DNA from: Auanema rhodensis
Taxonomy: Eukaryota; Animalia; Nematoda
DNA length: 64,000 nt
Direction: 5' to 3'
Assembly: GCA_964057225.1 (NCBI GenBank)
Contig: OZ059897.1
Location: 15,810,001-15,874,000 of the forward strand
How positions within the stretch are numbered: the first letter of the stretch is position 1; each line of letters opens with the position of its first letter. The translations under genes were made by a program, and so were the position numbers. The notes under the pieces were generated by a model, which saw nothing but the letters and a program-made list of their open reading frames with translations, was not told where the DNA came from and searched no databases. Below, piece by piece: positions 1 through 64,000 of the stretch.

Positions 1-505
1 TTACTTATTCTCATTCTATCTGTATGGCTATGCCTGCTAACCAACTTTGCACATATCCAATCCGTTTGTCCATGTGTTGTCAAGGTGTTGGCCCACGGCT
101 TACGTTGCCCATAAATAGAATACTCAATCAGGCCGAAGGTTCAGACATAGTTTTCCTTCTTTTCACCACAAAAGGACAAAAGCCATCTCAAGAGGTCGAG
201 CTCTGACTCTCTCACAGCCTCTACCTCTATCTCCTTCGCTATTGGTAGACTATAACTTCTTTTGCTTAAAACTACGTGTCTTTCATACACAAAGAATCAT
301 AGGTTCTCTTATATCTGAAGGCAATTCCTAGTTTTGTCGCCAGTCCGATCAACAGTATATGTGCTTGGGTATCAATCGACTCCTCATAAGCCATACAAAC
401 ACTACCTTTTCGTGCACTATACATCAACTCAACTGATGTTATAATGTGCTAACATCTATTATCTGTTACTGAATAAGAACATTACTTACCTATTATATCT
501 AAATA

Positions 506-549
506 ATGTCTTTCGTCGAGCGACTCATACTGACCCGACTTGCTGACTG
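506..549 (+). CDS. unc-53: Candidate alternative first coding exon of a short unc-53 isoform (MSFVERLILTRLAD)
   Basis: ATG at 506, 44 nt open, good donor TG|GTATGT at 549/550. Phase 2 matches the exon at 5237 (T|TTG GAA GAT), giving ...LADCLEDSSSLSSG. Confidence 0.55.
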
Positions 550-3500
550 GTATGTTTTGTCTTTTTTCTCTACAATTTGCTGATTTTGCACATTCAGTTT
601 ATAATTTTCCTACAAACTGAATGTTTTTTCATTATCCCCTAACTAATAATTAATTTTTCACGGTCATTTTTCATCATAAAGTATATGAATATAAGTAGAA
701 TTAATTTAGTAAAGCAATGTATATTTGTATGAATAAGGAAATAGACGCAAGAAATGCCTGCCGGCTTTTCAGCCATTTCTTTGTATCAAATATATAAAAT
801 GTTTATTGTATGTCAATTATTTTTGTTTTCTTGATAATACATACAACATCATACAACAAGCTATCGGCTCGTTTGATCTCTTCTTCAACAAGCAATCACA
901 ACAGGAAGCTTTGGTCCATTAGTTGTAGCCGCCAGGCTCTTCCGGCCCCTTGCTATGATGGTCATTGCGCCTGTTCGTAAGTCACATAAGCACATGCTTG
1001 ACTTGGTTTTATCTCTTTCAATCTTTTCTCTACCACTGTTGTGATATTTTCCTTGTATTTCTGTTATTCCTATATATGAAATTAAATAGGTACATATTGT
1101 GTTTAACAGATTCAAAGTTAAGAGGTCAATACATTTACATTTTTCATACGCTCCTAAATAATACATGCTCACATCTTTCAGTTCGAAAATAGTAAATATT
1201 AAATGAATGATGAATCATTTTTCTTTTTACTTATGAAAAGTCTAATTTGATCTATCATAAGAAGCATCGAGTTCGGCTAACTATAACAATAGTCTGTTAG
1301 CTTTTATTTTCAATCACAATTAAGTATTTGTACTTTGTGAGCCGTCGCTTCTGTCCACCATGAGACATCATAATGGATTTGCCTCCACGGCAGTTGGCTG
1401 TCATCTACGGGACCATCCTCTCATCTATACCGCCATTTGCCATATTTTGATACAGATTCGTGCACAGCTATAGACTATGCAAGCATGAGTTAGATGTTAT
1501 CAGATGTCTTCTAAATCTTTTCACTGCTAGTCGCTGTTTCGCTCATTCTTATCTTGATCAGGGAGTTGAAGAGTAAACGGAAAAGCATGGCTTGGAGCTA
1601 GCTGACCAGAAAGGCAGCAGGCCAATTGCCAGTCATATTTAATGGTCCTTTGTCTAGTTAAATCTCGACGTTTCATCCAAGCAAGTCATTGTTCTAACCA
1701 AAGTCAGTCATAGTTTCAAATTGTTCTTGTAACTACATGTCTACATATAATTACAACATTTAAAACATTTTAATTACTCACTTATATAATATTATTATTT
1801 TCTATTATTCTCAACAAATTTTAAACCTAAGAAAAAACTTGATGAGCTTAATAGTGTCCTCAAACTTTTCTCCTACATTTTTCTTCCTCTTGGACATGTT
1901 GCTTCAACCATCTGGCGTAAGACGAAGTCGGTTGATCGAAATAACAGATGCCATTGCTATCAAAGGAATACTATTCGTTTCAAGGTCTTCTCTCATTTGA
2001 CTTCTCTTTTCCTCTCATGTTCAGTATGTCTGTGTGTAGACGCTTACACAGTCTGTTCCCTTATGACTATCCATAAGTGGAAGATTAAAACCGATAAAAC
2101 TGAAGTTGAAAGCGGATGCTCTTGTTCCAGTGGCTGCTGCGGTTTAAAGAACGTTCGGTTCTGTTTCTGTGAGCAAACGGCGACTAGAGTTAGAGAACAG
2201 GAAGATGCAAGACATTTCTTCAGCATCTTAGGCTTGAAGATGAACTTCCGTTTCGCAATGCTTGATTATAGTTTTGAGTTCTAATTGTGATTAAAATGCC
2301 TTGAAGTTATTCATAGATTCTACTTGTTATGATCGATATGAATTTATTTCAATGAAAGCTCTTCAACATTTTCCGGCAACTTATAACTCGTCAATTCCTT
2401 TATGTGTGGTCTTCATCATACTCATTCTTTTCTCTTCTACCTACTTTTTCTCCTCATATTTCTGCATAAACCTCTTAAAATAGAATGAATCGAAATTTTC
2501 CTCTTCTGGTACTTTCTATTCAACGATTCTTCACATCCAGCTTGATGTCGAAGCTGACATACGTTCATTCAACCTACTGAACTCTTCTTATCATCATGTC
2601 CTTCGATCAGTCACAGACCTCCTCTAGACAACAAGCACTCTGAGCCCGTGGCCTCATTCAATCCACTCATCCTCTCTATATTTGCATTATTTCAAACATG
2701 GACTCGGTTAATCGTTAAACTCAACACACATAGTCTGAACGTAAATTTCTTCTTCGCGCTTCTTCTTTCTGTTTCTCTATGTTCAGCATGATCTTCAGTC
2801 ATCATTCGTTAGCATAAGGCTTTGTGTGTATTTCTGACACATCTTCTGTTCGATTAGATTGTTTAAAACTTTCAAATTATTGAAAACGTCTAACAACCAG
2901 ACAACAACCTTTGTTCAGAATTTATGTATATTCTGAGCAAATTATGTTCTTCTTCTAATCCTTTTTTATGAACAACAATCATTAAAATTAATTTTTATGA
3001 ACAATTCATATTCCTTTCATCTTTTACCTTGTCAATTGTTCTCCTTTTATGGATAGTTTCCGCTTAATTTGACCGGAAGATTATGTCAGTATATATGTCG
3101 ACTAATGAGATTCTTGATATTGCTATGAAGTTGCCGCCACCTCGAGCGGTGCAGGCTGTTTATGCTAACTCAATCATAGCTTTTAGCTCAACTCTTATTT
3201 TGTTGTTGACTTGAATAATTCTCGCTGCCTACGTTTCTTTTTAAAGCTTGCTTCCTCTCATGTTTATATTTCTTCAAACTTTGTTTCAAAATTTTAACAA
3301 TATAAACAACGAAAATTGGAATATCATCATATTCTTTATTTAAGCGAACAGATCTTCTTTTGCTTCTTTTATAACCTTACATAGTATTCTTGACCTTAAT
3401 TTGAAGAGAGCTCAGCTGTTTGTCGACGGTATAAGAACAAGGCAGACAAAAGCTAAATCCATTGTGTATCTTGTCTTTCGGGCTACCTGATCCTATATGT

Positions 3501-5236
3501 TCTCTTTACTACGCGATGCTAATTTCCGGCTCTTTTGCCTCATTCTAAGTCTTAATTGCTGAATCTTCCTCTTATATACTTGCATATATGTAAATGTTCA
3601 TACTTGATGTCAAAGTTAAATCATCAAAAAATATATATCGTAGATTAGTTTTTTGATAATTTAACTATGAGAATTCAATACATTTCACTTCAAATCCGCT
3701 CTGGCCTTTCTCTTTCATGAAATGTTAAGCCGAATTCAATTTTTTTTGTTTCCATGAAGGTAGACTCTTTAGAAGCTGGGAATAAATTCATCTAGAATGT
3801 TATTATATTTCATCGCTGCCCTTTTCCCTTCATAGTCCAGCCGGATCTCTAGCTTCATATTTTCTACCTGAAAGCTCATCTATATGTCATCTGTGCAGCT
3901 GAGATTTGGTTACTTAGATCTCCTATTCCAGTTTTAGATCTGTGATTTCATTCGGCTTGAAAGCTTTAGATCCAACCTTTATTGCTCTCATACTTTTCCA
4001 CACTATTTGAGTCCATATATATCGCTTTTTGATTTTTTTCAAAGTTGCCACAAGCATCAAGTTATGCAGAATTTGAATCGAATTTCCGGCCATCTCAACA
4101 TCAGAATGTTTAGAAACTTAATTTATCTGCTTAATAATATTATAATTCACTTGCGCATAAAAACATATTTTTTGCACAACTTTCTTTCTTCTTTCTTATT
4201 CTTGTTGATTAAGTCCTTTAAAAACGTACAACAACTTTTAAAATTTCTCATTTTGACTTCTGACTTTCCTTTAGTTGGTCTCGATTTTGTTCAAAAATGC
4301 AAACATCCTTCTAAACTTACCATCATTACCACATTTCAATGATAAGTTGTCCGAAAGTTTAAATGGGGAGAACTTAGTTGCTCCTTTTGGTGTTGTTCTA
4401 AGATATTGGACAGATTTAAGTCAACATTTTCTTGGATTATTATAAGCGTTGTTACGACTTTTTTTGCCATCTATTTTCCACTTGGGAAAGCTATGGAATG
4501 CTTTTTTCTTTCAGTTCAATTTTCTTTCATAACTCGGAACAATTAGTCGTTTGCCTATTATATTGTAAGATGAATTAAAGAGGCTGAAATCTTTTTCATT
4601 TTATCCCTATAACTAACTCCATTTTTATCCCATTGCCATGACCTGTCCTGCCTATCAAATAATATAGAAAAGTATGAAAATCTCTCTTCTCATTCTGTCC
4701 ATCTGCATATATTTTCAAAATCATGTCAATAAGAGTTTAAAGTTGGTAGTGGCAGCATGTTGCCTATCCTTTACTATACCGGTCTATCACAGTAAATTTC
4801 TATATAGAAATATAATCCGCTTATAGCCACTTGTAACTTCTAGAATTTTTCTGATGAATATCCACATTCCAATATAATATATTAATTCTTTAATGATTGA
4901 GTATTCGAACTAGATGTATAGTTAGCTAACTAAATGAAATTTCGGGTTAAATGGTTAAACAAAAGATATTTGATGGCTGGGTGGGCTGGTCGGCGTTCGT
5001 CATCCATGTCGAAAAGAGGAGGATCCTCTACTCAAGCCTTTAAACCCTCAAACCTTTAGCATACATGCATCCTCCTTTCAGAGCTAGCTCCACCCCTTTA
5101 TGTTAATGCTATGTTGTACATCTATTTAGTAGATCCTGGAAGTACTGCCAGCTAAATAGGATCTCTCATGTGCTTTCTCTAATATTTCAATGATATTCAA
5201 AAATATTAAAAAACTTATTACTTTCATTATTTTCAG

Positions 5237-8200
5237 TTTGGAAGATAGCTCATCACTCTCTAGTGGTATTTCTGATAACTTTGACGATATTTCAACTGAT
5301 GATTTAAGTGGACCGTAAGTTTTTTTCATTGTTTTTAGAGTTATTTTGAAAATTAGTCCTATACCCATCACAGTTTTTGCAGGCACATTTAATTGAATTA
5401 TTCTGAATGTGCGTTGTAATTAACTAAAATCTATTTATAACTTTTGCATAAGGTTCTTTTTAAATTATGTTTAATCTCTTTGTCGGTAAATTAAAAGCTA
5501 TTAGACCGATATATACTTTCTAGTCCATTTGACTGATACTACTTCTTGAAAAAGAAGAAGAAAACTGTTTTTTTTTCGTCCAATAGTTCATGATTCACTT
5601 TCTTGCTAACTCAAGTCGTGGGAAATTCGCTTCTCTTCTGATCCGAATAGGAAAAAGTAACAAAATAGTTGTTTTTTAATTTACAAAAAATGCTTGGTCG
5701 TCATGTAGCGTACACCGACTAAAAACGTTAAGTAAACTGTAAATTTGATCATTGCTGTCATTCTAATAGAAATATTCATACTATTCATCATCTTATTTCA
5801 TCGTCTGTCTTACATAAAACACATTTCGGTTAGATTTTATACGGACAGCTGCTGACAGTTCATATCTATTACAAAGCGAAAGATCAGACTCACTGTATGT
5901 TTTACGGATGACTTGAGCTGGATGATTGCAGCCGAATATATCTATCATATGACATTGATTGAAGAAATATAATTTTACTCAACTCTTTTGAGTTTTTTCT
6001 CTCATCATCTGTCTAATTACTATGTAACAACGATATAATGACGATAATGAAAATTGGTCAGAGACATCCTTTGGCTACCATTTGGCAACAAAGCCTTAAA
6101 CGGCGAATACTCATTTTGGTCGATTTAACGACCCAAAAGATCAAACAGGTGGTAAAATTCATCGAGCTACGAACGGTGATGTTATGGATCGGCATCTGTC
6201 AAATAGCTAGAAAATGTAAAAAGAAGTCGTTGCTCTAGTTCTGAATCACTTAATAATGGGCCCTAACTTCTGGTGATCGAATAAATTTTCGGAGAACATG
6301 AAAAAAATGTTCTTCTCTCTGATATTCATGAAAAATGCTAAATAATAATTCTTTTTCATCTCAGTGATCATCCAATGGCTACTGCAACTTTCGGCAAACC
6401 TAGTGATTATCAACCATTTTCAAGAAGTGTTCATACGCGAGGTAAGTAATATGTAACAGTCACATTATGCATGATCTCAGAGAATAAGACTGTATGCTAT
6501 ATTACAATTCACTTTTAGGACCTAGAAGTTCCTCTACTTCAATCGAACATCGCTCTCGACGTGTAGCAGAACAAGAAAATCTTCATCAGCTTCTTCAACA
6601 ATGTCGTACAAGTCAGCGGGGAGCTGCTGCTGGAGTAACCAATGTGAGTTTCTTTATGCGTATCAATCTAAAGGCTTTCTAATTGTTGCTATTTCATCTG
6701 AGTTGTTAAATCTGTAACTAGTTTGAAATAACGAAAAGGCATTGACAACTTGAATAGAATAGAACTAATCCCAATTTCACTCACCCTATATTGTTTCATA
6801 CTTATTCATGTTTCTTAAGAAAAATAACGAAACATAAGCTTGAATACAAATACAATTGCTTATATTCTATCGTAACTGAAGGTTAGCTTCATCGCTCATT
6901 CAAACAGTTTCTTCATTCATTTTTCCTTTTGACATGTGTTATAAAAATACTTCTGCATACAATCGCCGTTTCAGTAAAGGAAATGCTTGCGATTTGACAC
7001 ATATGTTCTTTCTCGCACAGCTTATCGAATTTTCGCTTTGTCCATCCATTGTAACAAGCTTTCCTTCTGATGTCCATTCAGGTGGCATAACCTTATTATA
7101 TGTTCTTGGCTAACATGTCCATTCGCAATTTGGATACGTTGCTGAGCATTCTATTCTTTCTCACTCAACCAGTTAACACTCCGTATGTCATACGTAGTTA
7201 GCTCTTAGAAAATAGTTGGTAATTAACGGTTCAAAGCATGGAAACTTTTGAATGTGAATAGAAAAGTTCAATCTTCATCTATCTGTATGCAACTAGGCAA
7301 CTACCGATTGCATTCAACTTCTTTTATTGATTGTTTCAAATTGTTATGTCGTTTCTGTCGAAAATAGTTCTGCAGCTTAATTAGCAGCACACTAGAACCG
7401 TATGCTATCAAATTCGTTTTGTTTTTTCCTCAACTTTTTGATAAACATCTTCAATCTTATCGAAAAGATAGTGGTTTAGGTTTTCTAGATAAAATTAACA
7501 ACATCTGCATAAGAATATATGTAATATATTCAAGTTTAAGTGAAAAAAAATCGAAAATGTCGTTTATGATCTGAAAATTTGACGAGCTAGCTTTGTGTCT
7601 CAACTAAATACCGATTGCATGTCAAACATGTTTTTAGTTTATTCAAAAGAATTTCCGTTTGTATGCCGCAGTCTTTAACTGAATATGGATCGGCAATTCT
7701 CAAGCTTAAACTGTCCGAGCTGCTTCTGTCTAATTAGTGATGTGTAGTAATGGACTCTAAATGAGCTGAACACAGCATCGCTTCAGAATGTTCTATAAGC
7801 TATGCATTCTGTGAGCGATTCTTAGTCCATATCCAGCTGCTGCTTAGATCATTGTTTTCTTCAACATTATTGGTTAAGAATGTCTGCTTCATTCCATTTT
7901 TTCCGGAAATCTACAAAACATATCAGGGTCAAGCACATTCAAGTTGGTAGACGAATAAAAATTTCATATAATATATTCTTCAGTCATGCTTTCCACTTTG
8001 TTGTTGCGATGTAGTAATATTACATTAACAAGAAAGCTCTTATTTTGAGTCATCCTCAACTTATTTTTATCTAATTCCAAAATCTTAATGGATATTCTAA
8101 TATTAAATCCATAAAGTGAAATAGGTACATAGAAGTGGAAGAAATGGTGTCGTGGAAATAGAGTTATCATAAAACTAAAACCACATTAATTATAATTTTC

Positions 8201-11200
8201 ACCCACTTCTGATCATCACATCCATCATTTCTACGTATAATAAGCTTTTCTTTAATATTATTGTTTACTTTCATATACATATATTCTATACTTTATCCCT
8301 AAAAACTCCTATGTATCATCATTTCTTTAACTTTATGTATTTTTTTTCTTACTAATAAAAGTTAAGAGAAAATATAGATAGATAAATGAAAAGACTAAGA
8401 AATAAAGTGAGAGAAACAACATAGAAAACGTTTTCCTATTCTATCATTCACCTTTAACATCGTTCTGTTCTTTTTCCTCATCATCTTTTTCCTCATATAC
8501 GACTAAATAATACTTTTGTAATAATGAATGCTACAGACAGCTGTTACGGCTGCTCAGATTTTGTGCTTAGAGCAGTGAGGTCATTTGAGGACATATGTAA
8601 CTCATCAGATTTTCACTCTTTTATCAGATTCTTCTGAAACGCTAACTAGAAATAACAAACTATTGTTATTAATAGATAGCTATCATTTTTATTTAATTTT
8701 ATTATAATATCCAATAGAAAATATTATATTGCATTAGCGTTGTCTTCTCATCATAGAATTAGAGAAGGATTTTGTATTGGCCTGAGCTTTAACTGTTTCC
8801 CGAAACGAATTGAATGAGATCGAAACAATGCCAGATGCGTAAATATTTTCTCTGATTATCTTCTTTCTACTTCTTCTCTTGCAAATGCATACTCATATTT
8901 ATGAATAGCTACTATATACTATGATCTGTAATTCGCATTTTCTATTACGACAAAAAAATCAGAAAACAATATTTCCAACTTTATCTAACATTTAGTTATT
9001 ATTTTTTTAGTAAAAATGCAAATTTTTTATACATATTTTGCACTATTTTAGGTTTTTCATAAAAATCATTAATTATGACACATTTAGCCCTTGCGATCTC
9101 CAGGATATAACACTATTGGATTTGCACGACACATCGATAGTGACACGCTCTCCGTGCACTCGCGTGCTTCTGTATCATCAGCATCTGCTCGTGGTCCGAC
9201 AGGTATGTTCAATCATTCGTTTCCTATTAATTTCTACTATATATATACATATACATCGGTCAGCTGTTTTCTCATGTCCGTACGTTATTGTCCTTGCACA
9301 ACATTCTCGAGATAGAAAATGCACTTGGCTTGAAAACAATCAGAATTAATGACATAATTCCGTGATCCAACATAATTTTCAATAATTGTCTGATGTTTCC
9401 TCATTCGTCAATTATTTTTTTGTCTGTCATCAGATATTTTTATGCGGAAAATCTTCGAAAGTGACGTACTAATGGACATTGACTAATCTATCCTTCCATA
9501 TAAGACTTATCCATCAAACCGCCAGCCACCTCATCATCTGCTGTCCATACAAACTCCGCGGGTTGTCTTTCGTCACTGTTCTCTATTATAATAATTTTTA
9601 CCAAAATATGATTAATATTCTTCGAACTGCAGCTATGTAGAATAGAAAAAACCGTTAATCCTTATGTGGTCAGCTGACAACTACTTTGAACTCTTCTATG
9701 ATTTTCCTGTTCTCACCTTCTTTTTGAACGGATTCATTCAAAGTCCGAAGGACATTCAAATAGAACAAAACATTTCCCTGTAATATTTAGACATACGGGA
9801 AACATTAGCACAGCGGTCATGATCACATCACTTAAAAAACTATCGCGTTGTTTTTCAAAACGAAAACTATTATCTCCTCTTTTCAGCCTCCTCACTGTCG
9901 TCTGGCTTCCATTCGTTGGACCGTAAAACTCATATGAGCGAGTTGTATGAGAACAGCCGCATGTGGACAGACAGGAATGCCATGGCAGCATTAGTATCAC
10001 CTCGCCGAATGCCAGCACATTCAAAACAGCAGCAGGATGATCGCGTATCAAGCGCTGGTAAGTTCATATATTTTATAAATAAATAAGTATATTCATTCTA
10101 ACAATATGGCGAAGTTTTGCTTTTTCGTACAAAACTTTAAACTAGCCAAACGTCATTCGATATTCGTCATGTAGTTTACGTATATATTCCTGGATCTACT
10201 TCATAACCTCATCATGCTTCTAATTCCTTTTGCTTGCCTATCGCTGTATTCTACTTGACGAATTTGCTGTTGTATTGTGATTGTGCTGACCTTCTCCTCA
10301 ATCTGATTCTGTATCACTGCCTTTTGAACAACAAATTGAACCTTCCACCTCTTACTTGTTGTGCTATGATGTGTTGAATTTAATTTCTTATTAGCATTCA
10401 TGCTTCTTTAGCTAACGCCTCCTTACACTTGTCTAGCGCCATGTCGAGATCCATGGTTATGCTAGATGTCAGCTCTTCATCACCTACTGTATCACGACGT
10501 CGTACCTCACCTCATACACCACGAACTGGCCGTATTCCTCTATCAGTTGCTGCTAGCCCAATAACTAACGGTATGAAGATGACCCTCGATCAAACACAAC
10601 CTCAGCATAACAACGATACAACACCAGACATACCACAGCGTAGCATTTCTAATGCTTAACTTCTTTATTTTGTTTTATTTCCTTATTTAGAATTAGTAAT
10701 GCTTTAATTCCTCGATTTAAATTTAACTTCCTAAAAAGTTTACATTTTATCTGCTTAAAATATTTCAGCAACTTTAAAGCTTTAACTTTCTTTCAAATTT
10801 TTTCATTTTAGGATCTATCTCTTCTCGATCTGCTCGTGAAGGTATTTATTCAACATACCGTGATCCTATTCAACTTCATCGCCTGAATGATGAAATTAGT
10901 AGAAGCCCTTCACACATGAGTAAAGATCCAATGGGATCTCATCTTTCCTTAGCCAGCTCAACTGCTTATTCAAATGTATCAGTTTATCAGAGACCGCAAC
11001 TATTTTCAAAAAATCATTTTAGATTAATGAGAGATATGAAGCAGAAATCCGTAAAATGAATTCAGAATTAGATGGATATCGTCAAACAGTTCACAAGCTC
11101 ACTCGGAAGCACGACGATTATACTCATCTTATGGAAGTTTTCGATCAACGCCTGTCATATTTGGCCCGCCACGTTGAGAAAGCACAGCTGAAGGTAAATA

Positions 11201-14200
11201 TCTCTTATATTCTCATAATACTACGGAAAGCTTTCAAAAGAAATGTGACCTTAATGGTTCTCATTCAATGGCTCTTGATTGTTAAATGCCAGCTGGCAGA
11301 TGAATCATCTCCCATTCTCTATGAAGATTATCTGAGATGATTCGTATTTCTTGTTTAGCCTGAGGCACTGTGAGGGCACTTGTCTAACAATCTACCAACA
11401 GCAAATTCTCATCTATCAAGCTGTAAAATGACTCAATCCTTCAATAGTTAGTCAGTCATGCAAACGACTTGCTTTCTAATTGGTCCCAAATCGACTGAAT
11501 GCTGACAGCCTTATGGGATCATATATCATGTGATACACACTTCAATCCAAATGAACGGATAGGCACTAACGAATATGTTTGCAAATAGAAGAAATTCTTT
11601 ATGATAAAACATCTTTCTAATTAGAAAATAAGCGTAATCAATACTTATATGAGAAGCGATTCTAAGTACTTCCTTAGTACTTTCCTCTTTTATACGATAG
11701 TTTGTTTCCCGGCATTAGAAATCTCTGAGGGATTCAAATGTCTAAGCTTATCGGTGCAAGGTATCTGAGACATGATGGCTTATAGCTCAAGTGTTTTACT
11801 CCCGTTCTAAACTAGTCGTATACGCTACTTGGCTATTCCGAAAAAATTATATTGAATTAGAGATACATTTTACCCTTTTTTCAGCCTGAAGAACTAGCTC
11901 GACTTCGTCAAGAAATAGAGAATCTTCGAGATATGAGTAATAGGGTTGCTCAAACTGCTGATGCAAAAAGAACACTGGTAAATAAAAAAACATGTTAGTT
12001 GTTATACTGTGATGTATACTTTCAGGAAGGAGCTGGAGAACTTTTACGTCAACCCTCTTTAGAGTCTGTAGCGTCAATGGCTAGCCATCGTTCATCAATG
12101 AGCTCTTCTAGTAAAAGCAGTAAAACGGATAAGATGTCATTGAACAGTTTCGGAGCAAAAACGAAGAAAAGCTGGGTAAGTCTAATAAATATACCATTTT
12201 TCAACAAAACTAAAAATCTTGACGCTTTCGTTTAATTGAATAACTGTTTTGTCTTTTATAGACTAATAGTATGGATGCTCAGGTAATTATAAAAGTTGTG
12301 ATCGTAAAATCGTGATTGTCGCATGAAATATTATTTCCAAAAACAGAGAAATGTGAATTTCCAATTTTATTATTCCAGATTCGTTCTTCATTCACGAAAG
12401 CTTTTTCCAAGAAAAAGAAGGGTTCTGAATGTGATCAATTGAATACAATCAATGGCTCAACGAGCAGGTATCCAAATAAACGAATTTAAACGCATATATA
12501 CTTCCTTTATAGACTCGACGAAATCGAAGTTGTTGAACTCAAAAAGCAATTAGAAGATAGAGATGAAGCTCTTACAGACGTTAGACTCGATGCATTAGAC
12601 AAAGCTAGAGAAGTAGATGTTCTTCGCGAAACTGTGAATCGTTTGAAGGTATGTTAAACCCTTAATAGTGTTATGTTCAACAATCGTATACAGAATGAAA
12701 ATAAGCAACTGAAGCAAGATATGTCGAGGCTTTTATCAACAAGATCTAGAGCGTCATCTCAAGTCTCTCTAGCAATGAATGATGAGGAACCTTTGTACGA
12801 AATCCCACCAACAGCTTCAAGTACTGCAAGCCAGTCGAGCAAACGCTCTTCTGGCTGTAACTCAGTGAAAGTCACAGTTAATGTTGATATGCGAGGAGTA
12901 ATAAGTTCCGCAATCTGTCCTGACAATGAAATTATTATTGGATTCTTACCAATTCCGGCCAAATATTCAACATGGTCGGAATTAGATCAACAGATATATT
13001 CGTTATTTGACGTATGTTTTCAAAGCTGGTATTCAATAATTACTGTATCATATTTAAGACATATATTGGCAAAATCGATCCTGATAGACTTCTTGGTCTG
13101 CATTGCTCAGATAGCTTAATAGGATATCAAATCGGAAGCGTCATAAGAGAAAAAGATTGTTCGATTCCTGAATCAGCGCCTGCTGATGTTATTACACCTA
13201 CTACTACTATTCGCTTGTTTATGAGAGGTGCAGCTCAACAGTCATTGGATTCCCTTGTTTTGGAATGTCTTTTTCCTCGATCCATGTTAGAGCAGCTCCT
13301 TCAGTTTCTTCTGACTCACAGACGATTAGTTTTGTCCGGAGCCACAGGGATCGGAAAGGTTTGTTTATATTCCAATATGTTAATTGAGTTATTTTTTTTA
13401 GAGTAATCTAGCACGACAATTGGCTGCCTACTTGTCCGTACGCATTGGATTACCTCAAGATGGAGTCCAAGATATTAAAATTCCGGATGAAGTTAATGGA
13501 AAAGATATAATAGAAGTTGAGCAACAATTGGAAAAGTTACTTCGAGGAGACTCAAATGTAGTTGTTCTTATGGATAACATACCTCGTCACCGTATAGCCT
13601 TTGTCTCTTCGGTATTCTCTACTGCTGAGCTAGGAGTTAGTGATGGTCCGTATGTGATTTGCACCGTTAACCGAGCATGTCAACTTCCTGAAATGCAAGT
13701 ACATCACAACTTCAAACTCTTCCTATTGACCAATAGAATGGATGGTGTAAAAGGATTTATGGCCAGGTTTAATAAATAATTCAAACGTTTTTAACATACA
13801 TGATATTTTTCAGATTCCTCCGACGTCGCATCATTGAGGCAGAATTCAGATTATCGAGACAAACGCCACAAGAATTGCTCAGGGTCATCCAATTTTTGCC
13901 AATCGTTCTACAAGCCGTTAACAATTTCATTGAAAAAGCTAACTCACTTGATGTTACGGTTGGACCGAGGATATTCCTGCAGTGTCCATTAGGTATTGAA
14001 GAATCACGCCAATGGTTTGTGTGCTTGTGGAATGAAAATATCGTTCCTTATATGGTCCGAGTGGCCAGAGAAGGGGTTAAGTTCCTTGGGCGCTGTGGAT
14101 CGTTCGAAGATCCAACAGATGTCGCATGCGAACACTGGCCTTGGCTAGAAGGACCAACAGGTGAGGAAGTACTTTCCCGCCTTTCCATAAAGGATATTGG

Positions 14201-14329
14201 ACAGGTAACGAGTTCGGTCTGGAATGTAAAAATATGTATTAATTCTAGGGTGCCAAACAGCCATTTAACCCATTGGACACATTGATTCGTCTCCAAGCTA
14301 GTCGCAATTCAGCTATTGAGAATATTTAA
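5237..14329 (+). CDS. unc-53: UNC-53 / Neuron navigator (NAV) homolog, 3' part (coiled coils and C-terminal AAA domain); multi-exon, 5' end outside window
   Basis: Exons include 5237-5314 (LEDSSSLSSGISDNFDDISTDDLSG, NAV motif), 6365-6441, 6519-6643, 9088-9202, 9887-10057, 10412-10570, 10812-10975, 11023-11193 and 11885-11977. Later exons give KKSWIRSSFTKAFSKKK, LTDVRLDALDKA, Walker A LSGATGIGKS, GPRIFLQCP and WFVCLWNENIVPY; TAA at 14327-14329. Confidence 0.95.
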
Positions 14330-14865
14330 AAAGCTCATATATTTCTTTCAGTGTCTCTTTTTTCACCACCTTTATCCTTTTCACTTTTTGTCGTTACTTT
14401 TTTTTCGTTCAAATGCTACCTCTTTTGTAAATTGTGTTAATGATTTCACGGGTACTTCCTCTCTTCAATTATAATTTTGCTCTTCCTGCCTCCTACCCAG
14501 GTGAAAACCCTTTTTGTGATTCTGCCCGTACCTACCTTGAATAGTCAAGAGATGTTTTCCGAGTGTATTGTATAGTCTCTCAAATATTGTCTAAAACAGA
14601 GTATGTGTATACTATAATATGGATATTGTTTAAAATATTATAAAATTAATAACAAATTAATTCTATACAGTATTTTAACTTCAACAGAACACAGGCAAAC
14701 ATATAATACAGGATGCGGGTTTATAGTACACAAAACATTATTATTCATACTTATTAACAAGTTTAACATGCATCACATGCTAAAACAGAATTCTACAGAC
14801 CTGTTAGAATCTCCAATATCTACAGCTGGAAATCGTTAAGATTAACAATACAACACAGTACAATT

Positions 14866-17690
14866 TCATTGAGAAAATATGTAATTGAGAGATGAACGCG
14901 AATTCTGAAAGAATATCATTGAAAACTTCTTGATAAGAACCTTACTGTTTATATACATACATGCATTTCAATTTTAAAAGAAAATTAGTTGAATGTTACA
15001 AGTAAAATTTCAAATGAAAAATGCAGTTAGTTCCATGATGGTAGGAAAGAATCAGACATGCCAAAAAATTGGAAAAAAGTAAAATCAACACACATTCTCG
15101 ACCTTATTCCTGTCACAAATAGTTTTAACTAGAGTATGAACAAAAACCGTAACCCCATCAACAACTCGACTTTCACAATCAACATCTTTTTCCAGATTCT
15201 AAAATATGAAAAATTTTGAGAATTACTTCAAAACTGACCCTTTGAAGCTTCTTAGCGATATTGAGCAATTTAGGCAAATTTTTTGAATTAATACCATTAA
15301 GGCTGATAACTTTAAGACCATTATCAGTTAAATGTCTGGAATATCATCAAATAATATTTTGTCATTCAAGAAAAACTTACAATGCAGCAATACCTGAACG
15401 ATTATCAACTAATTTCGTTAAAACACCATATAAGAACACAAAAGGCATATTGAATTTACTACACTATAACCAAATATTGATCAAATTAATCAACTCAACT
15501 TTAACGCACCTCCTCGTCATCCAATTTTTGCGATCTTTTGCCAAGCTTTCCAATAAGCTTCGAAGAAAGATGCTCTGTGACAAATATAGTCATACGACCA
15601 AAAGCAAATTTCAGATCATTGTTAGCATCAATTCTATCCATTACCGATAGGAACCCAGCCACTAATTGAAACCTGAATGATAATCAAAAGTAAAAGATAT
15701 TTATATTTTCTCTTACCCTCCAGCTGGGCCCCGCCCTACAAACTTTGTTAAAAAAGTATTAAACAGTTCTTCAAGCTCATATTGAACTTTCCGAGGATTA
15801 CAAAAAATTCTGAAAGAATGTACACAGTGAATGTAATAAGGTAAATCAGAGTACTTGTACAAAATAAGTCCAATTAGCTCTGGCCATCTGAGACAAGAGC
15901 AATACATGAGCCGAAGCAGATGATGTGTAATTGTAACTACATTCTTGTCATCCTTTAAAGCATTAGTAGAAGTAGTTCTTAACACAACATTACTTACACT
16001 ATTAATCAAAACACTTTCCAATAATTGTCGTAATTTTTGAACCACATGATCATCTGATAGCTGTGAAAGTTCAGGATAGGAATATTTTCCAACGGAGGAG
16101 AATCCTCTTTTAACAACAATATCAGTTAAGGCAACGAGGGCAGAAACCTAACACAAATTCCATTAAACAAGCAGAAGCTATTGTACATACTTTCACATCA
16201 ATAGTGTCAATATCTAAACTATGGCGTAACATATGTACATAATTTTGAAAAAGGAAATCATCTAAAGTGCAGACAAGACCAACGAGGCTGCAACCAAGAA
16301 TTCTATGTTTAACATCTGTAGACACAGAAATATGTCCAATCTAAAAAAAAACAATATAAGGCATACAGAAAATATTCTGCATTTACCAGCTTGGTGAAAG
16401 CATTTCTCATCAAAGGATTCACTGATTCTACAGCAGCATAATGAAGAATACTGTTTAACATAATGCCAGCCCTATAGAATAGGTCATAATCGATCTCAAC
16501 ATTTTGATCAGCAACAGTATCCAAGGCATCAGTAGGAAAGTATTCAAAAATAGCATAGCATAGCCAAGAAGTGAACTCCTGAAAATTATCCTCTAGTCAG
16601 ATTATCAATAATTTGAAAACTTCTAAGTGTTCATGACCCCGTATAACATATTCTAACACTTCGTGAACCCCAAACTCAACAAAATCTGTTAACAATTTGA
16701 AAGAAGGTTCACTAATCATATAACACAAAGCATTCATCCATGTTTTCCTATAAAAACAAATTATTGTTGCAATTTGAAATCAAATGTAATATACCTTCCA
16801 ATTTCACATCCTAAATCTAAGCATCGTATTATGATACAAATTTGACGAACACAGAAAAACTTTTTCCGTGAGTTTTTACCCATATCACCTTTTTTGAGAA
16901 AACTAAAATCAGTATTAAAAACAAGATATAACTATATAAAAAACTTTTCAAGTAGAGTAGACAACGAGTTCAGATTAGGAACGATTCGTGAAAGTGCAAT
17001 ATCTCTAGGGCCTGCTTGGTGAGGCATCCGATATAAGTTAAAGACAAATTGTACAAGGCATCTTTGAACAAAAAGATCGTAAAATAAATCTTTTTCGTTT
17101 TTCCTAAATGAAAGTTTATAAATTTAAAGAACATAGTTACAAACGTGATAGCAACTTCAATACTGGCTTTATCATGAATACGATACATTTCCCGATATTC
17201 ATCATCGACATCCCTCAAAAATGAGATGAAATCTACTCCTTCTGTTCGATTTCCTATGGAGCATTCCATAAAATGGGAAAAGGCTACATTCATCTACATA
17301 ATATATGAGAACAAATATCTAAAAATGTAGGTACCACAACAACTGATGTTTCTTCTTGATCCAAAACATCCAAGAAATTCAGAAAAGCTGAAGGAAACGC
17401 AGGTAAATTTTTTTTCCTGCACAATGTTTTTCCAAAAGTAGACTTAAAATCCCATTCTTCAGATAAAGATTGGAGCCAGTTTGGTATCAGCTGTCTTGCT
17501 CCCAAACACCTCAAAGTAGCTGTAAAAAAATTTTTAAAAAGCATTTTGAATAAATCACTTACAATCTTCAGATTCGAAAATATATTTCAAAAAAGTAGAC
17601 AGTTGATCAGAAGCAAAAGAATCGATATGTACATTTCTGGCAATTCTTTCAGCCATTAACAGACGACCCTTTAATATCAGCATTAAAAAC

Positions 17691-17722
<32 letters not shown>

Positions 17723-18889
17723 ATACGGATATTGATGTCTCATCACATAAGTATTTCAAGCATTTATCAATATCTGATTTAGAAGATAATGGTACAAGAC
17801 TGATGGCAGTCTCTCTCACGGAAGACGATTCATCAGCGAGGGATCCGATAATCACTATTTAATAATATTACATATTGATAGAAAAAATAAAACAAACATG
17901 AATTTGCACTAACTAAGTTGCCTTTGGAATCATAAAATTGTTTACATGGAAGGGTAGATATGGCTTGTAGTGCAGCTGTTCGAACACTAGCATCCTATTA
18001 AAAAATATAATGATAGAAATACTTCAAAACATACTCTATCCAGCCGTCTCTGGCACAAAACAGAAGCCCACTGCAGAGCTAACGAAGACGGGATACAAGA
18101 ATCTTTATATTTTTGAGAGCTTATCACTAAAAACATTCCTTAAATTATGATTATAAAGAAAACACAACTTAAATCGGCAGCATCCGATTCTTCCTGCCGT
18201 ACTCGAAACATATATGATATTAAAAGACAAGTTCTAGCCCTGGCATATGAAAAAGCACTTCTATAAAACTGAAAAAAAGCTTATTAAAACGTGAACAAAA
18301 CAAAATTATACCCCATCCACTTCCTGACGAACAACACACATTGGTAGCTCACAATCATTAGCATGACAGCGTATAGCTATCTGAATACATATTTTCATAA
18401 TTTCATGTTTGTTAAAGAACTAAGTATCACTTTGGCTAAAAAATAAAAAAGGGCATCAACACCATTAGAGCTTGCTTCTTCGTGAGCTATCAACTTTCCT
18501 AAACCACTACTCATAGTTCTTAAAAGATCTTCCTGTGATTTCACATCAGACTTTAATTTTATTATTATTATTATTTAGAACATAACGAAAATTAACCTTC
18601 AGAAATATAGCCATTGCTTCCAAAATTTCGGAATCACCAAAAGTACAGTTATTTACTACGCCTTCTAATATTCTTCCAAGTGCCAAACTCCCATTATCTT
18701 GTTTATCTTCAATAATTAAAGTTATAATATAATATATATCTTATTTACCACATGAGCTTTGTTCAGAACTAACAAATTCGGAAAAAAAGCCGTCATCATC
18801 TGATTCCTATACTTGCATATTCATTTTATTAACTTAAATTTCCATAAACATACACAAAGACTATCATCAAAAATATCAACTTCCATCAT
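14866..18889 (-). CDS. capg-1: Condensin I HEAT subunit CAP-G (NCAPG/Ycg1 family); multi-exon
   Basis: ATG 18889 (MMEVDIFDDSL). HEAT segments ARARTCLLI, RRLDRDASVRTAALQAISTL, DESSSVRETAISLV and IARNVHIDSF...QLIPNWLQ align by eye with the NCAPG N-terminus, and LGCSLVGLVCTLDD...LRHSLDIDTIDVKV with the Cnd3 C-terminal domain. The last exon is uncertain (stop ~15086 by read-through, or 14866). Confidence 0.8.
17690..17720. repeat. (AAT)n microsatellite inside a capg-1 intron
   Basis: About 10 tandem AAT units visible directly. Confidence 0.95.
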
Positions 18890-19285
18890 CTTCCCACGAG
18901 TTATTGTGTTAATTACAAAGCCGTAGAAATATGTAAACGAAGCTAAATTCAAAATATGGCAAAATGCCAGACAGCCTATAGCAATTGATTAGATCAGATA
19001 ACGGATATTGTTATACCGCGAAGTTTGAATTTCTAGTTTGATCGCGTTAATTGCCAAGATAGTTACAAAACATACCTTAATCAACTTTCTTCTCTCTCTC
19101 TGCTGGTCAATTGATTTTTCTTTCTTTTAATTATATATTTATTTATCATGTCTTTAAGTGATTGTAGAAAACTACTATTCTATATTTATTCTAAATATTC
19201 ATTTGTAAGCGCAACACTGATATTGTATTCTGCACCGTTATATATTTTAATATTAAACTTCAAATTTTCTTTAGATTTTGTACAG
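18890..19285. promoter_or_regulatory. Short divergent (bidirectional) promoter region between capg-1 and gld-3, with E2F/CHR-like motifs
   Basis: ~400 bp between head-to-head ATGs; CCGCGAAGTTTGAA at 19016-19029 and TTCAAA at 18948-18953. Confidence 0.55.
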
Positions 19286-22200
19286 ATGGGGGAGGTGATA
19301 AACAGACGTAATCATGATGACAGAAGTCTCCGCTCTGTAGTTGCGGACAGAGGAAATAGTAATCCTGCTGCTAATTATGGACCATCCACCACTTTATTGA
19401 GAATTATGGACTCCAAGGAGTTTTTCTATCACCATGTTCAGCAAACAGACAAAGTTTTTTTCAATTTGTTCACCATTTTTATAATATTAAGCAATTCAGA
19501 TGCTAGATGATAGCAGAAGAAGATCTCGCTTATCTCGAGAACTGCAACGTCGTTCGGAAATGGAGCGTCTGAGACGGAAGGGAGTAAGCCTGGATCACAT
19601 CGTGCCTGTGAATACCTTATTTTTTATTTTAATTTGGGAATTATTGTTATAGACACCAGTACCTGTTGATCAGTTTCTTGTGACATTAACATTGCATGTA
19701 AATCAGACCGAACAAGAAGAACTAACAAATTGTATGGGGTGAGTTTTTAAATCAAAAAATAATGATAATTTACTTCTAGAAATAGATCTAATCTTGATGG
19801 TGTTGCTAAGATATCCGTGGAAACAAACACTATCATAAGAATACCAGACAGAGATGAAGTTGACCCATACTTAAAGTCACAAGTTGGTTTCTCAATCAGC
19901 TTTCGTTATTGGGTTTATATATTAAGGTGACAGTTACTGGGAAATTGGCAAATGTAGAACAAGCAAGATTACGAATTAGGGTATATCATAATACTTACTT
20001 CAAAGTAAATATATATTTTAGGAATGCGGGCTGATTGATGTTATGTTTCCTCTTATAAATGTTAGACCTGAAGTTCCTTTGGGATCACGTGAAAAAATTG
20101 TTCACTATTTACTTGATAAAGAGTTTTCCCGTTTTATTCCTGCTCATCTGCGCGTAATTATCATGGATAGGAACTGCTTATTTAAGGTTTGATTTGAAAA
20201 CTTTTCAAATCTATGTTGTATGTATTAATGTTTTGTTTTTAGCAGAGTTTCATTGTAAAAATTGTTGGTAGGACTACAGATGAGAAGATAATTAATGAAA
20301 CTATTCTCAGGTTACTTGACTTATTCTATACCCCTGAAATGGCCGCTCAGGTATATATGCAAATTAGATAATGTTTTTCATTCTTCTGTTCAATAGGTGC
20401 CTCTAGCCACACAAGTTGATATGCCGTCTTGTCATAGATTCATAGTTGTCGGCCATGGTGAGGCTATTAACAACAATTTGGTAATAAAAAATATAATATC
20501 TTATACAAGTTAATATTTAGTTGGCCATTGCCAAAATTACAAACACTAGCATTCTCTTTCCTGCTCCTTCTATTGGTGACAGCCCTGTATTTTCTTGTTT
20601 TATTCTTGGAAACCTTGATGTTCTCCAAAAGACAAGAATGTATCTTCAGGTAACCTTCATGTACTGTCCGTTTTATTCTTTATTTTAGGGATTATTGCCT
20701 GCCCAGCTTAGCTTCACAATATATGATAGTGATCTGAGCTATGAACGAGAAACTGACGTAAGAAATTTATTGTGAAGATTTGAATACTTTAATCTTTTTA
20801 CAGAGCACTTACAAGCATTTCGACCGTAACTCACAAGTCTTCCTTAGAGTGCAACCTTCTGAGTTGCAGCCTTTGGTTCGCCTTCCTAATGACCCCCTCA
20901 TAGTATATAGTTATTCATGTTACATGTTTATTTTTTCCGTTTTCAGCACTATTTTTGTTTGTCTACAAGAGAGTACAATGTCAATAGGATGTACTCTGTA
21001 GTGGATTTAACTGTTCGAGGAAGCGATTCATCCAAAATTCCTGTACCGCCGACTAATAGCATGTTCCATCAATTAATTCCGCTTTTGAGCGATCCTTCGC
21101 ATTTCTTAAATTTCAAGGTAGTAGCATATCAATATAAAATACTGATTTTCAACTTTAGAGTAGAGCAGATCCCAAAAATTTTCATATACCCCCCACCAGA
21201 CGAGAAATGCTGGCTACGGATAATCATCTCCGAAATGAAACACCGATACCAGTAGATCCTAGCAGCCGCATGCACGCTGTTGCAGAATCAGGTAAATTAT
21301 TCATTCCCAGTTTTATAATTTTGGTTAGCTGATTCGTGTTGTCTTTCACAAACTTCTTACGATGGTTGTTCTGGAAGACCGCGTTCTTCCGTTCAGAAAC
21401 TGGACGAAAACAGTTAGCCTAGTTTGATTTGCTTTCTTTCAACTCTTCCTTCAGTGTACCCAGTATATCCTCATAGAACTCGCGTTCAAAATAATGATTT
21501 AAGGTTCAATAATACTCCTTTTTACGGAAATAGTTTGTTATTCTGAATGTGAGGTTATAACTATTTATATTTTCAGAATCATTTCGTCCCTACAATAACG
21601 CCCGTTTACGAACAAATGATAAGCGAGTAAGATCTTTTCAGTTTTCTAATAAACGTGTTTTTTCTAAGCCACCATATGGGATTACAAAAGCTAACTTAAG
21701 ATATTCCCCATTTACCCCCAATAAGAGTGAACTTCCACTTAAACCTAAAATAAAAGAGGATAATGAAGTATATTATGCTTTAAATGGTGGTTGTGCGCGG
21801 AGAGTGTGAATTTCATTTTCAATATTTCTAGATAGTGAAATAAGCGGAATGAATCAAAGTATTGATGTCGACAGGTCTAAACGGTTTATAGTTCTAGAAT
21901 TTCTAGACAACTTGGTATGTTTTCAGTAGTCGTCCTATTACAGAGGAAAATGGTTATCGCTATGCCTCTCAGCCTTCACGTTTACAAGTATTTAACATCA
22001 AATTTATTTATGTTTATGAATCATATATTCAGCCTCGTCGTGAGCATCATTATGAAGAAAAAGTACAATTACGATATCGTGCTGCCGCTGTTGCTGCTGC
22101 ACCGTGTGAAGATGAGAACATCCCTAAAAAGTCTACAACAGAGAGCTCTGTGCAGTATACGGAACCTCCAATGTCTCCGTCAGGTGACACATCACGAAGG

Positions 22201-22564
22201 TAGCGATTATATGTGTGTTTCTTATGTTGCGATAATTTTTCAGAATGAATGTTATGGAACTTATAATGAAAGCAGCAGAAGAGCCTCAGTCAGCTGCAAG
22301 GAATCGTGAAATGAAGGAATCAGTAAGTATCTATATCGTGTTCCTCAGAAATGAATAAGTATAGAATGATGATGATCTTGAAGAGAAACAGCATCGAACT
22401 TACGCCGAGATCCTTGAGGGCAAGACCAATATGGATCGAACCTTTTTAAACGATCAGATATACTCTAGAGAGTAAGCTTTTTCTTAAAAACTTATTACTA
22501 TTGGGTAATAATTGGGAAAAAATATTTCTAATATAGGCCTTATGAACAATGGGACTACGTTTAG
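19286..22564 (+). CDS. gld-3: GLD-3-like Bicaudal-C family KH-domain RNA-binding protein; multi-exon
   Basis: MGE...LLRIMD N-terminus. Degenerate KH repeats (IRIPDR...SQVTVTGKLANVEQARLRIRE; HRFIVVGHG...IAKITNTSILFP), low-complexity C-terminus with no SAM domain; stop at 22562-22564 (EPYEQWDYV*). Confidence 0.75.
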
Positions 22565-23219
22565 CCCTGCACAAGAGTTCAGTTGTCTAACCCCAATGCC
22601 TTTGAATATATCTGAACATATAAATTCGCATTAATTCTAATAAGCTCAAGGATTCTCCCTTCTATTAAAACGGTCAAGAGGACTTTGCATACTTAAAATT
22701 ATTGTACGTTTCATTTTTTGTTTGCGTCACTTTTTCAAAATTCTAGTAGTCATCTTTCTTTCTAGATAATAGTTTTAGAAGTAAGCTCTTTGTACTCCCC
22801 GTAATTACACACGTCTTTGAATATTTTTTGACTTGTCCTCTTTTCTAACTCAAGGACCTTTTTCATTTTCCACATTATATATGCATGGTATAATTTTTCT
22901 AACCCAATCCGTTTTATATTTATTCCCACTTGTTCATCTCCATAAAATAAAAAAAATAAAAAAAATCGGAGGTATATTGATTGTGCTCTGTAAACATTAC
23001 TTGCATACATGTCGGGTTCATTCGTTTGTTACATAATTCCACCTCTTCTTTAGATTTTGTATCAATATATGGAAGTTGCGCCGTTGTGCGATTGGTGTCC
23101 AACTTTGTTTTATGTAACTGTATCAGGTTAATAAAAACTTGAACAATTTCTCGTATGTATTTTTCATTTCAACCAACATGATCAACAATCAACAATAAAA
23201 TATAACTATAAATACATTA

Positions 23220-23989
23220 TCAAACGTCCTCATTAGGTTTCAAAAATTTATGATTGCTTTCTTCGGCCCATGCCTTTTCCGCAGTTCGTTTTCGAATGGA
23301 TGTTTCATCAAAGTTAATTTTCTTTGTTTCATTGATCATTTCCTGCAAAAGTCATTATATTAATAATTTGATCCCAAATTTAAAAATAATAGGGAATACA
23401 ATGACATACTGATCTATCTGCCTTAGATGCAAATTTCTTTTTAAGGGCGGATGACGCATTTCTTCCCAGACTACAAATTCTAATAAATAAAAAGATTTTT
23501 AAAAAATTCAAACGTTTGAGCCATTTCTTCACTATCTACGTCCACGCCTTCTTCAGAGTCATCATCAGAATCTTCACCTCGTCTAATTCGTTCATAATAT
23601 AACATGAGCTTCTAAGACAATACTAATCATGTGAATATAATAATAAGATAATAGTCACCTCTACTTCTGGATTAAAGCCTTTAAAAGACATTCTACCGAA
23701 TTTCAAGTTTTCTAACACACTGATGTCCCTTACAATTTCAATACCACTGAAACAAAGAATAACAATAATCGTATAAGCAATGCCTACCCTGCTTCTTTCG
23801 TTGCAATATCATCACCAATATACGTTTTAACTAACTCGGCATCTTTTTTTTTCTGTTCACTCCGTTTTATTCTCTGCTTCGTTTTTTGCATAAACTATAA
23901 TATATTATGCTTCGAAAACTATGATTTAAACAGAAACTTACCTTCATATCTAAAACTTCTCTTGAAATTTTCTTTCTAGCATTATCCAT
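23220..23989 (-). CDS. M-phase phosphoprotein 6 (MPP6/MPHOSPH6), nuclear exosome cofactor; multi-exon
   Basis: MDNARKKISREVLDMKFMQK N-terminus, LKFGRMSFKGFNPEVEKLM family signature, C-terminal KFLKP. Confidence 0.92.
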
Positions 23990-24148
23990 GGTTACAAATA
24001 TGTTTAGATTTATTCGAATTATCAAATAGCAAGATCCAAATTACGTGATAGTTAGGTAGAAGTACCGGCTAACACAAGCTCGAAAATTATACAGGAAACA
24101 CCTACATAAAAAAAGTCGAAATTGCGTATTTTTTTATATACGTATACG

Positions 24149-24157
24149 TTTTCGCGG
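24149..24157. promoter_or_regulatory. E2F-type site TTTTCGCGG upstream of MPP6
   Basis: Matches TTTCGCGS ~160 bp upstream of the ATG; motif match only. Confidence 0.35.
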
Positions 24158-25282
24158 ACTACTCTGTTTATTAACACATTCTGGACGGCGTGACGGTCTG
24201 TAAATTAAACAATTAAAAAGTTAAAAAAGTTGATTTTACTTGTTACTTTCAATAATATGTAAATGAACAACACGGAAATGATCTAAAAAAGGGAAATAAA
24301 TCAAAACTAAGATAAAAGGATAAAAAAAACTGTCAAATTTTCTTACAATTTTTTTTCAGTTTTGAACGTACAGCATACTTTAAACTTAATTTATTTTTGC
24401 TTGAGAACTTACTGGGATTAGATATCAAGTTGAATGAAAGAAAAGATATCACTCTTCACATGCCTAAAATTTGAGTTATAGATCCTTTTTAATTATTAAA
24501 GTTATGCCCCCACCATCTTGCTTATATCATCTACAGAATAATAACATTTAATAAAAAAAAATTATTTTTCAATACACGAATGTCAACAAGACGTAAAACA
24601 ATTTGGACAATAAGGCTTTAAACATTCACTACACATCTTTCTTGTTTTCTTTGTTGATGCCGATGCTTCTTTTCTGTTCTTTCCTTCTCGCTCTTGTGCA
24701 TAACACCCAAAACAGCGCTTCCTACTGTCAGGCCTTTTTCCATGTTCACAAGAAGTGGTCGCGATGTACGTATATCTTTTCTAGCTTCTTAAATTGAATC
24801 AAAATCAGGAAGATCTTCTATAATTTTGATTTTGAAAGCCGTTATAGAGATTTTGGCATCGGTGAAGCTTGAAGCTGATAACTTCTACATCGATTCTGAG
24901 GATTCTGATTGGGAGGGAAATCTGTGTGGAGTTGTTTCCTGTGATGAAGATTAAATGGAAGAGGATGTACTGGAGTAATGTTAAATGAATATATGATTTA
25001 TTCTATTAAATTGTTTGTTCTCACTTTGTATATATTGGTATAAGAAAGATTTTGAACAGTTGTTTAAACTAGGAGGAAGCAATTGCGTGCTATTATTTAA
25101 ATCGGAATATTATGCATTCGGCCATTTTCTCGTTTGATGGTTTAAGATTGTTGAACTCTAACATTGGTATTGAAATATTGTTCTTTTTCTTTCTTTTAGT
25201 TAACAAAGTGAAATAAAATTTATTGTACTGATTCAATATATAGGTATAAAGGAATGCTTAGGTTCACAAATGAACTAGGAAT

Positions 25283-26229
25283 TTAAACATTTTCCACTGT
25301 TGTTTCACTATTGACAGTGGTTAGCTTGAGAAGACTTCCAGAGGAAGGACGAGATGAACCAGAAACCCAATTGTGGAATTGCTCAGCAATCCAGCTCATG
25401 CTTGTCCATCTTAAAGAAAAATTCTAATGATACTTATTGTGCATTTGGATCTTACGTTCCGAAATCAGCTTTTGGCATCCACTTTCTATTCATAGGAGTG
25501 TCAAGTGTGATAGGAAGAATAGCAAGTACAGTAGAATTCTTTGGTAGCCCTGAGCCTTCGGCAGCCAGAGACTTAACAAGTTGATGAACTGCTGCCTTGG
25601 CCATACCATATCCAATCATTCCTGGGGTACCACTGGTTGCCTAAAAAAATAATTACTAATGTTATATCTCTACGATCTTACAGCCGCAGCCCCAGTAAGT
25701 TGAAGAAGTCCTCCTTCTTTCAAATGTTTAGATGCTATACTAGCAGCAATAGAACTACTCCAAACTGACTGTTTCCACATCATACTACTGTTCTATAAAA
25801 CGAAGAGAAATTGTTGAACTCGTTATGTATGTTATTTATAGAAACCTTAATGAAATCACTGTTAGAAGCATCTCCCCCAGCCCATCCTCCGGCAACACAG
25901 AAAATTCCATCTACTGGCTCACTGACCGCGGCGGAAACTCTGAAAGTATTCCAATTAAGACTTTTATAATAATTATATACAAAATAGAATGTTAACAAAC
26001 TTTTCAAGAATATATTTTTCTTGTTCGATCCAATCAGCATTTGAATCAACTTGAATATTAACATCGGCCTGATCGTTGGCAGCAAGGTCAATACTTAGAG
26101 TCCACTAAAGTTGAATTTAAGAAAAGAATTGGTGAAAAGGCATACGAAGTTTTGTTTCTTGAAGAAATCTAGTATGGTAGAACCTAGAGCCCCCTTTCCT
26201 CCATAAATAATAACTTTGCCTGAAGACAT
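25283..26229 (-). CDS. qdpr-1: Quinoid dihydropteridine reductase (QDPR, SDR family); multi-exon
   Basis: [17 protein letters not shown] Rossmann motif, [37 protein letters not shown]; TTTCAG acceptor just upstream of the ATG. Confidence 0.96.
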
Positions 26230-26838
26230 GTTAGACCGGAATTACTTGCTGAAATAATGCTAAGCTAAGGATAAGAATAAAATCGGGAAAGTTTAGTGGA
26301 AGGAAAAAAATTCGAAGAAAAGAATGCCAGCTTATACACTCAGGAGATATAAACATGCCAGAAGAACCTTAATAGCTGCCCAAGATCGATGAATGGAGAA
26401 AGGGACAAGGCCGTAGCTCGGGTGTGCTAAATGGGGTAATACCTATGTCAATAAAAGAACTAGAACCTATTGGAAATACAATCAATAGCTGGTCCCTTTC
26501 TACTAATGATAAAATCAGTGAAAGAGATGACATTGAACTAGGAAAGATAGTCGATACCATTGAACCGCAATGAGTTATTTCTAGAGGCTATTACAAGGTA
26601 ATTAAATCAACGATTTTATAACAAAACTTGAAACTTCTGAAATTCTTAAGTATCACATTTATTTTTTACACTTTGACATGAGACAGGTAAACCTTGCTTT
26701 GCAAGAGTCTTGCAATCATGAATAGAAACTGATTTATGAAACTGTAGATTCAGCAAAGGGCACATTTTCGATTTCACGGCATTTTGAAACTAATTTGTAT
26801 TTCTTCTAGTTTAAAGTTTCTTAAGTTTAATTTATGAA

Positions 26839-28996
26839 ATGAAATGCCATTATGAAATATTAGAAGTTCCTCAAACTGCTGATGAAGACCTTTTAAAAAA
26901 GAGTTATAGGTTTGTTTCGAGGTTATTAATGTACAATGTTCGAATAATTAAGAAAACTAGCTCTCAAATGGCACCCCGATAAAAATCCTGACAATATCGA
27001 AGAGTGTACTAAATATTTTGCTTTAATTCAACAAGCATATGAGGTTTTAAGTGATCCACATGAGAGAGCGTTCTATGATAAGCATAGAGAAAGTATACTT
27101 AAAGGAGGTTGGTATCATTTATTATACGCATCGACGTTTATTTCCAGGATTTGACGAAGATTATAAGGATGAGGCTTTAGACCTGTTTCAATATTTTTCT
27201 AGTTCATGTTATAGAGGATTTACGGGTGATAAAGTTAGTTGAGTATATCAGTGACTTAGTACTGTTTTCCGTTAAGGGATTCTACTCGGTTTATAGTCAT
27301 GTATTTGAAACTTTATCCAACGAAGATTATGATTTTGTTGAAGACCCTGCTGTTAGGTATCCCCAGTTCGGAGATGCGGACAGTGATTACGATACAGTAA
27401 TTTTGTTTTTGTAAAGTTAATTTTTAGTTCTTATGTCCAGGTTGTTGGAGCATTTTATGGTTTTTGGAGCTCCTTCAGTACAGCGCGATCATTTGTTTGG
27501 CTGGACAAGTATGATGTTCGAGAAGCGGAAAATAGAGCCCATGTTCGAGCAATTGAAGCAGAAAATAAGAAGTTCCGAGACGCTGGGAAAGCTGAGAGAA
27601 ATGATCAAATCAGAGTATAAATTTGTGATTACATAAATTTCTAACATTCATAATCAATTCAGGAATTAGTTCGATTTATTAGAAAAAGAGATCCGCGCAT
27701 CAAAGCTTATCGTGAACTATTGGAGTTAAGACAAATAGAAGCGAAAAAGAAGCAAGAAGAGCATAGACAGAGGCAAATTCAGAGGAATAAAGAGTTTGTT
27801 TGTATTGATTAAAGTAATTAATTATCCCTTAAAGGATGATGTTACAATATGAAGAAGATGAGGAAGCTAAAGCAGCCCATCTAGCTCAATTAGAAGAAAT
27901 TATTGCTGAAATGGAAGGAAATTCTTGCGAATCGGTATGAACTTTCAAGATCTTCTGAATTATCAAGTATTTTTAGGAGTCTGATGAAAATGGCGAATTA
28001 CTTCCTCACTGTATTGTCTGTGATAAAAATTTCAAAACTGAGTAAATCTTAGTTTCTCAGTTCTTACTATTTTTGTTTCATTTCAGGAATCAATTAGCTA
28101 ATCATTTAAGTTCCAAACAACACAAAAAACAACTACAAGAACTTAAAAAACATATGAAAGAAGAAGATGCTGCGCTGTTTGGTATTTTTTTTTCTATTCA
28201 GTCAGTAAAGTTTATTCATATTCTAGAAGAAGCAACAGCAGCCAATGAAGAACTACAGAAATCGGAATCAACAAGTAAAAAAGCCAAACGAAGAGCTAAA
28301 AAGAAGAACAAAGCCTGGGATAATAACTCTGATGAATCTGATAAGTAAGGTCGTGTTCACAGAAGTATTTTAAAATAAGTTTCAGAGAAGAACAGCTAAA
28401 CGATGTTGATATTGTTCAACAAAAAATAGAAAATCTTGATTTACAAGATAATCCAAAGGAGATTGTTGAACCTGTAGAGAACGAGGAAGAATCAACTAAA
28501 GAAAAAGTAAAAAAGAGGAGACGAGGTTTGAGTTCTAGTTTTCTTAGTTTTTTTTGTTTCACAAAAAAATAATTCTTGATTCTTATCAGCACTTTCCTTT
28601 TTATAATTTACAGTATATTCTTAACTTGGCCATAGATAAGAATATAATAAACTAATTAATTCTTCTTAATTATGTTTGCAAAATGTCTTTTGGATTTTCA
28701 CTATTAATTTTTTATAAAAGAAATAGAATATAGCATTACAGCAAACAAAACCAATGCTGCTGTTACTAAAGAAGTTCCATTAGTTGAGGAAGTAGATGTG
28801 CAGCCTAAGACGGCAACGTGTGATAAATGCAAAGAATTCTTCGAAAGCAGGTAACACATATAAAAGAACTCTGTTTTAAAAGCCGTTATTCTCTGTTAGG
28901 TCCAAGCTTTTTGCACATTTAAAAGAAACTGGTCATGCTACACTAGTCCATAGCGGAGTATCGGATAAAAAACAGAAAAAAGGAAAGAGGAAGTAG
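26839..28996 (+). CDS. dnj-17: DNAJC21/JJJ1-type J-domain co-chaperone with C2H2 zinc fingers; multi-exon
   Basis: [10 protein letters not shown]...[14 protein letters not shown]-domain, [39 protein letters not shown]...NHLSSKQH and [23 protein letters not shown]; TAG at 28994-28996. Confidence 0.93.
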
Positions 28997-29199
28997 AACT
29001 GCTGTATTTCAAATTTTTATATGATTATGTTATTTATGAAATCAAGATGGATTGTTAAATTTTTGTTAATTGTACTAGTTTTGTTCGTTACTTGTTTATA
29101 CCGGAGGTTCAAAGCAAATCGAAGTGTAATCAAATTTTAAGAATATTTATTATTTTTTTATAAATTATATTATAGATAAAGCTTGGAGCTTAAACGTTT

Positions 29200-32100
29200 T
29201 TATGCTAGTGTCATGGATTCGGTGCGTAGGCCTACTGTGGATGCTCGAAGTTCTCGTACAAGTAGTTCATGATTGGCTTCGTTTTTATTATCTTCTTTCT
29301 CCTGTGCGAAATCTTGAATATCACCTACAATACTCAATATTTAGATATGCATAGCAGTTTGCCTGTTTTCTACCAGATCCATAGATCAAGAACTGTGTTC
29401 CAGATATTATACATAGAACAGCACAGAATAGAAGAACGTGGTTCCACTCTGATGAACTACCCTATAAAAATTAAAATATACAACATTATTGTTGTTTTAT
29501 CTAAAACAGTTTTCAATATTTGTCCGACAACAACAGGAGTTGTGAGTGCTGATATAGTAGAAAGACTACAACTGATAGAAGACAAAGTGGGAGTGAAGCG
29601 TGGAGCCAAGGATAACAGAGACGTGTATGCTCCACTATAATTCGATAATTATGAACCAGAGTTAGTGCAAACCTGGTGTGTGCTCCTAAGAACATGTTTG
29701 CAAAGCAGAACACTATTAATGCCAAAAACTTTCTATCACTATTAACAAAGAAAACTGCTAACAATAATGGGATAGCTACACCAAATGTTGCTGAAATGAA
29801 AATTGAGATTAATTTCCTTCAAGGGTTTTATAAATGAAAGAGCAATCAAATTCTTACGGTAACATTGGGAAAGTTTAACACCTTGAGTGGGTGTCAGAAC
29901 ATCAGTCTGCTTCAACTTATCTACAGTAAACCCCCAAAAGAGCTTGAAGCAGAAATTACAAAACATGGGAAGTGCAGCATAGAAACCATTCTAGAAATAT
30001 GTTATTAAATAATTAAAATAAAGAAGCGAGTTCAACCATGACAACACTGAGTAACAAAACATCTTTGTTATACATAGGGAGATAAGTCATCATTAAAGTA
30101 GCAACAACAGAAATAACGTATGTAGCGAACAAGTGAGACAAATATGCCGGATTTGTAAATATGGCTTTCCATGGTACTGGTACTGATTTCTAAAAATATA
30201 AAATATAATTATTCAATTTGTTAACCTTGAAATTACTAACATCACACACACTTTTTTTTTTTGAAACTGTAGTATCTGATAAATAATTTCGCTCAATATT
30301 TGACATAACTTTGCAGTCATCAGGATGATTAGCTGAGAATATCAGCCATAATGTGCACCAAGTGAAACCCATAACAGCTAAAACGAAAACATAAGTAGTT
30401 AATTTAGCCTTGTATGAATGCCAGTGAATCAGCTGAAATGAAATAATCTTTTGCTAATCACCTGCATAGTAGAAAACAGCGGGCCAACCCAAATTAGAAG
30501 AGCACAACGAAGCATTTATAGGATTTCCTGTAAACATGGCCAACTGATTTCCTGAAAAAAAATCATATTTATTTCCAACAAAATCCAAATTCTGTACCTG
30601 TTGTAAATAAAGCTACAGCGGTACTTCGTTCGACTGCTGGAAACCAATTTGCTGCTATGGTATTAACTGATGGATAGATGAAAGGCTATAGTTAAATTTA
30701 GTAACCTAATATTCGGTATAAGAAACCTCTGTCAAACCAACAGCAAACCGTGCAGCAAAAACAGCTTTATATCCAAAATTATTAGCCAAAAACGGTAAAA
30801 GAGCATTGACAAGAGCCTGAAAAATATAAATTCGTTGTTTACCTTTTCATGCAAGTACTACCCAAGTAAATCAGCTTAACTTGATTATAAATTTATTTTT
30901 CTTAAATGACTGGATGACAAATGCTAATCTTTGATTCGTTTATTCAATGATAATCATGTCGGAATATAGTTTCGATTTGATAAGAAAGGGTATTACCCCC
31001 CTCAAGACAAACAGAGAGCATATGATTTCCGGGGTAAAATAAATTTTCTTTATCTTTTTCTCACCTTAATAGCTAAACAGAGAGCAAACAAATGCTTAGG
31101 GGAAGCTCTTTGAACTAAGTATATTGCTGGAAACATAGTTACAGGTCCTCCCCAATATGATGCTGATATCAACCAGTTCTGGATTGATCCGTCCCAAACA
31201 AATGCGCCCTGAATTTTTATTTGAAAATACTTTATTGTCCGAACTGTTGAACTAACTCCATAGTCCACAATTCTTTTGTCTTCGTCGAAACTCAACTTTG
31301 TTTCATTACTATGTCTCAAATATAACAATTATGTTATTCTACATTTTTCAAACTTACTTTTCAGTAATTCCTTGTAAAATTTGTTGTTGCTTAACAGCAG
31401 TATAGTTAACCATACAAGTCATGGTAATTGAGAAGTTTGTGTTCATGTACGTAGAATTATATAACCCGAATCCAATAAGCAGTATAAGGTGCAGTCTCCT
31501 GGATCTGTAGTGCAATAACGCTGAAAAAACAATAAATAGTAAATCTAATCAAATGCCATTGTAGTTCCCAGTATTCTTAATTTTTTTTTATTATTATTTA
31601 CAATCAGAGAAGTTCTATCTGCAAAAGTGTAATACTGATAACATTTTGCAGTATTTCTAGATTTACTTTTAGCTTTCTGTGATCGTAAATTAACTTTTTA
31701 TATCTTGATATTCATAAAGTGCTTTAGGAACTAAACATGAGTGTTTTAAGTAGTTCTTATCCTTTTTTCTGTTATATTCTTTGCATTTCATCATGTAAGC
31801 CATAAACGTCAAACATAAATCATCGTGTGAGGTCTTGTGCGTAGTCTCCGATAGATGTCCATATTTCCGTTTAATTATGGAGGCTATGATCAAAAATATA
31901 GCATCTGACGTCATTTATGATAAGAAGGTAGTTAATTCAATGAGATAGATGACGACATAATTCGCTTCATTCTCCTATTAGAAACATAAAATATTATCTG
32001 ACATACTCATACAGTTAAAATGTTGAAAGAAAAGACGAAGAAGAGAAAGCTGATTTTTAAAAAAACGAAATAAAATGTTTATGTCGTTTAGAAGCAGCTC

Positions 32101-32534
32101 ATATTAAGACCTAAACATTTATTGAATTGACAGTCACGATAGAAAAAGTGATCAAGAATGTTCATAAATATTTTTATCTTTGCTTCCAATTCTTACTTAC
32201 AAATTACTTTGAAATATATTATTAGTATAAAAACTTTGAATTTTGAAATATTCAGATAAATATTTGAGGCGCTGAGAAAATTGTTTGTGAGAACTATATT
32301 TCTTGCGGTATAAAACCACAAGCGCCACTTAAGTTTAATATTATATCAAAGCTTTAGTTTGAACTGATAAAGAGAATCGAGCAAAATTCTGAACATTTCT
32401 CTGATTTAAATTGTTTTACATAAAGAAACTGAACTGACAAAAATATTGTGATTGGAAAAACAAAACAAAAAATAAAACCTACGTGCACGTAGTTGCATTG
32501 ATTGAGCTGGTTGTTCATTTTCAGACAACGCCAT
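29200..32534 (-). CDS. SLC17-family (sialin/anion:cation symporter) MFS transporter; multi-exon
   Basis: ATG 32534; SRRLHL...NFSITMTCMVN, DYGGAFVWD, ANWFPAVERST, LGWPAVFY, SVPVPWKAIFT, YSGAYTSLLSLAPRF; intact splice phases in the exons checked. Confidence 0.9.
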
Positions 32535-33294
32535 TTACCACAGATGGGAATAACGTATACTATAAGCGAACATTAAAATTGTGGAAGATAAGGGGGACAA
32601 CGAGAGGAGGGAAAGATTTAGATAAGAATTTGAAGTAAAGACGGTGTCCGCTAGGAAAGTGTTTGTTTGAAGCAGAGATGAGAGAGAACATACATGTATC
32701 TTTCCAAATTCACGTGGAACAATCAAGTAAACCTTGAGTTCTCCTTATTTTTTCTATCAGGTTTCTGCGATTTGATAATTCAAGCAATACTTTCGGATTT
32801 CTCAGCAGGTTTTGCCAATGTTGTTGTGGTTCTCGCTATGTCTATAGCAAGTGAGGACTGTGGGAGCTTCTGACTTTGGAAAGTTCTATCATGAACACAA
32901 TTTTTACGAGATATGAACAGAATGTTGATTAACCAACCAAAAACGATTTTACCATTACAAGCTCATCTGGTTGAGCTATCTTTTCAAGTTACCTGATTTG
33001 TTTAATGTCAAAAAGGACTCTTCGGTCGAATTTTAAAACCATAAAATGTAATCACATTGATACTAAGGTGTGTTATTGTCTGACAAATTGTGATAAATGA
33101 AATTATTGAAGATAATGAAATAAAAATTACACTTTGATTAGTTAATGATGCTTAAGCCTGTTCGTACTTTCGAAACTAAAACTTCTGGTCGTATTGCATA
33201 CTTTTCATGCAATCATATCTGTATTCAACATTTTTATTTCTATAAAAATATTAAAAACAATTATCAAATAATCTGCAACGTGGAAATAGAAAGC

Positions 33295-36200
33295 CTAGGA
33301 TTCATCCCCGCTTGATCGGTCAGGCATATCGATGCGATCGGCCAAGACAATTCCCGTCGGTGTTTTAGCATCCACACGGAGCGCATCAGGATCCAGAGCT
33401 TCCATGGCTCCCAAAGTCTCCAAATATGGAGAAACTATTTCCCAAACCTTTATTTTCATTGAAGATGAATATGAATATCAAGCATAGTTTTACCTTGTTC
33501 TCTCTTATGAGTTGCAAGACTGCATCAACTTCAGGTTGCATAACACGATCCTCAGTAATAGCTGGACTTACCGAGCGAACCAGCTCATATAGCTAAAAAT
33601 AATTGGTCAAACTAATCTTAAATATTTTAAGATGACCTTATTCAATGGAGCTGTAGATACCAAAGGTTTCAAAAATTCGATTCCTTGGCAAGCTGCCAAT
33701 AACTCCATAGCCAAAACTGCAATAAATGTCACAGTATACATCTTGTTTGTTTATTTAAATTATAAATGTGCTATTGCTACTACAGTTTACCTGCTTCGAC
33801 ATGTTCAACTACTGTTAAAGCTTTCCTTGCGGCAAAACCACCCATACTGACATGATCCTCTTGATTACACGAAGTAGGAATACTATCAGCAGAAGATGGA
33901 TGGCACAGAACTTTGTTCTCAGATACTGATATATAATACATTAACAACAAAGTTGTACTTTCATGAAGCGGTACCTAAACTTGCAGCGCAACATTGAACA
34001 ATCATGAATCCAGAGTTTAATCCACCATCGGGAGTCAAAAAAGTGGGCAGACCACTTAATTCTTTGTTAACTAATCGTTCCAAGCGTCGCTCACTCATTT
34101 GAGCTAATTCATGAACAGCGATTGCCAAATAATCCAATACCTAATCATAACTCACTTATAACAGGCCTAGGAGGCAAGCTATTACCTTAGCTGGATATTC
34201 TCCGTGGAAGTTTCCACCAGAAATTATCTCTTCACGATCAGCAAAAACTAACGGATTGTCTGTGGCCGAATTCATTTCGGTTGATAGAATGTGATAAGCG
34301 AATTCGATGGTATCATGAACGATTCCATGAACTTGTGGGACACATCGCAATGTATAAGCATCTTGCACTTTTCCACAGTTATGATGAGACTCTAAAATAC
34401 ATTTCTAAATTTTAAGTTGATTTCTTTAATGTCTACCAGCAATCTGGGATGGGTTGGCATCAGAATGTAATAAAGATCTCAAACGTTGAGCTGAGATATT
34501 TTGACCTTTATGCGGGCGAATGCGGTGAATATCTGAAAATTTAATCCGTATATTTGAATCATACATATTCTTGTAGATAATAATTGATATCTTAGTTTTT
34601 TTTTAAGAGTCCCAAATAATGGTTTTCTCCCTAGTAAGACGACATATTTATTAATCCTTCATTACGGTTTTGTTTTTTTTTCTTAATATTTTGCTTTACC
34701 TGGATCAAAAGCTCTAGTTGTCCCTTTCAATACTTCAAGTGACAATGCAGCAATAACATCAGCTTGTTTTGCAATATTGTAAGCTCGTTCAACAGCTGAA
34801 AAAATTGATTCCGTTTGTAATCAAATTCCGCTATCTCATACTATATGCTCCAAGAGCTGTGACCATTTGGGTTCCATTGATCAGAGCCAGCCCTTCCTTG
34901 GGACCCAACTCAAGCGGCTCCAAGTTGTTCTCCTTCAAAACAATTGAAGCATCATCCCATCTAAAGATATGATGCATTGGATTATATGATTTTTGATCTG
35001 AGATTATTTTCATTTCCTAGCATTGCGTACAACAAGCAGCTTCTTTTAGATTATCCAGATTTGAACTTTGTTTTGAATTTCACGTTGTGACTCGATACTC
35101 ACCCCGTGGATGGACTCCACATTTTTCCTTCTCCTAAAAGTCCCAAGGCTAGATGAGCTAATGGAGCCAAATCTCCTGAACAACCGACTGTTCCTTGCTG
35201 TGGAACCCATGACACACAGAAAGCTGTAAAATTTTTTTGAAAAATACAACCCGTGTTCGCATCTCGCGTAGGAAAATTATAGTTAGTATTGTAGAACAAT
35301 TCAACTGAGATAATATACCGTTAAAAGCAGCTATCATCTTCTTGATGTTTTCAAAACTTATTCCACTGTGGCCCTTGGCTAGAACATTGATTCTAAGAAT
35401 AGAAATTAGGATGTAATCTATTTACGGATATTGATTGTGTTACCTCAAAGCTAAAAGCATGCGGGCTTTATTCGGACTTAAGGGCTGGCCATACCCAGCA
35501 GCATGAGACCGAATAAGATTAAGTTGAAGTTTTCTGCAATAAAACTTCTAACCAATGATATCATTGATTAATTTAAGAAACAAAATAAATAAAAACGATA
35601 TCATTCTGAAGGAGCGAAAGTACTTTGACTTTTTACTTTATGTCATTTTTTATCTCTGAATAAAAAGAATAAAAAGGTCTGGGCATTTCTTGATTTGATA
35701 AAATCTATTGTATAAAAAAACAAGTTGTTTTTATGTTAAATCATAAGAAACGGTCATAACATGCTAAATATACGCATATAAAAATTACCTAATTTGAGAA
35801 GACTCGATTTTAACATTTGAGAATGTTCCAAATCCTGTTGTGACCCCATACACGACTGAAAGTATTGCTTTCGATTACAAGATATTTAAAAAAAATTTGT
35901 TTCAAACTGTGAATAAAAATATAGTATTTTCTGAAGGCTTCCTAACCTTTATGTTCAGCCGCAATTTTTTCAAGAAACGCACGTCCCTTTCGAATTCGTT
36001 CTTCAGCATCCATAGACAACTGAAATTGTTTATTGCTTATAGCATTTCTTAATTTTTTCCAAAGCGCAAAGAATAATTTTCTAACTTGAATTAAGCATTC
36101 TCCCTTCTCACAAAGTACAAGATCTTCGGGTCTTAAGCTGTTACCATCCAGAATCAAAAGCTTAGATGGCTTCGGGAAGAATAGTGGTTCTTCCGGCACA

Positions 36201-36860
36201 TTGAAGGAAATTCTACAAATGTTTGATACCTACTGTTAAAACTCCAAATTTGTATTACGCTTTTTTTTTCTTTAGGCTTTCGAGCTGCTTCTTGTTTTCC
36301 GCTAACTCTTCTTGTCGACGCTCTTCTTTAGCCTCTTCAGTATCATCTTTATGAATATCTGGAAGAATAATTCTTATAACAAGTTTAAATAAATCTTTAT
36401 ATACTGAGTATAATGTAGTCTCCATCTTTAAGCACATCAGATACCAAATCCTGTGGATCCAACAACGAATTTCCAATGGTTCTACGAACCTGTTATTGAA
36501 TAGGTTTTAGTTTCATGAGATATACTGTATAGTACTGAGAATACCTCTTCATATTCCCCATCCTTTTGAACCAAAGATGATCGCAAACGTCTCATTTTTT
36601 GAATTGTACGACATGCCACCTTTAATTTTTTATTTAGCTAGATCTTGTAGATATAATCGTTTTTCTATGACATAATTATTATGTGCTATGCTTTGTATTA
36701 TTCAAATTAAAGCAATAGGAATTTAATAAAAATATATATCTACAACATTTTCCAAAATTTTGTTTACAATTTGATTTTCAAAGTATACCTGATGAATGGT
36801 CTCATCATCGGAGCAGGCAACGATAATAGATTCGGGTCCAATTTGAAATTGAAGACGCAT
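33295..36860 (-). CDS. haly-1: Histidine ammonia-lyase (histidase); multi-exon
   Basis: MRLQFQIG N-terminal domain, [34 protein letters not shown] (MIO site), [46 protein letters not shown]. Confidence 0.97.
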
Positions 36861-38826
36861 CCTTAAACTAATGTTTTTAGACGATGTTTGAAACATTCAT
36901 CAAAATAAATTATTCAAAAAAGTACAATTTTGTTAAAATTATAGTATTTCTAAATGAAACCTAAGAATTTATCTTAATATGTTCGAATAATGTCTTATCA
37001 TTATTTTTTTTAATCTACTATTTAAACAAAGAAAGAAAAAGATAATTAGCACAATGGATCATAGCAGGACCAAGTCGAATTTTCGTCTTGAGTGCCCTCG
37101 CTCAATCTCGACAACTGACTTAATAATTCTCTTATATAGACATTTGTCCGGTATACGATCGTAAAGATTTCTTGTCGTTGACACCCCCACATCATCATCG
37201 CCATCAACGGTTGTCGTTATCGTACTCGTCTACAGCAATGTTGCACCAGGTCCTGAACCGGACTTTTCTCCTCTTCTTCATTTGACAGTCATTTCCAACC
37301 TCGTAAAAAGCTATTTGACACCACGTTCTCCAAATCATTGCCGTCAGCTGATGCTAGTTTTGTAGCATTCTAACTATGGAGACGATAAGTTGAATAAGAA
37401 TGATTTCATACATGACCTTATGCTGATCAAAATTCTGTAAATTCTTCATATCAGATGAATACAAAACTAAAAAAAAATACATGCTATAAAACGTCTACGA
37501 AGATATGATCTTTTGAATAAAAAATTATTTGGTACTTTTCTGTCCATATATTCAGACAATATCACCACAGAAGATCACCCCAATTAGCTTTGCTCCTTAG
37601 ATACCTGTTGATTTTTCTCTTTTATCTTTAGTGAAAAAAAAATTTGGAACAGATAGAAATCCCATTTGAAATGTATTAATGCATCTGGCGGAATTTCCTA
37701 AAACTTCTTTTAAACTGAAAAAACCGTGATTTTTGAAAGAGTATTACTGAAACCTTTGAAGATTAGTGTAAATCTCAGAAAAGTTGTTCGTGTTTTTGTC
37801 GAAGAAGATAGCTTATATTCTTAATTAAACTTTTTATAGTTTATTTCAGGTTTTGAAACCAAAGTGTTTGAATGATGAGCAAAATACTGATACCAGATGA
37901 CATTATGCCAAGATATTCGATTTAGTGTCCCATTTAAATGAAGACTTAATTTACTTCTTTTTATGGTTTTCTATTTGCATCCTCTTTTCTTCACCTCGTC
38001 ATCAGAGGTCACTGATCTCCTGATCTGAAAACGTTTTTATGTTTCTAGTCACATTTTGATGAACATGATCATCTTATTTCCGAATCTGAAACACAAATTG
38101 AAAGAATAAAATTTTGCAAATTTGTAAATGTAATTCTTTATATCTATAATAAGAAACAACTTAAGATATACGAAATTTGAATAGCCGGTTAAGTATGTTT
38201 TAGCAGCTGCAGAATTTTAGAGATCAAAAATTGCGAAAGAAATTTGTAAAGAATACGAGAAAATTTCGGTAATCCTCAGAAGAGGGCCCAAAATTAATAT
38301 AATTTTCTTAACCATATAAATAAAGTTAACCGTGCCAACTGATTAAATCAAGGGTACATCAAGAGGGAAATGGTGAGAAACCGAAAAAACTGAAAATAGC
38401 TTAGAAGCGTAGAGCTGGACCAGTTTCATTTTACAAGTTCTCAAAGGTTTTTCAGAAAAGTAGTAAACTATTTGCTGCATCACTAACCGGACGGAGTGCG
38501 ATTTGAAACACGAAAAATGAGTTAGGGTTTCGATGCGGAGTCTCTATGACCTACGAATCATAATAATTTTTTTTACAAAAATCACTGTCTAATTAGACAT
38601 GAGATGCTTACTCGGACATATAAATTAGGCAACATGTCCGAAAGGATGCGATCATTGTACCCACAAAACTTTTCTAATTAGAAAGCTTGACTTTTTCGAA
38701 TTACTTCACACTTTCAATGAAAAATATAAGAAATGAAAGAGAATTCAGTCGATGAAAGATTGATGAATGAAACGGAAATAAAAAATGACTATAAGACGTA
38801 TGAATATATATGCATAACTAATCAGT

Positions 38827-40112
38827 CTACCGCGAAAAGCTAGCACGAGAAAGCCGGGAATCTGTTTCACGTAGACCATATTTAGCTTTTCCTGTTTCTT
38901 CTTTAGTTTCATCAGTTTTAAGCATATCAGCATCAGGTGCTGGAGCGAATGCGCCACATTTGCGTCTGAAAATGAAGATAAAGAATGAAACAAAGGTAGT
39001 GAAAAACCTTTCACATGTACAGCACTCGCACCGCTCATTATTATCACCAAAGAAATCTTCACCATAAAAACAAGTAATCTCCTCGCCAGGATGCAAATCG
39101 CGTAAAACCTACAAAACCATGTATATAATAAAGTTTAAGCGAATATAATATCGTTAATGTAGTCAAATTTGGTCTTCCGGCGTAAAAATCGATATTTTAT
39201 TTCTGCAAAAAATCTACTTATGAACCTGAATATATGCTGTACGCCCGTTTGGAACAAATCTGCAAGAAGCACGACAGTCATGATTTATATAGGCACCAGG
39301 GCCAAGCCAAAGTTGAGCACATTTTTTTCTAAATAATAATTGGCAAGTCAAGAAAAACTATGAAAACTACCTGGTGCTATACATTACTGAAAAGTCATTA
39401 AGACCTGGTCTAAGAAGCTGATCCTCTTCTTTAGTATCAAGCTCTCGAACAACGCCAAATAATCTATCAATTTTTTCCCCTCGTTGCCTAAAAACAGCTT
39501 TATTCAAGCACTTGGTTTAAGTGCCTCACCAATATCTAGTCGATATAAGTTTTGCGCCAACATTGTGTTCTGCAGCATAACGTGTACATTTTTCGATAGT
39601 AAAGCCGGATTTTAAACTGAATATGTTCAAGAATCGTAAAATCTGAAATTAAAATTGATATTTCAAAAAGCCACACAATCTTACATGATCACGAAATTCG
39701 TTTTGTTTGTTAAGCGAATAACCTGCCAAAAATGATCTAATGGAGGAAATATTCAAAATCGATAAAACGGCTTGTGAAAAATCTTGACTTTCCACATATG
39801 TTTTCATTATGCTTCCTGCTTCAACATGCTCACTTTCTTTCAGATATCGGCGTCTAAAGCAAGACAAAAAAGATTAAACTCATACAATACAATAGGCATC
39901 ATATACCTAGGAAACATCTTATGAGTCGGAAACTTTAAAACAACATCAACAGTAACTGTAGTAGCAATATCGTCGAAAAAACACAGCTCTTGCGGAGATA
40001 ATGAATGGTCCCCAGGAGGAATTTCTTTCATTGATTCTAATATGTGCTTAAGAGGTATAGAACTTGGAACATCTACGTCATTCCGTCTATTATACATACT
40101 AGATGAGTGCAT
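38827..40112 (-). CDS. set-4: SUV4-20-type H4K20 methyltransferase (SET domain); multi-exon
   Basis: [10 protein letters not shown]...[83 protein letters not shown]. Confidence 0.95.
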
Positions 40113-40426
40113 CTAAAATTATATTTTGTATAGAAAAGTTAACTGGTCAAACAAACGATTATATCATTGAAACAGCTCACATGAGCAAAGCTAATTAATT
40201 CAGCTTTGATACGCAAGAAGTCGTAAGAGGAAACGGTTCATGAACCGCGTACACATTTTCGTTTGGTCAAAAAAAATGTTCAAATTTTTGTCATAATTTC
40301 TAATTCTCTAGCTTCAAGGACACAGAAGAAATTTTGTATCATGTAATTAATCTGCTTTCTCGAATATTTCAAACTTTGAAACAAAATTTTTTATGTACGT
40401 TAATTGTTTCTAGATCGTAGGTAATA
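40113..40426. promoter_or_regulatory. Divergent promoter region between set-4 and arp-1
   Basis: ~315 bp between head-to-head ATGs; contains CCGCG and TTCAAA. Confidence 0.5.
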
Positions 40427-41949
40427 ATGGATTATGATGTCATAGCAAATCAGCCAGTTGTGATCGATAACGGATCTGGAGTTATTAAAGCTGGATTTGC
40501 TGGTGATCAAGCACCTAAAGTTAAATTCGCCAATTATGTTGGTCGCCCAAAACACACACGTGTTATGGCTGGTGCCTTAGAAGGAGATCTGTTTATTGGT
40601 AGCTTTTTATTTCATGTAATATACTTGCCGTTAATTGTGTAGGACCAAAAGCTGAAGAATATCGTGGGTTATTATCTATTAAATACCCTATGGAACATGG
40701 AATTGTCACGGACTGGAATGATATGGAGAGAGTTTGGCAGTATATTTACAGTCAAGAGCAATTACATGTTTGTTCTTGATTAGTTTTTAGTTGTTTTATT
40801 TTTTAAAGGTATTTCCTGAAGAGCATCCTGTTCTACTAACAGAAGCTCCTTTTAATCCCATGAGACACAAAGAAAAGGTTTTATTTTCTTTTTTATCAAT
40901 GATTAAAAATGTATTTCAGGCTTCCGAAATTTTCTTCGAATCTTTCAATGCTCCTGCTTTACACATTCAGATGCAGGCAGTTTTGGCATTATATTCTACT
41001 GGTATACTTTATTGATTTCTACTAGAATTATTCAGAAATATACACTTTATTTAAGGTCGCACGACTGGAATCGTTTTAGATTCAGGAGATGGTGTAACTC
41101 ACATTGTTCCGATTTTTGAAGGATTTGCAATGAAACATGGGTAGAATCGTTTGGATATCTGAATTTTGAGAGAATATGTTTACAGTATTGAAAGAATGGA
41201 TGTCGCTGGAAGAGATGTTACTCGTTGGTTAAGGCTTCTTCTTAGGAAGGAAGGAATTGATCTTCATCGTACAAGTGAATTTGAAATTGTTCGAGAAATC
41301 AAGGAAAAGGCCTGTTTCTTAACTACCAATGCTGCTAAGGAAGAAACTGCTCCTCTTGATAAAGTTTTTTTTCTCTCGAAGCCTTTATATCATTTTTATA
41401 GTTTTCATACACCTTGCCTGATGGATCCAAATTTGATTGTGGTGCTTGTCGTTTCCGTGCTCCAGAAGTTCTCTTCAGGCCCGACTTGATCGGTGAGGAA
41501 TGGCCTGGAATACCTCAACTCATTATCGATTCCATAAGAGTAATTGCGTTATTCTTGAAATGTTAATATTTCAAAAATTCAGAAATGCGACATGGATTTA
41601 CGTAAAACATTGTACGGGAATATAGTTCTTAGTGGTGGTTCTACTATGTTTGCTGGGTTTGGCGACAGACTATTATCTGAGGTATTAATTGATATTAACA
41701 TTTTCTGAGCCTTCTGTAATTTAGGTTCGAAAAATGGCTCCCCAAGATTCAAAAATTCGTATTTCTGCACCACAGGTATTTAATATCATTTTATTATATC
41801 TTAATCATTATTTTTTCAAGGAGCGTATGTATTCGACTTGGATTGGTGGTTCTATTCTTGCTTCTTTGGATACTTTCCGTAAAATGTGGGTTAGTAAGAA
41901 GGACTACGAAGAAGAGGGTAAGAAGATCTTACACAAGAAATTCTTCTAA
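40427..41949 (+). CDS. arp-1: Actin-related protein 1 (centractin, dynactin filament); multi-exon
   Basis: [31 protein letters not shown]...[18 protein letters not shown] is Arp1-specific; ends [33 protein letters not shown]...HKKFF*. Confidence 0.97.
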
Positions 41950-42685
41950 GCGCATGATAATGCTAAACTGGTGTTTTAAAAATTGATAATAGGTTGTGTA
42001 TTCTTCACCATCCCGTTGATTTGTAGCCATTTTTTCCCTGTAATTCTCTAATTTTCAAGAATACCCAAATCAGTCATTGACTAAAGAATATTTAACAGTT
42101 CTGCGAATCCTTCTATACTTCCGCTTTAGTCATCTGTTTTTAACAAACTTTACTCATAGCTTTTTGTTGTACACATGTCAATCTTATCTTGTAACCTTAA
42201 CTAAGATGTGGTTTCTTGTATATGAAAAGCCGTGTACATCTCGACATAATTATTTATTGTTATTGGTTTCAATATGAAGGAGTTGTATTTATTCTGGCCT
42301 GTTTCAATTAAAAAAATAGCTTTGTTATATATTAATGTGTATTTTTTCTAATGTAATATGGTATATCTTATGTGCCATGTACAGTAAAGTATCAGGGTCG
42401 GTTTGTACAGATTATCAAAAAAAAAGTTCAGTAGTCATTCAGATGATGAGAAACGATGAAGTTCAATGCCGTTTGACGAGACTGTTAAATTGTCAATGGT
42501 AGGGTCAACCCCTTCGTCAACCTGTGATGCCATTAACGGTCACTGCTAGTATCTGGCGGTCTACAATTCTTCTCGAACCTCCAACTGTCGAAAATTCTGT
42601 CTTAATATTGTTTTTGGTCCTTCATTTCTTTTTTTGATTTTCTTTCTCGTTCTATGAAAGTGTGTCTAATAACATGATGTTTCAG

Positions 42686-42956
42686 ATGGTTCTGAAAATT
42701 TTATCACTTTTTCTTGCTATCACTCTGATACAAGGAATGATTCAAGGAACTGAAGATGTGTTCAAGGCAGAAAGGTTGTTCTATTTCAAATTTTAAAAAC
42801 GTTTGCCTAATTTTCAGATATGCCACTGTTGGTTACCCTGTATTAGTTGATGGCTTCGCCGTTGATGTCCAACAAAGAAATGATGGAAATGACGAATTGG
42901 AAGAACTACCAGTACCTTCTCAGGCCCTTATATATCATGGACGATTGTATATTTGA
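42686..42956 (+). CDS. Small secreted orphan protein, 75 aa, 2 exons (42686-42774, 42818-42956)
   Basis: TTTCAG directly before the ATG (trans-splice-like); hydrophobic signal peptide MVLKILSLFLAITLIQG; 43-nt GT..TTTTCAG intron keeps the frame; AATAAA ~30 nt after the stop. Confidence 0.75.
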
Positions 42957-43791
42957 TTTCATTTTTGCATAGACCTAATTGTAAATAAAAATATTTTATC
43001 TCACATTTTTCCAGCCGACGAGCTATTCGGGACCCCATTGCTGAATTTTTAGACGATAAAGCTGCTGAAGAAGTTTTCAATGATGTTAGTGTATAACATT
43101 AATTCGAATAGTTTGATCCGTTTAGGTTCATCCTCCTGCTCCACCAAATTTTTCTGATTTGATTGATACGCAACAAAGTAATTCTTTTGAAGACGATGAT
43201 CTTCCGGTAAAATATATATATAGCATTGTCCAACTTTGAACTGTTGATTGCAGTTTGAAAACGATGTTCCAGTGAAGACCACAACACAAAGAATTCCAAG
43301 ACTGCCAGAAGGCCCACCGTAAGTGCCATATGCAATTTTTTTTTAAACATATAGTTCATCGGTGCTGAAGCATCTGATTGTCTTCATTCATATCATATCG
43401 CCAATCGTAACAATCTTTTTTTAGTATTAAAATTTATTAAATTGTAAATGATATGTGACAGCTTTCGTTGAAATGCTCTTGAACTTTCTTGTCTTAGCGC
43501 TTTAATGATAAGGTTGTAAAGAAATTCATCACGCACTATGTGACAGAGAATTTTTAAAAATTATTCGAACAACCTCCTTGCTTATCAATAACAAAACAAT
43601 AGCTTATTCTCTCAACGCCACTTAGAATTACAATTCCCTCTGTCTGAATATAATAAACAGAAAATTAAGTCAAAACTGAAAGAACATGTTTGCCCAAAAC
43701 TCTTCTCAAAAAACTTTCAATAATTGATAAGAAATCTAAAAATACGCTTGGCAGAAGTTCATTAATCTAATCACTATGCCGCATCTCATTC

Positions 43792-44373
43792 ATGTTTGCG
43801 AAACCTACAAATATCACGTGAGCATCATTTTCATTTTTAAACCGACTGAACGACTGGTTGCAATCACCTCAATAATCAATATATAGTAAATCTCCACGCA
43901 TAAATCAAAAATCCGAAATTTTTGAAAGTCTGCAAAATCGTTCATCTTTTTTAACTCTCTTGTACACCATCTGCATTATTAGACCAACGTCTCCCAATGC
44001 AAACACTGGGCGGGAAATGAAGCCATTTGACTTTAATGTCGATCCTGACTTCCCAACTGAAGCGCCACGGTACCTTAAGACAATTTAAACATATACGAAT
44101 GAATGACTTTAGAGCAAGAGGTCTTATTAACATTCCTGAAGGATGGAATTCTGATCGACAAGTAGATGAAGAATTTAGACATGGATTCCGATGGAACACT
44201 GTTAGTTGCTACATAACATCAAAAGTTTTGATTAAGATTTCAGGAACATATAAGCCCGTCCACAACATCAAAACCTTGGGATTTATTAAGATCAGAGCGA
44301 CAAATTGATCAAAGCTATCGACAACAGGTTCAATATTTCCTGAATTTATTTAAACTAATAACAGGGAAAATAG
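43792..44373 (+). CDS. Putative orphan spliced gene (~129 aa), unknown function
   Basis: Two 43-nt GT-AG introns (44070-44112, 44201-44243) join frames into ...DFPTEAPRARGLINIPEGWNSDRQ...FRWNTEHISPSTTSKPW...; first and last exons are tentative. Confidence 0.45.
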
Positions 44374-46319
44374 GGAGTTTAATCCTATGTTGCTGTCATA
44401 TACATAGGTTAAACTACAAAGATTATTCAATAACAATGATCTCATCTTCTTGCCGAAACTTTTAGATATCTCATAACATTCTTTCATTCGAAAATGATTA
44501 ATAGATTAAAAAGAAAGAGATGAAGTCTCGCATTTATTATGACTCGAAGATTGAAAACAGTACTCTGTGACAAAAAGAAATGAAGGTAACTACGAATGAC
44601 AGTCTGAACATCAACCGGGAATGTACAAACGATATAGTTAAGATCTTCTTTCGGTAGGCATTTCGTCAGAGTATTGCATAAATATAGATGCTCAAATAAG
44701 TATTGTTTATTTTCCACCTATTGTTGACCTCTTCGAAAACAGCCCACTCGGCGAAATTGTTGGAATAATGCCAGTTTGTCAGAACTTCTTTAGGCGGGAG
44801 ATTCCGATTGACCGTTGTTGTTGTATATGGTCGTTTAATGATCATGAGTGAACCAACAAGGCATTGACACCTAAGCTACGGTATGAAAAAAAGATGTTAC
44901 TTTAGAAAAAGTGACGTTTTAATGACATTGCACCGTATGTATTCTGTATCATACCGTTTATTCTGTTTATGAAATGGTTGATTTACTAATTAGCTATTTT
45001 CTTGGCAGTAATCTTATATAGAAATACTCGTATTGTTTAATTATTTTATTTCTAAGTATTGAACAATATCTCAAAAATGACAACCTAGATTTTCACTAGT
45101 GAATATGAGCTGTGTTCGGAAAAGTTTGATGGTGGTGAAGTTATAAGAATCTGTGCTTGTTTGAATCCCTCAAAGTGAGGAGCAAGGAATAAGATTTATG
45201 AATGCAAACTATTAATTTAGAAAGATAAATCTAAAATAAAAGTAAAACACGAATTAATCCACATATTTTACAAATAGTGATTTAAATCAAAAAAGCTACT
45301 TTTTTTTAGGGTTTCCCTGTTTTTCGTAGACAGTAAGAAGATTCTGCTAATACCACTATGATGAGCAATCTAGTCTTTTACCTTCTACCTTATGTACGTA
45401 AATACTTATTGTACAGAAAACATACTAACCTACTATATATTTTCATTTAAGTGTTAATAATGGAAATTTTCTGTTCTCGATTCATTTAACTAGTCATAAC
45501 ATGAACATATAAATAAATTTATTTATATATTTCCACTTAATAATAAATGTTGATTCATGAAAATTAGTAATATATATATATATATATGTTAAAATCGATT
45601 CACGCCTGAAGTTAGCAAAACGTGAACCTAAGCAACCCAACCACATTAATGTTAACAATCTGATAACCCTGAATTTCTGGTAAATAACTCGAATTTAAAA
45701 TATATAGGACAAACATTATTTTAGCACTATAGCAAAAATACTTAGAGACGTGCTATTATGTTCGTTAGTCCCTTGGCATGCCGGTGTATTTTTGCTCGCT
45801 CAGTAGTATGTAGGAGGTCAGGTCAAATTATATTGATTGGTAGGCGCATGGCATTACAACATTCGTAGAAGACTTATTAATGTCATCCAAATAAAAATCC
45901 TATTTGAATAAAGGATGATTATCTGCTTTGTATCTTCTATGCATAACAAAGTTTTTTGCATTTTATTTATGATACCATTACGTAGAAGTTTGATTGAATA
46001 TGAAGACAATTGAAAGATTGAATAAATAGTTGTGTTTGAGTAGTGAATATTTTTAGAGTTAGATTTAAAAGTAATAAATTGAATCTGTAGTGTTATTAAG
46101 TTGAATTGTAAAGCTTAACGAATTGTAATGCTTGCCAAAGAATTATTGCTACTGCACAGCAATGTATGAAATAACCGTCAACCATAAAATATAGCATGTA
46201 CTTACAATTCTGGTTCGAATTCACGATTTTATAGAGGCGCAGAATCAATTTTTTATAACTTCTTAAAATAAACGTAAAGAATTCTGGCGTCTACATAGAG
46301 GAATCTACTTCTACAGGAC

Positions 46320-46640
46320 ATGCCTGGTACTGAACATCAAGGACTAGAGAAGAGAGAGCCCGTTTGCATAGTCGCGTCGGACCAATATCAGAGCGCGTGC
46401 GGACGCGCAACGCGGCCACAATGGACTGATGCGAATCCAAAAAGGGACAACGTCGGTGGTCGTGGTAGGCTAAGAAAAGGCGGTAGCACGGATCGAGATA
46501 TAGTCTTTTCTTATTTGAAGAGTTTCTCTAAGCTTTTTTGGCATCTGCTCTACGGCGGGCCCCCCACAGTCACAATTATATTGGGGTGCGCGTCATGTGT
46601 AAGCTCCGCCCCTTGTATTGCGTCCTCGCGTTTGCGTTCT
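46320..46640 (+). promoter_or_regulatory. GC/CpG-rich promoter region upstream of din-1
   Basis: Sharp local GC rise with many CGCG/GCGC words, followed by a T-rich outron-like tract just before the first exon. Confidence 0.55.
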
Positions 46641-46771
46641 ACAGCGTATCTCTTTGTTCTTTTTTCGTTTTCTATATTTTTTGTCTTAGTTTTTAACATT
46701 TTAATTTTTTTTGAATTAAGGAAAATATATGTTCTAAAGGTCGTATGTCATAAAAATCGTTGACTGATGGC

Positions 46772-49700
46772 ATGGCTAACGTATTTGCACAATCTTTGAT
46801 GCCAAGAGAGAGTCGTCATGTTCTTGTATCAGGACTACCCGATAATTTAACAAATGAGAAGACAATTATCGAATTCTTTTCTCGGTATATTTAGAAAAAT
46901 TTATTTTTGTACTCGTTCATTTGAGGTACGGCCGCGTGCAAAAAGCTGAGAAGTGTGAGAACGGAATCGTTGTGTCCTTTATGGACGTTAGGGCCGCTCA
47001 AAAAGCTCAATCCGGAGATAAAAAATTAGATGGAGCAATCTCTTTTGAGCTCTCTTTCTATGAACCTTCTACCGGCACGAAGTAAGTTGTCATGTTTTAT
47101 TCTTGTTGAGTTCTGGAATTTTACAATTGCCATCTGCTATACCGTCTGTTGCTAATATCATCTTTAGATTGAGTTACTTATTGATTTATATTGTTTAAGT
47201 AGAATTATTCTTTTCTAAAAATTAAAAAAAAATTCCTTATCCTGATATTCTTTTTTCACTATTACAACGTTTCATTAAATATTCCTAAAAAGAATTTCTA
47301 TGTTCATCTGGCTGTTCAGTTATATCTTGTTGTTTCAGTGGTCCTGTATTCACTCAGTTACCAGAATCACCTCTGGTACCGACCTCATCTAATTATGACA
47401 CGGTAAAACGTGCCATGTCACCCAAGAAAGAATCTCGGTAAGGACCCTTATAGTTATTTTAGTTAAATAATATTCTTATAGCTCTTCTCGCTCTGCAAAC
47501 TTATCATCTAGAAGACAAAGTCGACAAGAAAATCATAGGTTTGTAAACATGAAAATATTTCGAATAATATTCCTAAATGCTGCTATATTCAATCTATATT
47601 AGGCAACGTCCGTCAGGTTGTTCTATGCCTTACAAATATTCAGTTTATTTATTCACGCTTCAATTTTTTCATTATCTTATCTTATTATTCTATATAATTA
47701 ATTATAATATTATAATTGTAAAGTTAATTTTTATGCTTTTGTTTTTGAGTAATTTTATTGCTCCTGAATGCTGGTTTGTATGCTAGGGTTTTTTTTAGCT
47801 TATCGTAGGGATAATCTCATCGTTTGAGGTACCAGTGTTTTCACCTTGTTAGGTTCTATAAGAAAATAACCTTGACTATGAGTGGATTTTTGCGGGCGAT
47901 CAATAAGTGAATGACAGAACCCACGCGCTAAAATTGAAATTTAGCTCCTAAATTCCAGACATTATGAATCATTTTTTTCAGACGATCATCAGAGACTTGT
48001 GACGATGATACGATAGTATCAACATGTGTCTCGGGAATGCAAGGGGTTTACGTAGTTCTGGAAGATTTCCAAGAGGGTATCATGGACGCTGTTCTGAAGG
48101 CTCAAATCCGAAAAGAATTGAGAATGTTCGGCTCAATAGCTTATATAATACTAACAGAAATTGAAGATGAGGATAATAAATGTGCTATGGTTATTTTCAA
48201 AAAGTAAGATTTTACTTTATTCACTCTGAAATACAATTTTCTTTTAGCGTTTACGAATTCGACAAGCTTCAAGCTGCCAAGTACATAATGGTTGATCAGA
48301 CAAAATGTAGATTAAAACGAGCTACACCAGTTGAAGTTCACGATGCCTACAGTGCTCAGCTAAGTGCCAACATGATCACGGCTTGTGCACGAGATGTTGA
48401 CCTACCTCAGCCTAGAAGATGTAATCGGAGTTACTCCTCTCAGCAGGATAAGGATTTTAGCAATTCAGACTTCTACCATTGCTTGGATGAAATTCAGCAA
48501 CTTCAAGATTCACCTCCTAGGACATATACATTTGATAGACATTCATCCGATGAAGAATTCGATCCCCTTTTCTCATCCGAAGTTTGGCCGAAAGCTAAAT
48601 CCGAGTCTGGATCAGAGGATGGGGAACCATACCATTCACCTGAAGCTTATTCTTCCGGAGATGGTGTATCTCCTCCTCAATCTCTATCTTCTGGAAGTAG
48701 TAGCCCTCCTGGAGAAAGTGGTGCGAGCTCATGTCCTAATAACTACTCAACTCCTATGGAGTTAGATCTTACAGAAAATGGCGATACTTCCATGATATCT
48801 AAAAATCCTGCTTCGGCTGATGATATGCATATGGATATTGATCTCAATGAGGATGCTCAAGTTTTTTCTCCTGTGTCTAATCGACAATATTCCACAGATT
48901 CAAAATCTCCCTTTTCTGGAAAATATGTCTCACAAGGCCGGTCGGATGCTTTAAAGTTTCATGAACATTTCTCTCGTAGTTCGAAAGAACCATCTTCGAA
49001 GCAATTGCATGGACATTCTCAATGCGTTCGTAGCAATTGTGATCCTGATTCTGATGATTTCTCGGAAATGCGAAATCGCTCACCTGACGAACGTATTGAC
49101 TATGAACTATCATCTTTCTCACTTAAAAAACGTGGTCCGAAATCAAATGTTGGCGACTGTTGTGGGTCTATTGAAGATTGTGAGTATGGCATTAGATCTG
49201 AATCGTCCGAGGATTTTGAAAATTCAAGTGATTCCTCAGCTGGCTCAGTATGCTCGGAATGTTCTGTCCAAACAGATGTAAGATATTCTTTGATTTAAAA
49301 AAAAAGATAATCATTGTTATTTCAGTTAGCAGTTCAGGAACTTCAAACAGACAAACTGAGAATAGATTCCATTCCATTAGATGCTCCCGAATCTTTTGTG
49401 ACTCAAGCGCTTAGACAGATGTTAAGCTTGTGCTTGGATGTTATATATGATGTTCATAGGTGTCAAGCTGTAGCGACATTTCCTAGTGAAAAAATTGCAC
49501 ATGATGTTTGGATTGAATCTAAAATAGCGAAACTGTAAGCTTAAAATATTTATTTAATATTTCAAATTTTTTAATTTCAAGAATACTTGTATGGGAAAAT
49601 GAAAGTTACCTTCTTTCTGTGCATTTATGTTCCAACCAATATTTTGAAGAATTTCTTCGTTTGCAATCTAAGCTTCCCTTTTGTCCGTTACTTGGCGATG

Positions 49701-52700
49701 TTAATGATTTGGATGATAATTTGGATGATGAGTAAGTATTTATAAATTTTTTTCTGACTAAGATTGGTTTACAGACATCGTCGAATTGACGAGGAATTGA
49801 AAAACATTTCCTGGAATGATCTTGATGATCCACAAATTTCTTCGGAGCCTAAAGCTGAACATTCCAATATATTTCAACCTCTCTCAATTTCAAGTTCTGA
49901 ATTTAGTAGTCCTTGTGTGTCACCTGAACCCACTTATGTTTGTTCGGATTGTCTTATTGATGCGATGCAGTTAACAAGAAAAGAAGGTATGATAGTGGTA
50001 TTTGTTTGAGTTGAAAATTTTGTTCTAGATTCCTCTGAGGTTAGTAAAGTCTGTATTGTGGATGATTCTGAGCATCACAAGCGAAATGATAATGTACTTG
50101 ATCAGCAATCCCAAGGACATAATCTGACACACTTTGGTATGAACATATAAAATGAGAGTAAGATACCGTTTTTGTTAAAGCTGCAAACCACGATAACAGT
50201 GGTTCTGAGGATGGAAAAAGTTCTGATGATGATGAAGAACGTACAGAGGAAGATCATCTTTCTGAAAATCATTCCGATGGATCAGTATCGAGGGAAGACC
50301 ATGCTATTGGCACTAGCAGTGACAATACAGACGAAGAGCAGGTTGATAATGAAGGGGTCGAAGCTATGGAAATTGCCTCTGACTCTGATAAGGATGACTC
50401 TTGCTCGATTTCTGACCTGAATGAAATAAAACAGAAAAAACAACACAAAGATGATCGGTATAACAATTTTTAATACATATTTCATTGTTTTTGTTTGTTT
50501 TCAGTTCACAATATTCTTCATCAAGTTCTGATCATGAATCAGCAGATGTACCTCATACTTCACATACTATAGAAAATAATTGTCATGAAAATTCCGAGAA
50601 TAGTTCACATGAATCTAATTTATGTTTGTTTTTTCATTTTTATAAATAATAATTTTTCAACTTTCAGACTCCGTTTATATAGATAAAAATTATTCTGATA
50701 GTCCCTCTGAGCCAAAAATCGAAAGTGAAAAAACAGAAGATCATCAATTAACAGTTTTTGAAACAAGGTGCTTCTTTATTAATTTAATTTTTAATTGTTG
50801 TTTAAACTTCAGAACAACTGGGGAATCTAGCTCTAATTTCGAAACTTTACTTCCGCCTCCTCCGCCGCCTATTCTACTCTCTCCTGATTCTGAATTGGAA
50901 AGGAAATTTTCTGAGGTCTGCGAAATAATAACTGCTAAAGTAATTGTTTTGAAATTTAATTTACTGTTCAGGAAACTGAGGGAGATCCTGATGATATTGT
51001 TCAAAGTGGAACTTCGCCACCCCCTCATATGGAATCAGAATTTCAAGTTAAAGGAGAATACACTGGGTGAGAATTTGTTTGGAACAATTTTTTAAATGTA
51101 ATTTGTTAAGGTATGATGAAAAAGTTGGATTTACATGGCCTATTGGTGAAGAACTCCATAACCCACTCGAAATTTCTTTAGACGTTAGTGATAAGGCACT
51201 GTCCGATCCTCGACTAGAATATGAAAACGACTCAAGTGATGATAATTTTCCTGAGTTTCTTGGTAGACTAATTCAAAATGATGAGCCAAAAAGGTACACT
51301 ACAATATTAATACCGAGCTAATGTTATATGCTCTTTCTTGTTTCAGAATAGCAGCTCTGTTTATGGAAAGCACTCCAGTTAACCATAATAGCGATGATTT
51401 ACGAACTGTAATTTCTGATATTGATATTAATGAAATCAAAGAAGAATCTGACTCGGACCAATCCGATGATGCTATTATACCATTGCATGATCCAGCTGTT
51501 GTTCATATCGAAGGAATTAGCAGTCCTAGTGGTGAGGATGAAGACCTGGATCTAGGAATGCAAAATGAAGACGTGGTTGACCATATTCTGGATGAAGCTA
51601 ACGCTTTGAATGATGAAGAAGAATACGCAAGTGCCGATGAAATTGAGCCGTATTTGAGTGATGATAACGACAATGATTTGGATGAAACTTTCATGACATG
51701 TCGTGGTCTTGAAGATGATGAAATCGAACCGAGTATTCAAATAATTACCATGGACGCTGCTGTTGATACTGGTTCGAAAGAATACGGTTTTAGTGGAATT
51801 GAAGGGGATGAGTTTGCTTCTGAAAATGATATATCGAGGCTTGAACTTGTCGACAAAGATGCTGAGCAAATATCTCATGCGCTTGACACCGTTTTAGAAG
51901 TTCATCTCGTTGATCTGGACGAAGATGAATTTCTTGACCTGAGAGGAGATTTAACTGCTCAAGTTATCGAGGTAGATGCCGAAAACGATATAGAAGCTGA
52001 ATGCGAAATATATTGTAATGATTTGGTGTCTTCTGATAGTGAAGAAGACGAAGAGGAAGTTGAAGAGCAAGAAGAAGAAGTCATCTTAGAAACGGAAACT
52101 TCTAGCAAACCCGTGATAAAGGATATGGAGAGTACTGCTGTAGAAGACATATCTGATGACGAATCGGATCACAATGAGAAGGAAGTAGATGTGCGAGATC
52201 CTAAAGTAGAATGCGAACAGAGCGTCAAATTACAAGCTACTGAAAAAGTATCAGAGCCACTCATAGAAGTTCAGTTTGAAATTAAAGCATCTGCATCGAC
52301 TGTAGAAAATGAAGAAGCTTTTATGTATTCTTTGTATCTAGCTGAGCTTTCTCAAAGGAAACTTATGTCAGACAAGTCTGCAAGCTTAGATCTTAATACA
52401 CAAGATGATGAAAGTACAGAAGAAGTTACTAGTTCAGATGAGAACGGTTCTGGGAGTTCTGATGACGATGTCAGAAATAAACAAGAGTTACACCAAAATC
52501 GCTTAGAACGTTCTCACACAATGAAAAAAATTAACAGCTCAGGTAGGGGTAAGAAAATATTATTTATTATATTTTCAATAATGTGTTTTTAAGATGGACG
52601 ACCAGAAATTAGCTCCAATTGTGTAAAAGAAGCTTATGATGAGAAAGTATGCCGGAATCGCATCAGCGAAGATGGAGAATCTGAAGGGAATAGCGATAAA

Positions 52701-55700
52701 ACTGGTTCAATACAATTTCGTTGTGGTTCACCATTACCTACAGCAAAGAAATTCGTTTCGTCAGTTTGTCCTCTACTGGAGTTAGCATCAGAGCTAGGCA
52801 TACCTAATATTATTAGCCGTCCAGAAATGGTAATTTAATTGTGCAGTTCTTTTTAAAGTTGCTTTCTTCTAGAACAAAAGGCCTTTAACACCACCCTCCA
52901 TATCACGTTCAGCATCCCTCAGTGCTCTCTTTTATGAAGTATGTTATGTTGCAATAATTATTTATTATTTCTCGTTGTAGACAACTAAACATCGAAATGG
53001 ACTTCGCGATCGAACATACTCAGTTCCCCAGAAATTAGATAAACTTAATGAAGAGGACTGTCCATACTATGAATTGAATATTTTATTCCCTTCTTTGGAG
53101 CAGGTGAATGGTATCAGCACCGAGGATCTTAAAGAAGCCTACAACTCTGATGAATCTACGGATAATTCTATGAGTAGTTGTTCAAGTTCGGATGAATCAA
53201 ACGGAGAAGATAATGTAGGTCCTAATTTATTTTCCTATTATAATATTTTTTTAAAGGAAATCGAAAGTTCTGAAAGCGTCCCCCGAAGCGCTATGTTCTA
53301 CAACACTGATGCAGATACCGTTGCCGCGGTTTCTAAATCGTTGGCAAAGATTAATAGGCGTTTTTCAAATATGAGTTGTGATGGCGAATCACATCTAATT
53401 GGAGGGGCTAATAAAGATAAAGAAGACAATGCTGATTTAGCACAATCCTCTGCCAGCCCTATATCATCTGAGGATAGAATGAGCTATCAATCCCTGGAGG
53501 AACAGGTAGAGGCGATTAACGCTTCACTTGAGGACGAAACGGAGGAGCATCTTAATTTTGTTGAAGCTTCTAAAGCTAACGAAGATGGCGCTTTTTCTAA
53601 TTGTGTTGACGGAAATTCTGAATGCTACGACGACGAAGATGTTTCGGACCGAGATTACCCTGTGCGCAATGAAGAATACGATGCCGAATATGACAGTGAT
53701 AGTTCTGAATATTCGGCCTGCTCTTATGATTCTGAAGACAGTGATCGTATAATTCGATATAATTATCAACTTTCCAATTCTAACGACAATGAAAATGATA
53801 AGGAAACTGAAGAAGGTTCCAATGAAGCGGATGCCGATTCGCAGTCCTCTGAAGATGAAGTATCTCGCCTGCGAAATTATTTGTTTGGACTTATTTCTGA
53901 CGAAGATTCGGGTTCTGATAGATGTGAGACACCTCCACTTCCTAAAATTTCTTGTGAGAATGGACAGAATATCTCGCAAACAAAATACCAGAGTAACTTT
54001 GAGGTATGTTCATGTAGTTGATGTAAGATTACTAAAATATTTTAGACCGCTAACAATCCATCCCAATTCAAATCTCAGACCCCACCACTACAAGATTCTA
54101 TGAAATCACAATCGCCTTCTTTTGAAAATGTAACGGATGAAGAGAAGTTCAGCTCTTCAGGATGTTCTGGAGCAGATTCAGAGAAAGATTCTGAGGTCAC
54201 CCATAGTCCAAGCGAGAATATTCCACCCTTTGACTATGATTCACAATATTCTGATAGTTCAATTGAAGAGTATTTGGAACAGGTTTTTATCTTGTTTATA
54301 CTAATTTTACTAATTGTTTTTTTAGAATGTAAGACCTGAAAGGTCAGGAACTCCATGCAAAAGCTCTGTTTCTCCTAAACATGATGATGAAAGGCTCCCT
54401 ACTCCTAGCTATCTTGATGAGCTTTATGAGCATGAATTGGCTAGTATTTCTTACGAGCACTACTCTTATCATGGAAAATATCGAGACCTAGAAGGAGTAG
54501 AATCTCCGGAAGAAGACTTTGTTCTGGAAGAACTCAAAGGTGCTTTTCAAGAAGTGGATTCTGATGATGAAGTTGACGGATGTTCTCCTCTCTCTTACAA
54601 TGTAAGAGAATCTCTTTGTGAAATCGGGGATGATGATGTATTTGAGCAAAAACAACTTGATAATACTGTCTCAAACTGCCAAACATTCAATCAGGACGAA
54701 GATAGCTTCCATCGCAGCCCTGAAAATATTTTGAGTTTGAATGACACTCTTGATATGCGAGAAGACAGCCAATTGGATAGCCCCCAGAACGATTCTGATG
54801 ATTCAGCTCAAGAAGATGGAATAGAAGAATCTTCAAGCTCAGAAAGCGGTGATGATCTTAGTGAGGATGAACATGAAGACTATGAAGATGAGGAAGGTGA
54901 TTTAGAAGAAGATCTTCCATATCGGGAATATAGGGATCGCACCGAAAAAGATGTTATTTGGGTAACAATACCTGGGCCTCCATGCACGCCTCCAGGAACA
55001 CCACCTCGCTGGTCGCCTACTGCTGATAGTGAAGTTTGCTTACCACCGAACTGTGAGGATGAACTGAATGATTCTGATTATGAGGTTGAATACGATTACC
55101 CGCTTGTTCAAGACCCAACCCAACTTTCGACGCTCAATGACTATGAAGATGAGTGCCAGGAATATGAAGATCGTGTTGATGACCCATGCACTTATTCTCC
55201 TAGTGAATCGAGTTTGCATACTGATGAAACCAAGTGTATGGAAGAAGACTATTCTCCTATTCAGGATCAGGAGCAATGCTCGCAATATGCGGATACCACA
55301 TTGGATCACAATAAACTAAGTGAATGCCTTGAGGAAGAATTGGAGACCATGGATGACTATGTTCATCATTTACAACCCCGTTCTCCTGATGAAGGTCCAG
55401 CATCTCCTGATTACGAGCCAGAATATCTTGACGAAGATTACCAACATCCGCTCACAATTGACTATGCACAGCTCTCCCCAGAAGAGGATGGACAATATAG
55501 CAGCGATGATTACATTGAAGAAGACGTTGTCATACAAGATGATGGCTTACAGTACTTCGAAGAAGAGCCTGTGCAAGATGAGTGGGAGTTTCGAGAAGAA
55601 GGAACACCGCCACTTCCAGATGATAGTCGTAGAATTTATGATGTGGCTACTCCACCTTATGATCCTGAATATATTTTGAATTCGTCATTTAATCTTAGCC

Positions 55701-56924
55701 CCACTTCTTGTAGTGAAGATGATGAAAACGAGGTAAACTAATTATTTTATTATATATACATATATATATATATTAGTTTTTTAAGGACTTTTTGTCGTCA
55801 GGTTCAACTTCTGCTTCAGTATCTGGATCTGAAGAAGTTTCGGATTCTGAATCCGATTCTGAATCTGATTCTGAATCTGATTCTGAATCTGCTTCTATGG
55901 ATGAAAATTACTATTGTGAAACTCCTCCAATGCGCGAATCACGGTCACCTTCACCTCACCATGCGAACGAGATTGAAGCAATTTACATGCCACCTGACGA
56001 ACTATTGGTAAACTATAAAATTAATATTTTGTATCTATCTTTTATTTCAGAATCAATCTGCTTCCGTTAGTCCTGATATGGGTATAACAAACCAGAATCC
56101 GTCACCTCTACAATCACCTAAATTGGCCGTTCGTGAATCAATATTCCATCCAAAAAGTACTTCGACTGATGAGATGGATGATGAAGTTGCATCTTCGAAA
56201 TCGTATATTCAACAAGTCCTATCGTCCATAAGATCGCCTCCCCAAGAAGAACCTGCTCCAGTCTCATCACTTAGATCAAGTTTTGAGGTAAATTGTAACT
56301 GTTACTATTAATCGTAACAATTTGAATTTTAGCAGGGTTCACTATCTAACCGCAACTCATCACCAACTCGAGAGGATTCTACTCCAGCCTTTGCAACATC
56401 ACGGACGTCTTTTGAGGTATTAAATCAGTTAATAACTTTTCCTATTCACGTTTTTGTGTTTATAGGAACGCTTGAAAATGTTGCATTCAAAGGAAAAGAA
56501 GACTGATGTGAGGTTCAGTTTGGATTTAAGCAAGATTGGAAGTTCACCTTCATCAAGTTCACCTTTATTCTCATCTGTTGGAAAGGAGTCTTCATTGTTA
56601 TCCAATAACAGCTCTTGTAATCCATTAAGGATAGAGATACCACCGGTTAACTACACTGTTGGATCTCCTGCTAACTTCTCTCCAAGAGTAAAATAGTAAT
56701 TACAAAATTTTCATAATTGTTTAATTTCAGCGTTCACTTCTCACTACAAAACCTCTTTCATCTCCTGTACAACTATCCATACCTGATCAAAAGTCTCCGC
56801 TCCTGTCTGCTCCTCCACAACCTCCGCTCTTGCCGCCTCTCCCAAGTCGGTCTGATGTCGTGGCATTGAAATCACCTCCAGTAACTCCACATTTGTTCAC
56901 GGGGCAGCATGCAACATCAAGTAA

Positions 56925-56969
<45 letters not shown>

Positions 56970-59900
56970 TTTATCGACTAAATTGATATGTTTTAGATCG
57001 CGAAAATTTAGAACCAAACAAGTCATTTGTTGCTTCAAAACCTACTTCAAGCACCGAAAGAGAAAGGCTATCATCTATTGGAAGTATACCACGACACGAA
57101 TCATTATTTGCATCAAAATCACCTTCTCTTCCTCTGCCGATGCGGTCAAATTCAATGTCTGAAATGAAGAAAACGTCGAGGGTAATTTTTTTACAGAAAA
57201 TCAGCAATCAATTTTCTCCTTTTGAAGGATCATATTGATTTCCTGGCTAAAGGCAGTGATTCGGACGCGAGAAAGTTGTCATCTAATGAGAAGAAATCTA
57301 CTAGTTCAAACTTGTCAAGTGACAAGCTTTATAAGAACAAAGACGTTGAAAAAGATGGCAAGAAGTCTAAAGATCATAAACTGGTTTGTTACATCTTTTG
57401 ATATGTGATTAGTATATACGGTATTTAGCGTCAGAAGGAAGATGGCTCATATGAAACTAAAGAGGAAAGAGCTAACAGGAAAGAGATGGAGCGAACTAGA
57501 AAGGAAGAAAAACGAAAAGAGCTGAAAAAAGAGAAAAAGGTATATTTTTTAGTATCTGAATTTCATTGGGGAAAATGTTACAATATTAGGCTAAGGAGGA
57601 GAAGAAACGCAAAAAGGATGAAAAAGACAAGAAGAAAAAATCTCGAGAAAGGGAGCGTGAACGAGAACGTGACAAAGAAGGCGATAAGAAAAACAAGAGA
57701 AAGAAGAAGCAAAAGCATAGTAATGAAGATGAGACCGATGGCACGGATAGTGAACCAGATACATTCAAGGTATTTTATAGAATTTGTTTTGGTTCTAAAT
57801 TAACATTTAGTCTTGGCCGAAAAAGGCAAATTCATCTTCTGTGCAAGATATACTAATAGGAGGTTCTATGTATGATCGTGTTAAACGTCGCAGCAACGCT
57901 GCCGTTAGAGATGATGTCAAGAAGAGCGCATTGGAAGCTTTGAGAGAAAAGAACAAGAAGGGGGTATGTATCCATGTTAATTAAAGGTTTTAATGAATCA
58001 CGGTTTTTAGCGCAAAATTGTACGCGTCGAATCGTCGGATGAAGATGACTCGCAAGTTCATGATTCTGATGACTCTGATGATGAAGAGACCAATGAATTC
58101 TCTCGAAACGTTGATATCAACAGCAGTGATGAGAATGAGGATGATTCGTTAAATATTACAAAATCAGCAAAGCAAAGGAGGGAATCAAAGACGTATAATT
58201 CATCGGATAGCGATTCTGGCAGTGATTCGGAGATTAAATCTAAAGTAGAACTGAAACAACAAAAGAAGACTGTAAGTTTTTAATGGCATTTACCTTATTA
58301 TTAATTATCTCATTTCAGAGAATTAACATGGAGAATGATGAGAGCACTGATGAAGATCGTGATAATAAGTCTAAAGTTCACGAAGAAGATAATGCTACTG
58401 GTGACTATGAGTCTATTTTCGGCTCAGATGAAGTTATGCTTAGTACAAATGATATAACTGCTGAAGAAAAATCCCGTAAACGGAGCGCTATTGACGGTTA
58501 CTATTATATTTTAATAAAATCATATTATCAATGGTTTTTTAGATCACATGGATGCGAAAAGGAAGCGTAAAAATTCTGGTTCGTCTTGCATATCTTCTGA
58601 GTCTGACGATTCTAACAAACGTGCAAACTCAAAGCGAGATAGCCTTGGGAATGAAACAGATGAGATGCATCACGAGGAGGAATCAGTTTCTAACTTGGTT
58701 AGACAATTTTAATTTACCAAAATTTATTGTTTTTTTTTACAGGATCTTACTCCACCAGCTCGTGCTGAGACTGAAATTAAACCTCGTTTGATAACTAAGG
58801 CTGCTATGAAAGTTTTTGAGACCCCATCAACTTCCACTCATAACGCAAAGGTTTGTTTTCGCTTTTACAAGTTGCATCCTGAGGTTGCTTATTATGTTGT
58901 TCTGTTTGTACGTTTTGACTGTGTGTTGTTATTTAGCCAAGTTCGGACGAATCCGATAACTCTGATGATTCATCAGCCACTGATCATCTGTATGGAGATC
59001 GAAGAAGTGCTTCACCTACTAGTAGTCACCTATCTGAAGAATCGGAGAATGAATCACAAATGAGCACTCGCTCTAAGCATTCTACGTATATGCCACAAGC
59101 ATTTGAACCTGTACTTCCTAATACTCCTGTTGATTTTGCGAATATGGATATTACTATATCAGCTGAAAAGCCGAATAAATCTCCTGAAGAAATGGACACA
59201 TCCAACCAAATTGATGCTGCTCTTGAGGATCCCAACGAAGCTAGAGCAGCTGCTGCCCAAATACAAGAGTTGAATGAAAGTCAAGAATCGCATGGTTCTG
59301 ATGAGATATTCAACTTACGACCTTCCGCAGAAATCGAACAAAATTGCTCGGATACCCCTGAAGCTATAGATCTATCAGAACTGGCTACTGATCACGAAGA
59401 TGAACAGGTATGAAATGTAGCATGTTTGATGTTGTGATTGAGTTGGATTTTCATTTTTTCTTCGGTATTGTCTTTTTATTTTCCTGTTTTTAGGAAACAC
59501 AACATGCTGTGCAGGGTATCTTTGATGATTATGAAGAAGAACAAGAACCACAGTATCCTTCTCATGATTTTATTAAAGTAAATCCGATTATTCCACCGAA
59601 GGCTGTTGAGGTAATATTCACCTTTTTTAATGTCATGAGACTATATTTCAGCTTCACCAACCAAGTTGTTCTTTCGTAGCAGATGAAAATGAGTCCAAGA
59701 TGGATGCAGATATGAACGATGGCTCGTTAGCTGATGTTCCTTCATCTGCCGAAGCTGACATACCTACCGACCCATCTTGTATTAAGGACGATATGCCAGA
59801 GGAAGAATTAAAAACAACAGAATCTGAGAGTATAGTCTCAGCTGATCAAGACACAATTGATATTTACGCGGAATCTCCTGCGATGGTCATTGCCAATGAT

Positions 59901-61564
59901 ACAGATATTTCAACATCTCCGGCCATAATGTCACCTGAGCCTGAATCCGATTCTTGTAGTAGAGTCAGTTTCTTTCAGACTGATTCTTCTCCTAACATAT
60001 CTCAACCGGTGGCAGCTTTGCCGGGAACGAATTCATCTGCTGTCGCGTCTTCACAGGCTGATTCTATTTTGCTCCAAGATATGATTAGCAATCAACAGTC
60101 ACATACTACATCCAACCAATGCATGATAACAGCGACTAAAGAAGAAGAACCTTCTGTTCAACAAATCGTACGATCTCAATCTCCCGTACAACAACGTGCC
60201 GTGACTCCTCCGAAACCTACCCGTGAAACATTAGCAGAAACAACTCTCACATCTCAGCATTTACCTGTTATTCAACAGCCAAATTCTGTGGTGAAACAAA
60301 CCAGCGTTGTTCAAGCAGTAACAACTGCAGCTGGCTCTCCAGTCGCAGCTCTTGTACCTACCAGTAGGGTGGAAATTAAAACGTCTGAAACTGCTTCGAA
60401 ATCTGAAAAGCCTGCCTCTTCCGCTACAAAGGTTCAAGAGAATAAAGCTGTACCAGCAACGAAATCATTATCTGCGAAGTCAGGTTCCAAACCTACTTTC
60501 TATAAACCTGAGGAAATTAGGATAATTCTTACCGATGTTAGAGCTCCTGGTGCAAGAAAGGCTCAATTAGCGCAACAGCAAGCACAACAACAGGCTAAAT
60601 TTACTGATTCGAAGGTTGAACCGTCCACAAGTGATGTGTCGCCATCTACAATTGATACTCATGTATCACAAAAAGGAGAAGTGCGATCTACTCAATCTGA
60701 CGAAGTGCGATCAAGTCAATCTACTCCAGCTCAGTCGAATACTGGACCAACTGTTGTTAGTACATCTGTAGTTCAGCAGCAACCGCTTGATCAGAAACTT
60801 CTTCAACAGCATAGGCAACTTCTTACTCCTGTTTCAACTACCAGCACTACTTCAGTTGTATCACAATTGCCTTATTTGCATCAAAGTGATCCAACAACCT
60901 CTCAACCAAATCAGCTACGTGCTCCTGTTTCTCAACAGCCGAGTTCAGTAACACCAACGTCTACGTCATCCCAACGGTTGATGCCGCAAACGCAACTACA
61001 AAACACATTCCCAGTTCATGCACCAACATCATCCGCTCAAAGAACTGTACCCTCTCAACAAATTCAACAACAGGTGTGAAGTTCTTGATAAATTCATTCA
61101 ATCATATTCCCGTTTTTCAGCAACAAATTCAATCACAACATCTGCTCTTACAAATTTTGGACAGTGCTCGCAAGGGTCAAACACCAGGAATTCAAAGTGG
61201 AATTCAACAACATACTGTCTCATCTTATCATAATGAAATTGCGACAAATTTACTTGAAGTTTTGATCTCGGTACTCAAGCAGATGCATCCTCAACGTAAT
61301 TTTTTTTGTAATTCCGGTATATTATATATATTTTTTTTAGTTCAAATGTCACAACAACCTGCGATTCAACAGTTAATGGGAAAGTATTACCTTTTCCAAG
61401 TAAATTGACCTTATAATTCTCTTAAATGCTAATCTTTTTTAGAACGGTACCGTATCTATTCATGAAGTTATAGCCCCGATTCAAACAATCGCTAATAACA
61501 TTCCATATCCATATTCATCTCAAATACTCCAAAGATGTCAAATATTCCAACATCAACTTCATTC

Positions 61565-61619
<55 letters not shown>

Positions 61620-62045
61620 AGTATCCCGACTACTCCTGCACTTATTCAGGGTCAACAACAACAACAAACACAACAACAGCAAAGGCAACAACAGGTAATG
61701 TTTTTCTTTTAGAAATTTTCTGTGATCTTCATTTTGTATGAAGCTTGTCAACATTTAAGACACAGGGTTAAATTCTCATGATGTGTATTTCAGAGTTCGC
61801 CTGCCGTTCCTCATCTACCTCAACAAGCAGTGCCTTCTTCGAATGCGGGTGATGTACAAGCCGTTCCCTCCCTTATTGGAGCACCTACCGTAACCACTCA
61901 GATTTCTGGCGGGACTCCAGCTCCAAATGTTACTGGAGCTGGTCCTGTTGTGCCATCTAGTGATAAAGTCTACACACCTTCACAAAACCAACAACCACAG
62001 CAACAATCACTATCTCTTGATGCCGTGTTGAGGGATGATTTGCCC
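46772..62045 (+). CDS. din-1: SPEN/SHARP ortholog DIN-1 long isoform (RRMs, acidic and low-complexity regions, RID-like motif, polyQ); continues beyond the window, SPOC domain not present
   Basis: MPRESRHVLVSGLPDNL...IIEFFSRYGRVQ matches SPEN RRM1 (MVRETRHLWVGNLPEN...IIEHFKRYGRVE). Degenerate RRM2-like exon 47982-48203 and RRM4-like exons ~49326-49670; SMYDRVKRRS spen motif ~57865; ETQHAVQGIF RID-like motif at 59494. The last exon seen ends at 62045 (CCC|GTAAGT). Confidence 0.85.
55839..55890 (+). repeat. 12-bp coding tandem repeat encoding (SDSE)x4
   Basis: GATTCTGAATC[C/T] repeated four times in a din-1 exon. Confidence 0.9.
56927..56966. repeat. (AT)n microsatellite in a din-1 intron
   Basis: About 20 AT units directly after the GTAAGC donor. 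Confidence 0.95.
61566..61618 (+). repeat. (CAA/CAG)n polyglutamine-coding tract in din-1
   Basis: CAA run followed by CAG/CAA codons in a Q-rich exon. Confidence 0.9.
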
Positions 62046-62958
62046 GTAAGTTTCGATGTGTTTACTATTTTGTTTGTGTGCCTGCAACTCCTCCATGTGC
62101 CGGGGTGCAGGCTGGCACCGCGAACGCCGTTTTCACTTCATCTTTTGGTTGTCTTGTGTCTCTCTCGTTCTCAAGCGATCAGGCTGCTGGGACAGCAGCA
62201 GCCCTGTCCTTCCCTCCCCCAGGCCGATTGCCCCCTCTCTCTTTTTCTTTCTCATCTCACTTCATCGTGTTCTCTCTCTCCTCCCCACATTGCACGTTCG
62301 TGTTTGTTGAGGGGGCCGCTTCGCAACCGCTCGCGCTCTGTCCTTTCTTTCAGGACATAGTAAGTACCAGCCAGCCAGCCGCATTGACTGTCTCACTTTT
62401 CTCTTATCCTCTCCAATACTAAACTGTTCTCTCATTCGATTAACTCGTCGTCAGCGCGCTCCGTCCGGCGTATAGTGCCTCTCTATCGTCTTTGCCCCAC
62501 TCGTTCTATAGATTCTCTTCATTGCTACATAGTTAGAGCTTGGTTTTTGGTTCAAACGACAGACACGCAGAATTCTCAGGTTGTCTGACTATCAGCTCCT
62601 CCCAGCCAACTATTTGTTGGCCGTTTAGAACGCTGTCCATATTTTGCATCAGCAGCATAGTCTCCCGGCGTGGGACATGATTCGTCTCAAGTAAACCACA
62701 TCTACCTCACCTTTACCTCCAACTACCTCAACTCATCTACCTCATTTGCTGTCCTCACTGGACTAAGCAGGTTTTCTTTTTTCCCTGTACAAATATCGTC
62801 CTTAGGAACTTATTCGTATATCCCAGTTTTCCTCTGTGCTTATAGCTGGTAACTATATTCTTATTACCTTTTGCTGTATCAAACGGATATTCTGTGAACT
62901 ACCTCTACTTATTCGCCTCCATTCGAGATCTCTTACGCAAATTCTTTTATTTTCTTTT
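62046..62958 (+). promoter_or_regulatory. Putative internal promoter/5' region within a din-1 intron
   Basis: Unusually long, GC- and CT-tract-rich interval, unlike the ~45-nt AT-rich introns of the rest of the gene; similar in composition to the 46.3-46.6 kb promoter. Confidence 0.55.
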
Positions 62959-64000
62959 ATGAGCTCTAGCGGAATTCCTATTGATTCGACCAAACGTGCT
63001 CGAAAGTCATCTGAACCTCAGAGAATTGTCTTGAATCCTATAAAATCTCCTTCTACGATGAACTCTAACAATACTCCGTTTTCCTCACTCGGTGATATTT
63101 CATTGGCACAGCTGCAAGCAGCTATCAACGGAGCTTCTGCATCCAACGGTGCCGCTCAAACTACGGATCAAACCATGATCTTTAACCTGGCCAGTGCCAT
63201 TGCTATGAACAGTTTTCTAACTTTGCCAAATCCTAATAACCCTCTCATTGCGAATGTGGCTAAAATGATTCTAAGTTTGAATGTTCTTAATCAGCAAAAT
63301 GATTTGCTTGGAAGCAACAATCGTACTGATCCTTCTCAGTTAGGCAGTGCATTGATGTCGCCAATGCTCCTTCAGCAGTATGCTTCCACAATTGGAAGAG
63401 GCCAACCTTCGCAATCTGCAGCTGCATCTACTCCACAGCAAGCACTGCCGACGTCACAACCGACTTCACTAGGCTCTTTCCAACAACCACTGAAGAATTC
63501 ATCGGAGAACCAGCGCAAGCGATCGCTCGGAAACGAGCACACAGCTCTAGATACTAGCGCAAAGCGGGTCTTTGGCGAAACTGGCGCTGGAGCTGTAGAT
63601 AATCAGCCGGCTGTGCCGGTATCCAAAGACGACATCGAGAATTCACTTATTCGAATTCTTAATGAAGAGATTTATAACATATATGATGAGACTTTAAAAT
63701 CGGAACCCCAAGATCCGCCATCATCTCCTGGACAAGCTGCATTGATATCTGAAAGCAGACAGAGTAGTGGCTCCGATAGTAAAGGAGTATGCCGGTCAAC
63801 TCCTAATGAAGAAATTCCTATCGAATCAATGAGTCTTTTTGAAATTCTTGATTTACTCACTAGTGAAACTTCCGCAGATATTAGCTCATCAGGATCTGCT
63901 TTCCGGAAAGTTTCCAGCAAATCTGAAATTGGTTCTATTGCTAGTAGTTCATCGGATTCATCTCAGTGGGGGAATACTATCTCTCCTCCAAACAGCTCTC
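62959..64000 (+). CDS. din-1: Long ORF (>347 aa, open to the window end): probable unique first exon of a short DIN-1S-like isoform
   Basis: ATG AGC TCT AGC GGA at 62959 with no in-frame stop to 64000. KRARK and RKRS..KR basic motifs; LIRIL (63646-63660) and LFEIL(DLL) (63835-63858). Confidence 0.65.
   Translation, partial: MSSSGIPIDSTKRARKSSEPQRIVLNPIKSPSTMNSNNTPFSSLGDISLAQLQAAINGASASNGAAQTTDQTMIFNLASAIAMNSFLTLPNPNNPLIANVAKMILSLNVLNQQNDLLGSNNRTDPSQLGSALMSPMLLQQYASTIGRGQPSQSAAASTPQQALPTSQPTSLGSFQQPLKNSSENQRKRSLGNEHTALDTSAKRVFGETGAGAVDNQPAVPVSKDDIENSLIRILNEEIYNIYDETLKSEPQDPPSSPGQAALISESRQSSGSDSKGVCRSTPNEEIPIESMSLFEILDLLTSETSADISSSGSAFRKVSSKSEIGSIASSSSDSSQWGNTISPPNSS

What the first reader, a model, noticed from the sequence alone, without database searches (positions are those of the whole stretch)
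62046..64000. Nested internal promoter and unique first exon with two LxxIL motifs: candidate DIN-1S-type DAF-12 corepressor isoform
Seen: the din-1 exon ending at 62045 has a phase-0 donor, followed by ~900 bp of GC/CT-rich promoter-like DNA, then an intronless ORF from ATG 62959 to the window end (347+ codons; absent from the ORF track because it has no stop). The nearest AG (CTCTAG|C at 62969) is phase 2, so it cannot join the upstream exon in frame, which favours an independent start. The peptide has two LxxIL motifs (LIRIL, LFEILDLL) and NLS-like basic patches. Known: C. elegans din-1 makes a short isoform, DIN-1S, with its own N-terminus carrying L/IxxI/VL-type nuclear-receptor boxes plus the SPOC domain; it is the corepressor of unliganded DAF-12 in dauer formation. 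Inference: this is the equivalent isoform in a divergent nematode, with architecture conserved even where primary sequence may not be alignable.
Basis: partly seen in the sequence, partly recalled or inferred. Interest (0 to 1): 0.75.

Follow-up and report, generated by a model that had tools for sequence, protein, structure and literature searches.

The report
Short DIN-1 corepressor isoform start
This is the start of the short form of a roundworm's DIN-1 protein, the partner that lets the DAF-12 hormone receptor switch genes off; it is an ordinary orthologue, but its conserved leader holds let-7 microRNA docking sites that suggest an undescribed feedback loop.

Summary
The exon ending at 62045 has a phase-0 donor. 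Then come 913 bp of GC/CT-rich DNA (GC 0.47 against 0.35 for the window). An ORF runs from ATG 62959 past the window end and carries LIRIL, LFEILDLL and basic patches.

- The ORF ends at a phase-0 donor at 64101 and joins SPOC-domain exons in frame, giving about 565 aa.
- It aligns with stand-alone SPOC proteins of C. remanei (574 aa) and C. brenneri (565 aa), and with models from hookworms, Dictyocaulus and Auanema. All start at the same Met.
- The motif L-x-x-I-L-x-E-E is invariant across these species. LFEILDLL is not kept in Caenorhabditis.
- Stop codons sit just before the ATG in most species.
- The sister species Auanema JU1783 has lost the long-isoform exons but keeps this unit.

New here: the upstream DNA looks like a spliced, ATG-depleted 5' leader, kept better than the coding sequence. 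It holds one conserved tiny uORF and a cluster of let-7 seed matches (CTACCTC). That is the only 7-mer repeated in all four lineages tested.

No transcript or binding data were available. The C. elegans DIN-1S sequence could not be retrieved.

The parts
61794..62045 (+). Last long-isoform-specific exon of the din-1/SPEN-type gene, with a phase-0 donor CCC|GTAAGT
   Evidence: It has 84 open codons. Upstream exons at 57429-59676 are collinear with the A. duodenale locus, whose upstream model has RRM_1. This donor is phase-compatible with the SPOC acceptor at 64360.
62046..62395 (+). GC/CT-rich conserved blocks A (62046-62240) and B (62290-62395): candidate internal promoter, transcript start region or outron of the short isoform
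   Evidence: Identity to Auanema JU1783 is 87% and 89%, while third codon positions of the adjacent exon are 49% identical. The ATG-free zone begins at about 62098.
62347..62365 (+). Invariant 19-mer CTTTCAGGRCATAGTAAGT: an acceptor-like TTTCAG|G, six bases (GACATA), then a donor GTAAGT. Candidate end of a very short first leader exon, or a 6-nt microexon.
   Evidence: It is identical in the window, JU1783, A. duodenale, A. ceylanicum and D. viviparus apart from one R position. It is followed by the only poorly conserved stretch, 62396-62559, at 48% identity.
62360..62562 (+). Inferred leader intron
   Evidence: It runs from a conserved donor to a conserved YAG|RSAMGSAGA acceptor (cag at 62560-62562). 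The interior is divergent. This is an inference; no transcript was seen.
62563..62958 (+). Inferred 5' leader exon continuous with the coding exon. Block C (62560-62835) is 91% identical to JU1783.
   Evidence: Alignments are. It has one upstream ATG in 861 nt where shuffles expect about 7.
62677..62694 (+). Conserved tiny uORF (MIRLK-stop)
   Evidence: A uORF sits at the same position just 5' of the seed-match cluster in all seven loci: MIRLK, MAVLK, MARLK, M(M)IRFK, M(M)I, MI. It is the only upstream ATG in the last 350-870 nt.
62702..62744 (+). Cluster of three let-7-family 8-mer seed matches (CTACCTCA at 62702, 62723, 62737)
   Evidence: The window has 5 matches where 1.16 are expected, and three are here. 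Sense-strand clusters lie upstream of the short-isoform ATG in all seven loci. CTACCTC is the only 7-mer with at least 2 copies in all four independent lineages. Orthologous sites in C. remanei and hookworms also pair with the 3' part of let-7.
62899..62905 (+). Fourth CTACCTC seed match, 60 nt before the ATG
   Evidence: It is conserved in JU1783 at -48.
62959..64000 (+). Short-isoform-specific coding exon. It runs on to 64101 beyond the window (381 codons). It then joins SPOC exons at 64360-64564, 64613-64776 and 64822-65007, in extended window coordinates.
   Evidence: Translation is. SPOC (PF07744) scores 35.7 bits.
63646..63672 (+). LIRILNEEI: invariant L-x-x-I-L-x-E-E-[IL] box, a candidate nuclear-receptor (CoRNR-like) docking helix
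   Evidence: L230, I233, L234, E236 and E237 are invariant across Auanema, strongylids, Mesorhabditis and Caenorhabditis. It lies in predicted helix 223-242, one of the better-predicted segments of the model.
63835..63858 (+). LFEILDLL: second hydrophobic helix motif
   Evidence: E-I-L is invariant in Auanema and strongylids but does not align in Caenorhabditis. It lies in predicted helix 293-301.
63514..63525 (+). RKRS basic patch
   Evidence: R186, K187 and S189 are invariant in all homologues. KRARK at 62992-63006 is nearly invariant outside Caenorhabditis.

Best explanation
Window 62046-64000, continuing to about 65007, is the short-isoform (DIN-1S-type) transcription unit nested in the last large intron of a SPEN/din-1 gene of an Auanema-like rhabditid nematode.

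Shown here:
- A 381-codon exon starts at a Met shared by all clade V homologues and joins the SPOC-domain exons in frame, giving about 565 aa without RRMs.
- The long isoform's donor at 62045 is phase-compatible with the same SPOC acceptor, so it can skip this exon.
- The exon is mostly predicted as disordered, with a few conserved helices. One carries the invariant box L-x-x-I-L-x-E-E-[IL].

Inferred:
- Transcription or trans-splicing starts in the conserved GC-rich blocks at 62046-62365.
- A roughly 200-nt leader intron is removed.
- The mature leader (62563-62958) carries one tiny uORF and three to four let-7-family seed matches.

Proposed mechanism:
- The L-x-x-I-L helix docks on the unliganded DAF-12 ligand-binding domain, as CoRNR boxes do, and the SPOC domain recruits repressor complexes.
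- The amount of the short isoform is set at its own promoter and, after transcription, by let-7-family microRNAs and the uORF acting on the leader.
- DAF-12/DIN-1S represses let-7-family genes in C. elegans, so this would close a double-negative loop.
For: - SPOC junction: phase-0 donor at 64101 and phase-0 acceptor at 64360; SPOC scores 35.7 bits against a cut-off of 25.
- Homologues: Auanema JU1783 at 80% identity, six strongylid species, Mesorhabditis, C. auriculariae, C. remanei and C. brenneri. The 10 models of alignment A1, one N-terminally cut, share the start Met, and all 9 in A4 begin with M.
- Locus context: RRM_1-bearing models lie upstream on the same strand in A. duodenale, A. ceylanicum, D. 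viviparus, C. remanei and C. brenneri. Upstream exons are collinear with the hookworm locus.
- Start codon: in-frame stops lie at -3 in strongylids, -12 in C. remanei, -51 in JU1783 and -156 in the window.
- Noncoding conservation: blocks at 87-91% identity against 49% at third codon positions.
- Leader signature: a single conserved uATG where 5-9 are expected.
- Splice signals: invariant donor element and conserved acceptor flanking a divergent stretch.
- Natural experiment: JU1783 lacks about 16 kb of long exons, and its remnant of the last long exon has stops in all frames, yet the short unit is intact.
- let-7 sites. The C. remanei site pairs 20 of 22 nt with let-7 (dG -27.7, z -4.4), and the hookworm site has z of about -2.9.
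- Literature: DAF-12 ChIP peak at the internal din-1S promoter (PMC3140985); a din-1S-specific null allele (PMC3656731); DIN-1S contains the receptor-interacting domain (PMC6337844).
Against: - No RNA evidence of any kind was available, so the transcript start, the leader intron and the skipping of this exon by the long isoform are all inferred.
- Automated long models in Caenorhabditis sp. 36 (2936 aa, including short-isoform residues 17-574) and Heterorhabditis (2340 aa, including the second half) fuse this exon to the long part. Long-plus-short isoforms are therefore not excluded.
- RRM_1 was not detected directly in the window.
- The C. elegans DIN-1S sequence and the founding paper could not be retrieved.
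- The second LxxIL motif is not conserved in Caenorhabditis.
- Canonical let-7 was not found in this assembly at up to 2 mismatches, and the 3-mismatch hits matched the control level. The window's own sites are seed-only.
- In Caenorhabditis a perfect DAF-12 DR5 element lies between the seed cluster and the ATG. If the transcript starts downstream of it, the sites are not in the mRNA.
Confidence: 0.8

Rival explanations
1. The exon is an internal cassette exon of the long isoform, alone or alongside the short form, with no promoter of its own. The conserved upstream DNA would then be intronic splicing-regulatory sequence.
For: Long gene models in Caenorhabditis sp. 36 and Heterorhabditis include much of the short-isoform sequence. 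Weak phase-0 AGs exist at 62806, 62827 and 63376. The invariant TTTCAG|GRCATA|GTAAGT element could be a 6-nt microexon of the long isoform.
Against: In-frame stops lie immediately before the shared Met in strongylids and C. remanei. The only strong acceptors in 62046-64101 are out of frame with the ORF. The ATG-depleted leader with a conserved uORF is not expected of an intron. JU1783 keeps the unit without intact long exons. A din-1S-specific null allele exists in C. elegans.
Confidence: 0.12
2. The CTACCTC cluster and its flanks are not microRNA sites in the short isoform's mRNA. Either they act on DNA as oriented promoter elements upstream of the transcript start, or they lie in RNA that is never a short-isoform leader: the long isoform's intron, or the 3'UTR of a truncated long isoform made by reading into this region.
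For: The transcript start is unknown. The Caenorhabditis DR5 element lies downstream of the cluster. Splicing 62045 to 62354 and then 62359 to 62563 would run into a stop soon after 62563, which would put the sites in a 3'UTR (sequence reading). Canonical let-7 was not found in this genome.
Against: All copies are on the sense strand and none on the antisense strand in seven loci. Spacing is 14-40 nt. The motif is exactly the let-7 seed match, and extended let-7 pairing appears in C. remanei and hookworms, which DNA-level function does not predict. ATG depletion and the uORF span the cluster. Conservation runs on to the ATG.
Confidence: 0.35
3. The ORF belongs to an unrelated, independent gene that merely lies next to the SPOC exons.
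For: Several annotations call it as a separate gene.
Against: Those same models contain the SPOC domain. The donor and acceptor phases match. The full-length models of JU1783, D. viviparus, C. remanei and C. brenneri join the exon to SPOC.
Confidence: 0.02

Closest known systems
[quoted passage not shown]
   Same: It sits within a din-1-type locus. It has its own start codon downstream of the long exons, no RRMs and a C-terminal SPOC domain. Its size is about 565 aa, against the 565-574 aa Caenorhabditis orthologue models. It aligns with the C. remanei, C. brenneri and C. auriculariae proteins. An internal promoter is published for C. elegans (PMC3140985).
   Different: Identity to C. remanei is only about 24%. 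The short-specific part is one intronless exon here but is split by introns in Caenorhabditis (the gene spans 3.6 kb). The C. elegans protein itself could not be compared. DAF-12 binding is untested.
CoRNR boxes of NCoR/SMRT (L/I-x-x-I/V-I, extended L-x-x-x-I-x-x-x-I/L); consensus recalled from memory
   Same: It is a short amphipathic helix in a disordered region with the pattern L-x-x-I-L-x-x-x-I/L, and it is conserved clade-wide.
   Different: It has Leu where the canonical box has Ile at the fifth position, plus an invariant acidic E-E pair. There is no homology to NCoR/SMRT or to the vertebrate SHARP receptor-interaction domain (PMC6337844). Docking was not tested.
let-7 complementary sites of heterochronic targets (lin-41 and daf-12 3'UTRs)
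   Same: There are multiple closely spaced seed matches on the sense strand, some with 3' pairing and a target bulge. The gene acts in the same DAF-12/let-7 circuit.
   Different: The sites lie upstream of the start codon, in a presumed 5' leader, not in a 3'UTR. They are paired with a conserved uORF. No paper in the searchable library reports them.
Human SHARP/SPEN and Drosophila Split ends
   Same: SPOC domain at the C-terminus, and a long acidic/serine-rich protein with N-terminal RNA-binding part in the long isoform.
   Different: A short receptor-binding isoform from an internal start is described only for nematode din-1. The RRMs were not detectable in this window with Pfam.

Membership tests
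DIN-1S-type short SPEN isoform | C-terminal SPOC domain joined in frame to the short-specific N-terminal exon | tested here: met
   Donor at 64101 and acceptor at 64360 are both phase 0. PF07744 scores 35.7 bits against a cut-off of 25. Exon map is from the JU1783 protein.
DIN-1S-type short SPEN isoform | Located inside the din-1/SPEN locus, downstream of the long-isoform (RRM-bearing) exons, same strand | tested here: met
   Upstream exons are collinear with the A. duodenale locus, whose upstream model has RRM_1. The same arrangement holds in A. ceylanicum, D. viviparus, C. remanei and C. brenneri. RRM_1 itself was not detected in the window.
DIN-1S-type short SPEN isoform | Own translation start that cannot be read through from upstream exons | tested here: met
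   The Met is shared by the aligned homologue models (one is N-terminally cut). Stops lie at -3, -12, -51 and -156. Strong acceptors are out of phase.
DIN-1S-type short SPEN isoform | Own promoter or transcript start (independent mRNA) | tested here: inconclusive
   The evidence is indirect only: conserved GC-rich blocks, an ATG-depleted leader with a uORF, conserved leader splice signals, and retention in JU1783 without long exons. No RNA data.
DIN-1S-type short SPEN isoform | Sequence homology to Caenorhabditis short DIN-1 proteins | tested here: met
   The profile hits C. remanei (574 aa, E 4e-18) and C. auriculariae (E 1e-12). Invariant motifs are in alignment A4. The C. elegans protein itself was not retrievable.
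DIN-1S-type short SPEN isoform | Short-specific exon skipped by the long isoform | tested here: inconclusive
   The donor at 62045 and the acceptor at 64360 are phase-compatible. However, automated long models in two other species include short-isoform sequence.
DIN-1S-type short SPEN isoform | Ligand-sensitive binding to DAF-12 and corepressor activity | not testable with these tools
   Needs two-hybrid or pull-down assays with the DAF-12 ligand-binding domain, with and without dafachronic acid.
CoRNR-type nuclear-receptor corepressor box | Amphipathic helix matching L/I-x-x-I/V-I or L-x-x-x-I-x-x-x-I/L | tested here: inconclusive
   LIRILNEEI reads L-x-x-I-L-x-x-x-I, with Leu in place of the canonical fifth-position Ile. 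It is invariant across the clade and predicted helical. The consensus is recalled from memory.
let-7-family microRNA target site array | Multiple conserved seed matches (7-mer or 8-mer) on the transcribed strand | tested here: met
   There are 2-4 sites per locus in seven loci, on the sense strand only. CTACCTC is the top 7-mer in an unbiased scan.
let-7-family microRNA target site array | Sites lie in the mature mRNA | not testable with these tools
   This is inferred from ATG depletion, the uORF and the splice-signal pattern. The transcript start is unknown.
let-7-family microRNA target site array | A microRNA with the GAGGUAG seed is encoded by this genome | tested here: inconclusive
   There is no match to canonical let-7 at up to 2 mismatches, the 3-mismatch hits matched the control level, and no convincing hairpin was found. 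The Rfam scan scored only 57 of 17,887 candidates.

The most novel reading that the evidence does not exclude
The mRNA leader of the short DIN-1 isoform is a conserved post-transcriptional control module: a tiny uORF followed by a cluster of let-7-family sites, kept from Caenorhabditis to hookworms. The let-7 microRNAs that DAF-12/DIN-1S represses would in turn repress DIN-1S. That makes a double-negative loop that could lock in the choice between dauer or infective-larva arrest and reproductive growth. Because the sites lie 5' of the start codon, 3'UTR-based target prediction would have missed them.
Probability: 0.5. Interest if true: 0.8.

Novelty: new member of a known kind. Interest (0 to 1): 0.6.

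Why it matters
- Reach of the corepressor. DIN-1S is the only described corepressor of DAF-12, the receptor that decides between dauer or infective-larva arrest and reproductive development, and which is a drug target in parasitic nematodes. It has been described only in C. elegans and is reported absent from Strongyloides (PMC7923533). This locus shows that the short isoform extends across clade V, including hookworms, Cooperia, Nippostrongylus and Dictyocaulus.
- A mutagenesis target. The invariant L-x-x-I-L-x-E-E box gives a precise set of residues to test.
- A testable circuit. The conserved leader with its uORF and let-7 seed matches suggests a link between the let-7 timer and the DAF-12 switch. 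It can be tested directly in C. elegans.

Tried and rejected
Searches and look-ups that gave nothing:
- Pfam on the short-specific exon found no family.
- Pfam RRM_1 on exon pieces and on the whole genome found no hit in the window.
- Word-based protein searches with the exon, with its alignment and with the C. remanei protein did not return C. elegans DIN-1.
- Ludewig et al. 2004 (PMC515290) is not held, so what I say about C. elegans exon numbering is from memory and is not used as evidence.
- Rfam found nothing in 61000-64000.
- The upstream region is single copy, so the repeat or transposon reading is rejected.
- Canonical DAF-12 hexamers and DR5 elements are not enriched in the window's upstream region. 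A perfect DR5 exists only in C. remanei and C. brenneri.
- The let-7 gene search in this genome (Rfam family, exact and mismatch patterns, hairpin pattern) gave no convincing precursor. One weak hairpin lies at C1:16203495-16203562.
- Logan contig L011, a 498-aa SPOC transcript, is from a distant species and is cut at its 5' end, so it says nothing about the leader.
- tblastn appeared to extend homology upstream of the ATG, but that part of the alignment is spurious because it crosses a stop in the hookworm.

Step deliberately left out: the joined 565-aa spliced protein was not searched or folded.

No contig looked human.
Full report
**1. Observation**

- Exon 61794-62045 is 84 open codons ending ...RDDLP, followed by GTAAGT. 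The preceding exon ends on a whole codon at 61697, so the donor is phase 0.
- The next 913 bp (62046-62958) have GC 0.47 and C+T 0.65, against a window GC of 0.353 (profile).
- This stretch is single copy in the 181-Mb genome and matches no Rfam family.
- ATG 62959 opens a frame of 347 codons to the window end.
- The peptide has LIRIL (residues 230-234), LFEILDLL (293-300), KRARK and RKRS.
- The AGs just after the ATG (62962-63 and 62968-69) are out of phase with a phase-0 donor.

**2. What lies beyond the window**

The window is G000:C5:15810001-15874000. I fetched the next 10 kb.

- The frame stays open to 64348, but a donor GAG|GTTTGT ends the exon at 64101, after 381 codons, in phase 0.
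- An acceptor TTTTTGCAG|GCA at 64360 starts ...AQFPVLWRGQILMK....
- This is the only SPOC (PF07744) match found in the genome, at 35.7 bits against a cut-off of 25.
- Mapping the Auanema JU1783 protein gives coding exons 62959-64101, 64360-64564, 64613-64776 and 64822-65007, about 565 aa.
- I did not search or fold the joined protein. Exons were handled by reference, one at a time.

**3. Relatives of the exon**

The 381-aa exon has no Pfam family but has clear homologues:

| Species | Note |
|---|---|
| Auanema sp. JU1783 | 80% identity, 560 aa, with SPOC |
| Ancylostoma duodenale, A. ceylanicum | gene models with SPOC |
| Nippostrongylus, Dictyocaulus, Cooperia, Cylicostephanus, Strongylus, Parelaphostrongylus | gene models |

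A profile search of 1.84 billion representatives added further hits:

| Species | Model length |
|---|---|
| C. remanei | 574 aa |
| C. auriculariae | 736 aa |
| Mesorhabditis belari | 458 aa (partial model) |
| Heterorhabditis | 2340 aa |
| Caenorhabditis sp. 36 | 2936 aa |

C. brenneri (565 aa) came from a further search.

- The full-length short models start at the same Met.
- Alignment A4 has these invariant columns: M1; R186, K187, S189; L230, I233, L234, E236, E237; S313, F315, R316.
- The first motif is therefore a clade-wide box, L-x-x-I-L-x-E-E-[IL]: LIRILNEEI here, LDRILNEEI in strongylids, LDIILLEEL in Caenorhabditis.
- The second motif keeps E-I-L in Auanema and strongylids only.
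- AlphaFold2 on A4 gives a mostly disordered chain (mean pLDDT 49). It has helices at 223-242 (the box; block means 73 and 68), at 293-301 (LFEILDLL) and at 359-379.
It is alignable, at about 24% identity.

**4. Is it inside a din-1/SPEN gene?**

- Pfam did not detect RRM_1 in the window, either on exon pieces or in a whole-genome scan.
- The + strand from about 46.3 to 62.0 kb is a chain of long open acidic, serine-rich and Q-rich exons.
- Three of these exons are collinear with the A. duodenale locus.
- In that locus the annotation has, in order, a 1918-aa RRM_1 model, an 879-aa model, the short SPOC model and a SPOC fragment.
- An RRM model sits upstream of the short SPOC model on the same strand in A. 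ceylanicum, D. viviparus, C. remanei and C. brenneri too.
- The donor at 62045 and the SPOC acceptor at 64360 are both phase 0. A long isoform can therefore skip the short-specific exon and stay in frame. This is an inference.

**5. Evidence for an independent start**

a. In-frame stops lie just before the shared ATG: TGA at -3 in three strongylids, -12 in C. remanei, -51 in JU1783 and -156 here.

b. The only strong TTNCAG acceptors in 62046-64101 are out of frame with the ORF.

c. Against JU1783, the noncoding blocks are far better conserved than neutral sites:

| Segment | Identity to JU1783 |
|---|---|
| 62046-62240 | 87% |
| 62290-62395 | 89% |
| 62560-62835 | 91% |
| Coding exon, all positions | 73% |
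| Coding exon, third positions | 49% |

C. remanei and C. brenneri are 86% identical over the 1.3 kb upstream of their ATG.

d. In each of seven loci the last 350-870 nt before the ATG hold a single upstream ATG, where dinucleotide shuffles expect 5-9. The leader length was set by the next ATG upstream, which flatters the per-species P values. The pattern nevertheless repeats in every lineage.

e. That single ATG opens a tiny uORF at the same position everywhere: MIRLK, MAVLK, MARLK, M(M)IRFK, M(M)I, MI.

f. A 19-mer, CTTTCAGGRCATAGTAAGT, is invariant from Auanema to strongylids.
- It combines an acceptor-like TTTCAG|G, six bases, and a donor.
- It is followed by the only divergent stretch (62396-62559, 48% identity).
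- Then comes a conserved YAG|RSAMGSAGA.
- This fits a leader intron at 62360-62562.

g. In JU1783, 18 kb of this window (44054-62031, the long exons) corresponds to about 2 kb, and the remnant of the last long exon has stops in all three frames. The leader and the short gene are nonetheless intact.

h. In C. elegans, DAF-12 ChIP peaks mark "promoter regions of alternative isoforms ... such as din-1S" (PMC3140985). dh127 is used as a din-1S-specific null allele (PMC3656731).

**6. Evidence that cuts the other way**

- Caenorhabditis sp. 36 has a 2936-aa model that contains residues 17-574 of the short protein.
- The Heterorhabditis model contains the second half of the exon.
- These are automated predictions and may be fusions. 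They do leave room for long isoforms that include this exon.
- No transcript evidence was available to me.

**7. The let-7 seed matches (new here)**

- CTACCTCA, the 8-mer match to the let-7-family seed, occurs at 62702, 62723 and 62737. The window has 5 copies where 1.16 are expected. A fourth CTACCTC lies at 62899.
- Sense-strand clusters lie upstream of the short ATG in every locus:

| Locus | Positions relative to the ATG |
|---|---|
| JU1783 | -236, -216, -202, -48 |
| A. duodenale | -413, -339, -322, -304 |
| A. ceylanicum | -416, -341, -324, -306 |
| D. viviparus | -296, -281 |
| C. remanei | -634, -616, -576 |
| C. brenneri | -570, -554, -512, -490 |

- There are almost no other copies in these 22-kb loci, and none on the antisense strand near the ATG (the one GAGGTAG within 2 kb upstream is at -1094 in A. 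ceylanicum).
- In an unbiased scan of all 7-mers in -750..-1, CTACCTC is the only one with at least two copies in all four independent lineages.
- The first C. remanei site pairs 20 of 22 nt with canonical let-7, with a 5-nt target bulge (dG -27.7 kcal/mol, z -4.4 against flank shuffles).
- The third hookworm site also has 3' pairing (z about -2.9). The sites in this window are seed-only.
- I found no paper in the searchable library that reports let-7 sites in din-1. Subscription journals are not covered.
I did not check it.

Caveats:
- Canonical let-7 was not found in this assembly at up to 2 mismatches, the 3-mismatch hits matched the control level, and no convincing precursor turned up.
- The transcript start is unknown.
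- In C. remanei and C. brenneri a perfect DAF-12 DR5 element (AGTGCA, five bases, AGTGCA) lies between the cluster and the ATG.

**8. Most likely mechanism**

Shown:
- A short SPOC protein with its own conserved Met.
- A conserved helical L-x-x-I-L-x-E-E box in a disordered N-terminal part.
- A conserved, ATG-depleted upstream region with a uORF and let-7 seed matches.

Inferred:
- An internal promoter or trans-splice site at 62046-62365 and a spliced leader.
- The box docks on unliganded DAF-12 as CoRNR boxes do, and SPOC recruits repressors.
- let-7-family microRNAs and the uORF limit the output of the short isoform. This would close a double-negative loop with DAF-12/DIN-1S repression of let-7-family genes, which is described in C. 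elegans.

**9. Verdict**

This is a DIN-1S-type unit, a new member of a known kind.
- The conserved leader module is the part that deserves follow-up. I put about even odds on it being a real let-7 control element of the short isoform's mRNA.

Noticed in passing
L004:7164-9132 (Auanema sp. JU1783) against window 44054-62045: The sister species' contig has only about 2 kb where this window has 18 kb of long-isoform exons. Its remnant of the last long exon has stop codons in all frames. The long DIN-1 isoform may be lost or moved there, or the assembly may be wrong.
   Followed up: partly
whole genome G000; weak hairpin at G000:C1:16203495-16203562 (L022): No match to canonical let-7 at up to 2 mismatches, the 3-mismatch hits matched the control level, and the six exact 12-mer matches do not fold as precursors. 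One weak hairpin begins with the let-7 seed. For a nematode this is unexpected and remains unexplained.
   Followed up: partly
L008:9766-9782 (C. remanei) and L009:9762-9778 (C. brenneri): A perfect DAF-12 DR5 response element (AGTGCA, five bases, AGTGCA, on the minus strand) lies about 235 nt upstream of the short-isoform ATG and is conserved between the two species. This fits the published DAF-12 ChIP peak at the din-1S promoter. The window has no counterpart.
   Followed up: partly
window 62347-62365: An invariant CTTTCAGGRCATAGTAAGT element is shared from Auanema to strongylids. It juxtaposes acceptor-like and donor-like signals six bases apart. It could be a 6-nt in-frame microexon of the long isoform, a very short first leader exon after trans-splicing, or a recursive-splice-like site.
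   Followed up: partly
window 61560-61697: A long CAA/CAG run encodes a polyglutamine tract in the second-to-last long-isoform exon. A weaker counterpart is visible in JU1783 (L004, about 8740-8790).
   Followed up: no
window 63178-63291: Two further conserved helices, IFNLASAIAMNSFL and NPLIANVAKMILSLNVLN, are nearly invariant in strongylids and recognisable in Caenorhabditis. They also have L/I-x-x-x-I/L spacing and could be additional receptor or partner contacts.
   Followed up: no
extended window about 66685-69661; L004:13656-16716; L006:22614-22666: An Ldh_2-family gene lies downstream of the SPOC exons in JU1783 and D. viviparus, and the matching DNA is present here. This small synteny block is kept between Auanema and a lungworm.
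   Followed up: no
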